Shown: positions 1-64,000 of the stretch, piece by piece
Position numbering within the stretch: the stretch's first letter is position 1
Layout of the letters: the number at the start of each line of letters is the position of its first letter
Assembly: GCA_020137815.1 (NCBI GenBank)
Contig: CM035355.1
Location: 124,001 to 188,000, forward strand
Source: Hormiphora californensis
Lineage: Eukaryota; Animalia; Ctenophora
Length of the DNA stretch: 64,000 nucleotides
Direction: 5' to 3'
The notes under the pieces: generated by a model
Told to the model about the DNA's origin: nothing
The model's database searches: none
What the model saw: only the letters and a program-made list of their open reading frames with translations
Made by a program: the position numbers and the translations under genes

Positions 1-73
1 CCCTTTCAAATTAAGGAAAACGAGTTGTCTGTATACAAACTGTGTCAGTGCGGGATATAAACTGTCATTTTTA

Positions 74-311
74 TTATTTATTATTATTATTATAGAGTCT
101 TAAGTCTTTCAGGGCACTGATCTCTGATTGCAGTTCAATGATCTTGGAATCACGTTCTAATAACACAGCTGTAGCACTGTCAAGGCAGTCACGGGTGTGG
201 TCCAGCTGCTCCATAAGCTTCTCTACCTTCTCTTTCGATTCATCGCTACACACAGAACTATTCTGCTTCGCTCTCGTGTCAGCTGATAACAACTCCTTCC
301 TAGCTAATCGA
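74..311 (-). CDS. Putative terminal exon of minus-strand host gene (coiled-coil: RLARKELLSAD...IIELQSEISALKDL)
   Basis: Pyrimidine-rich acceptor cacttcctctcag|T; phase 2 matches the exon at 6912-7017; heptad-like sequence; stop lies in AATAAA-containing sequence. Confidence 0.55.
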
Positions 312-727
312 CTGAGAGGAAGTGCACGAAACCAGAGCAAACCAGCCATGTCAGAAAGAATTCAAAAATCTCAAAAATATATTTTTCTAAAAAAACACAA
401 GGATATAAATTAATAATGATAATTTGATCATTGCAATAGTTTTCCTGGCGTATAGTTTGAAAGTGTTGCTGGTTATGATCATGGAAACGCGAATTTAACA
501 GCACCCCAGGCCCCGAAAGTTCATGTATCAAAACTTCCGCACGTTTTTTAATTTCTTGTTTGGTTTTTGGATCTAGTTTTAACTTTCATAAAATTGCTTT
601 TCAGCAAAATCTGTGCGTTGTGGATTAAAATGGATGCTTCTATCGTGTTCAACGTTAAAAAATAGCCGGGGTACCAAATTTTGGTGTCTCTTAAGTCCAT
701 TTTTATTCAACTGTTCACCCCTCAACT

Positions 728-1890
728 CTCCAGCGGGGGGAACTCAGGTTCTTCGTGCCAGCTGAGTTCTTCGAGCTCAGTCCCGTTGCCGTGGACCTGG
801 TTGGCTGATGGTCCAGTGATTACGGTCAAATCACCCGGCTATCTCCCCAATCTTGGGGAGTAAACTTTGCCAGAGACCTTGCCGAACTCAACTATGGAAC
901 CGAGCTCTTGCAGTGCGGCTGGTCCCTGCTGGGATTGGTTCGATTGGTTCGGCGGTCGATTGATGAGCGGTTGGTTGACGATTGATATCAGTCGTTGATC
1001 GATCGTTTGTCGGTCGGTCGTCGGACTGAGTTTTAGTGGGGATCCCAGTTGAACTGATAATCTCACCCCAGCCAGTAACCTTGTTACACATGGCAACCCA
1101 TGATTTGTAATCACCGAGGGCCTCCGCCTAGTAGGTAATGCCTACTAGGCATGCCTGATGACCCGTCGGCTGTCTCCCATTTAATTATGGGGTTAAATAG
1201 GGGTTATTCCCCTGGGGAACCTCTGCCCAAATTTTTGCCACATACTACCTTTGCAATATATCTAGAACAATCCTCCTCACTGACAAACAGATCAAGCAAC
1301 ACACTTGATTTGGTAAAATTCTCCAAACTAATAGCCAAAGTAACCTATTCGATTAAACCATCCCTAACTATCCCGACCTGGAACAAGTGGCAAACTATAG
1401 GGCAACGCTACTTATGGGGGAGTTTTCTTCTATAACAACGCAATAAGGGACCCAAGAGTGGTAGGGCAGGTCTGGGCCAAACAAATGGCCACCTCCGCCA
1501 TATGGCAAGTAGTTACCCCGCAAAAGTGCAACCCCTGGGAGATGATTATTTGCCAAATGCTCACCAGAGTTAACATAAGCGTTTTCATGCTTATCTGTGC
1601 TTGCTAAGAAATTAGCTGTCCGGACCCCCAGGTTGCATGCTGATAAGTACTGCTAGCGGTTTTGACCCAAGACCTGAGGTGTGATAAGATATTTCAGCCG
1701 TCACCGATTAGATGGTGAACCCACGGTATTGTTATATCCGGCAACCCACCTACCTCTACAGCTCCTTGGAGCAGTAGTAACCAGAGACCAGTCTGTGTGA
1801 CAGGTAAATTCCATCCATTGCCCTGACAATATAGGTATGTCAGTCTACTATTAGATTCACTGTATCAAATACTCACATATATAATATATT
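728..1890. other. Hairpin-dense non-coding segment ending in an AT-rich tail; possible retroelement UTR
   Basis: Many short inverted repeats (e.g. gcctagtagg/cctactaggc, ctccccaa/ttggggag, ctgac/gtcag); no convincing ORF. Confidence 0.3.
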
Positions 1891-2124
1891 ATATTATATT
1901 AATTTACGCTGCGCGCGCTACACGTTAACATGTGATAAACGCGCAAAACAATTCCACACACGACTTTGGGGGGTGAACAGTTGAAAAAAAATGGAGTATA
2001 CCTTGTCTGTGACGCTAGATATCGACAAATATCAAAAACGACCAAAAATGGAAGAAAGAGAGTTTGTTATCTTTGGTTGCTTTAGTTAGTTGTGTGCACG
2101 CAACCAAGTGTAACATTTTTGATA

Positions 2125-2970
2125 ACTAGCGCACCCGTTCGGTGCGCCTCAAGTAAGTGGTTTTTGATAACCCACCCGGCTTCGCCGGGTGGTTCTTTTC
2201 GCCCCTTTCAACGTCAATAACACGGTTGCCATGACAACTGAATTGGTAACTATGGGGTCTGGCATGTTAAAAGTCATTCAAAAATATTAACAAATTTCCA
2301 CTGGAAGTTTCAAAAGTGTAAATATCAGCTTTACAGCTTTGGGCGCATAAAGTGTTTTATGAAGGAGCAGTCTGTCGCTTAGATACCGCTTAACGAACGA
2401 CCATCACTTCGACGACGTTCATCTCCAAATTATAATAGAGACTAGCGCACCCATTGGGTGCGCCCCAAGTGAGGGCTTTTTCATAACCCACACGGCTTTG
2501 CCGTGTGGTTGTTTTTGCCACTTTTAACAGAAATAACACGGTTGCCATGGCAACTGAAGTGGTAACTATGGGGACTGAATTGTTAAAACTCATTCGAAAA
2601 TAATAAGAAACTTCCACTGGAAGTTCCAAAAGTGTGAGCAACAGCTTAAGTTCAGCTTTGGTCGCATAAAATGTTTTATGAAGGAGCACCCATTCCTACT
2701 AGGCTATTATTTGTGGTTTTTTGATCTTTGATGTCGAATTTTTCAAAAAACCTACTTGGGATTAGATTTATTCTTTTTCTAATCGACTAAGCTAATCCTG
2801 AGCTTTCGAAAACACACCCTATTGATATAGATCTGATGAAAAAACTTCATCTCCATTTGGTGCGCCTCAAGTAAGGGCTTTTTAATAACCCACCCGGCTT
2901 CGCCGGGTGGTTCTTTTCGCCCTTTCAACGTCAATAACACGGTTGCCATGGCAACTGAATTGGTAACTAT
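2125..2970 (-). mobile_element. Tandem Helitron-like 3' end units (about 3 copies)
   Basis: Units at ~2125, ~2441 and ~2858 (third lacks the CTAG end) with GC hairpins cccggcttcgccggg and gcgcaccgaacgggtgcgc followed by CTAG|T on the minus strand. Confidence 0.45.
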
Positions 2971-4054
2971 GCACGGTGTCCCTTAAGGAGGTGAAACCTC
3001 GACTAGCTATACTTTTTTGGAGACCGGACCTAGGTTACGTATTTTTGACCGAGGAATCCGAAAAACATAAAATTAAAATCGGAAACGTAGCCGTTTTTGC
3101 GTAAAACGGCAAAAACTGTCATTTTTCAGCGATTTTCGACTTTTTACGCTTTCTAGAGATTTAAAAAATATTTCCTTACAAGGCTATAGCGTGACTCCCC
3201 ATCAACTGTTTGACTTGAAATTTGGAATGTATAGCCGGCTTGGGGTCTTTGACTCAAGTTTATAATTTCAAGTCTCTATCTCATCTGGAACCGAAGTTAC
3301 AGATAGGTCCCGTTTGCTGAAGATTCAGTGTAACGGACACGTAAAGAAGAGACGCTTTTCTGAGCCCAGTTCTGAACAAAGGGAAAGAGATAGAGACTTC
3401 TCGTTTTCACTAACATGTAGATCTACTCGATTATTGTGTCATTAGCTGGTCAGCTTTTCCGTCATCCCCAGGAACGTCCTACAGAACGTCTTTAAAGTCG
3501 TCTTTTTTCAGACTCTGACCAAAATTCTTTGAGCTCAATTTACACCCTAAAAGCGGATTCAAATCGAAATACGAAGACTATATCGTAGAAAGAGAATTGT
3601 CTGAACTTCCAGAAGTTATAAGGCGAATTTTCAAAACTAGATGTATAAGGGTCTTAAAACGTGTCTTAAGTGTTATGACTGTTTCAAAATAGATATGACG
3701 ATATGGGCTTTTCGCTATAGCGGACTCATATCTCATCCAATCAATCTAAAACTTGGTCAGTATCTTCATGTAGGTCATCCCGATGATATTACGTCATCAT
3801 TATGATGTCGTGACGTCGCGTTATGACGTCAAAAATGAAAACTTTGCAATTTCGTGATTCTAATCTCTCCGTACATATTCTACCACATCTACACGGATAA
3901 AAAATCCCAAAAATGATGCAAATTATACCAAAACTAATCAAAATTAGTGGGTCGGAAAGGTTGCTCTATTATTTGAGCTACCATTGGCAGCAGTACATTC
4001 CCTTGTGAAGATAGACGAAGCTTCTGTACCATGTCTGTACCCTGTGAATGTTAA

Positions 4055-4523
4055 AGTGAGAGTGGACCGAATCAGAATCAGACAAGTTTGTTGTAGGTAG
4101 TAGAGATTAGCTTTCTGAGCATTTTGCGTTTTTGCCGCTCAAAATCGACCCACCCACCACTGAGATATTTTTGTTATGTTGGGAGAACTCCTGTTTAATC
4201 AGTATGTATAAAACAGAAAAGAAACAATCGTGGTGTTTTACTAACACATTCTGAATATAAGCAGTGAGGTTGACATGTCCATGCACAGAAGCAGGGCAAT
4301 GCAAGCCAGCATATTCAAGATTTAAAGAATGTGTTAGTAAAACACAAGGATTGTTTCTATCCTGTTCGATATATCTTGATCCAGCAGGAATTCTCCCAAC
4401 ATAACAAAGATATCTCAGTGATGGGTGGGTCGATTTTGAGCGGCAAAAACGCAAAATGCTCAGAAAGCTAATCTCTACTACCTACAACAATTTTATCCAA
4501 TTCTGATTCGGTCCACTCTCACT
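4055..4523. mobile_element. MITE with TTAA TSD and AG...CT ends (Kolobok-like)
   Basis: ttaa|agtgagagtggaccgaatcagaat ... attctgattcggtccactctcact|ttaa; long TIRs; further copies at 27208 and 41339. Confidence 0.8.
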
Positions 4524-4596
4524 TTAAGGTGGCAAAGGTAGCTCAAATAATATAGTGGAAGCTCTTACGGTTTTTCCCAGGCGCACGGCGCGTGTG

Positions 4597-4685
4597 CGGC
4601 TCAAATACTGAGCTGTGATTGGCTGAAATTTCGAGCGCACGAACTTTCAGCCAATCAGAGCGCAGTATTTGAGCCGCACACGTGA
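4597..4685. repeat. ~85 bp palindrome with opposed CCAAT motifs
   Basis: gcggctcaaatactg...tgattggctgaaa mirrors tttcagccaatca...cagtatttgagccgc. Confidence 0.6.
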
Positions 4686-5521
4686 ATAGTATTCACTGAA
4701 TACTGCACACGGTGCATGTTGTTGGTTGTTTGTTATGTGTTCCTGTAGTGTTTTGCCATCTACTGCTTCGGCCCCGATGAATACCAAAGCGTTTCTACCT
4801 ACGTACCCCCGTTAACTACTCTACACAGCTACAATTCTACGGATGTTTATCACCTAATTCGACAGTTGACACGTTTTTTTGCTTCCTCTGTGCGGCATAT
4901 TCCCCTTTCTTGGTAATAGACCATCTCTGTTGGTGTTACACTAGAAAGTAACAGCTCTCAACGCTAACCCTTGTTTGACCCCAGTTTTTCTCAAATCGGC
5001 ACTGTCTGACTCACTTAATCACTAGTGTATGTTAACAATCTCGATAACATGCAGAGCAGTTTTGTCAAACAAAGTTAATGTCGTGGTTTCGGGTACGGCC
5101 TCTAGACTGCGCCGTAGGGCACCTGTGATGGGTTTCAGACAGACTGACGAACTGGAGGGGGTAGCAAACAGGGAAAGGTGCCCCGCCTAGCCGAGAACCT
5201 CTGGAGCGAGATCTCGGTAGGAGGGAAAGGTAGGGGGTTGGGGATGGGAGGGGATGGAACTAAGGGAGGGGAGAGGTTGTGCTAGTTCCCAGTTGTTAGA
5301 CATTTATAAACAATCTTATGTCTATATTGTCCTACAACCCGGAACTGATGCAGGGATAAAACAGGGGTGAAATGATATTGAGTGACATTGATCGTGAGGG
5401 CAAAGGTTAATACTATGGCATGGGGTGAGTGCGTGATGCCGCTAGGTCCAAATTTTACATGAGATACTGTTCTAGTGAATGGGTAGGAAGATTCAGATTC
5501 GCCCAATCTCTAACCAGCCAA

Positions 5522-6427
5522 TCTATAGTAGTCAGTCGCCCATTGCCCAACCAGGTGATAATGTGGTATGTGGGAAAAAGAGAGTGGAGCTACTGATATA
5601 ATCAGAAAAACGAGAGGGAGAGAGAGGGGAGTGAGACGAGAGACAGAGGAAGGGATAGACACAGGAAGACTAGACAGGGTAGGGGGATGAAATAAGCTAC
5701 ACCAGACCCGCTAATTGGGACCCTATCAAAAGAAGAATAAGGGAGATCACCCGGAGAACTACATAGGGAAAGAAGGGGAAGAGAAGAGAAACGTGAGACC
5801 AGGAAGGGCAATTAACACCGGAAAAGGTTCTGAACCAGATAGAGATGAAATACAAGACTAATAGGATCCCAGAGAGAGGGAGAGAGAGAGAGAGAGAAGG
5901 AGTAGGGGGAGCGGTTAGAAATGAAAGAGAGAACTGAGAAGGAGAGACGGGGAAGGAGAGAAAAGGAAGAAGGGGAAGATAATGGAATAGGGTGCACTGA
6001 AAAATGAAGAGGTGACTTGTGCAATTTGGAAGAGCATTACCGAGATCCAGATACCTGAAGAATGATAGTTGTGGTAGAGTGAGCGAGTGAACTCACCGCT
6101 CCTTATCGGGAGCATGCCCTGCAAATGAACTCCCTAGCAATAACAGGACCTGGGCGAGTGGGAGAAGACGAACAACCCCATCCAACCCCAACCATCCCTA
6201 AACTAGCCCCTCGCTGCCTCCCCCAAAAAACAGGAACCCCCGCCGAATTCTCCCTTATTAGGGAGAACAGAAAACAGCCCTGACCCCGGGAAGAACGACC
6301 CTATCTAGGGGAACAGAGCCCCTGAACCACCCCTCTCATCCCACAGAAAACTCTGCCGGGTCCTGGAGTGAGTGCATGGTCTTACCCTTTCAAGCGGCTC
6401 TCTTCTGATCACCAACGGGCTTTCTAG
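5522..6427 (+). mobile_element. Probable non-autonomous Helitron
   Basis: Ends gggctttCTAG|T like the 44361-44799 family; 5' A|TCTATAG boundary uncertain. Confidence 0.4.
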
Positions 6428-6680
6428 TACTATATATATATATACCGTAGCAATGGTCCTGATGGTACTCCCCGTTTTGTGAAAATACACGGCGCACAAC
6501 TCTTACTTTAAAGATTTTTGCTCTCGCAATTGTAAAAGCCAGTAAGTCAGCAAAAATACACACAGACACCCAATAGACAGAAAGAAACACGAAACAGTTT
6601 TTGAAAGCTTGACTTACTGTGTTCTACCCGAAAACTAACTTGCCCCCTTTTACGATGTTCTGTGTGTTATTATGATTATA

Positions 6681-6852
6681 CAGTCGGACCCCGATTTAAC
6701 GGCACCCTCGGGGGAAAGGGTTTTGTCCGTTAAATCGGGGTGTCCGCTAAATCGGGGTCAAATATGGTTGATTTTCTATATCGGGGGAAGATTATGCTGC
6801 CGTTAAATCGGGGTGCCGCTAAATCGGGGGCCGTTAAATCGGGGTCCGACTG
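6681..6852. mobile_element. Pogo/Tigger-like MITE, TA TSD
   Basis: ta|cagtcggacccc ... ggggtccgactg|ta; empty site in the duplicate at ~15742. Confidence 0.85.
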
Positions 6853-6911
6853 TACTAGCAAGTAGCAACAGATCTCTGATTTTACTTAAAACTTGTCTAG
6901 CAATTGTTTAC

Positions 6912-7017
6912 CTTGATAAGGATTCTCCTCGCATTTGATCGTCACACTCACAGTCACTGATATTGCTGCATAGGTCCACTTTTTGAAATGGCTCATTGAG
7001 CTGCGAATTTTTGGAAC
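6912..7017 (-). CDS. Internal exon (106 nt, phase 1-2): GSKNSQLNEPFQKVDLCSNISDCECDDQMRGESLS
   Basis: tctttgcag| acceptor, AAG|gtaaac donor, open frame, phase-compatible with neighbouring exons. Confidence 0.65.
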
Positions 7018-7274
7018 CTGCAAAGAACAATTGGGGCTTTCAAATTTCGACGCAATAAATTAATGACAATGCGTTAGGGAATTGGGAGAAGGGGCGTCGT
7101 CGGTGTGTAAGTTGTAACCTTTTAGATCCACTTCCGAGTGTAGGCCGTAGGGGGACAAAGTACTAAACAAGGTATTTCAGGGTGGTGGGAGCTAACAGTC
7201 ACCAAAAACGTAATGGTTGGGAATAGGACAGAAGTGAAATAGGAACAAGAAAAACTGGACCAAAATGCAGCATT

Positions 7275-8610
7275 TAATCTATGAGGCTGCGATCTTAAAC
7301 ATCCTGCTGTATGGGAGTGGGACCTGGAACACTACTACCAAGGCGCAGACGCACCGTTCGGAGGTTTTCCACCAGACCTGTCTCCGCTGTATCCTCAAGA
7401 TAAGATGGTAGGGGGGACATGTTAATTTTGTTAACTTTGTTAATATTAACATCGAGAAAACAGGTGATTTATTAACAAAATTAACAAAAAGTTAACAAAC
7501 GTTAACAAATGCCATTTATGCCATCTAAATCCCCTTCAGCACGTATTTTTAGTATTTAACACTTGTTCTGCGAGCAAAGTTGTTCATTCTGTACAATTTA
7601 CATACCCCTACTACCTCTACTACGGCTCTACTACATTTTGTAAATGTTAATAAATACTAGCCAAACTAAACCGTAATTGGCAGGTGCACAGTTGAAGTCA
7701 ATTGAAGTCAAATGACCCTAATCCACATTTTAGCACCCTAAAAACTTAATAAGACTCATGAATTTACCTTAAAACGAAAAATATCCCAAAAATCAATTTT
7801 TCTAAAAAACACAAGGATTTGTAGCGAAGCAAATTTTCAATCCTTGACCAAAAAATTGATTTTGGGAAAATTTTATTTATTTTTTCAACAGAAACGTTGT
7901 ACATCATCTTATTAAGTCCAAAGAATCGATTACCAATTTAAAAATTACGTTTAAGTGAGATTTTATACGCTAAATTGAAAAATTTGTAACTTTTGGAATT
8001 TTATCGATTTTGAGCCAAAAAACCTGTATGTCGGACTTTGGTTATCGTAAAAGGCTTTGTTTGGGTATATATATATATATAGATAATTCATTAAACTAAA
8101 AAATTAAACCAGTTAAAGTCGTATTATCAACCAATAAGAACAGTCTTTTAGCATTTGTTAATTAACGTTAATTAACATAATCGAAAAAAGAGGTGATTTA
8201 TTAACAATTAACATGTCCCCCCCCCAGATGGTACAACAAAGTGAGCTATGTCAAGGTCTTGAAGAGAGCAGGAATCAGTACAGTGCAGGGATACATTTCC
8301 TCGAACCGGCTACGGTGGTTTGGTCATGTGTCCAGGATACCAGAACATCGGATTCCGAAGATCTTCATGAACTGGGTCCCTAGACACGGGAAGAGATCTA
8401 GAGGACGACCTAGGAAGACCTGGCTGCAGTGTGTCCGTGAGGATGCCTGTGCTGTTTCAGGAGTCGATGTGACCAAAGAGGACTGGATGGGGAAAGCACA
8501 AGATCGAGACGAGTGGCGGTGATTTTCAAGAAGAGCGAAATATTCCGACGCAGGCCACTCTAACGACTGATCAGGAGACCCCTTCAAGTACAAGTAAGTA
8601 AGTAAGTATA
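7275..8610 (+). mobile_element. 5'-truncated RTE-clade LINE fragment split by a DNA element
   Basis: Rejoined translation ILLYGSGTW...CLRCILKIRWYNKVSYVKVLKRAG...RLRWFGHV...RSRGRPRKTW; (TAAG)n tail. Confidence 0.85.
7411..8225. mobile_element. Non-autonomous TIR element, G-run termini, 8-bp TSD
   Basis: agatggta|ggggggacatgttaatt ... aattaacatgtccccc|agatggta. Confidence 0.85.
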
Positions 8611-9329
8611 TTTGGGAATTGGGACATGAAAGGAATTAAAATTATAACTTCCAAAAATCATTTCAAAATGTATTACCAAATATTTCTATCACCAATGTAC
8701 TACTAAAGGTCCCATCTATCGATTCCATTCAATGTTCATAAATGTTCAGTGGTGATGGCCTGATTTTGGGTGGGTTCGATACCTTTTTTGTACATTTTTC
8801 TAGCCTAGAACAAAAACTAAAAATCATATTGCAAAAAGAGTAGAGAAGAAACCGAAGGCACTAAAGTGTATAGCGCTCTTAAATAATTAGTGGGGGTAGA
8901 CGCCAAAATTAATTCTCTAATTTATTATCTAAGTTATCTAAGTTAAATGTGATTGGTTAATTTACCACATTTTTGTACGAAACGGGTATGCCGGTATACA
9001 TATATATGCTTCATGTGGTAAGTATAAGGTTTTTAGGTTTTATTCGTTACACAGATATCGCAGATCAAAATAGTTTGCACTAAAGTGATTTTCTCATCAA
9101 TACGCATATCATCGATCGAGTACCTACAGCACGTTGTTTGGCCACTATGATCTAATTTTGGCACGTACCCCCACTAACTCGAGGCCGGTAATGATTTTGT
9201 ACCCATACATGTTTTTGTCCCTTTTTACAAACATTTTTGATTTGTGAAAATAGGTAAAAAAACACAGTGTCAGGGTGTGGCCCAAAATTTTTTGAAAAGT
9301 TATTTAATAATTTTAAAAACTTTCTAAAC

Positions 9330-9900
9330 ATCATGAATCGGCGCATAAATATGCAAATAACGGCTAAACGGTGCGAGATATGACTTTTTGTCCCGGGGAC
9401 GACCCCCATAAATCGACTATTCTGCGTCGAAATATGTTCATGAAAACTTTCTAGGACCAGCTGAAGTGGAAATATTCAGAATATGCATTAAATCATGAAT
9501 AGGTGCATAAATATGCAAATAACGGCTAAACGGTGCGAGATACGACTTTTTGTCCGACGGACGACCCCCCATAAATCCACTATTTTGCGTCGAAATACGT
9601 CTATGAAAACGTTCTAGGATCAACTCAAGTGGAAATATTCAGAATATGCATTAAATCATGAATCGGTGCATAAATATGCAAATAACGGCTAAACGGTGCG
9701 AGATACGACTTTTTGTCCGGGGGTTTACCCCCCATAAATCGACTATTCTGCGTTGAAATATGTCCATGAAAACTTTCTAGGGCCAGCTAAAGTGGAAATA
9801 TTCAAAATATGCTTTGAATCATGAATCGGCGCATAAACATGCAAATAACGGCTAAACGATGCGAGATACGACTTCTTGTCCCGGGGACGACCCCCCACAA
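9330..9900 (+). repeat. ~162 bp tandem repeat array (probably internal to a Helentron/DINE-like element)
   Basis: Recurring atcatgaatcggtgcataaatatgcaaataacggctaaacggtgcgagatac; also 18185-18745 and 53810-54385. Confidence 0.75.
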
Positions 9901-10749
9901 ATTGACTGTTTTCTGTCCAATGTGACCAATGAAAAGCCGCTATTATAAGTAGAATTTGAGATATTCAGATATGCATATTGTCATAATTATGTGCATGTAA
10001 CTCCTTAACGGTAAAAGTTTGAGAAAATTGTCCCGAGTTAGACCCCCCCCATAAATCGAATATTTTGCGTCGGTTAGAACAGTTGATTTCTCTATAGTAT
10101 GAGTCATTACCGAGATATTCATAAATTCATACATAAATTATGCATAATTAATGACTTAATGATCTCCAATCAAGATGCCACATACTTTATGACACACAGA
10201 ATAGCTAGAGTAACCTAGGTTTAAAATTTCAGGGCTCTAGCTTTAGCCGTTTTTCCAGGCGAATGTTTGCAAAATGGTCGTGCCTTGTATGTAAGTATGT
10301 ACATATAGTGTCTACACAGGGTGTGTTTGGGACCCCCCTCGTAACTTTTGAACGAAACGACTGATCCACTTGAAATTTATATCACTAACAGAAATGGTAG
10401 AGGTACCTATAACTACAAAATTTTAGCTCGCTAGCTTATCGGGAACATGGTCAAACAGGCGCTCAAAAAGGGCGTTTGTCGCATCCGTATGGTATACAGC
10501 ACTGGCCCCCACGCCCCAAACTACTATGTCCCTCACTCGGGTTTTGTGAAATTTCCCACGGTCATAACTCCACTCCCTGATGAGATAGAGACGTGAAATT
10601 TGTTCTCCCTACAAAACAAATTTCAACTCTCTATCTTATCAGGGGGTGGAGCTATGACCGTCTAAAATCCGGTTGCGCGCAGCAAGGGACATAGTAGTTT
10701 GGGGGGGACCTTTAGAGGGGGGGGAATGAACTTATCACGCCGGACTTAT

Positions 10750-13700
10750 AGTGGGAGACACTAGCGTGGTACGCGCAAAAATATGCGTGTCACACCGATT
10801 TCGTTTTTCAAAAAACAAGCAAGAAAAAGTTTTTCAACATCGACTGTGGTGGGAGAAATGGCTCACCCTAGAACAATTACAAAAAAATGCATATAATAAC
10901 CTGTAAATCACGATTCTACACCTACCACTTGTAATACGTTTCTCGCTTGTTACTCTTGTCATTTTGGTCTGGAATTGGCATCTCATTTCCCCTTTCTAAC
11001 TCTACTAATTCACTTTATTCACTTCACAATCCCTTCTGAATGTTCCCCCCAGCAGTCCCTAGCAATTATCAGAGTGATTACGTCTCGTTGTTTTGTCCCG
11101 TCCCCTCTCTTCAGATCAAATCTCACACTTAGCACTCTTCTCTATTCTCTCCCTACCTCCCACCCCCTCCGCCCCGCCCCCTTCACCCCCGCCCCACCTC
11201 CCCCACCCCTGCCCTTCCCAATTTAGAGCACTTTGTTACACAGGCCACTACAGCGACAATCCTTGTGTTTTGGTGCACTAAGTCGCTTATCGCGTGTAAC
11301 AGTTATCAATGGTCTTATCTATATTATCCGACTTGTCTTCTAGAACATTTTACACTCTACGTTGGTACTGCCCCACGCCTTATTTGTGTTTGATCGTCTT
11401 TTATCTTTACCTGTAATTGAAAGGAATACACCTCTCACCTCATCACCAACAACATCACGGTATCAATCATATATCAAATACTGTAACTTCATCTGTCTGT
11501 ATTGACTGTTCATTCATTGTGTACAATTGTTATTGATAATGTTACCGGATTTAACCTTACGAACCAATTATTTAATTAGATCTACTATAGACAGACTACC
11601 CCAGACCCAAGCTTGAGAAGTGTCCACTCGACGGACCGTCGTCGTAACAAACAAACGAACAGGCTTACTTGCACAGCCACCCAAGCTTGAAAATTTGCCC
11701 CCTAACTTGTCATGTTGCTTATTCGCAAGATAACTGCAAATGTCCTCACGGGGCGGAGATGCGAAGAGTTTAACCGTGGGGGCTGCGTAAGTGTCTGGCA
11801 AGTACAATGACTGACTGACATTAAGAATGCCATGATATTAACTGACCACAACACGATGACAGACGCTATGACGAGGTTGCAATGTCGTTCTGCCCTAACG
11901 GGCAGAGTTTGGCACGCTATAACCTATCTGTACCACCACCACCACCACCACCTGTAAATCACTTGTAATTCGAAGTTCAAACTAGTTTTGAAACTAGTTT
12001 TGAAATTTTTTTAGAAAAATTTTAGTTTTGAAATAGCTTTTGAAATAGCTTTTGAAATAGCTTTGGACGGGTGGTAGAAACGGCTCATGTGGCTCATTTG
12101 GCAGCTGCACGATCATTATGAACACAAGGACATTCATATAAAAGCGAAAACCAGTGTACCCGACTAATTTTAATACGCCGAATCACGTGAGCAACTCTGG
12201 AAAGCGCTCAGATGCGAAGAAAGTGCCCTAATTGAGCATAATTGGGTGTAATTGACCGGACTTACAACTTTTCTCCTGAAAATGATGATGAAGTTAATGT
12301 GAGGGCACTTTTCCGACTAACTTTGATACGCTGAATCACAGAAGCAACTTTTTTAAGCCCTAAGAGGCGGGAAAATTGCCCTAATTGAGTCTGATTAGGT
12401 CTAATTGACCATAATTGCTCAATTAGGACACTTTCTTCACCTCTGAGGGCTTGGAAAAGTTGTTTGCGTGATTCAGCGTATCAAAGTTAGTCGGAAAAGT
12501 GCCCTCACATTAACTTCTAGCGTTTTCAGGAGAAAAGTTGTAAGTCCGATCAAATACACCCAATTAGGCTCAATTAGGGCACTTTGTCACATCTGAGCGC
12601 TTGCCAGAGTTGCTCACGTGATTTAGCGTATTAAAATTAGTCGGGTACACTGGTTTTCGAAGTAGTTTTGAAACAGCTTCGGACCGGGTGGTAGAAACGG
12701 CTCATGTGGCTCATCTGGCAGCTGCACGATCATTATGAATACAAGGACATTCATATAAAAGCGAAAACCAGTGTACCCGACTAATTTTAATACGCCGAAT
12801 CACATGAGCAATTCTGGCAAGCGCTCAGATGTGAAGAAAGTGCCCTAATTGAGCATAATTGGGTGTAATTGACCGGACTTCCAACTTTTCTCCTGAAAAC
12901 GCTAGAAGTTAATGTGAGGGCACTTTTCCGACTAACTTTGATACGCTGAATCACGTAAACAACTTTTCCAAGGTGAAGAAAGTGTCCTAATTGAGCAATT
13001 ATGGTCAATTAGACCTAATCAGACTCAATTAGGACACTTTCTTCACCTCTGAGGGCTTGGAAAAGTTGTTTACGTGATTCAGCGTATCAAAGTTAGTCGG
13101 AAAAGTGCCCTCACATTAACTTTATCATCATTTTCAGGAGAAAAGTTGTAAGTCCGGTCAATTACACCCAATTATGCTCAATTAGAGCACTTTCTTCACA
13201 TCTGAGCGCTTGCCAGAGTTGCTCACGTGATTCAGCGTATTAAAATTAGTCGGGTACACTGGTTTTCGCTTTTATATGAATGTCCTTGTGTTCATAATGA
13301 TCGTACAGCTGCCAAATGAGCCACATGAGCCGTTTCTACCTCCCGTCCAAAGCTATTTCAAAAGCTATTTCAAAAGCTATTTCAAAAGCTATTTCAAAAG
13401 CTATTTCAAAACTAAAATTTTTATAAAAAAATTTTAAACCTATTTCAAAACTAGTTTCAAAACTAGTTTGAACTTCGCATTACAAGTGATTTACAGGTTA
13501 TTATGCATTTTTGTAATTGTTCTAGGGTGAGCCATTTCTCCCACCACAATCGACTTTTCACGTTTTGGCTCACCGGAGATATGATTGCCGAAGGAAACTT
13601 ACGCGGTTATGATCATAAATGATCATATCTCCGGTTCCTGATGAGCTACAGAAATCGTTTGCATACTGTTGGAAAGGGAATTTCAAGCCCCATCGAATGG

Positions 13701-13855
13701 CGAAGGTTTGAAGTCTTTATCTTATCAGGAAAAGGAGTTATGAGCCAAAACATGAAAAGTCGATGTTGAAAAACTTTTTCTTACGTGTTTTTTGAAAAAC
13801 GAAATCGGTGTGGCCCGCATTTTTTTGCGCGTACCACGCTAGTGTCTCCCACTAT
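10750..13855. mobile_element. Large foldback element with nested internal inverted repeats
   Basis: 10750-10911 plus 11963 onward mirrored by 13250-13855 (gtgatttacaggttatta...; tttttgcgcgtaccacgctagtgtctcccac). Confidence 0.7.
10912..11949 (+). mobile_element. Non-coding retroposed insertion with 13-bp TSD and (ACC)n tail
   Basis: TSD acctgtaaatcac at 10899-10911 and 11950-11962; terminal hairpin ctgccc-taac-gggcag; the mirror arm (~13490) shows the empty site. Confidence 0.8.
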
Positions 13856-14580
13856 TAATTGTTTCAGAGTCATGATTTGTTATGACTGGGGATATTTTTC
13901 ATGCTGGGGGCTGTGCCCCCAGACACCCCTAAGGCCACGGGGCACTTGCCAGTACAGTGATAGACGCTTCACTGTGTAACATTTGTAGCCCGAACCATAC
14001 TAGCTAGAGACTTGAACCAAGTTTTATCCGTTAGGAAATCGTTCGGGGCATGCATTAGTTAAGGTTTCGAGTCAAATGTTCATTATGACGACCGTAGTGG
14101 CGTCACAAAGTGATGTCATTGAAAAATCTCAGACCAAATATTTTCAAACGCCTATAACACCCTCAAGGCGTATTCTGATTCCAGATTTGACGGAAAATCG
14201 TTAGTGGCAAATTGTCTGAACTTTCAGATACAATATAGCGAACTTCTCTAACTTGTCATTTTTAGACCTTAAAACGCGTCGAACTCAAAAATTTGATGTG
14301 AAAATCCACATAAAAACATTTCGTGCAATAACTTCAGTTCTTGATTACCATGGCCTTTAAAACTTTTCACACGTTTAGTGCTTCATTGGCCAAATAGTCT
14401 GTCATAATTTTTTACGTCTTCGTGACGTCATATGTGACGTCACGACGTCAAAACGACGTCAAATTTTGAAAATTTCGTCAAACCAGTTTCCTACAACCCA
14501 GGATACATTTGAACACTTGACAATTATCTTAGTTGTTTGAGGTCATAAATGACCTCAAACGACCAAAAAAGAGTACAAAT

Positions 14581-14792
14581 TTAGAGCAAAAAACAATTGA
14601 AATTAGTTCGCCAGAAAGGTGGCACATTTTGAACTTACTCCTTCATTTCCGTCACCTTTGAGTTGAAGGCGGAAAAGTTTACGGATACCTCAATGTCTTT
14701 GAAGCCTCAATTCAAAGGTGACGGAAATGAAGGAGTAAGTTCAAAATGGGCCACCTTTCTGGCGAACTAATTTCAATTAGTTTTTGCTCTAA
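14581..14792. mobile_element. Palindromic MITE
   Basis: ttagagcaaaa...ttttgctctaa with ~90 bp arms; partial copies at 26850 and 40981. Confidence 0.75.
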
Positions 14793-15002
14793 TATTTTCC
14801 AAACTTTTTTATCAAATTTCAGAGAATGATTCTCAACACCTTGATCGGTGCTTTCCGTGAATTTTTATAAAAAACTTTGCATATGAAAAATTTGCTGTGA
14901 TTCGGTTCGATTCGGTAACCGAAATTCGGTTCGGTTCGGTAAATTTTTTTCCCGATTCGGTTCGGTTCGGTGGTAAAAATCCCGGTTCGGTCGTTTCCTG
15001 AA

Positions 15003-15505
15003 ATAGAGTCCAAAATAAGTCTAAACTCTAGGAGGACTCTTTATCTAAAAGTTACACAGGGCGGACTCTTTATCTAAAAAGTCTAAACAAAGTGGACTCA
15101 TATCTACATAAATCTAAATTAGATATAGAGTCCGCCTTTCGGCGGAACTTCGAGATTTCGGCCGTTAGCCGAAACGAGAGTTTGCTTCTACCCTATACTA
15201 TTTAGAAGGTTAGGGCCGTATTTGGGTTCGAGGTTAGGGTTAGGGTTAGTGGTTAGGGTTAGGTTTGGGTTGGGTAGGGATTTTAGACATAGAGTCGGGT
15301 TGGAGGATTTGGCGCCAAAATGTACTAGAGGACTCTATATCTAAAAATTCTAACAGGCGGACTCTTATCTAAAAAAGTCTTACACAGGGAGGACCCTCTT
15401 ATCTAAATTTTTTCAAAATCTAACTGTAGATAAAGAGTCCGTTTTTAGATATAGAGTCCGCCTGGGATTTAGATAAAGAGTCCGTTAGCACTAGAGTCCG
15501 CCCAC
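15003..15505. repeat. Element built of ggactctttatctaaa subrepeats in both orientations, with a degenerate TTAGGG tract (15232-15279)
   Basis: Direct and inverted subrepeats visible in the sequence. Confidence 0.55.
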
Positions 15506-18500
15506 CACCGTAGCAATGGTCCTGATGGTACTCCCCGTTTTGTGAAAATACACGGCGCACAACTCTTACTTTAAAGATTTTTGCTCTCGCAATTGTAAAA
15601 GCCAGTAAGTCAGCAAAAATACACACAGACACCCAATAGACAGAAAGAAACACGAAACAGTTTTTGAAAGCTTGACTTACTGTGTTCTACCCGAAAACTA
15701 ACTTGCCCCCTTTTACGATGTTCTGTGTGTTATTATAATTATACTAACAAGTAGCAACAGATCTCTGATTTTACTTGTCTAGCAATTGTTTACCTTGATA
15801 AGGATTCTCCTCGCATTTGATCGTCACACTCACAGTCACTGATATTGCTGCATAGGTCACTTTTTGAAATGGCTCATTGAGCTGCGAATTTTTGGAACCT
15901 GCAAAGAACAAATTGGGCTTTCAAATTTCGACGCAATAAATTAATGACAATGCGTTAGGGAATTGGGAGAAGGGGCGTCGTCTGTGTGTAAGTTGTAACC
16001 TTTTAGATCCACTTCCGAGTGTAGGCGTAGGGGGACAAAGTACTAAACAAGGTATTTCAGGGTGGTGGGACTAACAGTCACCAAAAACGTAATGGTTGGG
16101 AATAGGACAGAAGTGAAATAGGAACAAGAAAAACTGGACCAAAATGCAGCATTAATCTATGAGGCTGCGATCTTAAACATCCGCTGTATGGGAGTGGGAC
16201 CTGGAACACTACTACCAAGGCGCAGACGCACCGTTCGGAGGTTTTCCACCAGACCTGTCTCCGCTGTATCCTCATGATAAGATGGTAGGGGGGACATGTT
16301 AATTTTGTTAACTTTGTTAATATTAACATCGAGAAAACAGGTGATTTTTAACAAAATTAACAAAAAATTAACAAACGTTAACAAATGCCATTTATGCCAT
16401 CTAAATCCCCTTCAGCACGTATTTTTAGTATTTAACACTTGTTTGCGAGCAAAGTTGTTCATTCTGTACAATTTACATACCCCTACTACCTCTACTACGG
16501 CTCTACTACATTTTGTAAATGTTAATAAATACTAGCCAAACTAAACCGTAATTGGCAGGTGCACAGTTGAAGTCAATTGAAGTCAAATGCCCTAATCCAC
16601 ATTTTAGCACCCTAAAAACTTAATAAGACTCATGAATTTACCTTAAAACGAAAAATATCCCAAAAATCAATTTTTCTAAAAAACACAAGGATTTGTAGCG
16701 AAGCAAATTTTCAATCCTTGACCAAAAAATTGATTTTGGGAAAATTTTATTATTTTTTCAACAGAAACGTTGTACATCATCTTATTAAGTCCAAAGAATC
16801 GATTACCAATTTAAAAATTACGTTTAAGTGAGATTTTATACGCTAAATTGAAAAATTTGTAACTTTTGGAATTTTATCGATTTTGAGCCAAAAAACCTGT
16901 ATGTCGGACTTTTGTTATCGTAAAAGGCTTTGTTTGGGTATATATTTATAGATACATTAAACTAAAAAATTAAACCAGTTAAAGTCGTATTATCAACCAA
17001 TAAGAACAGTCTTTTGATTTGTTAATTAACGTTAATTAACATAATCGAAAAAAGAGGTGATTTATTAACAATTAACATGTCCCCCCCCCCCCCAGATGGT
17101 ACAACAAAGTGAGCTATGTCAAGGTCTTGAAGAGAGCAGGAATCAGTACAGTGCAGGGATACATTTCCTCGAACCGGCTACGGTGGTTTGGTCATGTGTC
17201 CAGGATACCAGAACATCGGATTCCGAAGATCTTCATGAACTGGGTCCCTAGACACGGGAAGAGATCTAGAGGACGACCTAGGAAGACCTGGCTGCAGTGT
17301 GTCCGTGAGGATGCCTGTGCGTTTCAGGAGTCGATGTGACCAAAGAGGACTGGATGGGGAAGCACAAGATCGGACGAGTGGCGGTGATTTTCAAGAAGAG
17401 CGAAATATTCCGACGCGGCCACTCTAACGACTGATCAGGAGAACCCTTCAAGTACAAGTAAGTAAGTAAGTATATTTGGGAATTGGGACATGAAAGGAAT
17501 TAAAATTATAACTTCCAAAAATCATTTCAAAATGTATTACAAATATTTTATCACCAATGTACTACTAAAGGTCCCATCTATCGATTCCATTCAATGTTCA
17601 TAAATGTTCAGTGGTGATGGCCTGATTTGGGTGGGTTCGATACCTTTTTTGTACATTTTTCTAGCCTAGAACAAAAAACAAAAATCATATTGCAAAAAGA
17701 GTAGAGAAGAAACCGAAGGCACTAAAGTGTATAGCGCTCTAAATAATTAGTGGGGGTAGACGCCAAAATTAATTCTCTAATTTATTATCTAAGTTATCTA
17801 AGTTAAATGTGATTGGTTAATTTACCACATTTTTGGACGAAACGGGTATGCCGGTATACATATATATGCTCATGTGGTAAGTATAAGGTTTTTAGGTTTT
17901 ATTCGTTACACAGATATCGCCGATCAAAATAGTTTGCACTAAAGTGATTTTCTCATCAATACGCATATCATCGATCGAGCACCTACAGCACGTTGTTTGG
18001 CCACTATGATCTAATTTTGGCACGTACCCCCACTAACTCGAGGCCGGTAATGATTTTGTACCATACATGTTTTTGTCCCTTTTTACAAACATTTTGATTG
18101 TGAAAATAGGTAAAAAAACACAGTGTCAGGGTGTGGCCCAAAATTTTTTGAAAAGTTATTTAATAATTTAAAAACTTTCTAAACATCATGAATCGGCGCA
18201 TAAATATGCAAATAACGGCTAAACGGTGCGAGATAGACTTTTTCCCGGGGACGACCCCCATAAATCGACCATTCTGCGTCGAAATATGTTATGAAAACTT
18301 TTTAGGACCAGCTGAAGTGGAAATATTCAGAATATGCATTAATCATGAATAGGTGCATAAATATGCAAATAACGGCTAAACGGTGCGAGATACGACTTTT
18401 GTCCGACGGACGACCCCCATAAATCCACTATTTTGCGTCGAAATACGTCTATGAAAACGTTCTAGGATCAACTCAAGTGGAAATATTCAGAATATGCATT

Positions 18501-20298
18501 AATCATGAATCGGTGCATAATATGCAAATAACGGCTAAACGGTGCGAGATACGACTTTTTGTCCGGGGTTTACCCCCCATAAATCGACTATTCTGCGTTG
18601 AAATATGTCCATGAAAACTTTCTAGGGCCAGCTAAAGTGGAAATATTCAAAATATGCTTTGAATCATGAATCGGCGCATAAACATGCAAATAACGGCTAA
18701 ACGATGCGAGATACACTTCTTGTCCCGGGACGACCCCCCACAAATTGACTGTTTTCTGTCCAATGTGACCAATGAAAAGCCGCTATTATAAGTAGAATTT
18801 GAGATATTCAGATATGCATATTGTCATAATTATGTGCATGTAAATCCTTAACGGTAAAGTTTGAGAAAATTGTCCCGAGTTAGACCCCCCCATAAATCGA
18901 ATATTTGCGTCGGTTAGAACAGTTGATTTCTCTATAGTATGAGTCATTACCGAGATATTCATAAATTCATACATAAATTATGCATATTATGACTTAATGA
19001 TCTCCAATCAAGATGCCACATACTTTATGACACACAGAATAGCTAGAGTAACCTAGTTTAAAATTTCAGGGCTCTAGCTTTACCGTTTTTCCAGGCGAAT
19101 GTTGCAAAATGGTCGTGCTTGTATGTAGTATGTACAATATAGTGTCTACACAGGGGTGTTTTGGGACCCCCTCGTAATTTTGAACGAAACGACTGATCCA
19201 CTTGAAATTTATATCACTAACGAAATGGTAGAGGTACCTATAACTACAAAATTTTAGCTCGCTAGCTTATCGGGAACATGGTCAAACAGGCGCTCAAAAA
19301 GGGCGTTTGTCCGATCCGTATGGTATACTGCACTGGCCCCCACCCCAAAAATACTATGTCCCTCATCAGGGTTTGTGGAAATTTCCCACGGTCATAACTC
19401 CACCCTGATGAGATAGAGACTGAAATTTGTTCTCCTACAAAACAAATTTCAACTTCTATCTTATCAGGGGTGGAGCTATGCCGTCTAAAATCCGGTCGCG
19501 CGCAGCAAGGGACATAGTAGTTTGGGGGGACCTTTAGAGGGGGGGAATGAACTTATCACGCCGGACTTATAGTGGGAGACACTAGCGTGGTAGCGCAAAA
19601 ATATGCGTGTCACACCGATTTCGTTTTTCAAAAAAACAAGCAAGAAAAGTTTTTCAACATCGAATGTGGTGGGAGAAATGCTCACCCTAGAACAATTACA
19701 AAAAAATGCATATAATAACCTGTAAATCACGATTCTACACCTACCACTTGTAATACGTTTCTCTTGTCATTTTGGTCTGGAATTGGCATCTCATTTCCCC
19801 CTTCTAACTCTACTAATTCACTTTATTCACTTCAAAACCCTTCTGAATGTCCCCCCAGCAGTCCCTAGCAATTATCAGAGTGATTACGTCTCGTTGTTTT
19901 GTCCCGTCCCCTCTCTTCAGATCAAATCTCACACTAGCACTTTCTCTATCTCTCCTACATCCCACCCCTCCGCCCCGCCCCTTCACCCCCGCCCCACCTC
20001 CCCCACCCTGCCCTTCCCATTTAGAGCACTTTGTTACACAGGCCACTACAGCGACAATCCTTGTGTTTGGTGCACTAAGTCGCTTATCGCGTGTAACAGT
20101 ATCAATGTCTTATCTATATTCCGACTTGTCTTCTAGAACATTTTACACTCTACGTGTACTGCCCCACGCTTATTTGTGTTTGACGTCTTTATCTTTACTG
20201 AATTGAAAGAATACACCTCTCACCTCATCACAACAACATCACGGTATCAAAATTACATCAAATACTGTAACTTCATCTGTCTGTATTGACTGTTCAAT

Positions 20299-21011
20299 TA
20301 GGTGTGCTAAGTGAAATTTGTCGACTGCCAAAAAGTTAAGGTAGATATGAAACTTGGACAATTTCTACTACATCCTGAAAACGGAATTGGGATTAGTTGT
20401 ATGTCACATTACGTGGCAGCGATAAAAAAGTTACTTTTACCAAAAAAGGAAAACATGTGTGTTTTACACCAGTGTTTGGCATGTTCTTGATATCAAATTT
20501 TTATGGTCAGGGTCGGTTCAGCGGTGTGATACCGATCAGAATGGATGTGTTATCATGAAAGTTGCTCAAAGGTATTTTGACTGAAATGTTCATTTTTGAC
20601 TTAAAAATGTTCATTTTGGCCTGTTTCTTCATTTTGAGAGCTTTTTCCATGAACGAATCGTGTTCAGAGGTCAAAGTAGTCGGTTACAACCGGAATTGGT
20701 TCACGACAAAAAATCTCAAAAAGTAAATTCGTAGTAGGCAAATGTGCAAGAAAAAGATGAAAAAAAATACATTTTCATTAAAATGGAGTTCTGAAGGTGC
20801 AGACTGGAAATAATGGTTGTACTGGTTCTCATAGGCGATTCATATGTGTGGTTTTTTCGAATAACGCGTCCAAAAACATTTTTTGATATGAATATGCCCA
20901 TATAGGGCAACATCGGCCCACGTAATTGGGCCAGGGTAGGACTATCATTCTAGGGGTAAACTTTGTGAAAATTGGATTTGATTTATGAGTTGGGAAAAAT
21001 AGCACACCCTA
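20299..21011. mobile_element. hAT-like MITE
   Basis: TIR tagg(g)tgtgcta / tagcacacccta, ~8-bp TSD ctgttca(t); absent at the homologous site ~11510. Confidence 0.75.
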
Positions 21012-21551
21012 CTGTTCATTCATTGTGTACATTTGTTATTGATAATGTTACCGGATTTAACCTTACGAACCAATTATTTAATTAGAGCTACTATAGACAG
21101 ACTACCCCAGACCCAAGCTTTAGAAGTGTCCACTCGACGGACCGTGTCGTAACAAACAAACGAACAGGCTTACTTGCACAGCCACCCAGCTTGAAAATTT
21201 GCCCCCTAACTTGTCATGTTGCTTATTCGCAAGATAACTACAAATGTCCTCACGGGGCGGAGATGCGAAAAGTGCACCGACCTTTAACCGTGGGGGCTGC
21301 GTAAGTGTCTGCAAGTACAATGCTGACTGACATAAGAATGCCATGATATTAACTGACCACACACAGATGACAGACGCTATGTCGAGGTTGCAATGTCGTT
21401 CTGCCTAACGGGCAGAGTTTGACGCTATAAACTATCTGTACCACCCACCACCACCACCTGTAAATCACTTTAATTCGAAGTTCAAACTAGTTTTGAAACT
21501 AGTTTGAAATTTTTAAGAAAAATTTTAGTTTTGAAATAGCTTTTGAAATAG

Positions 21552-22538
21552 TAGTCAGGGCATATGATGCCAAAATAAATTAAAAATGGGCATAATTGTT
21601 ATCAAGCTAATTTCACTTCTAGTAGGCTCTATTAGGTCCCTAGAAACACCAAAAAAATTGGCCGCGGTTTTACAATGAAGAAGTTGGGTTTGGCCACGCC
21701 CTTTACCGATGTTTTAGCCTTCTGGCGAACCCAAACGGGCTTAGAAAGGAGTAGAGACAAATCTAAGGACACTAAAATGTGAGCGTCCTCGCATAGTGGG
21801 GGTAGGTGCGGAAATTAAGTCTCTATCTCATCTGGTTAATTGGATAATTGGAAATTAGATATGCGCACAACCGTATTTGGATAAATGGGCTATAGCCACT
21901 TAGGAATGGGTTAGAGACTTTTCACTGGTGCCATTTTGTAGGCAATAGCCAGTTATGGGGGGTCGACGTCGAACTTTAAGCTCTATCTCCAACCGTTTGA
22001 CCGCTATTTGGCATTAAAGATGCTCAAAATGAGCAAAAAACGGTAAAAAGCCGATTTTGAGCATCTTTAAAGCCAAATAGCGCCCAAACGGTGGGAGAAA
22101 GAGCTTAAAAGTTCGACGTGGACCCCCATAACTTGGCTATTGCCTACAAAATGGCACCAGTGAAAAGTCTCTAAAACCATTCCTAAGTGGCTATAGCCAT
22201 ATAGCCAAAATACGGTTATGCGCATATCTAATTATCCAATTATCTAATTAATCAGATGAGATAAAGACTTAATTTCCGCACCTACCCCCACTAATGCGGA
22301 GGACGCTACACATTCTAGTGTCCTAGATTTGTCTCTACTCCTTTCCTAAGCCCCGTTTTGGTTTTCGCCAGAGGCTAAAAACATGAGGTAAAAGGGCGTG
22401 GCCCAAAAACCCAACTTCTTCATTGATAAAACCGCGGCCAATTTTTTTGGTGTTTCTAGGGACCTAATAGAGCTACATAGAAGTGACATTAGCTTGATAA
22501 CAATTATGCCCATATTTTGTCATCATATGCCCTGACTA
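21552..22538. mobile_element. ~1 kb near-perfect palindromic element with TAG termini (Academ-like, tentative)
   Basis: tagtcagggcatatgatg ... catcatatgccctgacta; absent at the homologous site ~12060. Confidence 0.75.
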
Positions 22539-25184
22539 GGGTGGTAGAAACGGCTCATGTGGCTCATTTGGCAGCTGCACGATCATTATGAACACAAGGA
22601 CATTCATAAAAGCGAAAAACCAGTGTACCGACTAATTTTAATACGCTGAATCACGTGAGCAACTCTGGCAAGCGCTCAGATGTGAAGAAAAGTGCTCTAA
22701 TTGAGCATAATTGGGGTGTAATTGACCGGACTTACAACTTTTCTCCTGAAAAGATGATAAAGTTAATGTGAGGGCACTTTTCCGACTAACTTTGATACGC
22801 TGAATCACGTAAACAACTTTTCCAAGCCCTCAGAGTGATTCGGCGTATTAAAATTAGTCGGGTATACTGGTTTTCGCTTTTATATGAATGTCCTTGTATT
22901 CATAATGATCGTGCAGCTGCCAGATGAGCCACATGAGCCGTTTCTACCACCCGGTCCGAAGCTGTTTCAAAACTACTTCGAAAACCAGTGTACCCGACTA
23001 ATTTTAATACGCTGAATCACGTGAGCAAACTCTGGCAAGCGCTCAGATGTGACAAAAGTGCCCTAATTGAGCCTAATTGGGGTATTTGATCGGACTTACA
23101 ACTTTTCTCCTGAAAACGCTAGAAGTTAATGGTGAGGGCACTTTTTCGACTAACTTTGATACGCTGAATCACGCAAACAACTTTTCCAAGCCCTCAGAGG
23201 TGAAGAAAGTGTCCTAATTGAGCAATATGGTTAATTAGACCTAATCAGACTCAATTAGGGCAATTTTCCCGCCTCTTAGGGCTTAAAAAAGTTGCTTCTG
23301 TGATTCAGCGTATCAAAGTTAGTCGGAAAAGTGCCCTCCATTAACTTCATCATCATTTCAGGAGAAAAGTGTGTAAGTCCGGCAATTACACCCAATTATG
23401 CTCAATTAGGGCACTTTCTTCGCATCTGAGCGCTTGCCAGAGTTGCTCACGTGATTCGGCGTATTAAAATTAGTCGGGTACACTGTTTCGCTTTTATATG
23501 AATGTCCTTGTGTTCATAATGGACGGTTTCGGTGTAAAAATCCCGGTCGGGTCGGTTCCTGATTAATCACCATATTCTAAGCCATAGAACCCCTATAAAA
23601 CTATTGATTATAATCGAACATCACCCAAGCCGTTAAAAGTAAAACTACGTATCTGCCTTTTTAATGCCCTTAGTTCCCTAGCCCGGTGAATGCCGAGGCA
23701 TTCACCCGGATGCCTTTTTAACTTGCTAAAAGGCAAGGCAGGGTAGCATTCGAAAACACCTTTTGGGTATACTAAGCTATCGTAGATGACATTTTTTCCC
23801 TGCCCGGGTATGATGCCCGAAGGGTCAGCACCCGATGATTCGTTTTAGCACGTTGCTAAAAAGCTCATAAAGGGTTTCGAATCTCGGATTTGAAATAGTA
23901 ACTCGAGCGTGGTCAAAATCGCGTGTGTCACGGTAGCAGCATAGTAACTGCTCCTTCATAAAATCAAATAACTGTTTTGATGAAATATGATGTCAGGACG
24001 CTTATTTTTCAAAGCTGTGCGCGGCGCTCACAACACTGTTGCTGAAGGGGTGAGGGTAGAGTAAAACAGCTGTGTAACTGCATATCACATATACATACTG
24101 CAGGACGCATGCATCTCACATTGTGACCAAGCCTTGATATTGTGATACTGATAGTGTGATACTGATCCTGTCGACGGAGGGCAGGGAAACACCGCATTAT
24201 GAATACATAATGCAATAATTCTTGTTTGGTCACACTTTCGTTGCGAGGGCAACGGTGTAGCAACTAGAGCCGGCGCACAGTGACGAGCTACTCCTTCAAA
24301 ACACCTCATTGAGACAGTTTGAGGACGTGTGTGCGCGCGCCACTCAACAAAACATGAAATGCTCTGCCGTGCGTTTCGCGTGTTACATACACATTTTCAT
24401 CTTGCGAGAGTGTGAGATGTTAGATAAGTAGTTAAGTTGGAGTGTCAAAAGCTGGTTAGCAAGTGTCATGTGATTGGGAGTTAGCTAACTCTAAGCTATG
24501 TGAGAAGTATACTGACAGCTAGATCGTATGCATCTCACATTACATTATGACCAAGCCTTGATCCTGTTGGCAGTGACAATGTCACTGACATGTGAAACGG
24601 TAGGGCAGGGAAACACAGCATTATGAATACATAATGCAATAATTCTTGTTTCCAGTTTTAACATCAAAACATAATATAAAACTTATTTTCTTAATTATGG
24701 CAATAAAGGTCAATTAATTAAGTTAATGAGACCAATGATATCACCAGAAACTATTAAAAAGTCAATAAACATAATGATATCTTTGCTCTGAATAATAAGT
24801 TCAGAGCAAGAATTAAATAGGGAAGAAAATCGAAGAATATTGTCAGATACTGACTGTACATCGCGCAATGCACAGTCAGACCCCAAACACAGCTTTAGAA
24901 CGCGCAAAGATCAACACGCGGCGCGGTTTACACATTTTCAACACTTGTTTTTGTAAAAAAAGCTTCGCGCGACTTTCCCACGGTGCGTGGGAAAAGCGAG
25001 AGACGCATTTAGGCTAACGAGAGATAAGAGTTGGCGCGTGATAGCACTTCGTTTGCGCGTCGCGACTCAGAAACAAGTAGACTCTTTGGGGTAAGACCGT
25101 CCTCGCTACGCGGCCTCACGTAGCCGCACCGGGCCTTATATGAGACAAGGAAAATATAGAGCGATGAAATGCGATCAGTACATA

Positions 25185-25261
25185 GGGTTTGGTAGCTTAG
25201 TGGTTTATAGCTCCGAGCATGTCTCTCTGGAGGTCCCTGGTTTAATTCCCAGTCAAACCCA
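25185..25261 (+). pseudogene. Degenerate tRNA-like sequence embedded in a repeat
   Basis: Stem gggtttg/caaaccc, A-box TAGCTTAGTGG, B-box-like GGTTTAATTCC; anticodon loop non-canonical. Confidence 0.4.
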
Positions 25262-26436
25262 GTATTTTTCGATTTTCTTCCCTATTTAGTTCTTGCTCTG
25301 AACTCATTATTCAGAATACTAATTAATCTCTCCTTAACCGAGTTCTGCCCGTTTATGTGTGAGATTCCCCATTAAACTGTTATACAGAGGGCGTGTGTGT
25401 GTGTTGATCACCAGAAGGAGATATCAAAATTACTTCCCCCCGATATCTTTGTGTATTGCTTATAAAGCGCTCGACAGGATCAAGATTCTGGAGCTGATTA
25501 CAAAGTAATACAAGATACAATACGTTGTAAACATAATGATAGGTTATTATGTGATTTGAAATAATTTTGGGAAAAATATATTTTTTCCACCTGACTTGGG
25601 GTTCGAACTTGTGACCTCTTGGGTGCAAAATCGAAAAATTTTAGTATGTACTTTGACCAAAAACAGACTCAGTTTAAACTTCTATTTTCGACTATAAAAG
25701 GTTTATAACGATTTCGTATCACACGAATAATATGTCAAATAGACACGTAATCGTCGCGTTTGCGCTTGATAATCGAGATAGAGTTCCTGGCAATCTTAAG
25801 ACTTGAACCCGGAGGCCGGAAGCGTTGGAAAGATAATTTCAAGACCTTTCCAACGGAACCAAAGTCAATTCTTTATCTAATCAGGAAACGGAGATATGAG
25901 CGAAAAGGTTTCTCGAATTGCCACACGCAAATACAATGCCACGCGAGTTCTTTGAATGCGTGGCGGCCTGTCGCTTAAATTAAAAATTCAACTTTATTGA
26001 TTAATAAAACTTAAAAGTTTTAATAAATATGTAATAACAAAAATTTTAATAAAAAAAATTAAGTAATTTTTGAGGATTAATGATGATTTTTAAGGATTAA
26101 TGAGGGCCCTCATTAATTCAAAAAGTGCTGGACAAGATATCATCCTCATTAATTATTGCCCCCCCCCCCCCATCGCACTTCATCACTCAATATTCAAGTA
26201 TTTATTAGGAAGTAATTTTGATATCTCGTCTCCTTCTGCCGGGACTGTCTGGCGGCGCTGACCCGATCTAAGCACACTGACGCACGCTTAGAGAATCAAA
26301 ACGGGTTGTTGGGGTCTGGCGGCGCCTGGGGTTGAGAGGATTCAACAGGCAGTGAGAGGACTCAAAAGGGGGTGTGAAAGTCAATAGCGGCGAAAGGAGT
26401 CAAACGCAATAGGGATTGGTTCTAACTACTACTTAC

Positions 26437-26822
26437 CGCAAACTTTGGACCTTTTACATTGTAGCTCGGTGATGTCAGAAATTGTGCTGTAATCGTTGAT
26501 CAACATTGACATTAAATCTATCGATTCTATGGATATCGTATCCTGTTCGGAGTCAGTCTCAGTACTATCAATATCATAACAACGCCATGATTCTGGATCC
26601 GCACATTTCATGTTATTTTGATTAGCAACAAGTGACGTTGATGTCACTGATTCCACAGACTCGTATAAAGCAGAATTTTTTTCCTTGTCCAAGTAGCAAC
26701 TGTTTGTAGCAATCTCAAATGATTTCTCATGAGAGGTAGAAGGTGCCCGTAAACGTATAGAGAAGGAAAATACAACCTCGTCATCAACAAGCTGCAGATG
26801 TTCCTCAACGGCCTCCCATTCG
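26437..26822 (-). pseudogene. Duplicate of exon 40567-40953 (1-nt deletion at the acceptor)
   Basis: Same peptide EWEAVEEHLQL...KVC and same G|gtaagt donor. Confidence 0.6.
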
Positions 26823-27177
26823 CTAAAATGTAAATATTTATAGATTAGTTTAGAGCAAAAACTAATTGAAGTTAGTTCAATGGAAAGGTAGCCCATTTTG
26901 TTTTTACTCCTTCATTTCCGTCACCTTGAGTTGAAGGTGGAAAAGTATACGGATACCTCAATGTCTATTGGTTTGTGTGGGTGAACATTGTACTATAAGC
27001 AAAGATCTCTGCTCACAAGAAAAGTCAAGGTCAAAACTGTTTTTCTTTTTTGGTGTTCATTCCACTCGATTCATGAACCAAAATCCCAAAGTGATGAAAA
27101 GGTTTGGCTTTTCTGGCCCACGCCCTGCAATGACAGAGAGTTGTTGTAGCGTGTTTCCGGGCTAATTTGTGTAAATG

Positions 27178-28197
27178 GGATCAACCTGCATACCTCAATA
27201 TCCTTAAAGTGAGAGTGGACCGAATCAGAATTGGACAAGTTTGGTGTAGGTGGTAGAGATTAGCTTTCTGAGCATTTTGCGTTTTTGCCGCTCAAAATCG
27301 ACCCACCCATCACTGAGATATCTTTGTTATGTGGAGAATTTCTGCTGGATCAATATTTATGAAACAGGATAGAAATAATCCTTGTGTTTTACTAACACAT
27401 TCTTTAAATTTTCAAATGCTAACTTGCATTGTTCTGCATCTGTGCATGAACATGTCAACCTCACTGCTTATATTCAGAATGTGTTAGGAAAACATGACGA
27501 TTGTTTCTATTCTGTTTTTTACATACTGATTAAACAGGAGTTCTCCCAACATAACAAAAATATCTCAGTGATGGGTGGGTCGATTTTAAGCGGCAAAACC
27601 GCGTTATGCTCAGAGAGCTAATCTGTACTACCTACAAACAAACTTGTCCAATTCTGATTCGGTCCACTCTCACTTTAAATCGATAGTGTTACGCAGTGTT
27701 TACGCAGTGTTTACGCAGTGAATACAGAAAGAATATGCAGTGAATACGCCGTGGTTCCAGAGTGAATACGCAGCGAATACGCAATATTGTGGTATCCTAC
27801 CAGAACTGGTTACGCAGTGTTTAAAGGGCCTAAAAACCCAACTTTATTTAATTATTTTGAACACTACAGCGTAACAAGCATGTTATTGGAGTCCCAAAAA
27901 ACATAGGTACACGCCCCCCCCCCAATGTGAGGCCAGGGGGAGCCCCTTAAGTTGGGGCCAGTCGGGGTTCCCTTGTAAACGCGCTTGTACTCCTTGAAAT
28001 GCTAACAATATGATCCTCACTGAAATTTGAAGTTTTGGGTGCAGTTGATCGAAGATCACGAATTCAATTAATATGTCGTGATTACTGTTTAATAGCCCAA
28101 CTGGTCATTCCGAAAAATCAGATACAAACCGCACTGTATATGAGTTGGATCGCTTGGTTACTTCCTTCGTTAAACAAGCACACATTACAGTGTGTGT

Positions 28198-28294
<97 letters not shown>

Positions 28295-28325
28295 TGGTGT
28301 GTGTGTGTGTGGTGTGTGTGTGTGT

Positions 28326-28380
<55 letters not shown>

Positions 28381-29724
28381 TGTGTGTGTGTGTGGTTGTT
28401 GTGTGTATTTCAACAAGGACACCGACCCAACCTCCTGTAAAGCTGGAAACATCGATCTACAAGCAGCCATCGCATCAAAATTAAAAAACAGATAACTTGT
28501 CACGTTGTTGTCAGTCTGCTGATACCATTCCTGACTACCCTCCTGTTAAAGGTTACTCCAGTCTTCGTAACAACTCGCTCGTCGCTCTGTAAAGGAAGGC
28601 ATATAGCAAAGCTACTTCACAACCACTTCACGCGGATACATTAGTTGAGTGCGTGGTATATTTCTTGTGTAGTATACCGAAACTAATTTGTAAATCTTGT
28701 AAATCTAATCATTGTCATGTTTGTCTCTCTAGGTTTCGTCATGTATGCTGTCCCTCAGTGCGGTAATAAGTTTTGTGTCATGTTGCATTGTATTACCTCA
28801 TTACCTCATTACCTGAGCATGTATTACCTCATCTATCACCATTCAACGAACTCGAACCGCCGCTGCAGTGACCCACCGAGCCAACTTTCCTCCCAGTCCT
28901 CCAACAATCCTCGTCTTCATGAGATCGGAGTTCAACCACCACGAAGAACCAGAGGACGTCCGAGGACCAGAGCAACCCTGAGGACCTTCTTCCTTCAGAT
29001 TTTGGTCAGACAGTGAAACCGAACAGCAGAGATATGGGGATTCAAGCCATCAGATGCAATATCTGCAAACAGCCGGGACATGTCGATAGAATCTGTCCCA
29101 CCCATTCCACTGCATCCTCGACTACTCATCCAGCTCTTAAAGTCGGATTTCTTCAAGTTATCACCCCCCTTTTCGCGCGCGGTGTCGTATTTGCGCGTGA
29201 CAGCCCCCACTTTCTTCACTTCTCGGCAAAAAGCCGCATATTCATCGGAAAGAAAATATTTTGTGAGTCCGTAAAGTTTTGTTTGACGAAATTGGTCAAG
29301 AAATGAAGGCGTGAGAGTCAAAATAAGTTTCCAGCACGCAAATAAAATGTCGCGTGCCACCCAGGGCGGTGACAACTTCAAAAATCCGACTTTACTTCTT
29401 TCCCTGCAGTTGTGTCTAAATTTGTCCAGAATTCTCCATCTTTTTCTACTAGACGCCCTGATTTGGGAGATGACTTCATTGAAATGCTAATGAACGGTGT
29501 CTCTCTTTCTGATGCATTACGCTGGTATGGACTGAAGCGAGAGGAGCTGTCATGATTGCGTATTCACTGCGTATTTGCTGCATATTCACCTGGAACCGCG
29601 GCGTATTCACTGCGTATTACTTGCGTATTCGCCTCGTATTCACTGCGTATTCGGTCTGTGTTATATACTACATAAACGCTGCGTAAACACTGCGTAAACA
29701 CTATCGGAGGATGCGGGTAGAACC
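27178..29724 (+). mobile_element. Duplicate of the MULE-like relic at 41310-43704 (contains MITEs 27208-27674 and 29140-29392)
   Basis: Long TIRs with tacgcagtg subrepeats; RGRP plus CCHC knuckle. Confidence 0.6.
28190..28405 (+). repeat. (GT)n microsatellite
   Basis: Direct; only ~26 bp at the duplicate site 42343-42368. Confidence 0.95.
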
Positions 29725-30210
29725 AAAGACTGAGTATTGGCAGCCAAAGTTGTGCCAATTTTCCTCAAAAATCCCAAACGTAATTGAGAAAATCTTCCCA
29801 AAATTCAAAAATCTATCGGCCAAAAATAGCGTAGCTGAGATTTTTGCGGCAGCCCCCCCCCCCCCTCCTCGTATTATCTTTTCAAAGTACTGTTCTTAAA
29901 AATTGATCTCCAAAATTGTTGTTTTTCAGGACAAAATTGGGTAGTACATATGAAATATTAGGTCGTGCGCGCCAAATGGCGCCAAATGGCGCCAGAAATG
30001 GCGCTATTTGGCGATAGTGCGCACTCGCTACATTTTGGCGCCAAATGGCGCCATTTATTCGCCACGTGGCGCCATTTGGCGTGCACGACCTAATTTTTCA
30101 TACTACCCAAAATTGTCCTGTTTTTCTTCTTAGCTATTCTATGCCCATTGCCCATGGGAATGTTACAAATCTTAATTGAGGTCCTTAACGTAATTTATTT
30201 TATTGCTTAC

Positions 30211-30315
30211 CAAGATGGTCCCACCAAATTCGACTTCGTTCAGAATGATGCTCAAGCTGCCGTATTGCATTCTTAAGACACTTTATTTTTCCTCGATACA
30301 TGTCTTCTCATCTGC
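30211..30315 (-). pseudogene. Duplicate of exon 44196-44301 (1-nt deletion)
   Basis: Same splice sites; 105 vs 106 nt. Confidence 0.6.
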
Positions 30316-30374
30316 CTGTGGAGTGTTTAACGATCACTAGGATTATAGGCAAGTCAAATCGTGTTATGTAAATA

Positions 30375-30810
30375 TCCTTATTATAAAGTACAAATGCGTG
30401 GCGTGGTGAGGAGGAGGATGTAGTATCCCACGTGCAAATGGTGGGGGTTGCCAAGGAGGTGGCTTGGGAGGGGTATTGGAGGTTTTGGGGGGATACTGCA
30501 CGTGCATGTTGTTGATTGTTTCTTGCGTGTTCCTGTGGTGTTCCTGTGGTGGTTTTGGGATCTACTGCTGGGATCGCCATGATTGCCAAACCCTTTCTAC
30601 CTACGTACCCCGTTGATTCTCTACACAGCTATCTATGGATCTTTATCACCTGTTTCTACATGTTATTCAGGGATTTCCCTTGATATTTATCATCAGCGCT
30701 CTACCATACGAACCTCCGTATTCTTTACCCCGACATGGAGAGACGAATAGTAAGAGCTAGAGGGGGGATAGAGACGGGGGGGTGTTGTAATACTACAATG
30801 GGCTTTCTAG
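30375..30810 (+). mobile_element. Non-autonomous Helitron (duplicate of 44361-44799)
   Basis: A|TC...hairpin...CTAG|T. Confidence 0.7.
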
Positions 30811-31404
30811 TTATTATATATTTTTCAATAGTCGCCCAAACAAACTATTACTCTCTAAAGGCAAGCCAATTCAGGTTGAATGTGAATTTATTTGTGAACA
30901 AGAATAATTGTCGTGATGCTAGCTTAAATAATGCGCCAGTGGCGAGAGGTGCCACTGGCACGCTCTCTATAAAAAGCCATCTGGGTCTGCTCTGATCAAA
31001 TCAAATCAACCCCAGGGAAACCTAGGGCAGAATTATTTCAAACCGTGTCAAACCGTGTCACACACACATTGTCATATCGACAGATCTCAATTTCTGGAAT
31101 TGCTGTTCTCTGTGGCACTGATTTTTCTTGTTTTTTCTCTCTCAATTTGATTCTCTCTTTTTCCTATCCCGAAATTCTCTCTCTTCTCTCTTTCAAATCA
31201 GACTCTTGCCGCGTCACTTTCGAGCCTGATGTGTCAAACGGAGCGGTCATCCTTTAATCACCAATCGGAGGTTTCGTTTCTGTGCGAGGTAACTGATTTC
31301 TCTCTCTTCCATCAGTGCGCTCCCGATACAAACCAAATCAAGGAGCCAGCCCTAAGACACAACCTCAAGCTAGGGACAAAGTGCAGCTCCCTAGTTGTGA
31401 GTAG

Positions 31405-34400
31405 TAATAATAATAATAATAATAATATTCCGCACTTATATACCGCCCATACCCGACGGAAACATGTCAAAAATATGGCGATGTTCCGACGAGTCATCAG
31501 AGCGGTATATCTAGAGTATAAATATCGCACACGAACAACTCTGGTTGAAAAAGACAATATATGGAAAACCAAATTAACTGGACTTATCAAAACTGGGGGA
31601 ATAACTGGTCCCATAAACCTGTAGATATAATTTTAAACACGCTAACTCACACCTGCTCAAAAAAGGATACCAGATAGTGATTTAATAACATGACTAGAGA
31701 GAGGATGACACTGATTGCCCGCAGGCCCCACAACTACAACAAAAAATTACAACTCAGCCATGGGTTCCCCATCACCCACTCCAAATGCCACAACGAAGAG
31801 ATGTGTTTTCAGGCGAGCTTTAAAGGTATCAACGTTGGGGATCGTCCTTAACTCGAGGGGTAGCTCATTCCAAATAGTAGGCAGAAATACCGATAGTCTC
31901 CTACGTCTCAATTTAGAATTGGCATTGATACTGGTCATCTTGGGGTGTTTTAATCTGTAAGGATCAATAACATTAGTCATCCTTGTTGTCCTGGAGACTC
32001 CCCAGCTTTCATCAAGAGGTACCATTTCCTGGAGGTAACCTGGGGCTGTTCCATAGAATATCTTATAAGCGATTAGACAGGCTTTGAAGTCCAGTTGTAG
32101 GAGAGGGTACAATATGACACTGCCTGAAGTATTCCAAGTAACCTCTTGATGCCCATGGATGTTGAATATAAAGCGGACACAGGAGTTTAGTGTTTTCTGG
32201 AGCCCACCAAGAACTCGGGCCGGAAGTCCACAGTACAGAATATTACTGTAATCAATCCTCGATATAATCAATTGTTTGACCAGCATTATCTTCGTTTGAA
32301 TAAAAACATCTGTGTAACTGCCAGAGATTCCGTAGTATCAGCCCACACTGTTTCCTCACATTATTCTCTTCACCTTCGCCAGACACTCCTCAATATAAAC
32401 TTTGTCCTAGACCAGCCAGTAGAATCCGTAGGAACCAGACTCACATAGAGCTGGGAGTCGTCTGCATATAACTTTATCCGGAGTCCATATGGTTCCACAA
32501 TATCTTGCACAGCTTCAATGTAAAGTAGAAACAAAATTGGACCAAGAAGGGACCCCTGGGGCACTCCACAGAGTAAGGCTAGGGTATCGAGAAAAATCAC
32601 CAACTGAGACTCTAAAAGATCTGGAACTCAAGTAGCTCTTAAAACATTGAAGAGGATCACCATCCACTCCAAACCGTTTCTGCAACACCTCCAACAACTT
32701 TTCATGATCCACCGTATCAAATGCGGCACTCATGTCCAAACAGATCAGAGCCACGACATTTTCTTTATCCATCTCACCTAATACATCGTCAAACATGCTG
32801 GCTAACAGAGTTTCGCAACTGTGACCAGCACGATAACCGATTGATGCTTGCCCAGAAGTGAATTGCTTTCAAGGTACTCATTCAGCTGCATGAGCACCAC
32901 CTTTTCTAGGAGCTTAGAAAGGAATGGGATATTTGAGACAGGACGATAGTACTGAGAGCTTCCCTATCTCCGTACATATTCTTGGGTAGGAAACACGATA
33001 GCCTTCTGGAGAGATTCCGCAACTGTAGACTGATGTAGAGATTGGTTTACCTCGATGTTAATACCGGAGCAAGATCCCTAATGCACTCCTTTACTACCAA
33101 GTGGGCAACGGATCAAGGTCACAATGTTTGCTTGACATAGACTTCACCCCCTTAACAAGTTCCTCCTCCGATATCTCTTGAATTCTTCCACGTTGAATGA
33201 CAGGCTTTTCCGGGTTCCTCAAAGTCGCCAGCTTGCTTCTGCCCCTCATTGACTTGGGTTCGAATTTTTTCCACTTTGGAACTAAAGAACTGGGAGAAAT
33301 CATCTGCCAAGTTCTTGGTGTTTGTTGTTTCAGGAAGAATTGTTTCAGCTTTTCCAAGAAGTTTCTGGAGCTTACTTTGCAATTTCTTTGGGTACCTTTG
33401 GCAGCAACCAAGTCTCTTTATGAAAAGTGACCTCTTTTCCCATCATCTTTCCATACAGTTTCTTCAGGTCATTAAATCTCCGTTTCGCATCCACAGTTCC
33501 GAGTTTCCGCCAACACCGTTCTGCATTCCTCCTCTCTCGAAGTAATCCTCTAAGTTCCTCATCCCTCCATGGCTTAAACTTTTTCCCAATCCTCACCCGC
33601 TTCCTCGGTACTCGCCTCTCCACTATACCTTCCAGCCAACGATAGAAATTCACCACGCCCTCCTCTGGATCCCTACCTCCTTCAAAATCAGCCTTCCGCA
33701 AATCCTCCCTAAATCCTTCCAAATCCACTGACTTGTAATCCATGTACTCTCGATATACGACTTCTTCAGACAGGAGTTCGACAGGTCAGGTCTCACTTCA
33801 ATCCCCAACTGTACTAGGAAGTGATCTGATGTAGTACCATTAGGAAAATGGATATGTCACCTAGAGAAGTTTCTCTTGTAGTTATCACCAGTCCAAGGTT
33901 CCTCCAAGCCGGTGAGTAGGTAACAGTGGCACTCTTTGTTGAAGATCAAATGAATCCAGCAGCTCCAAAAGTTTCCTCGCATAGAAGTTATTAGCATCCT
34001 GCACCTGGAAGTTCAAGTCACCGAGCGATGATCGGAGTACCTTGCTTCATAACAAGCTCGGATAGGTAATCACCAAACTGATAGGAAGGTTGCTTCTGTA
34101 AGTCTTGACTTCGGTGTGTACGGAGGTCGGTAGACATTACAGATTCTCTTCGGTTGATCTCTGTCACTGATCAGGACCTCTTGAACTTGAAAAGACTTAT
34201 ACTTAGTCTTCACCGGACACTGTCGAAGAACTATGCCATCTCTAAAAAGGATTCCAATTCCTCCACCTCTCTGTCTCCTCTGGGGCACGAGAAAATATCC
34301 CATCCATTATCTCTGATTTCTTGAAGTTTTCCGGTGTCTGTTGATTTCAAAAATGTTTCCTGTATAAGACAAATATCACAATCCTCCTCTTCCAGATGCG

Positions 34401-35849
34401 AAATAACTCCTCCAGTTTGTTAATGAGAGAGCGGACATTTAGTGCTCCAATCTTCCAAGTCTTTTCCTGTGTAGTTCCTCCTTTGTCTCGTCCAGTACAG
34501 GTTTTTTTTCTTCTTGCTTACACCTGACGTCCTCTCCATAAGCCGTGCTCGTTCATTGATTGTACGAGGGACACCACATAGAAGCGTATGGGTCCTCGCA
34601 TACTTCTTGTCCTCTCTTGATCCTCCAACCGCACAGTTCACACACTTCATCTTACCAGTCTCATTGTTTTTCTTTGCCCTACAGTCCTTTGTCTGGTGTG
34701 TTCCAGCACAAAAGCAGCACACAGGGTTTTCCTTCTGAGGACAGTAGATCGAGCCTGCTATATGTCCGTATCCTTGACAGTGATAGCATTGAATCACATG
34801 ATACCGTTCTTGACAATGTTGTCGAAGACCTAGGTTGAGTTTATCACCGTTGTTAGACAAAAGCCTCCGGATCTCTGGAGCCATCTGGATCACTGCATAC
34901 CTGTCTCTCTCGCTCACAAACACTACTTTCAACTTCTTATCCTCATGATAAAGCTTTCTGATATCCTCATTTTTGTTCAAAATTGCTGCCAGGATAGTCT
35001 CCTTTTCCAGTAGTTCAGGGTTTCAAATCATTAATCGTCACTTTGGTTCAAGTTTCTTGGCCTCCTCTGAGAAGAATGACATGGAGCAGTCCTGTGCAAG
35101 AGGAGTCAACACTTTCTCCGCTTCCTTCATCTGGTCCTCATTAGGGAAATACAGTCGAGTATGGTCACTGTTCACTCTGGATCTCACCCACGGTACGTCT
35201 CAACGCAGTTTCCACTTTGGGTTTGACCTCATCAGTCCATTCTTCGCACAGAATCCTAACCCTCCTTCCTCATTGATGCCAGTTTTAATATTCACATAGT
35301 GTTTCATCGTAGGTGTAACCGGTTCTCTGGATCACCACCACCACCAATGTCACTTCTACCATTCTCCACAGGCTTGACCAAAGCAGAGATAGTCGAAACC
35401 AGATCTTTGTGCAGCTTTGCAAACGACTCCTTCAGGTCAGTTGGTCTCCAGGAACAGAAAACGGTGCCGACGCCGGAAGCATACTGTAGCAGGCTTTGAG
35501 AAGATGCCACAACTGAGGTTTATGGACAGACGACGGACAAACAGTTCACCCCTCTCAAGGCACACTAACAAATCAATACCCTTATAATCATTGCTAAATA
35601 CTTCTCCTGATAACACGTCTTCAAAATCACTCTTAGTGATACATATGTCATAATTACTCGTAACGGTCATCCTAAAACACCGTTGCACGCCGGCCAACAA
35701 AAAACTCTTCACTGATATCACTCGAAGTTAAGTTAAAGTAGGCCTAACAGAGATCTAAAAGATTAGAGAATAGATGCTAACACAGTTATCGGAACGATGA
35801 CGGCAAACTCAAATTAATTTGTTTAAAGTAGTGTTGAAAAGTTTGAAAC
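31405..35849 (-). mobile_element. L2/CR1-group LINE, frameshift-riddled twin of 45384-49882
   Basis: Fragmented ORFs with LDMSAAFDTVDH, GVPQGSLLGP, YADD and CCHC knuckles; (ATT)n tail; SL at 35808-35849. Confidence 0.9.
35808..35849 (-). other. Spliced-leader exon sequence at the LINE 5' end (twin copy)
   Basis: GTTTCAAACTTTTCAACACTACTTTAAACAAATTAATTTGAG, identical to 49841-49882. Confidence 0.75.
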
Positions 35850-36342
35850 AAAGACAACTTGTATATCACTACATTTTGATGCCAGCCCTGTTGACCCAAG
35901 CTTCCTGCCAGCTCTTTGACAGGCCCAGAACTAATGCATGTGTAGTTATACTGCCAAGGGGAGCCTACCAACACAACCCAGGATAAACTAGTCATACACT
36001 GAGATTGTAAAGTTTTACACATAAAATACATCTGAAACCAAATAATATTCCACCGCCTGACAACTGACAGGGTAACACGTTGAAATTTTGATCGTACAAT
36101 AGAAGAGAGATTGCATTTTCCAACTTTTATCTCCAAGTGGCTCATGTTTCTGAACCACCCTGTACTAGGGGTTGCTAAGTCGAATGAATCGCAATGAATC
36201 ATTTTACCTGTTATTCATTGGGTAATTATCTACTGATATCTGGAGTTTCAGCCCAAACGGTTGAGCCACTAAAAATCGCAAGCCACCCTGCTCTCGCATG
36301 GGGCCTCACGGCCCCATGTGGGAGTGGTGCGTGTAGTGGACC

Positions 36343-36373
<31 letters not shown>

Positions 36374-37305
36374 GGATAGAAAGAACAGGAATGAGTTACC
36401 CTCGAAAAATAAGAGATTGAGATACCGAGGGATAGAGATACCCGGCAGTAGCAAAAGGTGTAAGTGGGTCACCTTTCCCGCCAAGTAATTTCAATTAGTT
36501 TTTGGTGTCCCATATATTCTGTGGGTCGGTTGGCGAGCTGTCACGCAAAAACGGTGATAGTTGTGTGAAAACAAACTACGGGAGTGTGCTGGATTAATTC
36601 CTTCCTAACTGATGGCTTTGTTTTTAAATTAAATTTCAAAAGTGTCATTTTCATGAATGAACATTCTGTCATTCATTCGTGAATTCTGAAATATTGTTTA
36701 CCTTGAGTAAAAAACTTTTCTTGGCTCGAAATTATTTTTTCAGTGAGCACCATAAAAATCAAATTGAAGCACCGGATCCATGGCAGGTGAGAAAATGCAA
36801 ATGCATGATTTTGGCCATTCCTGCGACTTTCGATCAGCTGTATCACCGCTACTTTTCGTTCAATCCTTTTAAAAGTTTGGGTGAACATTGCTGAAGATAA
36901 GATGCTCACAAGAAAAATCAAGGTCAAAACTCAAAGTTAATTTTTTATTTTGGTAGTTCATTCCACTCTTCAGGAACAAACATCCCTAAAGTGACGAAAA
37001 GGTTTGGGTTTTGTTTGGCCCATGTCCTGAAACGACAGAGAGGTGTAAAAACGTGTTTCGGGCTAGTTAGTGGGTGTCCATGTGATCATTATGATATCTG
37101 ACACCTTTGCTGAGCCATAATTAAGAGATTTTCTCAAATTCAAACATGGGTACGGATATTCTGCGATTGGTATCGTGCACCAATAACAAGAGATCCATAG
37201 CACCTCAAAATAATGATTAGCAATAAATGAGTTGATTTACGATTGAAAATGTAAAGTCGGACTAAACGAACATTTTCAAGCGTGAATCAACTCATTTCAT
37301 TTAGC

Positions 37306-37826
37306 TAGGGTTAAAGGGGTAAAATGGCACACTTTCTAACGTTTTAGGTTCTAAAATACTCAATTTATACAGCAAGAAAAAAAAATTATATAGGCTATCC
37401 ATGAAACGTTTTCCTTTCAGACGAGCTAAATTTTAAAATCTGAAAGTTTTTATTTAATAGCTTAATTAATCAATTCAAAAAGTTTGGTAGGGTTCTTTTG
37501 GAAATTTTGCACTGGGGTAAAATGGTCAGCCAATAGCATTGCTCGATTTTTATCACGTGCCTGGTGTTGTTAGAGCACTGGGGTAAAATGGTCCATGTTA
37601 TCTTCAGTAATTTCTGTTTGCTGGACCATTTTACCCCAGTGTGTCGGACCATTTTACCCCAGTTGGTATCACGTGGTATTGGAGGCTCGATTTCATTGGT
37701 CCCAGGGTGAACCATTTTACCCAGCGAGGGTGAACATTTTACCCCAGTTTGACTAATTTGACAATTTAATCAACTTAATAGTGGGTTTTTTGAAAAATTT
37801 TTATACCAGTTTTAGAAGGATAAAAC
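37306..37826. repeat. TIR-element fragment with ccattttacccc subrepeats
   Basis: ggggtaaaatgg / ccattttacccc repeated in both orientations. Confidence 0.5.
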
Positions 37827-39315
37827 CTGCAGCTGCCAAATGAGCCACATGAGCCGTTTCTACCACCCGTCCAAAGCTATTTCAAAAGCTATTTCAAAAG
37901 CTATTTCAAAAGCTATTTCAAAAGCTATTTCAAAACTAAAATTTTTATAAAAAAATTTTAAACCTATTTCAAAACTAGTTTCAAAACTAGTTTGAACTTC
38001 GAATTACAAGTGATTTACAGGTTATTATGCATTTTTGTAATTGTTCTAGGGTGAGCCATTTCTCCCACCACAATCGACTTTTCACGTTTTGGCTCACCGG
38101 AGATATGATTTCCGAAGGAAACTTACGCGGTTATGATCATAAATGATCATATCTCCGGTTCCTGATGAGCTACAGAAATCGTTTGCATACTGTTGGAAAG
38201 GGAATTTCAAGCCCCATCGAATGGCGAAGGTTTGAAGTCTTTATCTTATCAGGAAAAGGAGTTATGAGCCAAAACGTGAAAAGTCGATGTTGAAAAACTT
38301 TTTCTTGCGTGTTTTTTGAAAAACGAAATCGGTGTGGCCCGCATTCTTTTGCGCGTACCACGCTAGTGTCTCCCACTATTAATTGTTTCAGAGTCATGAT
38401 TTGTTATGACTGGGGATATTTTTCATGCTGGGGGCTGTGCCCCCAGACCCCCCTAAGGCCACGGGGCCCCGCGGGGCACTTGCCAGTACAGTGATAGACG
38501 CTTCACTGTGTAAAATTTGTAGCCCGAACCATACTAGCTAGAGACTTGAACCAAGTTTTATCCGTTAGGAAATCGTTCGGGGCATGCATTAAAAAAAGGT
38601 TTCGAGTCAAATGTTCATTATGACGACCGTAGTGGCGTCACAAAGTGATGTCATTGAAAAATCTCAGACCAAATATTTTCAAACGCCTATAACACCCTCA
38701 AGGCGTATTCTGATTCCAGATTTGACGGAAAATCGTTAGTGGCAAATTGTCTGAACTTTCAGATACAATATAGCGAATTTCTCTAACTTGTCATTTTTAG
38801 ACCTTAAAACGCGTCGAACTCAAAAATTTGATGTGAAAATCCACATAAAAACATTTCGTGCAATAACTTTGCCTTGTTCGACCCTCCCTCCCCGTTTGAA
38901 CAAAACAAACTTGGGGTTCGAACTCGTGACCTCTTGGGTGCAAAATCGAAAAATTTTAGTATGTACTTTGACCAAAAACAGACTCAGTTTAAACTTCTAT
39001 TTTCGACTATAAAAGGTTTATAACGATTTCGTATCACACGTTTGCGCTTGATAATCGAGATAGAGTTCCTGGCAATCTTAAGACTTGAACCCGGAGGCCG
39101 GAAGCGTTGGAAAGATAATTTCAAGACCTTTCCAACGGAACCAAAGTCAAATCTTTATCTAATCAGGAAACGGAGATATGAGCGAAAAGGTTTCTCGAAT
39201 TGCCACATGCAAATACAATGCCACACGAGTTCTTTGAATGCGTGGCGGCCTGTCGCTTAAATTAAAAATTCAACTTTATTGATTAATAAAACTTAAAAGT
39301 TTCAATAAATATGTA

Positions 39316-40161
39316 CAGTCGGACCCCAATTTAGTGGCCCCCGATTTAGTGGCACCCCGATTTAGTGGCACGATTTTTTTCCCCCAAAATTTTTTTTGTG
39401 AAATTTTTTGAAAATTTTTCAAAGGAATACCAGCCACGTCCAAATCGTGTTTCGAATCAGTGAATCTTATCGCATATCCTGCTGCTAATTAGACGGTTCG
39501 CAACGAACCGATACGTGATCCCCTGGGGGCCATTGAATCACAAGTTCACCAAGAGTCAAAATTTCGATTCGATGGGGATCACGTTCCGATTCGTTCCGAA
39601 CCATCTAATTAGCAGCAGGACATGCGATAAGATTCACCGATTCGAAACACGATTCGGACATGGTATACTTTTTAAAAAAATTTAAAACCTTTTTTGCAAA
39701 ATTTTACAGTACGATTGTCAATGCTTTGATCGGTGCTCCTCAAAAATTTTGAGAGAAAAAGTTATTTTGAAATTTTGATACTTCCTCACCCGCTTAGGGT
39801 GCCCCGATTCGGCATGGTATCACGTATCGGTTCGTTTCGAACCTGCTAATTAGACAGGACATCCAGTAAGCTGCACCGATTCGAAACACAAATCGGACGG
39901 GCTGGTATAATATAAGAAAATTTTCACAATTTTTTTTGAAAAAATTATTTTAAAGTTTTCTATTTCTAATCAGAAATTATCATGTCATCAATACATGAAC
40001 ATTGTATATAACAGTTAGAGGTGTTTTTAGTCGTGGTATAGCATTTTGGGCATAAAATAGGTTTTTATGGGCCAAATATGGATCTCCCCGATTTAGTGGC
40101 ACCCCGATTTAGTGGCAGGATTTTTTTCCCCCGAGGATGCCACTAAATCGGGGTCCGACTG
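39316..40161. mobile_element. Pogo/Tigger-like MITE, TA TSD
   Basis: ta|cagtcggacccc ... ggggtccgactg|ta; empty TA site at 26032-26033. Confidence 0.9.
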
Positions 40162-40566
40162 TAATAACAAAAATTTTAATAAAAAAAATTAAGTAATTTT
40201 TGAGGATTAATGATGATTTTTAAGGATTAATGAGGGCCCTCATTAATTCAAAAAGTGCTGGACAAGATATCATCCTCATTAATTATTGCCCCCCCCCCCC
40301 CATCGCACTTCATCACTCAATATTCAAGTATTTATTAGGAAGTAATTTTGATATCTCGTCTCCTTCTGCCGGGACTGTCTGGCGGCGCTGACCCGATCTA
40401 AGCACACTGACGCACGCTTAGAGAATCAAAACGGGTCGTTGGGGTCTGGCGGCGCCTGGGGTTGAGAGGATTCAACAGGCAGTGAGAGGACTCAAAAGGG
40501 GGTGTGAAAGTCAATAGCGGCGAAAGGAGTCAAGCGCAATAGGGATTGGTTCTAACTACTACTTAC

Positions 40567-40953
40567 CGCAAACTTTGGACCTTTTACATTGTAGCTCGGT
40601 GATGTCAGAAATTGTGCTGTAATCGTTGATCAACATTGACATTAAATCCATCGATTCTATGGATATCGTATCCTGTTCGGAGTCAGTCTCAGTACTATCA
40701 ATATCATAACAACGCCATGATTCTGGATCCGCACATTTCATGTTATTTTGATTAGCAACAAGTGACGTTGATGTCACTGATTCCACAGACTCGTATAAAG
40801 CAGAATTTTTTTCCTTGTCCAAGTAGCAACTGTTTGTAGCAATCTCAACTGATTTCTCATGAGAGGTAGAAGGTGCCCGTAAACGTATAGAGAAGGAAAA
40901 TACAACCTCGTCATCAACAAGCTGCAGATGTTCCTCAACGGCCTCCCATTCGC
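40567..40953 (-). CDS. Internal exon (387 nt, phase 1-1), acidic Ser-rich
   Basis: atttacattttag| acceptor, G|gtaagt donor, open reading frame throughout. Confidence 0.75.
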
Positions 40954-41338
40954 CTAAAATGTAAATATTTATAGATTAGTTTAGAGCAAAAACTAATTGA
41001 AGTTAGTTCAATGGAAAGGTAGCCCATTTTGTTTTTACTCCTTCATTTCCGTCACCTTGAGTTGAAGGTGGAAAAGTATACGGATACCTCAATGTCTATT
41101 GGTTGTGTGGGTGAACATTGTACTATAAGCAAAGATCTCTGCTCACAAGAAAAGTCAAGGTCAAAACTGTTTTTCTTTTTTGGTGGTTCATTCCACTCGA
41201 TTCATGAACCAAAATCCCAAAAGTGATGAAAAGGTTTGGCTTTTCTGGCCCACGCCCTGCAATGACAGAGAGTTGTTGTAGCGTGTTTCCGGGCTAATTT
41301 GTGTAAATGGGATCAACCTGCATCCTCAATATCCTTAA

Positions 41339-41807
41339 AGTGAGAGTGGACCGAATCAGAATTGGACAAGTTTGGTGTAGGTGGTAGAGATTAGCTTTCT
41401 GAGCATTTTGCGTTTTTGCCGCTCAAAATCGACCCACCCATCACTGAGATATCTTTGTTATGTTGGGAGAATTTCTGCTGGATCAATATTTATGAAACAG
41501 GATAGAAATAATCCTTGTGTTTTACTAACACATTCTTTAAATTTTCAATATGCTAACTTGCATTGTTCTGCATCTGTGCATGAACATGTCAACCTCACTG
41601 CTTATATTCAGAATGTGTTAGGAAAACATGACGATTGTTTCTATTCTGTTTTTTACATACTGATTAAACAGGAGTTCTCCCAACATAACAAAAATATCTC
41701 AGTGATGGGTGGGTCGATTTTAAGCGGCAAAACCGCGTTATGCTCAGAGAGCTAATCTGTACTACCTACAACAAACTTGTCCAATTCTGATTCGGTCCAC
41801 TCTCACT
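41339..41807. mobile_element. Kolobok-like MITE, TTAA TSD
   Basis: Same family as 4055-4523, opposite orientation. Confidence 0.8.
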
Positions 41808-42343
41808 TTAAATCGATAGTGTTTACGCAGTGTTTACGCAGTGTTTACGCAGTGAATACAGAAAGAATATGCAGTGAATACGCCGTGGTTCCAGAGTGAA
41901 TACGCAGCGAATACGCAATTATTGTGGATATCCTACCAGAACTGGTTACGCAGTGTTTAAAGGGCCTAAAAACCCAAACTTTTATTTAATTATTTTGAAC
42001 ACTACAGCGTAACAAGCATGTTATTGGAGTCCCAAAAAACATAGGTACACGCCCCACCCGCCCAATGTGAGGCCAGGGGGAGCCCCTTAAGTTGGGGCCA
42101 GTCGGGGTTCCCTTGTAAACGCGCTTGTACTCCTTGAAATGCTAACAATATGATCCTCACTGAAATTTGAAGTTTTGGGTGCAGTTGATCCGAAGATCAC
42201 GAATTCAATTAATATGTCGTGATTACTGTTTAATAGCTCAACTGGTCATTCCGAAAAATCAGATACAAACCGCACTGTATATGAGTTGGATCGCTTGGTT
42301 ACTTCCTTCGTTAAACAAGCACACATTACAGTGTGAGAGAATA

Positions 42344-42375
<32 letters not shown>

Positions 42376-43115
42376 TTCAACAAGGACACCGACCCAACCT
42401 CCTGTAAAGCTGGAAACATCGATCTACAAGCAGCCATCGCATCAAAATTAAAAAACAGATAACTCGTCACGTTGTTGTCAGTCTGCTGATACCATTCCTG
42501 ACTACCCTCCTGTTAAAGGTTACTCCAGTCTTCGTAACAACTCGCTCGTCGCTCTGCTAAAGGAAGGCATATAGCAAAGCTCACTTCACAACCACTTCAC
42601 GCGGATACATTAGTTGAGTGCGTGGTATATTTTCTTGTGTTATGTATACCGAAACTAATTTGTAAATCTTGTAAATCTAATCATTGTCATGTTTGTCTCT
42701 CTAGGTTTCGTCATGTATGCTGTCCCTCAGTGCGGTAATAAGTTTTGTGTCATGTTGCATTGTATTACCTCATTACCTCATTACCTGAGCATTGTATTAC
42801 CTCATCTATCACCATTCAACGAACTCGAACCGCCGCTGCAGTGACCCACCGAGCCAACTTCTCCTCCCAGCTCCTCCAACAATCCTCGTCTTCATGAGAT
42901 CGGAGTTCAACCACCACGAAGAACCAGAGGACGTCCGAGGACCAGAGCAACCCCTGAGGACCTTCTTCCTTCAGATTTTGGTCAGACAGTGAAACCGAAC
43001 AGCAGAGATATGGGGATTCAAGCCATCAGATGCAATATCTGCAAACAGCCGGGACATGTCGATAGAATCTGTCCCACCCATTCCACTGCATCCTCGACTA
43101 CTCATCCAGCTCTTA

Positions 43116-43371
43116 AAGTCGGATTTCTTCAAGTTATCACCCCCCTTTTCGCGCGCGGTGTCGTATTTGCGCGTGACAGCCCCCACTTTCTCTCACTTCT
43201 CGGCAAAAAGCCGCATATTCATCGGAAAGAAAATAATTTTGTGAGTCCGTAAAGTTTTTGTTTGACGAAATTGGTCAAGAAATGAAGGCGTGAGAGTCAA
43301 AATAAGTTTCCAGCACGCAAATAAAATGTCGCGTGCCACCCAGGGCGGTGACAACTTCAAAAATCCGACTT
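43116..43371. mobile_element. MITE interrupting the zinc-knuckle ORF
   Basis: ta|aagtcggattt ... aaatccgactt|ta; removal restores the reading frame. Confidence 0.8.
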
Positions 43372-43907
43372 TACTTCTTTCCCTGCAGTTGTGTCTAAAT
43401 TTGTCCAGACTTCTCCATCTTTTTCTACTAGACGCCCTGATTTGGGAGATGACTTCATTGAAATGCTAATGAACGGTGTCTCTCTTTCTGATGCATTACG
43501 CTGGTATGGACTGAAGCGAGAGGAGCTGTCATGATTGCGTATTCACTGCGTATTTGCTGCATATTCACTCTGGAACCGCGGCGTATTCACTGCGTATTAC
43601 TTGCGTATTCGCTCTGTATTCACTGCGTATTCGGTCTGTGTTATATACTACATAAACGCTGCGTAAACACTGCGTAAACACTATCGGAGGATGCGGGTAG
43701 AACCAAAGACTGAGTATTGGCAGCCAAAGTTGTGCCAATTTTCCTCAAAAATCCCAAACGTAATTGAGAAAATCTTCCCAAAATCTCAAAAATCTTATCG
43801 GCCAAAAATAGCGTAGCTGAGATTTTTGCGGCAGCCCCCCCCCCCCCTCCTCGTATTATCTTTTCAAAGTACTGTTCTTAAAAATTGATCTCCAAAATTG
43901 TTGTTTT

Positions 43908-44102
43908 TCAGGACAAAATTGGGTAGTACATATGAAATATTAGGTCGTGCGCGCCAAATGGCGCCAAATGGCGCCAGAAATGGCGCTATTTGGCGATAGT
44001 GCGCACTCGCTACATTTTGGCGCCAAATGGCGCCATTTATTCGCCACGTGGCGCCATTTGGCGTGCACGACCTAATTTTTCATACTACCCAAAATTGTCC
44101 TG
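43908..44102. mobile_element. Short palindromic MITE with ggcgccaaat subrepeats (copy at ~29927-30120)
   Basis: caggacaaaattgggtagta ... tactacccaaaattgtcctg. Confidence 0.7.
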
Positions 44103-44195
44103 TTTTTCTTCTATAGCTATTCTATGCCCATTGCCCATGGGAATGTTACAAATCTTAATTGAGGTCCTTAACGTAATTTATTTTGCATTGCTTAC

Positions 44196-44301
44196 CAAGA
44201 TGGTCCCACCAAATTCGACTTCGTTCAGAATGATGCTCAAGCTGCCGTATTGCATTCTTAAGACACTTTATTTCTTCCTCGATACATGTCTTCTCATCTG
44301 C
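44196..44301 (-). CDS. Internal exon (106 nt, phase 0-1): ADEKTCIEEEIKCLKNAIRQLEHHSERSRIWWDHL
   Basis: ctccacag| acceptor, G|gtaagc donor; joins the next exon as ...WWDHLGEWEAVEEH. Confidence 0.75.
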
Positions 44302-44360
44302 CTGTGGAGTGTTTAACGATCACTAGGATTATAGGCAAGTCAAATCGTGTTATGTAAATA

Positions 44361-44799
44361 TCCTTATTATAAAGTACAAATGCGTGGCGTGGTGAGGAGG
44401 AGGATGTAGTATCCCACGTGCAAATGGTGGGGGTTGCCAAGGAGGTGGCTTGGGAGGGGTATTGGAGGTTTTGGGGGGATACTGCACGTGCATGTTGTTG
44501 ATTGTTTCTTGCGTGTTCCTGTGGTGTTCCTGTGGTGTTTTGGGATCTACTGCTGGGATCGCCATGATTGCCAAACCCTTTCTACCTACGTACCCCGTTG
44601 ATTCTCTACACAGCTATCTATGGATCTTTATCACCTGTTTCTACATGTTATTCAGCGGGATTTCCCTTGATATTTATCATCAGCGCTCTACCACTACGAA
44701 CCTCCGTATTCTTTACCCCGACATGGAGAGACGAATAGTAAGAGCTAGAGGGGGGATAGAGACGGGGGGGGTGTTGTAATACTACAATGGGCTTTCTAG
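44361..44799 (+). mobile_element. Non-autonomous Helitron
   Basis: A|TCCTTATTAT ... ttgta-atac-tacaa hairpin ... CTAG|T, no TSD; inverted relative at 52822-53273. Confidence 0.75.
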
Positions 44800-45736
44800 T
44801 TATTATATATTTTTCAATAGTCGCCCAAACCTATTACTCTCTAAAGGCAAGCCAATTCAGGTTGAATGTGATATTATTTGTGAACAAGAATAATTGTCGT
44901 GATGCTAGCTTAAATAATGCGCCAGTGGCGAGAGGTGCCACTGGCACGCTCTCTATAAAAAGCCATCTGGGTCTGCTCTGATCAAATCAAATCAACCCCA
45001 GGGAAACCTAGGGCAGAATTATTTCAAACCGTGTCAAACCGTGTCACACACACATTGTCATATCGACAGATCTCAATTTCTGGAATTGCTGTTTCTCTGT
45101 GGCACTGATTTTTCTTGTTTCTCTCTCCCAATTTGATTTCTCTCTTTTCCTATCCCGAAATTTCTCTCTCTTCTCTCTTTCAAATCAGACTCTTGCCGCG
45201 TCACTTTCGAGCCTGATGTGTCAAACGGAGCGGTCATCCTTTAATCACCAAATCGGAGGTTTCGTTTCTGTGCGAGGTAACTGATTCTCTCTCTCTTCCA
45301 TCAGTGCGCTCCCGATACAAACCAAATCAAGGAGCCAGCCCTAAGACACAACCTCAAGCTAGGGACAAAGTGCAGCTCCCTAGTTGTGAGTAGTAATAAT
45401 AATAATAATAATAATATTCCGCACTTATATACCGCCCATACCCGACGGAAACATGTCAAAATATTGGCGATGTTCCGACGAGTCATCAGAGCGGTATATC
45501 CTAGAGTATAAATATCGCACACGAACAACTCTGGTTGAAAAAGACAATATATGGAAAACCAAATTAACTGGACTTATCAAAACTGGGGGAATAACTGGTC
45601 CCATAAACCTGTAGATATAATTTTAAACACGCTATACTCACACCTGCTCAAAAAAGGATACCAGATAGTGATTTAATAACATGACTAGAGAGAGGATGAC
45701 ACTGATTGCCCGCAGGCCCCACAACTACAACAAACA

Positions 45737-46360
45737 TTACAACTCAGCCATGGGTTCCCCATCACCCACTCCAAATGCACCAACGAAGAGATGTGTTTTC
45801 AGGCGAGCTTTAAAGGTATCAACGTTGGGGATCGTCCTTAACTCGAGGGGTAGCTCATTCCAAATAGTAGGCAGAAATACCGATAGTCTCCTACGTCTCA
45901 ATTTAGAATTGGCATTGATACTGGTCATCTTGGGGTGTTTTAATCTGTAAGGATCAATAACATTAGTCATCCTTGTTGTCCTGGAGACTCCCCAGCTTTC
46001 ATCAAGAGGTACCATTTCCTGGAGGTAACCTGGTGCTGTTCCATAGACTATCTTATAAGCGATTAGACAGGCTTTGAAGTCCAGTCTGTAGGAGATGGGT
46101 ACAATATGACACTGCCTGAAGTATTCCAAGTAATCCTCTTGATGCCCATGGATGTTGAATATAAAGCGTACACAGGAGTTTAGTGTTTTCTGGAGCCCAC
46201 CAAGAACTCGGGCCGGAAGTCCACAGTACAGAATATTACTGTAATCAATCCTCGATATAATCAATTGTTTGACCAGCATTATCTTCGTTTGAATATCAAA
46301 ACATCTGTGTAACTGCCAGAGATTCCGTAGTATCAGCCCACACTGTTTCCTCACATTATT
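45737..46360 (-). pseudogene. C-terminal part of LINE ORF2, out of frame after the deletion
   Basis: L2-type motifs SRIDYSN..GLP, FKACLIAYK, APGYL, WNELP..FKARLKTHLF. Confidence 0.85.
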
Positions 46361-49300
46361 CTCTTCACCTTCGCCAGACACTCCTCAATATCAACCTTTG
46401 TCCTAGACCAGCCAGTAGAATCCGTAGGAACCAGACTCACATAGAGCTGGGAGTCGTCTGCATATAACTTTATCCGGAGTCCATATGGTTCCACAATATC
46501 TTGCACAGCTTCAATGTAAAGTAGAAACAAAATTGGACCAAGAAGGGACCCCTGGGGCACTCCACAGAGTAAGGCTAGGGTATCCGAGAAACAATCACCA
46601 ACTGAGACTCTAAAAGATCTGGAACTCAAGTAGCTCTTAAACCATTGAAGAGGATCACCATCCACTCCAAACCGTTTCTGCAACACCTCCAACAACTTTT
46701 CATGATCCACCGTATCAAATGCGGCACTCATGTCCAAACAGATCAGAGCCACGACATTTTCTTTATCCATCTCACCTAATACATCGTCAAACATGCTGGC
46801 TAACAGAGTTTCGCAACTGTGACCAGCACGATAACCGGATTGATGCTTGCCCAGAAGTGAATTGCTTTCAAGGTACTCATTCAGCTGCATGAGCACCACC
46901 TTTTCTAGGAGCTTAGAAAGGAATGGGATATTTGAGACAGGACGATAGTTACTGAGAGCTTCCCTATCTCCGTACATATTCTTGATGGTAGGAAACACGA
47001 TAGCCTTCTGGAGAGATTCCGCAACTGTAGACTGATGTAGAGATTGGTTTACCATCGATGTTAATACCGGAGCAAGATCCCTAATGCACTCCTTTACTAC
47101 CCAAGTGGGCAACGGATCAAGGTCACAATGTTTGCTTGACATAGACTTCACCACCTTAACAAGTTCCTCCTCCGATATCTCTTTGAATTCCTTCCACGTT
47201 GAATGACAGGCTTTTCCGGGTTCCTCAAAGTCGCCAGCTTGCTTCTGCTCCTCATTGACTTGGGTTCGAATTTTTTCCACTTTGGAACTAAAGAACTGGG
47301 AGAAATCATCTGCCAAGTTCTTGGTGTTTGTTGTTTCAGGAAGAATTGTTTCAGCTTTTCCAAGAAGTTTCTGGAGCTTACTTTGCAATTTCTTTGGGTC
47401 ACCTTTGGCAGCAACCAAGTCCTCTTTAATGAAAAGTGACCTCTTTTCCCTATCCATCTTTCCATACAGTTTCTTCAGGTCATTAAATCTCCGTTTCGCA
47501 TCCACAGTTCCGAGTTTCCGCCAACACCGTTCTGCATTCCTCCTCTCTCGAAGTAATCCTCTAAGTTCCTCATCCCTCCATGGCTTAAACTTTTTCCCAA
47601 TCCTCACCCGCTTCCTCGGTACTCGCCTCTCCACTATACCTTCCAGCCAACGATAGAAATTCACCACGCCCTCCTCTGGATCCCTACCTCCTTCAAAATC
47701 AGCCTTCCGCAAATCCTCCCTAAATCCTTCCAAATCCACTGACTTGTAATCCATGTACTCTCGATATACTGACTTCTTCAGACAGGAGTTCGACAGGTCA
47801 GGTCTCACTTCAATCCCAAACTGTACTAGGAAGTGATCTGATGTAGTACCATTAGGAAATATGGATATGTCACCTAGAGAAGTTTCTCTTGTAGTTATCA
47901 CCAAGTCCAAGGTTCCTCCAAGCCGGTGAGTAGGTAACAGTGGCACTCTTTGTTGAAGATCAAATGAATCCAGCAGCTCCAAAAGTTTCCTCGCATAGAA
48001 GTTATTAGCATCCTGCACCTGGAAGTTCAAGTCACCAGCGATGATCGGAGTACCTTGCTTCATAACAAGCTCGGATAGGTAATCACCAAACTCCGATAGG
48101 AAGGTTGCTTCTGTAAGTCTTGACTTCGGTGTGTACGGAGGTCGGTAGACATTACAGATTCTCTTCGGTTGATCTCTGTCACTGATCAGGACCTCTTGAA
48201 CTTGAAAAGACTTATACTTAGTCTTCACCGGACACTGTCGAAGAACTATGCCATCTCTAAAAAGGATTCCAATTCCTCCACCTCCTCTGTCTCCTCTGGG
48301 GCACGAGAAAATATCCCATCCATTATCTCTGATTTCTTGAAGTTTTCCGGTGTCTGTTGATTTCAAAAATGTTTCCTGTATAAGACAAATATCACAATCC
48401 TCCTCTTCCAGATGCGAAATAACTCCTCCAGTTTTGTTAATGAGAGAGCGGACATTTAGTGTCCCAATCTTCCAAGTCTTTTCCTGTGTAGTTCCTCCTT
48501 TGTCCTCGTCCAGTACAGGTTTTTTTTCTTCTTTGCTTACACCTGACGTCCTCTCCATAAGCCGTGCTCGTTCATTGATGTACGAGGGACACCACATACT
48601 AGAAGCTGTATGGGTCCTCGCATACTTCTTGTCCTCTCTTGATCCTCCAACCGCACAGTTCACACACTTCATCTTACCAGTCTCATTGTTCTTCTTTGCC
48701 CTACAGTCCTTTGTCTGGTGTGTTCCAGCACAAAAGCAGCACACAGGGTTTTCCTTCTGAGGACAGTAGATCGAGCCTGCTATATGTCCGTATCCTTGAC
48801 AGTGATAGCATTGAATCACATGATACCTGTTCTTGACAAAATGTTGTCGAAGACCTAGGTTGAGTTTATCACCGTTGTTAGACAAAAGCCTCCGGATCTC
48901 TGGAGCCATCTGGATCACTGCATACCTGTCTCTCTCGCTCACAAACACTACTTTCAACTTCTTATCCTCATGATAAAGCTTTCTGATATCCTCATTTTTG
49001 TTCAAAATTGCTGCCAGGATAGTCTCCTTTTCCAGTAGTTCAGGGTTCAAATCATTAATCGTCACCTTTGGTTCAAGTTTCTTGGCCTCCTCTGAGAAGA
49101 ATGACATGGAGCAGTCCTGTGCAAGAGGAGTCAACACTTTCTCCGCTTCCTTCATCTGGTCCTCATTAGGGAAATACAGTCGAGTATGGTCACTGTTCAC
49201 TCTGGATCTCACCACCGGTATCGTCTTCAACGCAGTTTCCACTTTGGGTTTGACCTCATCAGTCCACTTCTTCGCACAGAATCCTAACCCTCCTTCCTCA

Positions 49301-49701
49301 TTGATGCCAGTTTTAATATTCACATAGTGTTTCATCGTAGGTGTAACCGGTTCCTCTGGATCACCACCACCACCAATGTCACTTCTACCATTCTCCACAG
49401 GCTTGACCAAAGCAGAGATAGTCGAAACCAGATCTTTGTGCAGCTTTGCAAACGACTCCTTCAGGTCAGTTTGGTCTCCAGGAACAGAAAACGGTGCCGA
49501 CGCCGGAAGCATACTGTAGCAGGCTTTGAGAAGATGCCACAACTGAGGTTTATGGACAGACGACGGACAAACAGTGTCACCCCTCTCAAGGCACACTAAC
49601 AAATCACTACCCTTATAATCATTGCTAAATACTTCTCCTGATAACACGTCTTCAAAATCACTCTTAGTGATACATATGTCATAATTACTCGTAACGGTCA
49701 T
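46351..49701 (-). CDS. LINE polyprotein: gag-like ORF1 (three Cys/His knuckles) + APE endonuclease + reverse transcriptase (truncated after YADD)
   Basis: CYHCQGYGH, CCFCAGTH, CVNC..H..C; NVRS, QET, YRPP, GDLN, SDH; NYRPVS, QSGYR, LDMSAAFD, GVPQGS, YADD. Confidence 0.92.
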   Translation of the reverse strand: MTVTSNYDICITKSDFEDVLSGEVFSNDYKGSDLLVCLERGDTVCPSSVHKPQLWHLLKACYSMLPASAPFSVPGDQTDLKESFAKLHKDLVSTISALVKPVENGRSDIGGGGDPEEPVTPTMKHYVNIKTGINEEGGLGFCAKKWTDEVKPKVETALKTIPVVRSRVNSDHTRLYFPNEDQMKEAEKVLTPLAQDCSMSFFSEEAKKLEPKVTINDLNPELLEKETILAAILNKNEDIRKLYHEDKKLKVVFVSERDRYAVIQMAPEIRRLLSNNGDKLNLGLRQHFVKNRYHVIQCYHCQGYGHIAGSIYCPQKENPVCCFCAGTHQTKDCRAKKNNETGKMKCVNCAVGGSREDKKYARTHTASSMWCPSYINERARLMERTSGVSKEEKKPVLDEDKGGTTQEKTWKIGTLNVRSLINKTGGVISHLEEEDCDICLIQETFLKSTDTGKLQEIRDNGWDIFSCPRGDRGGGGIGILFRDGIVLRQCPVKTKYKSFQVQEVLISDRDQPKRICNVYRPPYTPKSRLTEATFLSEFGDYLSELVMKQGTPIIAGDLNFQVQDANNFYARKLLELLDSFDLQQRVPLLPTHRLGGTLDLVITTRETSLGDISIFPNGTTSDHFLVQFGIEVRPDLSNSCLKKSVYREYMDYKSVDLEGFREDLRKADFEGGRDPEEGVVNFYRWLEGIVERRVPRKRVRIGKKFKPWRDEELRGLLRERRNAERCWRKLGTVDAKRRFNDLKKLYGKMDREKRSLFIKEDLVAAKGDPKKLQSKLQKLLGKAETILPETTNTKNLADDFSQFFSSKVEKIRTQVNEEQKQAGDFEEPGKACHSTWKEFKEISEEELVKVVKSMSSKHCDLDPLPTWVVKECIRDLAPVLTSMVNQSLHQSTVAESLQKAIVFPTIKNMYGDREALSNYRPVSNIPFLSKLLEKVVLMQLNEYLESNSLLGKHQSGYRAGHSCETLLASMFDDVLGEMDKENVVALICLDMSAAFDTVDHEKLLEVLQKRFGVDGDPLQWFKSYLSSRSFRVSVGDCFSDTLALLCGVPQGSLLGPILFLLYIEAVQDIVEPYGLRIKLYADDSQLYVSLVPTDSTGWSRTKVDIEECLAKVKRIM

Positions 49702-49840
49702 CCTAAAACACCCGTTGCACGCCGGCCAACAAAAAACTCTTCACTGATATCACTCGAAGTTAAGTTAAAGTAGGCCTAACAGAGATCTAAAAGATTAGAG
49801 AATAGATGCTAACACAGTTATCGGAACGATTGACGGCAAA

Positions 49841-49882
49841 CTCAAATTAATTTGTTTAAAGTAGTGTTGAAAAGTTTGAAAC
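49841..49882 (-). other. Ctenophore-type spliced-leader exon forming the LINE 5' terminus
   Basis: 42 nt GTTTCAAACTTTTCAACACTACTTTAAACAAATTAATTTGAG matches the ctenophore SL as recalled; followed by TTTGCC, not a GT donor. Confidence 0.75.
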
Positions 49883-50381
49883 AAAGACAACTTGTATATC
49901 ACTACATTTTGATGCCAGCCCTGTTGACCCAAGCTTCCTGCCAGCTCTTTGACAGGCCCCAGAACTAATGCATGTGCTAGTTATACTGCCAAGGGGAGCC
50001 TACCAACACAACCCAGGATAACTAGTCATACACTGAGATTGTAAAGTTTTACACATAAAATACATCTGAAAACCAAATAATATTCCACCGCCTGACAACT
50101 GACAGGGTAACACGTTGAAATTTTGATCCGTACAATAGAGAGAGGATTGTATTTTTCCAACTTTTATCTCCAAGTGGCTCCATGTTTCTGAACCACCCTG
50201 TACTAGGGGTTGCTAAGTCGGAATGAATCGCTATGAATCATTTTACCTGTTATTCATTGGGTAATTATCTACTGATATCTGGAGTTTCAGCCCAAACGGT
50301 TGAGCCACTAAAAATCGCAAGCCACCCTGCTCTCGCATGGGGCCTCACGGCCCCATGTGGGAGTGGTGCGTGTAGTGGACC

Positions 50382-50382
<1 letters not shown>

Positions 50383-50468
<86 letters not shown>
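50383..50468 (+). repeat. (GA)n microsatellite
   Basis: Direct. Confidence 0.95.
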
Positions 50469-50471
<3 letters not shown>

Positions 50472-50605
50472 TAGAAAGAACAGGAATGAGTTACCCTCGA
50501 AAAATAAGAGATTGAGATACCGAGGGATAGAGATACCCGGCAGTAGCAAAAGGTGTAAGTGGGTCACCTTTCCCGCCAAGTAATTTCAATTAGTTTTTGG
50601 CTTAA

Positions 50606-51270
50606 TATATACATGAGGTATAAACTCTGGCCACTGGCGCGTTATTTCAGATAACTTTCTCCCAGCGCGCCGCTGGGAGAAGTTAGCTGAAGTTTATCCG
50701 CCGCTGGCGGATAAACTGGTTTAAATCACGACGACAATCCCGAGGCGGAGCCGAGGGAGAGGCGGAGGGGTTTAAACCTATAACGTGCCAGTGGTCAGAG
50801 TTTATAGGTTACATACCCTGCTTTAGTTGTTTATTTCAAGTATTACACACCAACAAGAGAGAGAACACTAATCAAAACACTCAAAGAGGACTGAGAAATA
50901 GTTAAAACACCTCACAATTGAGTGTACACTGTTTGGTAACAGTTACTAAGCAGTTGCTAAGGAAAGAGAGTGAAAGAAATAGCCTGATAAGGGGCATGTC
51001 ACACATAACACAAAGGAAGAGATAGTGAGACAAAAGGGGAGATAAAGAGAGAGTAATTGACGGAATGTGTCCTTTCTTTCTCTCCAATGTAGTGTGTAAG
51101 TGTTGCACATAGTGTTCCCTCTGTATTTTAGTAAGAACTGATCATTTACACACACTTTGAATGTTCAAAATAAATAACCTGCCAGTGGGAAATAATCTGC
51201 CGCTGGACTGGCTGTTTATTGAGAGCGCGCTAGTGGAACTGGCGGGTTATTTAAGTTAGCAGGGTATATA
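50606..51270. mobile_element. Repeat absent from the duplicate block; Crypton-like palindromic motifs (tentative)
   Basis: tataaactctggccactggc / gccagtggtcagagtttata; ccgaggcggagccgagg; missing at ~36505. Confidence 0.4.
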
Positions 51271-52818
51271 GTCCCATATATTCTGTGGGTCGGTTGGCGA
51301 GCTGTCACGCAAAAACGGTGATAGTTGTGTGAAAACAAACTACGGGAGTGTGCTGGATTAATTCCTTCCTAACTGATGGCTTTGTTTTTAAATTAAATTT
51401 CAAAAGTTCATTTTTCATGAATGAACATTCCTGTCATTCATTCGTGAATTCTGAAATATTGTTTACCTTGAGTAAAAAACTTTTCTTTGGCTCGAAATTA
51501 TCTTTCCAATGAGCACCATAAAAATCAAATTGAAGCACCGGATCGCATGGCAGGTGAGAAAATGCAAATGCATGATTTTGGCCATTCCTGCGACTTTCGA
51601 TCAGCTGTATCACCGCTACTTTTCGTTCAATCCTTTTAAAAGTTTGGGTGAACATTGGTGAAGATAAGATCTTTGCTCACAAGAAAAATCAAGGTCAAAA
51701 CTCAAAGTTCATTTTTTATTTTTGGTAGTTCATTCCACTCATTCAGGAACAAACATCCCTAAAGTGACGAAAAGGTTTGGGGTTTTGTTTGGCCCATGTC
51801 CTGAAACGACAGAGAGGTGTAAAAACGTGTTTCCGGGCTAGTTAGTGGGTGTCCATGTGATCATTATGATATCTGACACCTTTGCTGAGCCATAATTAAG
51901 AGATTTTCTCAAATTCAAACATGGGATACGAGTATTCTGCGATTGGTATCGTGCACCAATAACAAGAGATCCCATAGCACCTCAAAAATTATGATTAGCT
52001 AAATGAAATGAGTTGATTTACGATTGAAAAGATTAAAACCAATGTAAAGTCGGACTAAACGAACATTTTCAAGCGTGAATCAACTCATTTCATTTAGCTA
52101 ATCATAATTTTTGAGGTGCTATGGGATCTCTTGTTATTGGTGCACGATACCAATCGCAGAATACTCGTATCCCATGTTTGAATTTGAGAAAATCTCTTAA
52201 TTATGGCTCAGCAAAGGTGTCAGATATCATAATGATCACATGGACACCCACTAACTAGCCCGGAAACACGTTTTTACACCTCTCTGTCGTTTCAGGACAT
52301 GGGCCAAACAAAACCCAAACCTTTTCGTCACTTTAGGGATGTTTGTTCCTGAATGAGTGGAATGAACTATCAAAAATAAAAAATGAACTTTGAGTTTTGA
52401 CCTTGATTTTTCTTGTGAGCAAAGATCTTATCTTCACCAATGTTCACCCAAACTTTTAAAAGGATTGAACCAAAAGTAGCGGTGATACAGCTGATTGAAA
52501 GTCGCAGGAATGGCCAAAATCATGCATTTGCATTTTCTCACCTGTCATGCGATCCGGTGCTTCAATTTGATTTTTATGGTGCTCATTGGAAAGATAATTT
52601 CGAGCCAAAGAAAAGTTTTTTACTCAAGGTAAACAATATTTCAGAATTCACGAATGAATGACAGGAATGTTCATTCGTGAAAAATGAACTTTTGAAATTT
52701 AATTTAAAAACAAAGCCATCAGTTAGGAAGGAATTAATCCAGCACACTCCCGTTTGTTTTCACACAACTATCACCGTTTTTGCGTGACAGCTCGCCAACC
52801 GACCCACAGAATATATGG
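51271..52818. mobile_element. ~1.55 kb near-perfect foldback (same family as 55066-62081)
   Basis: Arms of ~730 bp are reverse complements; left arm also at 36504-37305. Confidence 0.9.
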
Positions 52819-52821
52819 ATA

Positions 52822-53273
52822 CTAGAAAGCCCATTGTAGTCTTACAACAGCCCCCCCCCCCCCCCCCCCGTCTCTATATGTCTCTCTCCCCGTCTCAATC
52901 TTTGTCTCTCCATGTCGGGGTAAAAAATACGGAGGTTGGTGGTGGTAGAGCGCTGGTGATAAACATCAAGGGAAATCCCGCTGAATAACATGTAGAATGA
53001 GGTCATAAAGATCCGTTGAATTGTAGCTGTGTAGAGAATCAACGGGGTATGTAGGTAGAAAGGCTTTGACAATCATGGCAGCCCCAGCAGTAGATCCCAA
53101 AACACCACAGGAAAACCGCAGGAACACGAAACAAACAACAAACAACATGCACGTGCAGTATCCCCCTCCAATACCCCTCCCAAGCCACCTCCTTGGCAAC
53201 CCCCTTCTATTTGCACGTGTGATACTCCATCATACTCCTCATCACGCCACGCATTTGCAAATTATAATAAGGA
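52822..53273 (-). mobile_element. Non-autonomous Helitron
   Basis: A|TC ... CTAG|T on the minus strand; family of 44361-44799. Confidence 0.7.
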
Positions 53274-53409
53274 TATATATATATATTAAGTCCAAAAACC
53301 AATTAAATAAATTAGTTTGGATGCCCGGGCCCATGTGGTGTCACGGGGGTAACACCTTTAGGCTACTGCCATAATTAACGGCATATCTCGTTAATTGTTA
53401 ATTGTTATC

Positions 53410-53459
53410 CTTCAATCTGTCTATCTCTATCTATCTCTCTCAGTCTCTCTCTCGCACAC

Positions 53460-53523
<64 letters not shown>

Positions 53524-53600
53524 ACTGTTTCTTTCACTATACCTCTCTTTTTTTCTCTCTCCTCTTATTTATCTCTTCGTCTTTCTTGATTATATCGCAC
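53410..53600 (+). repeat. (CT)n tract flanked by ~85 bp inverted repeats (53288-53372 / 53650-53735)
   Basis: Direct; a third copy of the flank at 63253-63352. Confidence 0.8.
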
Positions 53601-53809
53601 TCTTTCTATCCTAATTTCCTTTGTCTTTATCTCTCCCGATATCCATCATTTATGACAGTAGCCTAAAGGTGTTACCCCCGTGACACCACATGGGCCCGGG
53701 CATCCAAACTAATTTATTTAATTGGTTTTTGGACTTAATTTCTGTTCTATTTGGTGTAAAATAGAAAAAGCTATTTTTTTCTGGTTTCTGCATATTTTCG
53801 AATTTGAAT

Positions 53810-54385
53810 AATTCATAAATATACGAATAACGACTAAACGGTGAGAGATACGACTTTTTGTTAGGGGGACGACCCCCCATAAATCGACTATTTTGCGCCG
53901 GAATATGTCCATGAAAACGTTCTAGGACCAGCCGAAGTGGACATATTAAGAATATGCATTAAATCATGAATCGGTGCATAAATATGCAACTAACGGCTTA
54001 ACGGTGCGAGATAGAGATTTTTGTCCCGAGTAAGACCCCCCATAAATCGATTATTTTGCGTCGAAATATGTCCATGAAAACGTTCTAAGACCAGCCGAAC
54101 TGGAAATATTTAGAATATGCATAAAATCATGAATCGGTGCATAAATATGCAAATAACGGCTAAACGGTGCGAGATACGACTTTTTGTCCGGGGGACGACC
54201 CCCCATAAATCGACTATTTTACGTCGAAATATGTCCATGAAAACGTTCTAGGACCAGCTGAAGTGAAAATATTGAAAATATGCATAAAATCGTGAATAGG
54301 TGCATAAATATGCAAATAACGGCTTAACGGTGCGAGATAGAGATTTTTGTCCCGAGTAAGACCCCCCATAAATCGATGATTCCGC
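53810..54385 (+). repeat. ~162 bp tandem array
   Basis: Same unit as 9330-9900. Confidence 0.75.
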
Positions 54386-55011
54386 GTCGTCTAAGACCGG
54401 TTTCAAGTCTTTATGACCTTCGAGTCGTGTCATATCGCGACCATGGTTTAAATGAATATTTAATGACTAATTAATGAATAATTAATGAACTATGGCGATT
54501 TTGAAGTTCTCACACAGCTATTACCGAGCGTAATGATGTAAGGAACCACTGTTCCAAACGGCAAGTCTCTACTATTTGTGGTTTAGGAGAACACTCAAAG
54601 ATAAAAAAGCGTCCTCCCCCCCTCCCCCTCCCCCTCCCCCTCCCCCTCCCCTCCTTTACATTTTTGCATTTTGGGACCCCTCTGGCAAATTTTTACCTTA
54701 CATCCGATCGTTCTGAAAATTTGCATGCCTCTTCTCCTATATGAGGGCACTCAGAGTACAAAATTTCAGCTCTCTACTTCATCTGGAACATGCTTTTTTA
54801 AAGCATCAAAAACCCCGAAATCTGCAATGGTATATAGTAGCACTGGCAGGTTTTCACACGCTTGTGTGTAGAAGTGTTGTGTGTGCTCTCTCTTTTGTTT
54901 TTTGAGTTAGAGGGTATTTCTAAGGTGGGGGCTCTGCCCCCACACCCCCGTTTATGGTGGGGGCTGTGCCCCCACACCCCCCTTTTGGGCCCGGGGCACT
55001 TGCCAGTGCTA

Positions 55012-55069
<58 letters not shown>

Positions 55070-55834
55070 GGTGTCCCATATATTCTCCGGGTCGGTTGGC
55101 GAGCTGTCACGCAAAAACGGTGATAGTTGTGTGAAAAAAAACTGCGGGAGTGTGCTGGATTAATTCCTTCCTAACTGATGGCTTTGTTTTAAAATTAAAT
55201 TTCAAAAGTTCATTTTTCATGAATGAACATTGCGGCCGTTCATTCATGAATTCTGAAATATTGTTTACCTTGAGTAAGTAACTTTTCTTTGGCTCGCAAT
55301 TATCTTTCCATTGGGCACCATAAAACTCAAATTGAAGCACCAGGTCACATGACAGTTGAGAAAATGAACATGCATGATTTTGGCTCTTTTTGCGACTTTC
55401 AATCGGCTGTATCACCGCTACCTTACCTTCAATCTTTTTGAAACTTTGGGTGAACATTGGATAAGCAAAGATCTTTGCTCACAAGAAAAATCAAGGTCAA
55501 AACTCAAAGTTCATTTTTAAGTTTTGGTAGTTCATTCCGCTCATTCAGTAACCAACAACCCTAAAGTAGGGTGCTCCAAATTATCCAAAAAATTTTAAAT
55601 TTCTCTAACTTTTTTTTAGGTGTGAGGTTTAGTGAGAAAAGCAATTTCCCAAATTTTTTTTGAAATCGGAACTCATTTAGGCTAATCACACGACTAATTA
55701 CGTAATTAGCCATCGCGCAGGAAGTACAACTTCCATTTTGACGTATTTCACCCTTTGGACGATGTTATGAGTTCCAAAATAGCTTGATGACTCTTCTGAA
55801 TGACTTGCTTCTACCTTAGATGCACCCTAGTGAC

Positions 55835-58800
55835 GGTGCACCCTAGTGGCGGTGGCGGTTTTTCTGTCCACTAGAAAGGGCTCTGAGCCCCGGACAACAT
55901 TTGGCGAAGGGGTTCATCCCAGGGTCTACGATGTGAAGTCTAAAACCTCTCGTATTCCAAGTACCGTGGTGCGTGATGAAGAATCACATCCCTCACAAGG
56001 TGCCACTGTTAATCGCTTTTCTGTCCTGGGTGATACCAGACTAAACAGATAAACGAAACGGAACACCACGGTACTAAACCAGTAAAGGTTGAAAAACAAT
56101 CCGTTGCGGGAGCTAGCAAACTCCCGTACCGTATCGGCCTGCTTACTCCTGTCTCTCCTGGAACGTTATCATGGTTGATTCTGGTGAGAGTGGCCGATTT
56201 ATCTTTAGGGGTTGGATCAGTTCCTGCGGTTTCCGGTGATGGACCAGTGGCGCGGCATCATCGGTTATGGAGGGTGCTATTATTGCCTACCTGAGAGGGG
56301 GGACCCTCTCTGTACCCTCCTAGCCATCTGAAAAGCAATCTAATGAAGTTCACCTATAGCGCCAGGGTTAAAGCCCCTGATATTCTTGCGGAGGCCAATG
56401 GCGCCCTTGAAGTGGTAGGCTTAAAGCCTTCGGGAGGGCCTGCTACAGATGGCCGGAGGTCCGAGCCGGAACAGAAAAAAGAACCAAAAAACCCCTTAAA
56501 AACTATAAAAAAATCTAGGATTTTAGGGTGTGATAGTGAGACTACAGAAATACCAAAAACATTTGGGATTATTGGTTGTAGGAGGGAAACGGTCGTGGGT
56601 ACTTTGAATGTGAGGACTATACGGGATGATTGTCGGAGGGAGGTTATGGTGAGCAGGTTTCTGAGTAGTGGTGTGGGTGTTATGGGTGTGCAGGAGCACA
56701 GGATCTGTCATGGCGAGGACGTGCAAGTGGAGAGAGGGAGAGGATTCTGTTTTGTATCTTCGTCGGCGTGGAGGAGTGGTTCTGGTGCAGCGTGTGGCGG
56801 GGTTGGGATGTTTCTGACAGAGGAAGCGTACAGGGCAGTGAAACTGGTGAAACCCTACACTAAGAGGATCCTCCTGGTTAGTTTCTCTGGTAACCCTGCT
56901 CTTACCGTAGTTTGTGTGTACTCTCCTACAGAGGGGAGTGATGCTGAGGAGGCTTCGTTGTTTCATCAGGATCTGCGTGCGGCTATTCATGAGGTTCCAG
57001 CGCATGATGTTCTGTTAGTAGTGGGTGACGTGAATGCTCACCTATCTAGGACGTCACCTGAGGACTCCGGCTTCTATCTCCATCCTACCTCCAACAGGAA
57101 TGGGACCCTCTTGCGTGACACTATGGTTGAGTGTGACCTTGTCGCCGGAAATCATCTGTTCCAGAAGAAGGCATCTAAGCTTCATACTTTCACCAGTGAT
57201 GGTACCCTCTGCAAGAGTCAGATCGACTATATTCTGGTCAGGAGTAAGTGGCGGAACTCTCTGCGGAACCTTGAGGTGGTGGACTCCTTCGGGGATGTCG
57301 GCTCAGATCACCGTGCAGTACTGGGTTTCATACGGCTGAGTCTCCGGAAGACAAAACGACCCAAGGGCCAGATCAGATATGACTTCACTCAGCTGAAGGA
57401 GGATACTGATTTACAGGACGAGTACAGTGTAGAGGTGAACAATCGTTTTGATGTTCTGAAGCAGGATGTGGAACTGAATGACGGTTCTGGGAGGTACGGG
57501 GCATTCGTTACAGCTGTCACTGAGACTAACAGTCGTTTGCTCCCCCGCAAGAGGAAACGAACCCATGACACAGCGATGGATGACCCTAGAGTTCAGACAG
57601 ACCGCGAGGAGTTATTTGTGGCAAAAAGGGCTTTCTTTCATGACCCCACGGAGGAGAGTAGGTGTGTGGTCAGTGAGAAGAAGGAGGCTCTTAGTGCTAC
57701 ACATGCCCTGGTGACTGAGGAGATTGTTAGTAGGAAAATAAGGCGTGTGGAGGCGGCCACTGATGAGAGGAAAAGTAAGGAGGCTTGGGATCTTATTAGA
57801 GATGTTACCGGAGGTGGTCGTCCTGGTGGTCTTGTGGAGGGTGGCAGCGCGGAAGGAAGGTTAGAATCGTGGAGGAACCATTTCTCTGGGATACTGGGCG
57901 CCCCGCCTGATGTCCCTGATGAGGACCTGACAGTTCACACGGTTAGTGAGGAACTTCCCATTTCTACCGACCGGTTCACTGCAGAGGAGTTTGATACTGC
58001 TAGGAGGTCGATCAAAGAAGGCAAGGCGTCGGGTGATGATGGTGTTGCACCGGAGGTGTTGAAGAGAGGAGGAGTCAGTGAGATCATGCTGGACTTCTAC
58101 AACGATGCTCTGGAGAATGGTAGCTTCCCGGATCAGTGGAGGAATCTCCTTATAGTCCCTGTTCCTAAAAAGGGCGACCTCACCAAAACTGGGAACTACA
58201 GGGGGATCTCTCTTACTTCTGTGGCTCTAAAGACCCTTAATAAGATTATCCTTAACCGGTTACTGCCCCACGTTGAGCCACTTCTGAGGGACAACCAAAA
58301 CGGTTTCCGCCCTGGACGTTCAACAACGTCCCACATCCTGGCTCTGCGGCGGTTACTGGAAGGTGTAACTGAGCGTAAACTTACCTCAGTTATACTATTT
58401 GTTGATTTTAAACGGGCCTTCGATTCAATACACAGAGGAACCCTTATGCGTATCCTGAGAGCCTACGGGATCCCGGAGAAGCTAGTTAGTCTGATCGAGT
58501 GCTCCTACCGGGACACCATCGCCCGGGTCAAAACGGAGGATGGTCTTACTGAAGCCATTGCTATTCTGGCAGGCGTACTGCAGGGGGACACTCTGGCACC
58601 ATACCTCTTCATCATCGTCATCGATTACGTCATGAGGCAGGCTCTGGAGGGTAAGGACTTTGGCTTCACAATCACCAGGCGAAGGAGTCGTCGTCATCCC
58701 GAGGTGAAGATCTCTGACACCGACTATGCGGACGATCTGTCACTGCTAGCCGATACGATCGACGAGGCTCAGGAGTTTCTTCTGAGTCTGGAGAGTGCTG

Positions 58801-59494
58801 CTGCAGCGGTTGGTTTACATCTCAACGAGGGGAAGACCAAGTTTATGGCCACTGGATATGAGGAGCCCTCCCTCGTGACTGCGAGTGGTAGGCAACTGGA
58901 ATGGGTGGATGACTTCGTCTACCTGGGTGCTCATCTCCGGTCCACAGAGCACGATTTCAATGTAAGGAAGGCCAAGGCCTGGGCGGCTTGTCATCGCTTG
59001 AGGAGTGTATGGAAGACTGACATGAGGAGGAGTTGCAAGGTTAATCTGTTCAGAACAACAGTGGAAGCCATACTACTCTATGGAGCAGAGACCTGGACAC
59101 TTACAGCTAGTCTGGAAAAACGCCTGGATGGATGTCATAGTAACATGCTGAGAATGGCACTGGGTATCAATTGGTGGGACAAGGTGCGGAATGAGGACGT
59201 CTATCAGAATACTCCCAGGGCATCTGAAACTGTCCGAGCTCGCAGATTAAGGCTGGCTGGTCATATACAGCGCCATCCCGAGCTTACTGCTCACCAGCTT
59301 CTTTTCTGGGAGCCGGACAGAGGGAATCGTAGCAGGGGGAGGCCCCAGAAGACTTTCCTTAAGCAAATCAGGGACGATACTGGTCTTGCATCCGATAACG
59401 AGATAAAGGAGCTTATGCAAAACCGGGAGCTGTGGCGGACTGATATAGTTGCTCGGACATGGAAGCCGCCCTAAGTCAAGTAAGTCAGTAAGTC
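55835..59494 (+). mobile_element. Full-length RTE-clade LINE
   Basis: 6-bp TSD agtgac (55829-55834, 59495-59500); ~500 nt 5'UTR; tail taagtcaagtaagtcagtaagtc; empty site visible in the mirror arm ~60500. Confidence 0.92.
56343..59474 (+). CDS. RTE endonuclease-reverse transcriptase, 1043 aa, intact
   Basis: NVRT, QEHR, GDVNA, IDYIL, SDH; NYRGISL, QNGFR, DFKRAFD, GVLQGD, YADD, LNEGKT, YLG, LLYGAETW, RGRP. Confidence 0.95.
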   Translation: MKFTYSARVKAPDILAEANGALEVVGLKPSGGPATDGRRSEPEQKKEPKNPLKTIKKSRILGCDSETTEIPKTFGIIGCRRETVVGTLNVRTIRDDCRREVMVSRFLSSGVGVMGVQEHRICHGEDVQVERGRGFCFVSSSAWRSGSGAACGGVGMFLTEEAYRAVKLVKPYTKRILLVSFSGNPALTVVCVYSPTEGSDAEEASLFHQDLRAAIHEVPAHDVLLVVGDVNAHLSRTSPEDSGFYLHPTSNRNGTLLRDTMVECDLVAGNHLFQKKASKLHTFTSDGTLCKSQIDYILVRSKWRNSLRNLEVVDSFGDVGSDHRAVLGFIRLSLRKTKRPKGQIRYDFTQLKEDTDLQDEYSVEVNNRFDVLKQDVELNDGSGRYGAFVTAVTETNSRLLPRKRKRTHDTAMDDPRVQTDREELFVAKRAFFHDPTEESRCVVSEKKEALSATHALVTEEIVSRKIRRVEAATDERKSKEAWDLIRDVTGGGRPGGLVEGGSAEGRLESWRNHFSGILGAPPDVPDEDLTVHTVSEELPISTDRFTAEEFDTARRSIKEGKASGDDGVAPEVLKRGGVSEIMLDFYNDALENGSFPDQWRNLLIVPVPKKGDLTKTGNYRGISLTSVALKTLNKIILNRLLPHVEPLLRDNQNGFRPGRSTTSHILALRRLLEGVTERKLTSVILFVDFKRAFDSIHRGTLMRILRAYGIPEKLVSLIECSYRDTIARVKTEDGLTEAIAILAGVLQGDTLAPYLFIIVIDYVMRQALEGKDFGFTITRRRSRRHPEVKISDTDYADDLSLLADTIDEAQEFLLSLESAAAAVGLHLNEGKTKFMATGYEEPSLVTASGRQLEWVDDFVYLGAHLRSTEHDFNVRKAKAWAACHRLRSVWKTDMRRSCKVNLFRTTVEAILLYGAETWTLTASLEKRLDGCHSNMLRMALGINWWDKVRNEDVYQNTPRASETVRARRLRLAGHIQRHPELTAHQLLFWEPDRGNRSRGRPQKTFLKQIRDDTGLASDNEIKELMQNRELWRTDIVARTWKPP

Positions 59495-62453
59495 AGTGAC
59501 CGAAGATGCCATAACAGGACATGCCAAATATGCCATAGCAGGGTACGCGTGGCTTGCCAGCGCATATTGTATAAGACTTCATTTTATGCCTTTCTGGGGT
59601 CTTTCCATGTGACCTTTGTTGTTGATTTTGTTGTTATAGAGGCCCATAGATGTCAAAAGAGGTGCATAGGTGGCCATAGAGACCCTTAGAGGCATATGAA
59701 GGCCTCTGCAGGCCCATAGAGGCCCATATACGTACATAGTAGTCTACAGAGGTTCATAGAGTCCCCTGGAAGGGCCATACAGACCCATAGAGTTCTATAG
59801 CGGCGTTCAGAGATTCAGAGAGGTCTCTTAGAGGGGCATGCATTGCTGTAGAGGTCCATAGGGATCCATAAAAGGCCCATAGAGGTCCATGGAGGCCCAT
59901 AGAGGTCCATAGAGGCTATAAAGGACCTGAATGGGCCTCTATGGAGTCTCTATGGATCTAGATGGGCATCTTAGGCCCTCAATCGGTCTCTATGGTACTC
60001 TAGGGTGCCTAAACGGGACTGTATAAGTCCATAGTAATCTGTACTGGCCACAATAAGTCTTCATGACCCTATAAAGGCCTCATTGAACCTCTTGGAGCCG
60101 CGATGGAACTCTACAGGCTTCTGTGGACCCCCATGAACATCTACGAAGTCTCCAGAGAGGTCTCTTAGAGCTCTAAGAGACCTCTCTGGATCTCTGAACG
60201 CTGCTATAGAACTATATGGGTCTTTATGGTCCTTCAAGGGGACTCTATGAACCTCTGTAGACTGCTATGTACGTATATGGGCCTCTATGGGCCTGCAGAG
60301 GCCTTCATGGGCCTCTAAGGGTCTCTATGGCCACCTATGCACCTCTTTTGACATCTATGGGCCTCTATAACAACAAAATCAACAACAAAGGTCACATGGA
60401 AAGACCCCAGAAAGGCATAAAATGAAGTCTTATCCAATATGCGCTGGCAAGCCACGCGTTCCCTGCTATGGCATATTTGGCATGTCTTGTTATGGCATCT
60501 TCGGTCACTAGGGTGCATCTAAGGTGGAAGCAAGTCATTCAGAAGAGTCATCAAGCTATTTTGGAACTCATAACATCGTCCAAAGGGTGAAATACGTCAA
60601 AATGAAAGTTGTACTTCCCGCGCGATGGCTAATTACGTAATTAGCCATGTGATTAGCCTAAATGAGTTCCGATTTCAAAAAAAAATTGGGAAATTGCTTT
60701 TCTCACTAAACCTCACACCTAAAAAAAAGTTAGAGTTGCTACTTCAAAAATTTTTTCCCTGCCCGGGTGAATGCCGAATGTCAAAAGCTGGTTAGCAAGT
60801 GTCATGTGATTGGGAGTTAGCTAACTCTAAGCTATGTGAGAAGTATACTGACAGCTAGATCGTATGCATCTCACATTACATTATGACCAAGCCTTGATCC
60901 TGTTGGCAGTGACAATGTCACTGACATGTGAAACGGTAGGGCAGGGAAACACAGCATTATGAATACATAATGCAATAATTCTTGTTTAAAAATGGATAAT
61001 TTGGAGCACCCTACCCTAAAGTGATGGAAAAGTGTTGGATTTTGTTTGGCCAATGTCCTGCAATGACAGAGAGGTGTGGTAACGTGTTTCCGGGCTAGTT
61101 AGTGGGTGTCCATGTGATCTTGGTGATACGTCCTGACACCTTCACTGAGCAATAATCAAGGGATTTTCACGAATAGAATTCAAGCATGTGATTTGGGTTT
61201 TCTGCGATTGGTATCGTGCAGCAATGTTAAGAGATCTCATAGCCCCTCGAAAATGATGGTTAGTTCAATGAAATGAGTTGATTTATGATCGAAAATGGTC
61301 GTTGAGTTCAATGTGGCATCGGTTTTAATATTATTGATCATAAATCAACTCAATTTATTTTTGAGGTGCTATGTGATCTCTCAAGATTGCTGCACGATAC
61401 CAATCGCAGTAGACCCGAATCACATGCTTTAATTCGAGAAAATCCCTTGATTATTGCTCAGTGAAGGTGTCAGGTATCACCAAGATCACATGGACACCCA
61501 CTAACTAGCCCGGAAACACGTTACCACACCTCTCTGTCATTGCAGGACATTGGCCAAACAAAATCCAACACTTTTCCATCACTTTAGGGTTGTTGGTTAC
61601 TGAATGAGCGGAATGAACTACCAAAACTTAAAAATGAACTTTGAGTTTTAACCTTGATTTTTCTTGTGAGCAAAGATCTTTGCTTATCCAATGTTCACCC
61701 AAAGTTTCAAAAAGATTGAAGGTAAGGTAGCGGTGATACAGCCGATTGAAAGTCGCAAAAAGAGCCAAAATCATGCATGTTCATTTTCTCAACTGTCATG
61801 TGACCTGGTGCTTCAATTTGAGTTTTATGGTGCCCAATGGAAAGATAATTGCGAGCCAAAGAAAAGTTACTTACTCAAGGTAAACAATATTTCAGAATTC
61901 ATGAATGAACGGCCGCAATGTTCATTCATGAAAAATGAACTTTTGAAATTTAATTTTAAAACAAAGCCATCAGTTAGGAAGAAATTAATCCAGCACACTC
62001 CCGCAGTTTTTTTTCACACAACTATCACCGTTTTTACGTGACAGCTCGCCAACCGACCCGGAGAATATATGGGACACCCTGTATATATACACCAGAGGAT
62101 TCAGATTGACTGATGAAACTAGTTGTGTTTTATTAACCCCTCGTCTCCCTCCTTCACACATATATATATATCTGGAATCTGGAGCACCAACCTGACACTC
62201 TCTGTCCTTGGATGTCGCCAGGTTGATGCTCCAACATTCCTACGCACCGGGAAACTCGTGCGGAATTATCTTCGACCGTGTCAAAAACCGTGTCACACAT
62301 TATCATACCGAGCAATAGTTTAGTATATCCAGAGTATCTAACAATACTTCTTTCGTATGTAGTTCGTATCGCATCACCGACAACTGAAATTAACGCTTAA
62401 TATTAATAGGGCCAGATAGAGGTCGTGTTGACTACATTTTGGTGGGTGCTGAA

Positions 62454-63459
62454 GGTGACCTACAACTATGGCTCATGCAACTATAGCTCATAGAATCTAT
62501 GAGCCATAGTTGTATGCAACTATGGCTCATAGATTCTATGAGCCATAGATGTATACAACTATGGCTCATAGTAATTTGATATTAAAGAAAACACGGTGAC
62601 TTTTGGGGCTGTGGCATTGCCACCACAGTTGAATTTAATTCGAATGGCTCATTTCCCCAATACAATAAGCATCCTACAACACATTTGGTTAGAATAAATC
62701 ATACAGATAAGTAGCTAACTAATATATCTAGGATTATGATTATTAATAGAAAGATAGATCGATAGAAAAATAGAGATATGTGTATTGAGTATAGAACAAG
62801 AATTATTTGCATTATGTATCCATAATGCTACGTTTCCCTGCCCTCTTCGATTTGCCATTCAACTAGCCCAACAAGTAAGCTGTCCGCAAAATGAGGATTT
62901 GTGTTTTTCGAATTTTTGAACAAAACGCAGAACAGATTTTTCAATTTCTCCATTTTCCCCAATCAAAACGTGCGGCCGATATAAAACAAATTTTGCCGCA
63001 CATTACAGTTTATAGCCGCACGCCCCTCATAAAATTTCAATTGTTTGCACGTGCGCATGTTACTCCGCAAGTGTCAGATAGCGCGCCGCGAGGTTGCCCC
63101 TCGCAACGAAAGTGTGACCAAAAAGGTCCCTCTACCGATTAGTTAGTTCGTTTTCGAATTCTAACCCTGCTATGCCTTTTTACAAAGTAAAAAGGCATCC
63201 GGGTGAATGCCTTCGGCATTCACCCGGGCAGGGAAAAAATAAACGAGATATGCCATCATTTATGACAGTAGCCTAAAGGTTTTACCCCTGGGACACCACA
63301 TGGGCCCGGGCCCGGGCATCCAAACTAATTTATTAAATTAGTTTTAGGACTAAATCAGAACACATTTCTATGAACCAATGAGCTATAATAGTTGTATGAG
63401 TCTATGGCTCACAGAATCTATGAGAGCTATAGTTGTGTGAGCCATAGCTGTAGGTAATC
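62454..63459. mobile_element. TIR element with ctatggctcatag subrepeats, 8-9 bp TSD (MULE-like, tentative)
   Basis: (g)gtgctgaa|ggtgacctacaactatggctca ... tgagccatagctgtaggtaatc|(a)gtgctgaa. Confidence 0.65.
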
Positions 63460-63585
63460 AGTGCTGAAAACCCATAATAGCTTTATTAAAGAGAGAGATT
63501 AGTTCTATGCGCATTTTGCCTTTTTGCCGCTCAAAATCGACCCATCCATCACTGAGATATTTTTGTTACTCTCGGGGAATCAGTA

Positions 63586-64000
63586 CTAGTAAACCCGTTC
63601 GCCCTACGGGCGAATTTCGGGGAAATGGTAGCTGGGTTAGGGAGCACTGACATCACCAGTCGACCTGTTGACATCCTATCTTAAGTTACTGTATCGTAAA
63701 AGGAGCGCAGGCGGGATCGCTGCGAGTTTCAGAACGTCAGCCACCAATGGGACCCCATCCTCCCCATTGTTGCATCCTCCTTCAACCCCCGTAGTGCCAA
63801 TATCCCCGGGTTCCAGTCTCCCTCCGTTCCCACTCCCCCTGCCACTAACCCGTCTCACGTATCACAGCTGTAGCCCCCCCCCCCTCTCCCTCCCTGCTCT
63901 CACCCCCTCTCATCCTACCACAACAACCCAGCTCACCACCCTATCTCATCTCCACCCTGTCACCCAATCCAATCACACCCTGGGTATTTATACCCACCAC
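63586..64000 (-). mobile_element. Helitron 3' end (runs off the window)
   Basis: Minus strand hairpin TTCGCCC-GTA-GGGCGAA then cgggttta CTAG|T. Confidence 0.65.

Follow-up and report, generated by a model that had tools for sequence, protein, structure and literature searches.

A conserved in-phase slippery heptamer at the ORF1–ORF2 junction of a ctenophore LINE suggests that its endonuclease–reverse transcriptase is made by −1 ribosomal frameshifting

Introduction

The translation of ORF2 in LINE retrotransposons has been called an open question, and the cases that have been tested use reinitiation (PMC3894237). A locus of the ctenophore Hormiphora californensis raises this question in an unexpected form. 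In a window of 64,000 nucleotides (positions 124,001 to 188,000 of contig CM035355.1, assembly GCA_020137815.1; all coordinates below are positions within this window), the minus strand carries a LINE whose ORF1 runs without a stop codon through a run of adenines into ORF2. The original prediction, made from the letters of this DNA, offered two readings of the junction: a fused Gag-EN-RT protein, or a programmed −1 frameshift at a retrovirus-like A_AAA_AAC heptamer. Here we ask which of these, if either, describes the family to which the element belongs.

Results

The window copy is fused in frame and dead

The stop-free frame extends over 1129 codons (46351-49740, minus strand) and, as had been claimed, places ORF1 and ORF2 in a single reading frame. 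Behind ORF1 it encodes an APE-type endonuclease domain (47833..48465, minus strand; Pfam PF03372, E 5.6e-13, residues 426-636 of the fused frame) and a reverse transcriptase (RT) domain (46408..46956, minus strand; PF00078, E 1e-22, residues 929-1111). The junction lies at 48519..48527 on the minus strand, where family members have an in-phase A_AAA_AAC/U heptamer read as Xaa-Lys-Asn. The window copy has eight A at this place (eight T were counted at 48520-48527, the predicted position of the run), which join ORF1 to ORF2 in frame; the translated frame contains no Met between the run and the first endonuclease motif, KIGTLNVRS. The other frame reads NLYW...LGH* and terminates at the anticipated stop, 48456-48458. 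With eight A the heptamer is out of ORF1 phase, and it is in phase only in relatives.

Aligned with the relative L001, which is 84% identical in DNA sequence, the coding region of the window copy contains only three indels. One of 3 nt falls in ORF1, the second is the additional A of the junction run, and the third is a deletion that removes 205 nt downstream of the RT domain. The last of these (46351..46365, minus strand) breaks the frame and leaves the C-terminal part of ORF2 orphaned in another frame (45737..46360, minus strand). Because the deletion ends the frame at 46351, no whole ORF2 protein can be encoded and the copy is dead.

A second copy in the window (31350..35860, minus strand) also has eight T in its junction run (34502-34509). 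It shares 8.1 kb, flanks included, with the first copy at 98.3% identity and shows no gap relative to it at the RT deletion. We therefore rejected this twin as an independent copy; it is the same insertion, either duplicated or uncollapsed in the assembly, and adds no independent evidence. Its description as error-prone is borne out by 51 gaps over about 5 kb against nine in the window copy, and the base that it had been said to lack just upstream of the run is indeed missing opposite 48532, the run itself being of full length. We regard the in-frame fusion in the window as a lesion of a dead copy, rather likely a mutation and possibly an assembly error; mutation is favored for the eighth A because both window copies have it and because this assembly mostly loses bases.

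Anatomy of the element

In the layout common to the family, ORF1 (48456..49701, minus strand) comprises about 414 codons, of which the tail is out of frame in the window copy. It consists of a helical N-terminus, two predicted RRM-like domains, three Cys/His knuckles and a 20-residue tail that overlaps ORF2. The structural model contains two α/β domains (pLDDT about 76-93), for which Foldseek returned tandem-RRM proteins such as NONO/PSPC1 and U2AF65 at E values of 1e-4 to 1e-3, together with other ferredoxin folds, all at low TM-scores. The knuckles are recognized by their sequence, Pfam zf-CCHC giving only E 0.094. At the other end, the element closes with a (TAT)n microsatellite (45394..45416, minus strand), which also ends L003 and L004, and is preceded by a predicted terminal stem-loop (45429..45500, minus strand) of about −35 to −38 kcal/mol in all three elements that have a full 3′ end.

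A 3′ stem-loop followed by a microsatellite tail is a feature of CR1/L2-lineage LINEs. This feature (3/3), an ORF2 of APE and RT domains, and predicted RRM-like domains directly before CCHC knuckles were all found here, and domain anatomy makes membership in the CR1/L2 lineage, as an L2-like element, plausible. Type I ORF1 proteins, which combine RRM and CCHC, are those of L2 subgroup 2 and CR1 subgroup 3 of Metcalfe and Casane (PMC4120745); the likeness to these LINEs extends to the two RRM-like domains before three knuckles, the APE-RT ORF2 and the microsatellite tail.

The 5′ end of the element (49841..49882, minus strand) matches the last 42 nt of the ctenophore spliced leader as printed in PMC8527503. 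The 3′ 24 nt of the leader are identical at the 5′ ends of L001, L003, L005, L006 and L008, each of which has a different flank. The leader-headed loci differ in 5′ truncation; the leader was not seen in the other three, two of which are cut short at the 5′ end. It is likely that the host is a ctenophore, the family being one of comb jelly LINEs, and that the RNA of the element is trans-spliced before being copied. Named relatives come from Pleurobrachia bachei and Mnemiopsis leidyi; scans of viral contigs and of prokaryotic genomes detected none.

Relatives are not fused

When 3057 candidate proteins of 216-690 aa were searched with ORF1, 14 matched, and the addition of their cluster members gave 49 relatives for comparison. 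In 45 of these, ORF1 ends with Lys-Asn and a tail of 14-21 residues; three of the remaining four break off earlier and one ends at Lys-Asn-Thr. The original prediction had deduced how ORF1 would end if the run were one base shorter, and precisely this tail, letter for letter, is present in five of the 49, among them proteins 97% and 98% identical to the ORF1 of the window. The relatives have one A fewer at the junction. No fused homolog was detected among 1366 candidates of 620-1976 aa, nor among the best 150 of 2131 matches from a profile search without length restriction, all of which are at most 690 aa. Conversely, none of 77 ORF2 homologs matched the ORF1 profile, and the only domains listed for these are PF00078, PF03372 and PF14529. 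A fusion common to family members, as a single-ORF Gag-EN-RT LINE would have, was not found, and the fused protein is not supported as a family trait.

Sequencing reads tell a compatible story. In Logan contigs, a one-base deletion at 48520 occurs in all four runs, at 6, 25, 20 and 34% of depth, and among the indels listed it is the only frame-changing one in the ORF1–endonuclease region common to all four. These shares are lower bounds for copies with seven A, as the deletion is visible only in contigs that extend across the run, and a simple arithmetic model predicts 4-85% of depth at 48520 for a family composed wholly of 7-A copies. The read contigs therefore agree with a 7-A family; they are also compatible with a sizeable 8-A subfamily.

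ORF2 opens one base back at an in-phase heptamer

The junction was compared at the nucleotide level in eight loci (L001-L008), confirmed out of 186 pattern matches in metagenome contigs of two assemblies, whose ORF1 proteins are 40-86% identical to that of the window. In all eight, ORF2 lies in the −1 frame behind the slippery A-run, as had been proposed, and overlaps the ORF1 tail; the overlap starts in every case at an in-phase heptamer, A_AAA_AAC in six loci and A_AAA_AAU in two, within a run of six or seven A. The codon before Lys specifies Glu in five loci and Arg, Thr or Ser in the others and always ends in A, and the Lys codon is always AAA, a codon that accounts for 102 of the 279 Lys codons in these ORF1s. 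Four-fold degenerate sites are near saturation (identity 0.17-0.49 over 28 pairs). Of 230 ungapped columns upstream, 14 have an invariant third base, which is A in none of them, and the chance product for five lineages is 3e-5. In 8/8 loci, no other in-phase heptamer of ORF1 leads into ORF2.

The surrounding stops and start codons delimit where ribosomes could enter ORF2. Over the eight loci, the −1 frame holds 11 stops in 28 codons before the heptamer and none after it, and in L002, L004, L005 and L008 a stop stands 1-3 codons before the heptamer. L002, L005, L006, L008 and the window copy contain no AUG from the upstream stop to the endonuclease motif; an in-frame AUG is present in the other four loci, at −6 in L001 and at +8 in L003, L004 and L007, and these four speak against a frameshift. 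Because the −1 frame has stops before the heptamer and is open after it, often without an AUG, entry into ORF2 is pinned to the heptamer in several lineages.

Downstream of the heptamer, the interval 48456..48518 (minus strand) is dual-coding in the eight loci, with the ORF1 tail in frame 0 and the N-terminal linker of ORF2 in frame −1; neither coding frame contains a stop, and the third frame contains ten. The ORF1 stop and an adjoining ATG (48453..48458, minus strand) are invariant in 9/9 sequences and overlie Leu-Asn-Val of the first endonuclease motif. This ATG is in the ORF1 frame, not in that of ORF2, in all nine sequences, and opens an ORF of five codons in 6/8 loci, so that a SART1-type ORF2 AUG overlapping or beside the ORF1 stop was not found. 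A near-cognate AUU or AUC codon is present at +19, two codons before the ORF1 stop, in 8/8 loci.

A wider comparison was made at the protein level with 150 distant ORF1 representatives, of which 143 could be anchored by pattern and seven were dropped. Lys-Asn follows the last knuckle by 13-28 residues in 109 of the 143, often at the end of the protein and in 11 of the 109 directly at it. The residue preceding Lys-Asn can be specified by an A-ending codon in 108 of these 109 proteins, the exception being mis-anchored; the same property holds for 379 of 494 Lys-Asn pairs elsewhere and for 71/109 and 68/98 residues at neighboring positions. Since Ser makes up 62 of the 109, the count is inflated by descent. 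The other 34 proteins have no Lys-Asn in the interval searched, some through wrong anchoring, and several of them contain Asp-Phe-Leu or similar, which could correspond to U-rich heptamers.

No local stimulator, and a candidate distal partner

Folding of the region downstream of the heptamer, likewise proposed in the original prediction, gave no support for a local structure. Of 36 local folds, 35 have z-scores above −2 and one falls below; the RNAalifold consensus is weak, at −3.86 kcal/mol, and covariation contributes nothing to it. Stems of at least 5 bp vary from locus to locus, and no stem-loop or pseudoknot stem is conserved. A small hairpin that spans the stop codon lies about 55 nt away and is disrupted in 3/9 sequences. 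Rfam returned one chance-level match in three loci, and UGGGA, a calicivirus-like motif, is by inspection not conserved in the overlap. As no stem-loop or pseudoknot was found 5-9 nt downstream of the heptamer, the junction would work like a −1 frameshift site, though not like a canonical, structure-stimulated one.

A more distant partner is conceivable. Each of the three elements whose 3′ end is complete has, at +3 to +18 behind the heptamer, bases that can pair, in the same register, with a strand 37-38 nt before the tail that forms the 3′ strand of the terminal stem-loop (45437-45454, minus strand). This candidate duplex shows one change on both sides, and the match is weak in L003. Its rank among about 4175 aligned columns varies from 2 to 73 with the target and the measure used, the narrowest target having been chosen once the duplex was known. 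It is seen only with queries of 16-20 nt; when whole elements were scanned for 30-nt duplexes, none of the five best matches fell within the terminal 200 nt in any of the three complete elements. In cofolding the terminal hairpin stays shut, with the partner strand buried, and the duplex is not favored. That pairing with the 3′ terminal stem-loop adds to the efficiency of slippage is a lead only, and a rather doubtful one.

In barley yellow dwarf virus (BYDV), the region behind the shift site pairs with RNA about 4 kb in the 3′ direction (PMC5009743). There a distal loop pairs with the bulge of a local stem-loop, whereas the LINE has no local stem-loop and its partner strand is buried in a hairpin, although the candidate duplex can be drawn in 3/3 elements.

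Discussion

Since an ORF2 one base back behind a slippery heptamer has been kept in distant relatives, the copying enzyme of these elements is likely made by a slip. Comparative sequence argues strongly for the second reading of the original prediction, and we consider it probable that the endonuclease–RT protein is produced as an ORF1–ORF2 fusion by programmed −1 ribosomal frameshifting at the heptamer. Most ribosomes would translate 20 more codons past the heptamer and stop, releasing free ORF1p of about 414 aa, and a minority, with tRNA-Lys and tRNA-Asn in place, would slip back by one base and continue into a fusion of about 1390 aa. The rate of slippage would then set the high ratio of ORF1p to ORF2p that a LINE needs. 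A_AAA_AAC is counted among the heptamers at which mammalian ribosomes shift most readily, and shifts that occur at low efficiency without a stimulator have been described (PMC5009743); a low efficiency is what we would expect here, given that no local structure follows the heptamer.

The best surviving alternative is termination at the ORF1 stop followed by reinitiation in the −1 frame, at the upstream near-cognate Ile codon or at the AUG that some families possess. Such a mechanism is described for SART1 and human L1 (PMC2881922, PMC3894237), and the AUU/AUC codon in 8/8 loci, the in-frame AUG in 4/8 and the invariant stop-then-ATG in 9/9 would all accommodate it. Nevertheless, this ATG belongs to the ORF1 frame, where it starts just five codons in 6/8 loci, and the ORF1 stop itself lies inside the first endonuclease motif. 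Reinitiation also leaves unexplained why an in-phase heptamer is fixed at synonymous sites 60 nt upstream, and why the −1 frame stays open for the 20-codon linker that begins at the heptamer; we consider it unlikely.

Transcriptional slippage, in which the polymerase would add one A within the A6-A7 run and the 8-A window copy would be a retrocopy of a slipped RNA, is less likely still. Every one of the eight loci has a run of six or seven A, both window copies have eight, and potyviruses use low-efficiency polymerase slippage (PMC5009743). If ORF2p came from slipped RNAs alone and acted in cis, however, each new copy would receive the additional A and fused elements would take over the family, whereas the searches described above found not one fused relative; moreover, the run always ends in an Asn codon (AAC or AAU) and not in further A, which fits slippage of tRNAs better than a requirement for run length.

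Little probability attaches to the idea that Lys-Asn is kept for the function of the ORF1 protein, with the heptamer as a by-product and ORF2 reached by internal entry or splicing. Lys-Asn does end a conserved helix-linker after the last knuckle, and no stimulator was found, yet a constraint on protein leaves third codon positions free and gives no reason why residues that lack A-ending codons should be excluded, and ORF1 ends at Lys-Asn in 11/109 distant relatives. That the ORF1-EN-RT fusion is constitutive in a genuine subfamily that spreads is highly improbable, for although 1129 codons are open, both window copies have eight A and most contig depth at 48520 is gapless, the window copy is dead through its 205-nt deletion, the tail is unfused in relatives that are 97% and 98% identical, and neither the 0/1366 long candidates, the best 150 of 2131 matches (≤690 aa) nor the 77 ORF2 homologs (0/77 with ORF1) provide a fused protein.

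A_AAA_AAC is the gag-pro frameshift site of MMTV, and the proposed slip at the LINE junction resembles viral shifts of this type in that the same heptamer, again in phase, links a zinc-knuckle protein that binds RNA with enzymes encoded in the −1 frame. The LINE differs in having no local pseudoknot or stem-loop 5-9 nt downstream, no LTRs and no encoded protease; because no protease is encoded, the fusion would stay unprocessed.

Among LINEs, a review (PMC5911963) states that a −1 frameshift is needed for ORF2 in TRE5-A and TRE3-A of Dictyostelium. These APE-type non-LTR elements target tRNA genes and have a C-terminal zinc finger in ORF2; the ctenophore site, for its part, is recognized by its conservation among families that are 40-86% identical. 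A precedent for a −1 frameshift in a LINE therefore exists; none was found for CR1/L2-type LINEs in the open-access literature searched, and Repbase entries may mention such overlaps. The words 'frameshift' and 'overlap' do not occur in the main texts of PMC4120745 and of a 2026 survey of the vertebrate CR1 group (PMC13343379). A frameshift is stated for HeT-A gag, and a +1 shift has been suggested for Paramecium LINEs. SART1, with UAAUG coupling, and human L1, with reinitiation, share with the ctenophore element a bicistronic LINE RNA in which ORF2 depends on translation of ORF1 (PMC2881922); in the ctenophore element, by contrast, ORF2 begins 22 codons before the ORF1 stop and has no conserved AUG, and the ATG adjoining the stop is in the ORF1 frame.

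With a defined heptamer kept in phase across many families, retrovirus-like frameshifting in a LINE can be tested directly. If the frameshift is real, the active enzyme would be fused to RNA-binding domains of its own, a point of relevance to cis-preference, and the starts of ORF2 would be mis-annotated, most of the 77 ORF2 proteins in the database beginning inside the endonuclease. In its most extended form, which we put forward as improbable in its entirety, the picture would be one of a large and old clade of animal LINEs that make an unprocessed fusion by a slip at A_AAA_AAC/U, switch this slip by a 3′ stem-loop 3 kb away, cap their RNA with the spliced leader and deposit the leader in each new copy. 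Were the switch by 3′ stem-loop pairing true, it would couple translation to reverse transcription. Genomic copies of the leader number 718 and 491 in ctenophores (PMC8527503), and the leader-headed 5′ ends of LINEs may explain part of them.

The ORF1–ORF2 junction

The sequence GACGAGG lies 9 nt behind the heptamer (window 48503-48510, minus strand) and is unchanged in 9/9 sequences, comprising the window LINE and eight related loci from metagenome contigs (L001-L008). It may be dual coding, form part of the candidate long-range duplex with the 3′ terminal stem-loop, or act as a protein-binding stimulator. The same nine sequences all carry an ATG directly 3′ of the ORF1 stop and in the ORF1 frame (stop and ATG at window 48453-48458, minus strand), which requires the endonuclease Asn codon to be AAT, as it is in every one. 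This ATG starts a five-codon ORF in 6/8 loci and might serve as a trap for reinitiating ribosomes.

For most database ORF2 proteins of the clade (P0200-P0276), the predicted start falls within the endonuclease, a pattern to be expected of an ORF2 that lacks its own start codon. In six distant ORF1 proteins (P0084, P0096, P0100, P0139, P0140, and P0141), Asp-Phe-Leu or Asp-Phe-Gln replaces Lys-Asn at the same place; at the protein level, these residues are compatible with U_UUU_UUA or G_GAU_UUU heptamers.

Other repeats in the window

Near-identical, multi-kb direct duplications pair 28374-36384 with 42344-50423, 6853-11512 with 15742-20296, and 26030-28226 with 40160-42369. One-base gaps between the copies are numerous, and the duplications are likely uncollapsed haplotypes or long-read assembly errors. 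The element at 51271-52818 (about 1.5 kb) is palindromic, its inverted arms are long, and it has related copies at 36507-37307, 55059-55567, and 61014-62089; it is MITE- or foldback-like. A second LINE (56295-59474, plus strand), which we take to be RTE-like, encodes a single ORF of 1059 aa with EN and RT by Pfam. It looks intact, ends in a short tandem repeat, and is flanked by inverted repeats, approximately at 55059-55834 on one side and 60504-62089 on the other.

Spliced leader at the LINE 5′ ends

The ctenophore spliced leader constitutes the 5′ end of the window LINE (49841-49882, minus strand) and of five related loci (L001:38-79, L003:7-48, L005:102-142, L006:17-58, and L008:84-112), abutting the 5′ UTR directly and 5′-truncated to differing extents. 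Its last two bases, AG, might be reused as a trans-splice acceptor in a new LINE copy. Genomic spliced-leader matches in ctenophores number in the hundreds, according to PMC8527503, and the leader-headed LINE copies may be part of the matches described there.

Follow-up and report, generated by a model that had tools for sequence, protein, structure and literature searches.

The host spliced leader as first sequence of dispersed LINE copies in ctenophores

LINEs have to keep their 5' end and their promoter in each round of retrotransposition, and the solutions known are internal promoters and self-cleaving ribozymes. In the stretch of 64,000 nucleotides of Hormiphora californensis DNA analysed here (termed the window in the following), a LINE carries at its 5' end a 42-mer that resembles a spliced leader (SL) exon. 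The locus therefore raises the question of whether this sequence is the leader of the host, whether it belongs to the element, and how it got there.

The leader copy in the window

The 42-mer was found on the minus strand at 49882-49841 and again at 35849-35808. Its 41-nt core has two exact matches in the window, with none expected from 100 shuffles, and a looser scan of the window revealed no SL copies beyond those two. The published Hormiphora leader comprises 44 nt, the last 42 of which are the window 42-mer; it is reported to be present on 56% of Iso-Seq reads and to have 718 genomic occurrences (PMC8527503, in the part drawn on here). Metagenome contigs were searched with the exact last 29 nt of the SL, a search to which copies with a mutated SL or without one are invisible. 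The resulting 34 loci comprise 23 mRNA-like loci, in which the SL lies at the contig end and is followed by an ordinary protein frame, one SL gene array and 10 element-like loci. Furthermore, run X22 of the species holding the window DNA, which is guessed, not known, to be RNA, gave 507 contigs that match the window, nearly all of them on the SL and with many different continuations. Outside the SL region this run shows a trace of depth in a single LINE bin (depth in 3 of 30 bins overall), which is uninformative on LINE expression. The original prediction, which had taken the 42-mer for the ctenophore SL exon, was thereby confirmed by leader identity, the mRNA-like loci and the X22 contigs.

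A true SL RNA gene was available for comparison in contig L022 (1-1623), an array with a 778-bp unit in which the SL gene alternates with 5S rRNA. Its exon agrees with the window 42-mer in 42 of 42 nt and is followed by a GTAAGC donor, and the gene has a stable fold (z -3.87); the exon is probably 43 nt long with AG as its first bases. In the window, TTTGCC and not GT adjoins the 3' end of the 42-mer. The 42-nt exon is the only part shared by both sequences: the SL intron has no match in the window, and the upstream region of the SL gene and the 5S-linked array are absent from it, without an Rfam match there. The window copy, lacking the GT donor, the intron and the upstream region of the gene, is thus no SL RNA gene, as had been predicted, and its flanks do not rebuild one. 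In run X4, 27 DNA contigs continue past the SL at 49841 with mixed sequence (agreement 0.44); what adjoins many genomic SL copies is therefore not a single SL intron.

Both SL copies are located inside a 10.5-kb tandem duplication (26030-36505 and 40160-50600). The left copy shows 84 single-base deletions compared with 14 in the right one, a pattern that we ascribe to unpolished long reads. The two copies are one insertion, as had been claimed before, and owing to the excess of single-base deletions on the left it was likely duplicated by assembly error. Another tandem near-duplicate in the window (6853-11512 and 15742-20296, with 88 gap openings) also suggests long-read assembly duplication.

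The window LINE and its SL-headed relatives

The element is a LINE of 4.5 kb with APE and RT that closes with an (ATT)7 tail, and a hairpin is predicted in its 3' UTR; its ORF1 ATG is at 49701, and the 42-mer ends 140 nt upstream of it. The features are compiled in Table 1. ORF2 contains an N-terminal EEP/APE domain and RVT_1 only and no RLE, so that the element is of the APE type, in accordance with the earlier assignment; an ORF2 with APE and RT, an upstream ORF1, a 3' simple-repeat tail and many dispersed copies are all present. It may be a member of L2, judging by C-terminal motifs of ORF2. ORF1 of the window copy has no Pfam match. A weak zf-CCHC_6 match (E 0.0013) was obtained for the relative L021, the other knuckle-like motifs being recognised by eye, and the ORF1 type fits L2, CR1 or Jockey, the groups in which type I ORF1s with RRM and CCHC are found (PMC4120745, in the part considered).

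Table 1. Features of the SL-headed LINE in the window and heptamer positions in its relatives
Feature	Position	Strand	Basis
5' flank, single-copy-like depth, unrelated to SL gene upstream region	49883..50119	.	
SL exon copy, 42 of probably 43 nt, 5' end of LINE	49841..49882	-	sequence match
LINE 5' UTR, 139 nt	49702..49840	-	
5' arm of predicted long-range UTR helix, from second base past SL junction	49832..49839	-	
3' arm of predicted long-range UTR helix	49715..49723	-	
Splice-acceptor-like TGTTTTAG, one base ahead of ORF1 ATG	49703..49710	-	sequence likeness
ORF1 region, three Cys/His knuckle-like motifs (by eye); family stop out of frame	48456..49701	-	
ORF1/ORF2 overlap region	48456-48530	-	
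A-run at place homologous to conserved A_AAA_AAY; one extra A fuses ORF1 to ORF2	48520..48527	-	
ORF2 region, APE endonuclease and RT, broken by 205-nt deletion at 46360/46361	45737..48519	-	
Predicted 3' UTR hairpin, present too in L008 and L015 (z -2.95, -4.15, -2.75)	45428..45497	-	
(ATT)7 tail, LINE 3' end	45395..45415	-	
Second SL copy, head of duplicated indel-rich LINE copy (about 31406-35849), same insertion	35808..35849	-	
Heptamer in relatives	L003 1520, L007 1397, L008 1431, L015 1463, L021 1559, L034 1437	coding	

The window copy is broken: the RT region of the right copy lacks 205 nt, and loose contig ends occur at 46361. A spliced-out intron was rejected as the cause of the gap, since the missing piece starts with GT but does not end with AG. 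The single frame of 1116 aa is particular to the right window copy, and one A fewer is present near 48520-48531 in the relative L007, in the left window copy and in part of the read contigs. As the relatives keep two overlapping ORFs, a family of single-ORF LINEs was ruled out. A target-site duplication was not found in the window copy and none was seen in the relative L032. A second LINE in the window (about 55835-59497, plus strand), which is presumably RTE-like by its features, has an APE and RT ORF of 1043 aa and is inserted in an inverted-repeat element; it is devoid of a 5' SL, so not every LINE of the window is SL-headed.

Contig depth differs strongly between the UTR and the flanks. 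At 49756 in the UTR it reached 22,959, 18,903 and 32,394 in three DNA runs, compared with 257, 391 and 209 in the 3' flank and 264 (X1) and 339 (X3) in the 5' flank; the small-share runs X7-X20 were left out of these figures. The UTR value is about 50-155 times the flank value, in terms of summed contig depth and not of copy number. The LINE family is abundant and its 5' flank is not. A contig of run X3 (49859-50119) joins the SL to the flank with zero differences, and a second sample thereby confirms the junction.

Six of the element-like loci are homologous to the window LINE in tblastn (L007, L003, L008, L034, L015 and L021), with ORF1s 37-86% identical to that of the window. The closest, L007, has 84% nucleotide identity and reads TTTGCCGTCAATCG directly after the SL, with the junction base as in the window and a different flank; the ORF1s of the remaining five are 37-45% identical to the window ORF1. 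L020 contains an APE domain and an ORF1 unrelated to that of the window, and L016, L031 and L032 encode proteins that look ORF1-like by their motifs, without a Pfam match. The SL heads lineages whose ORF1s are only 31-61% alike and whose flanks are unrelated. No retrocopy of a recognisable cellular gene was present among the 10 element-like loci, seven of which derived from one dataset.

Non-SL sequence of at least 17 nt precedes the SL in 7 of the 10 element-like loci, and 6 nt or fewer in L008, L015 and L031. Nine flanks are at least 12 nt long (those of the seven loci, of the SL gene and of the window), and no two of them resemble each other. Together with the single-copy flank depth, this shows that homology within the family does not extend upstream of the SL. 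In all 11 elements, the window included, the match to the SL gene reaches 35-43 nt back from the exon end, which corresponds to a 5' loss of 0-8 nt (mean 2.4) with one complete leader, and the surviving bases at the 5' end of the SL match the SL gene in all lineages. The base after the SL is T or G in 10 of 10 elements and in 9 of 23 mRNA-like loci (p 0.0014), a statistic to which we give no weight, the elements being related. A GT follows the SL in L015 (GTTCCG) and L021 (GTTTCG), which speaks against copying from trans-spliced RNA but differs from the GTAAGC donor of the gene. In L020 and L032 the SL is followed by TTTCAG, and L016 has TTTTAG and then GAT, compared with GAT directly after the SL in L031.

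Viral contigs yielded no matches to the SL pattern, and SL-independent, protein-based searches of viral and prokaryotic contigs revealed no relatives. In a search for ORF1 homologues whose length limits were derived from the fused ORF, not one of 7379 candidates was scored. Three of the relatives showed further peculiarities. L032 (about 462-1620) is a short SL-headed element with one ORF1-like frame of 318 aa, an (AAT)n tail and no ORF2, and is likely a non-autonomous LINE; its nearest Atlas clusters are mostly from Ctenophora, and L016 is a relative at 27% identity. L020 bears 351 nt of flank upstream of the SL, and the other four SL loci of its dataset are mRNA-like; it could represent a read-through precursor before splicing, or carried-over DNA. 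In ORF2 of L008 an in-frame insert of about 100 residues (about 2732-3075, coding strand) is located ahead of the RT core and is absent from the window ORF.

The two ORFs of the relatives overlap, and in all six homologous relatives an in-frame A_AAA_AAY is located in the overlap at a constant place, compared with 0 of 26 other Lys-Asn pairs. In four of the six, the ORF2 frame has no Met before the APE core. Judged from these sequence features, a -1 ribosomal frameshift is the likely source of ORF2, and part of the pattern in the overlap could stem from dual coding. A_AAA_AAC is among the shiftiest heptamers (PMC5009743), and in the literature consulted, including the part of that source used here, no such frameshift case was given for LINEs of the L2/CR1 group. 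The local fold past the heptamer gave z values of -1.9 to +1.0 in a pseudoknot-free model, and no downstream stimulator was found among local folds and pairings with the 3' tail. A long-range duplex between the frameshift site and the 3' tail found no support, the best candidates ranking 8th of 597, 3rd of 705 and 30th of 664 windows in differing registers.

A probable trans-splicing origin and its alternatives

In dispersed LINE copies of several lineages the SL is the first sequence of the element. The original prediction held that the LINE RNA was SL-trans-spliced and then reverse transcribed to its 5' end, and the SL-headed relatives with their unlike flanks support such an origin. We assign a probability of about three in four to the reading that the window LINE and its relatives throughout the clade were copied from SL-trans-spliced RNA, a reading in which the splicing step is deduced from DNA. 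The SL-headed habit extends over the six homologous relatives and is no single accident, which widens the claim beyond the window copy.

The proposed cycle would begin with a precursor that starts upstream of the element, either by read-through or by initiation driven by the conserved UTR. The host spliceosome would trans-splice this precursor, so that the template would owe both its 5' end and its cap to the leader. The trans-spliced RNA would then be translated, and reverse transcription would stop at most a few bases short of the cap. In a following round, re-splicing at the last AG of the old SL could exchange the flank and the old SL for a fresh capped one, and the 5' bases lost would be restored every time. 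Copies that descend from trans-spliced RNA would contain no original outron, and the last two bases of the old SL are therefore the sole AG at the junction. As an unrenewed leader would be expected to erode, the preservation of the leader across the lineages favours renewal. Compared with L016, L020 and L032, the junction of L031 looks, in this one case, as if it had moved in a later round to the YAG that follows. Against re-splicing it counts that GAG is the rarest 3' splice site, and that a better-looking acceptor lies beside the ORF1 ATG, yet the UTR is retained in the families seen. Renewal at the last AG of the old SL is the most economical step, and we give it roughly even odds.

The UTR itself appears to be constrained. 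Over its 139 nt, the window and L007 are 96% identical and over the first 62 nt 98%, compared with 53-66% at fourfold-degenerate sites. A predicted helix pairs bases +2 to +9 past the junction with a stretch just ahead of the ATG: 40 of 40 cells are paired and 4 of 8 pairs are changed on both sides, a covariation contributed by two lineages, whereas slid controls reached 33-58%. The junction hence coincides with the border of an RNA domain under constraint, in favour of its being the natural 5' boundary. Directly ahead of GATG, TGTTTTAG is invariant in five sequences (the window and four relatives); L015 has TGTTACAG at this acceptor-like site, and in L021 the site is not recognisable. A 5' ribozyme was considered and rejected, as no Rfam match was obtained for the window and six loci and the SL with the UTR folds no better than shuffles (z 0.87).

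The conservation of the UTR could mark a promoter, and this leads to the main rival of the trans-splicing reading, which we regard as improbable: the SL may have been captured once per lineage and since then form the first 43 bases of the element, transcribed from +1 by an internal promoter in the SL or the conserved UTR, without new trans-splicing. The first 62 nt of the UTR show the conservation expected of an internal promoter, LINEs of this kind normally possess one (PMC2861651, in the part considered), an SL acting as promoter has been suggested in print for dinoflagellate retrogenes (PMC6050394, likewise in part), and drifted SL copies would be hidden by our exact-match search. However, independent capture and perfect retention would be needed in at least three groups without mutual ORF1 BLAST match, and retention would have to persist although each insertion loses 2.4 nt on average and a single leader in 11 is complete. 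Moreover, the UTRs adjoining the SL are widely diverged among the lineages.

A template jump, in which the RT finished the LINE RNA and then moved to SL RNA or an SL-bearing mRNA, is highly improbable. Chimeras of snRNAs and LINEs arise by such RT jumps, and one DNA contig of run X4 joins a 30-nt SL fragment (49853-49882) to the start of a full SL (joint 49882 to 49853), resulting in a partial tandem leader, so that jumps between SL templates may occur. The junction is, however, at the exact exon end in 11 of 11 elements, the window and L007 share the LINE base that adjoins it, and no SL intron or mRNA sequence is interposed.

CRE and SLACS are elements whose targets are SL genes. Insertion with SL RNA genes or scattered SL exons as specific target sites, in the manner of NeSL, CRE and SLACS, is hardly credible here, although non-LTR elements are known to target SL exons (PMC4640811, in part) and hundreds of SL copies exist in the Hormiphora genome (PMC8527503, in part), since no flank matches the upstream region or the intron of the SL gene, the endonuclease is APE and not RLE, and the 3' flanks seen (window, L008, L015 and L032) do not start with a donor, in keeping with the earlier statement that no SL intron follows the element.

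With trans-splicing as the preferred reading, a fuller scheme may be drawn, which as a whole we consider rather doubtful: unrelated ctenophore LINE lineages would live on a promoter-free, self-renewing cycle of host read-through and re-splicing at their own AG, with a helix shielding the acceptor at the ATG and a -1 slip for ORF2, and would account for much of the 718 SL copies.

Comparison with known systems

The 2010 Hydra genome paper is said to mention many SL-containing retrotransposon copies. Transcripts of Hydra CR1 carry trans-spliced leaders, and the SL is present on about 30% of the TE Iso-Seq reads (PMC12220107, in the part used here). There the RNA of a CR1-group LINE receives the SL of the host, as is proposed here for the ctenophore element. 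In that part of the source the leader is described on transcripts, whereas in the ctenophore LINE it is the fixed 5' end of genomic copies.

SL-bearing retroposition is known. For ctenophore LINEs with the host leader as 5' end, we found no description of such families or of such a clade in the open literature consulted, including parts of PMC2566580, PMC2861651, PMC7986045, PMC12460157 and PMC4233971. If the trans-splicing reading is true, host trans-splicing would be a third way to preserve the 5' end of a LINE, acting across an animal LINE clade. SL-headed LINEs would also be the origin of some of the hundreds of dispersed SL copies of Hormiphora, which are counted without assignment to retroelements in the sections of PMC8527503 considered. 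SL-gene finders and first-exon annotations in ctenophores may pick up LINE heads.

The retrogenes with SL relicts of dinoflagellates (PMC6050394, in part) resemble the proposed history of the ctenophore LINE in that the SL of a trans-spliced RNA ends up, through reverse transcription, as DNA at the 5' end of the copy. They differ in their cargo of cellular genes, in the possible tandem relics and in the suspected engine, an LTR element; in the ctenophore case, the autonomous LINE itself bears one near-complete SL with a fixed junction. NeSL, SLACS and CRE (PMC4640811, in part) are likewise LINEs adjoining SL exon sequence. These are RLE-type elements that insert into SL genes, whereas the window LINE is of the APE type and dispersed, with flanks devoid of SL promoter and intron. 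With the type I LINEs of the L2/CR1 group (PMC4120745, in part) the window family shares an ORF2 with APE and RT, an ORF1 with knuckle-like motifs, a short-repeat tail, a predicted 3' hairpin and the lack of a visible target-site duplication; it is set apart from them by the host SL as its 5' end and by an ORF2 that overlaps ORF1 in the -1 frame behind a conserved, putatively slippery heptamer.

Follow-up and report, generated by a model that had tools for sequence, protein, structure and literature searches.

Non-LTR retrotransposons must restore their 5′ end in every cycle, and the known solutions are internal promoters and self-cleaving ribozymes. A LINE in the ctenophore Hormiphora californensis, found in a stretch of 64,000 nucleotides (the window, in which all positions are counted), raises the question of how this is achieved by an element whose 5′ end is a copy of the host's spliced leader (SL). 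An earlier note had proposed that a read-through transcript could be trans-spliced again at the SL's own terminal AG, regenerating an identical 5′ end in each cycle, or at internal AGs, giving stepwise shorter variants. What emerges is that a whole clade of ctenophore LINEs begins with the host leader, and that a single DNA joint bears the mark of splicing at the following acceptor (Table 1).

Table 1. The SL-headed LINE of the window, its upstream flank and its candidate splice signals
Feature	Positions	Strand	Remarks
Single-locus upstream flank	49883..50090	.	Unlike SL-gene upstream sequence
SL copy at 5′ end of LINE	49841..49882	-	42 of 43 nt of the ctenophore SL; first A missing
TTAAT branch-like motif	49846..49850	-	Candidate branch A at 49847
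Terminal GAG of SL copy	49841..49843	-	Sole AG able to regenerate the family junction; putative acceptor
LINE 5′ UTR, 139 nt	49702..49840	-	First 120 nt 86% identical to L011; first 30 nt without AG
First internal TAG	49809..49811	-	Acceptor of shorter SL-headed variant
Acceptor-like pyrimidine tract and TAG, ttctctaatcttttag	49787..49802	-	No use seen
gtgttttag just before ATG	49703..49711	-	AG at 49704-49703; conserved in 6 of 8 clade members
ORF1	48520..49701	-	Cysteine/histidine knuckle-like motifs (by eye); ATG at 49701
ORF2, apurinic-type endonuclease and reverse transcriptase	45743..48525	-	Pfam PF03372/PF14529/PF00078
(ATT)7 3′ tail	45395..45415	-	Followed by no SL-intron sequence
SL head in copy of duplicated region	35808..35849	-	Same head; no independent insertion

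The retrocopied SL that the earlier note saw at the 5′ end of the LINE is borne out. In a comparison by eye, the minus strand from 49882 to 49841 exactly reproduces all but the first 2 nt of the 44-nt leader of Hormiphora as printed in PMC8527503, and an alignment to an SL RNA gene copy (locus L027) gives 42 of 43 nt; the chance expectation for a 42-nt SL match is about 1e-19 in the window. The copy ends AAATTAATTTGAG at 49841, and its terminal GAG is covered, with no variants listed, in runs of organisms A and B. That the copy is itself an SL RNA gene was considered and rejected: here the SL runs into TTTG, whereas in the true gene, L027, it is followed by GTAAG, in a 778-bp tandem unit that alternates with 5S rRNA (Rfam 106 bits). 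The alternating SL and 5S stretches of L027 are at 263-381, 709-735, 1041-1159 and 1487-1513, and the SL is preceded by several CACGTG boxes. When both flanks of the LINE were compared with this unit, no resemblance was found. We conclude that the window SL is a retrocopied leader, neither an SL gene nor an insertion into one, and that the head very probably derives from a trans-spliced RNA.

Sequencing runs of DNA and RNA, analysed as contigs, place the boundary of the repeated element at the SL. In two DNA runs (X2 and X5), the summed depth of the LINE is roughly 1e4-1e5 and that of the SL bin 5e5-1e6; upstream of 49882, depth falls to one unique contig in X5 (338.6) or to zero in X2. Single UTR contigs in X5 have depths of 8482 and 9270, against 338.6 for the flank, which suggests tens of copies, contig depths not being copy numbers. 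The unique flank at 49912-50055 is covered in X5 and absent in X2, which may reflect a polymorphic haplotype or the loss of the sequence in filtering.

The element is an APE-type non-LTR retrotransposon, with an endonuclease, a reverse transcriptase, a simple-repeat tail and dispersed copies. PF03372 and PF00078 score above the Pfam cut-off in ORF2, whose best PDB matches are LINE-1 ORF2; a frameshift near 46370 is common to both window copies, and ORF1 is in frame with ORF2 through an A-run longer than that of the related locus L011. The element may belong to the CR1 group (L2-like). As in LINEs of that group, it has an ORF1, an endonuclease-RT ORF2 and a short tandem-repeat tail, and a target-site duplication, sought at the LINE ends in the window, was not found; unlike them, it begins with the host SL and not with an element-specific start. 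A homologue search with ORF1 found none, and a sequence look-up turned up no stretch resembling the window. Scans of viral and prokaryote collections gave no relatives with ORF1, used for families with decayed heads, and no match with the SL.

The second copy of the head (35849-35808) belongs to a region of about 10 kb that is directly duplicated (97.6% over 8285 columns), so that the window holds one insertion and not two; deletions in the left copy account for 140 of the 155 gap bases. Large direct duplications pair 26030-36505 with 40160-50600 and 6853-11512 with 15742-20296; the differences within the former pair are mostly deletions in one copy, and the duplications are possibly an uncollapsed noisy assembly. 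A further LINE, at 56295-59474 on the plus strand and presumably RTE-like, has an open 1059-codon endonuclease-RT ORF and is without an SL head.

A host gene around the LINE, with exons downstream in the same orientation, had been proposed as the setting for read-through. What is found downstream are candidate exons on the minus strand, 44301-44196 and 40953-40567, with AG/GT ends and compatible phases. A homologue search with 40953-40567 gave no match, a Pfam profile search of 95 short ORFs of the window placed none at the cut-off, and an upstream host exon was sought and not found, 50091-50370 being a high-copy repeat; the host gene and its read-through are left unsupported by these searches. 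A further exon candidate, at about 50306-50246, was rejected because it falls inside the high-copy repeat. Opposite the candidate host exons, an ORF piece at 42845-43249 (+) has a weak zinc-knuckle match, below the Pfam cut-off.

An SL scan, which required an exact 27 nt of the SL and to which families with decayed heads are therefore invisible, elements with an altered 27-mer being undetectable, returned 42 loci. Thirty of these are mRNA-like, and the other 12 comprise 11 element heads and one SL gene, L027. Seven of the 42 are homologous to the window LINE (P0001), with 37-88% amino-acid identity over the matched stretches; all seven have the SL directly at the 5′ end, and their flanks are all different. 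On the ORF1 tree, SL heads occupy all eight tips (the window and its seven relatives), and a head of this kind is a trait common to all eight sampled members of the clade. The remaining four SL-headed elements form a second group (L020, L024, L037 and L040), in which L024 has an endonuclease domain; L020, L037 and L040 are probably elements as well, judging from a shared UTR motif, the homology of L020 to L040 (E 2e-15) and the repeat tail of L040.

Several details of these loci may be recorded here. A CCCC hairpin motif is shared by the second group within the first 45 nt past the SL, and TTTYAG is kept 6 nt downstream of the SL in L020, L024 and L040, while L037 begins at GAT, as if spliced at that site. 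L040, which ends in an (AAT)n tail, appears to be an element with ORF1 alone. L024 has 366 nt upstream of the search match, i.e. flank before the SL, and the other six loci sharing its contig-name prefix are mRNA-like; it is possibly an unspliced read-through transcript, or DNA. L018, an SL-headed ORF for a secreted protein among otherwise genomic-looking loci, may be a host retrocopy.

The clade is under purifying selection (dN/dS about 0.1). Between the window element and L011, dS is 0.66 in ORF1 and 1.06 in ORF2, with dN/dS of 0.10 and 0.06, and the junction of SL and UTR is identical; most other pairs in the family have dS >1.6 or saturated. Matches of the 12 element heads to the SL gene measure 42, 40, 41, 42, 43, 35, 28, 41, 42, 38, 41 and 42 nt, so that nine are 40-43 nt long, one is complete and 11 are clipped (three of the 12 have ≤6 nt of flank on the contig). 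Before the clip there are no substitutions in any of the 12, including 151 nt beyond the search pattern, whereas the UTRs next to them are 45-60% alike between distant families. This combination, 11 of 12 heads clipped and no substitution in 151 positions, favours re-supply of the leader over neutral inheritance, and appears also compatible with strong selection on a head inherited in cis.

The first 4 nt past the SL are T-rich in 7 of 8 element lineages and in 4 of the 30 loci that are mRNA-like, a difference tested post hoc (Fisher p=2e-4). The junction of the elements is similar to an initiator and to the start of the SL gene itself; as a speculation, the first capture of an SL may have used the CAG of an ancestral initiator. 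Special pairing between SL and UTR was also considered and failed a shuffle test (z -0.7 to +1.0 in 12 elements).

Where would a new leader be joined? The TTAAT motif pointed out by the earlier note as preceding the terminal AG is present; its adenosine, 49847, precedes the terminal G by 6 nt and the AG at 49809 by 38 nt. In human cases (PMC1636351), AGs 6-7 nt past the branch point are not selected; by that measure TTAAT would be too near to serve the terminal AG and is better placed for 49809. Other branch candidates are TNA adenosines at -16/-17 inside the SL. In yeast, a proximal GAG is skipped in favour of an adjacent UAG (PMC12707134). The distance from SL to the next AG is 22-36 nt in all eight clade elements, compared with a median of 12 in 30 mRNA-like loci. 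This zone free of AG exceeds that of host mRNAs (p=0.005, four lineages vs 30); when set against shuffles of the same UTRs it is not significant (p 0.19-0.41 each).

Shorter variants arising at internal AGs were foreseen, and one was found, at an AG that had been missed. In one of five DNA runs (X10), a joint of 49808 to 49841 has the SL attached precisely behind the 49809 TAG, skipping 32 nt; it is carried by one contig (side 24) at a depth of 138.6, compared with 3969.8 at 49755, and has a 2-nt AG overlap. This joint indicates that family RNAs are probably trans-spliced at internal sites. The other acceptors named earlier do exist, the pyrimidine tract at 49802-49787 (given before as ~49803-49787) and gtgttttag ahead of the ATG, and an additional TAG, strong-looking as is that at 49787, has its AG at 49776; no SL joint at 49787, 49776 or 49703 is listed among the five DNA runs. 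A variant with a damaged head, seen at low depth in X1 and X5, has the UTR starting at 49808 and a 7-nt duplication (loose ends 49800-49808, by eye). In X5, a low-depth copy has its UTR ending near the 49776 AG, followed by unrelated sequence that ends TTGAG (loose ends 49756-49775). Relict SLs head all 12 elements, and tandem relicts, which had been suggested alongside them, occur in none of the 12 heads. One X2 contig at 49853-49882 has a partial SL followed directly by a second SL start (depth 152), with no link to a LINE. As for the RNA runs, X22 covers the SL only and X9 contributes one 139-nt UTR piece; contigs bridge the junction in neither and cannot show 5′ ends, and such sparse cover is no sign that the family is silent.

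Several other accounts of the heads have to be weighed. Targeted integration into SL RNA genes immediately past the exon, as in NeSL, CRE and SLACS, would explain a junction exactly at the exon end, and L019 and L026 do begin with GT. Nevertheless, the unique flanks are unlike the SL/5S unit, the 3′ flanks differ from the SL intron, the endonuclease is apurinic-type, and a suspected likeness between the intron of the SL RNA and the LINE UTRs was not borne out by shuffling (1 of 12 elements at p<0.05 vs 2 of 30 controls), so that this origin is largely refuted for these copies and hardly credible. Alternatively, a few hidden masters might keep a promoter, an outron and a normal YAG acceptor, with the SL-headed copies as their dead-end daughters. 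Ordinary splicing would then suffice, and rare variants do drop out of contigs, with 23 rows of loose ends beyond those listed; yet among those listed in four DNA runs, nothing but adapter appears upstream of 49840 other than SL, and dN/dS of 0.06-0.10 in several long-diverged families is hard to explain if daughters never reproduce. Since purifying selection implies that daughters became parents, and daughters are without an outron, hidden masters seem improbable as a general answer. The leader might also be completed by template switching, with LINE RNA starting inside the genomic head and the reverse transcriptase adding the rest from any SL-bearing mRNA through the shared tail. Fresh heads would then arise without use of the GAG, and the SL is present on at least 56% of the Iso-Seq reads of Hormiphora (PMC8527503). 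Such a route would require near-constant success, and no cluster of part-headed copies is listed at 49841-49864; we consider it quite improbable.

A head inherited in cis is unlikely, though far from negligible. Here an early trans-splicing event would have supplied the leader, the RNA would since have started at or near the SL copy, with the leader or the UTR as promoter, and been copied mostly unspliced, and selection would have kept the head. No weak GAG is needed, and both the TTTYAG of L020, L024 and L040 and the unused strong acceptors are accounted for. The UTR is more strongly conserved between window and L011 (86%) than are synonymous sites (pS 0.44-0.57), and the damaged head common to two X1 contigs could reflect copying without re-splicing. 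A promoter role for relict SLs has been proposed in Symbiodinium (PMC5585692). Against this account, heads of which 11 of 12 are clipped would ratchet without re-supply, and 151 unselected head positions are free of substitutions, although they span two groups of elements and families whose dS is saturated.

The reading that we prefer, reached by elimination and given a probability of roughly one half, is that the leader is re-supplied by trans-splicing in each round of copying, at the copy's own terminal AG. Clade-wide heads, conserved junctions and clipped, unsubstituted leaders are as expected from repeated re-trans-splicing at that site, and SL-headed daughters likely propagate and regain the leader. 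If splicing re-supplies the leader and the junction is fixed, no acceptor other than the AG of the SL itself is possible. Transcription would begin upstream of or within the SL head, driven either by read-through from the host or by a promoter of the element, and the old head would form the 3′ end of the outron, with the branch A probably at -16/-17 or further upstream. The spliceosome would use the first AG encountered, that of the GAG, to attach a fresh SL, with no rival AG for 22-36 nt. The RNA would then be inserted by reverse transcription, which may be the step that clips the leader, usually by 1-3 nt, as the observed heads are clipped. Occasional use of the next TAG would yield a shorter variant of the type observed in the one DNA joint. 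The original proposal of re-splicing at the terminal AG thus gains indirect support, and its TTAAT branch point does not.

Several observations count against this cycle. The GAG would be a poor acceptor and is disfavoured by comparison. Re-splicing should remove the TTTYAG at +6 in L020, L024 and L040, and its retention in these three second-group elements would fit better with unspliced copying. The strong-looking acceptors at 49787 and 49776 show no use. The broader proposal is that in two or more groups of ctenophore LINEs the 5′ end is left to the trans-splicing of the host, the old leader serving as outron end and acceptor and being renewed at GAG without ever eroding; it is tentative, and we rate it somewhat short of an even chance.

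CRE, SLACS and CZAR are non-LTR elements that target SL genes. NeSL elements target SL exons (PMC4640811). As in all of these, SL exon sequence lies directly 5′ of the ctenophore element; NeSL, CRE and SLACS sit inside SL genes and have a restriction-like endonuclease, whereas the ctenophore LINEs are dispersed, with unique flanks and an N-terminal apurinic-type domain. In dinoflagellates, trans-spliced mRNA is reinserted with its leader, and the AGs of that leader can take a new SL (PMC3229502, PMC5585692 and PMC12014239); the recycled retrogenes of Slamovits and Keeling 2008 are described in PMC3229502, with the remark that the relict could be excised by splicing. The ctenophore copies resemble these retrogenes in that each is a reverse-transcribed RNA whose genomic copy starts with an SL. 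The dinoflagellate SL is used at its upstream AG and tandem relicts accumulate on host genes, whereas in ctenophores the SL is carried by a clade of autonomous animal LINEs, with no 5′ AG in 11 of 12 heads and no tandems in 12. About 30% of Hydra TE Iso-Seq reads carry an SL (PMC12220107), making TE RNAs trans-splicing substrates in a non-bilaterian animal; those data are RNA, whereas the ctenophore case consists of genomic LINE copies that start with the SL. A full-text search of open-access papers found no report, in the text covered, of animal LINE families with SL-starting genomic copies. SL-retrocopy recycling (dinoflagellate genes) and TE trans-splicing (Hydra) are already known from these sources; an animal LINE clade capped by the host SL is apparently new.

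The finding affects SL copy counts, as genomic leader matches include element heads besides SL genes. Matches of this kind number 718 and 491 in two ctenophores (PMC8527503), and if the cycle is true, a large share of the hundreds of ctenophore 'leader loci' would be retrotransposon heads and not SL RNA genes. The question is directly testable, as ctenophore long-read genomes and Iso-Seq data exist. If true, the cycle would also place a GAG acceptor in natural, selected use, and host trans-splicing would be another solution to the 5′-end problem, adopted by a whole clade in an early-branching animal.
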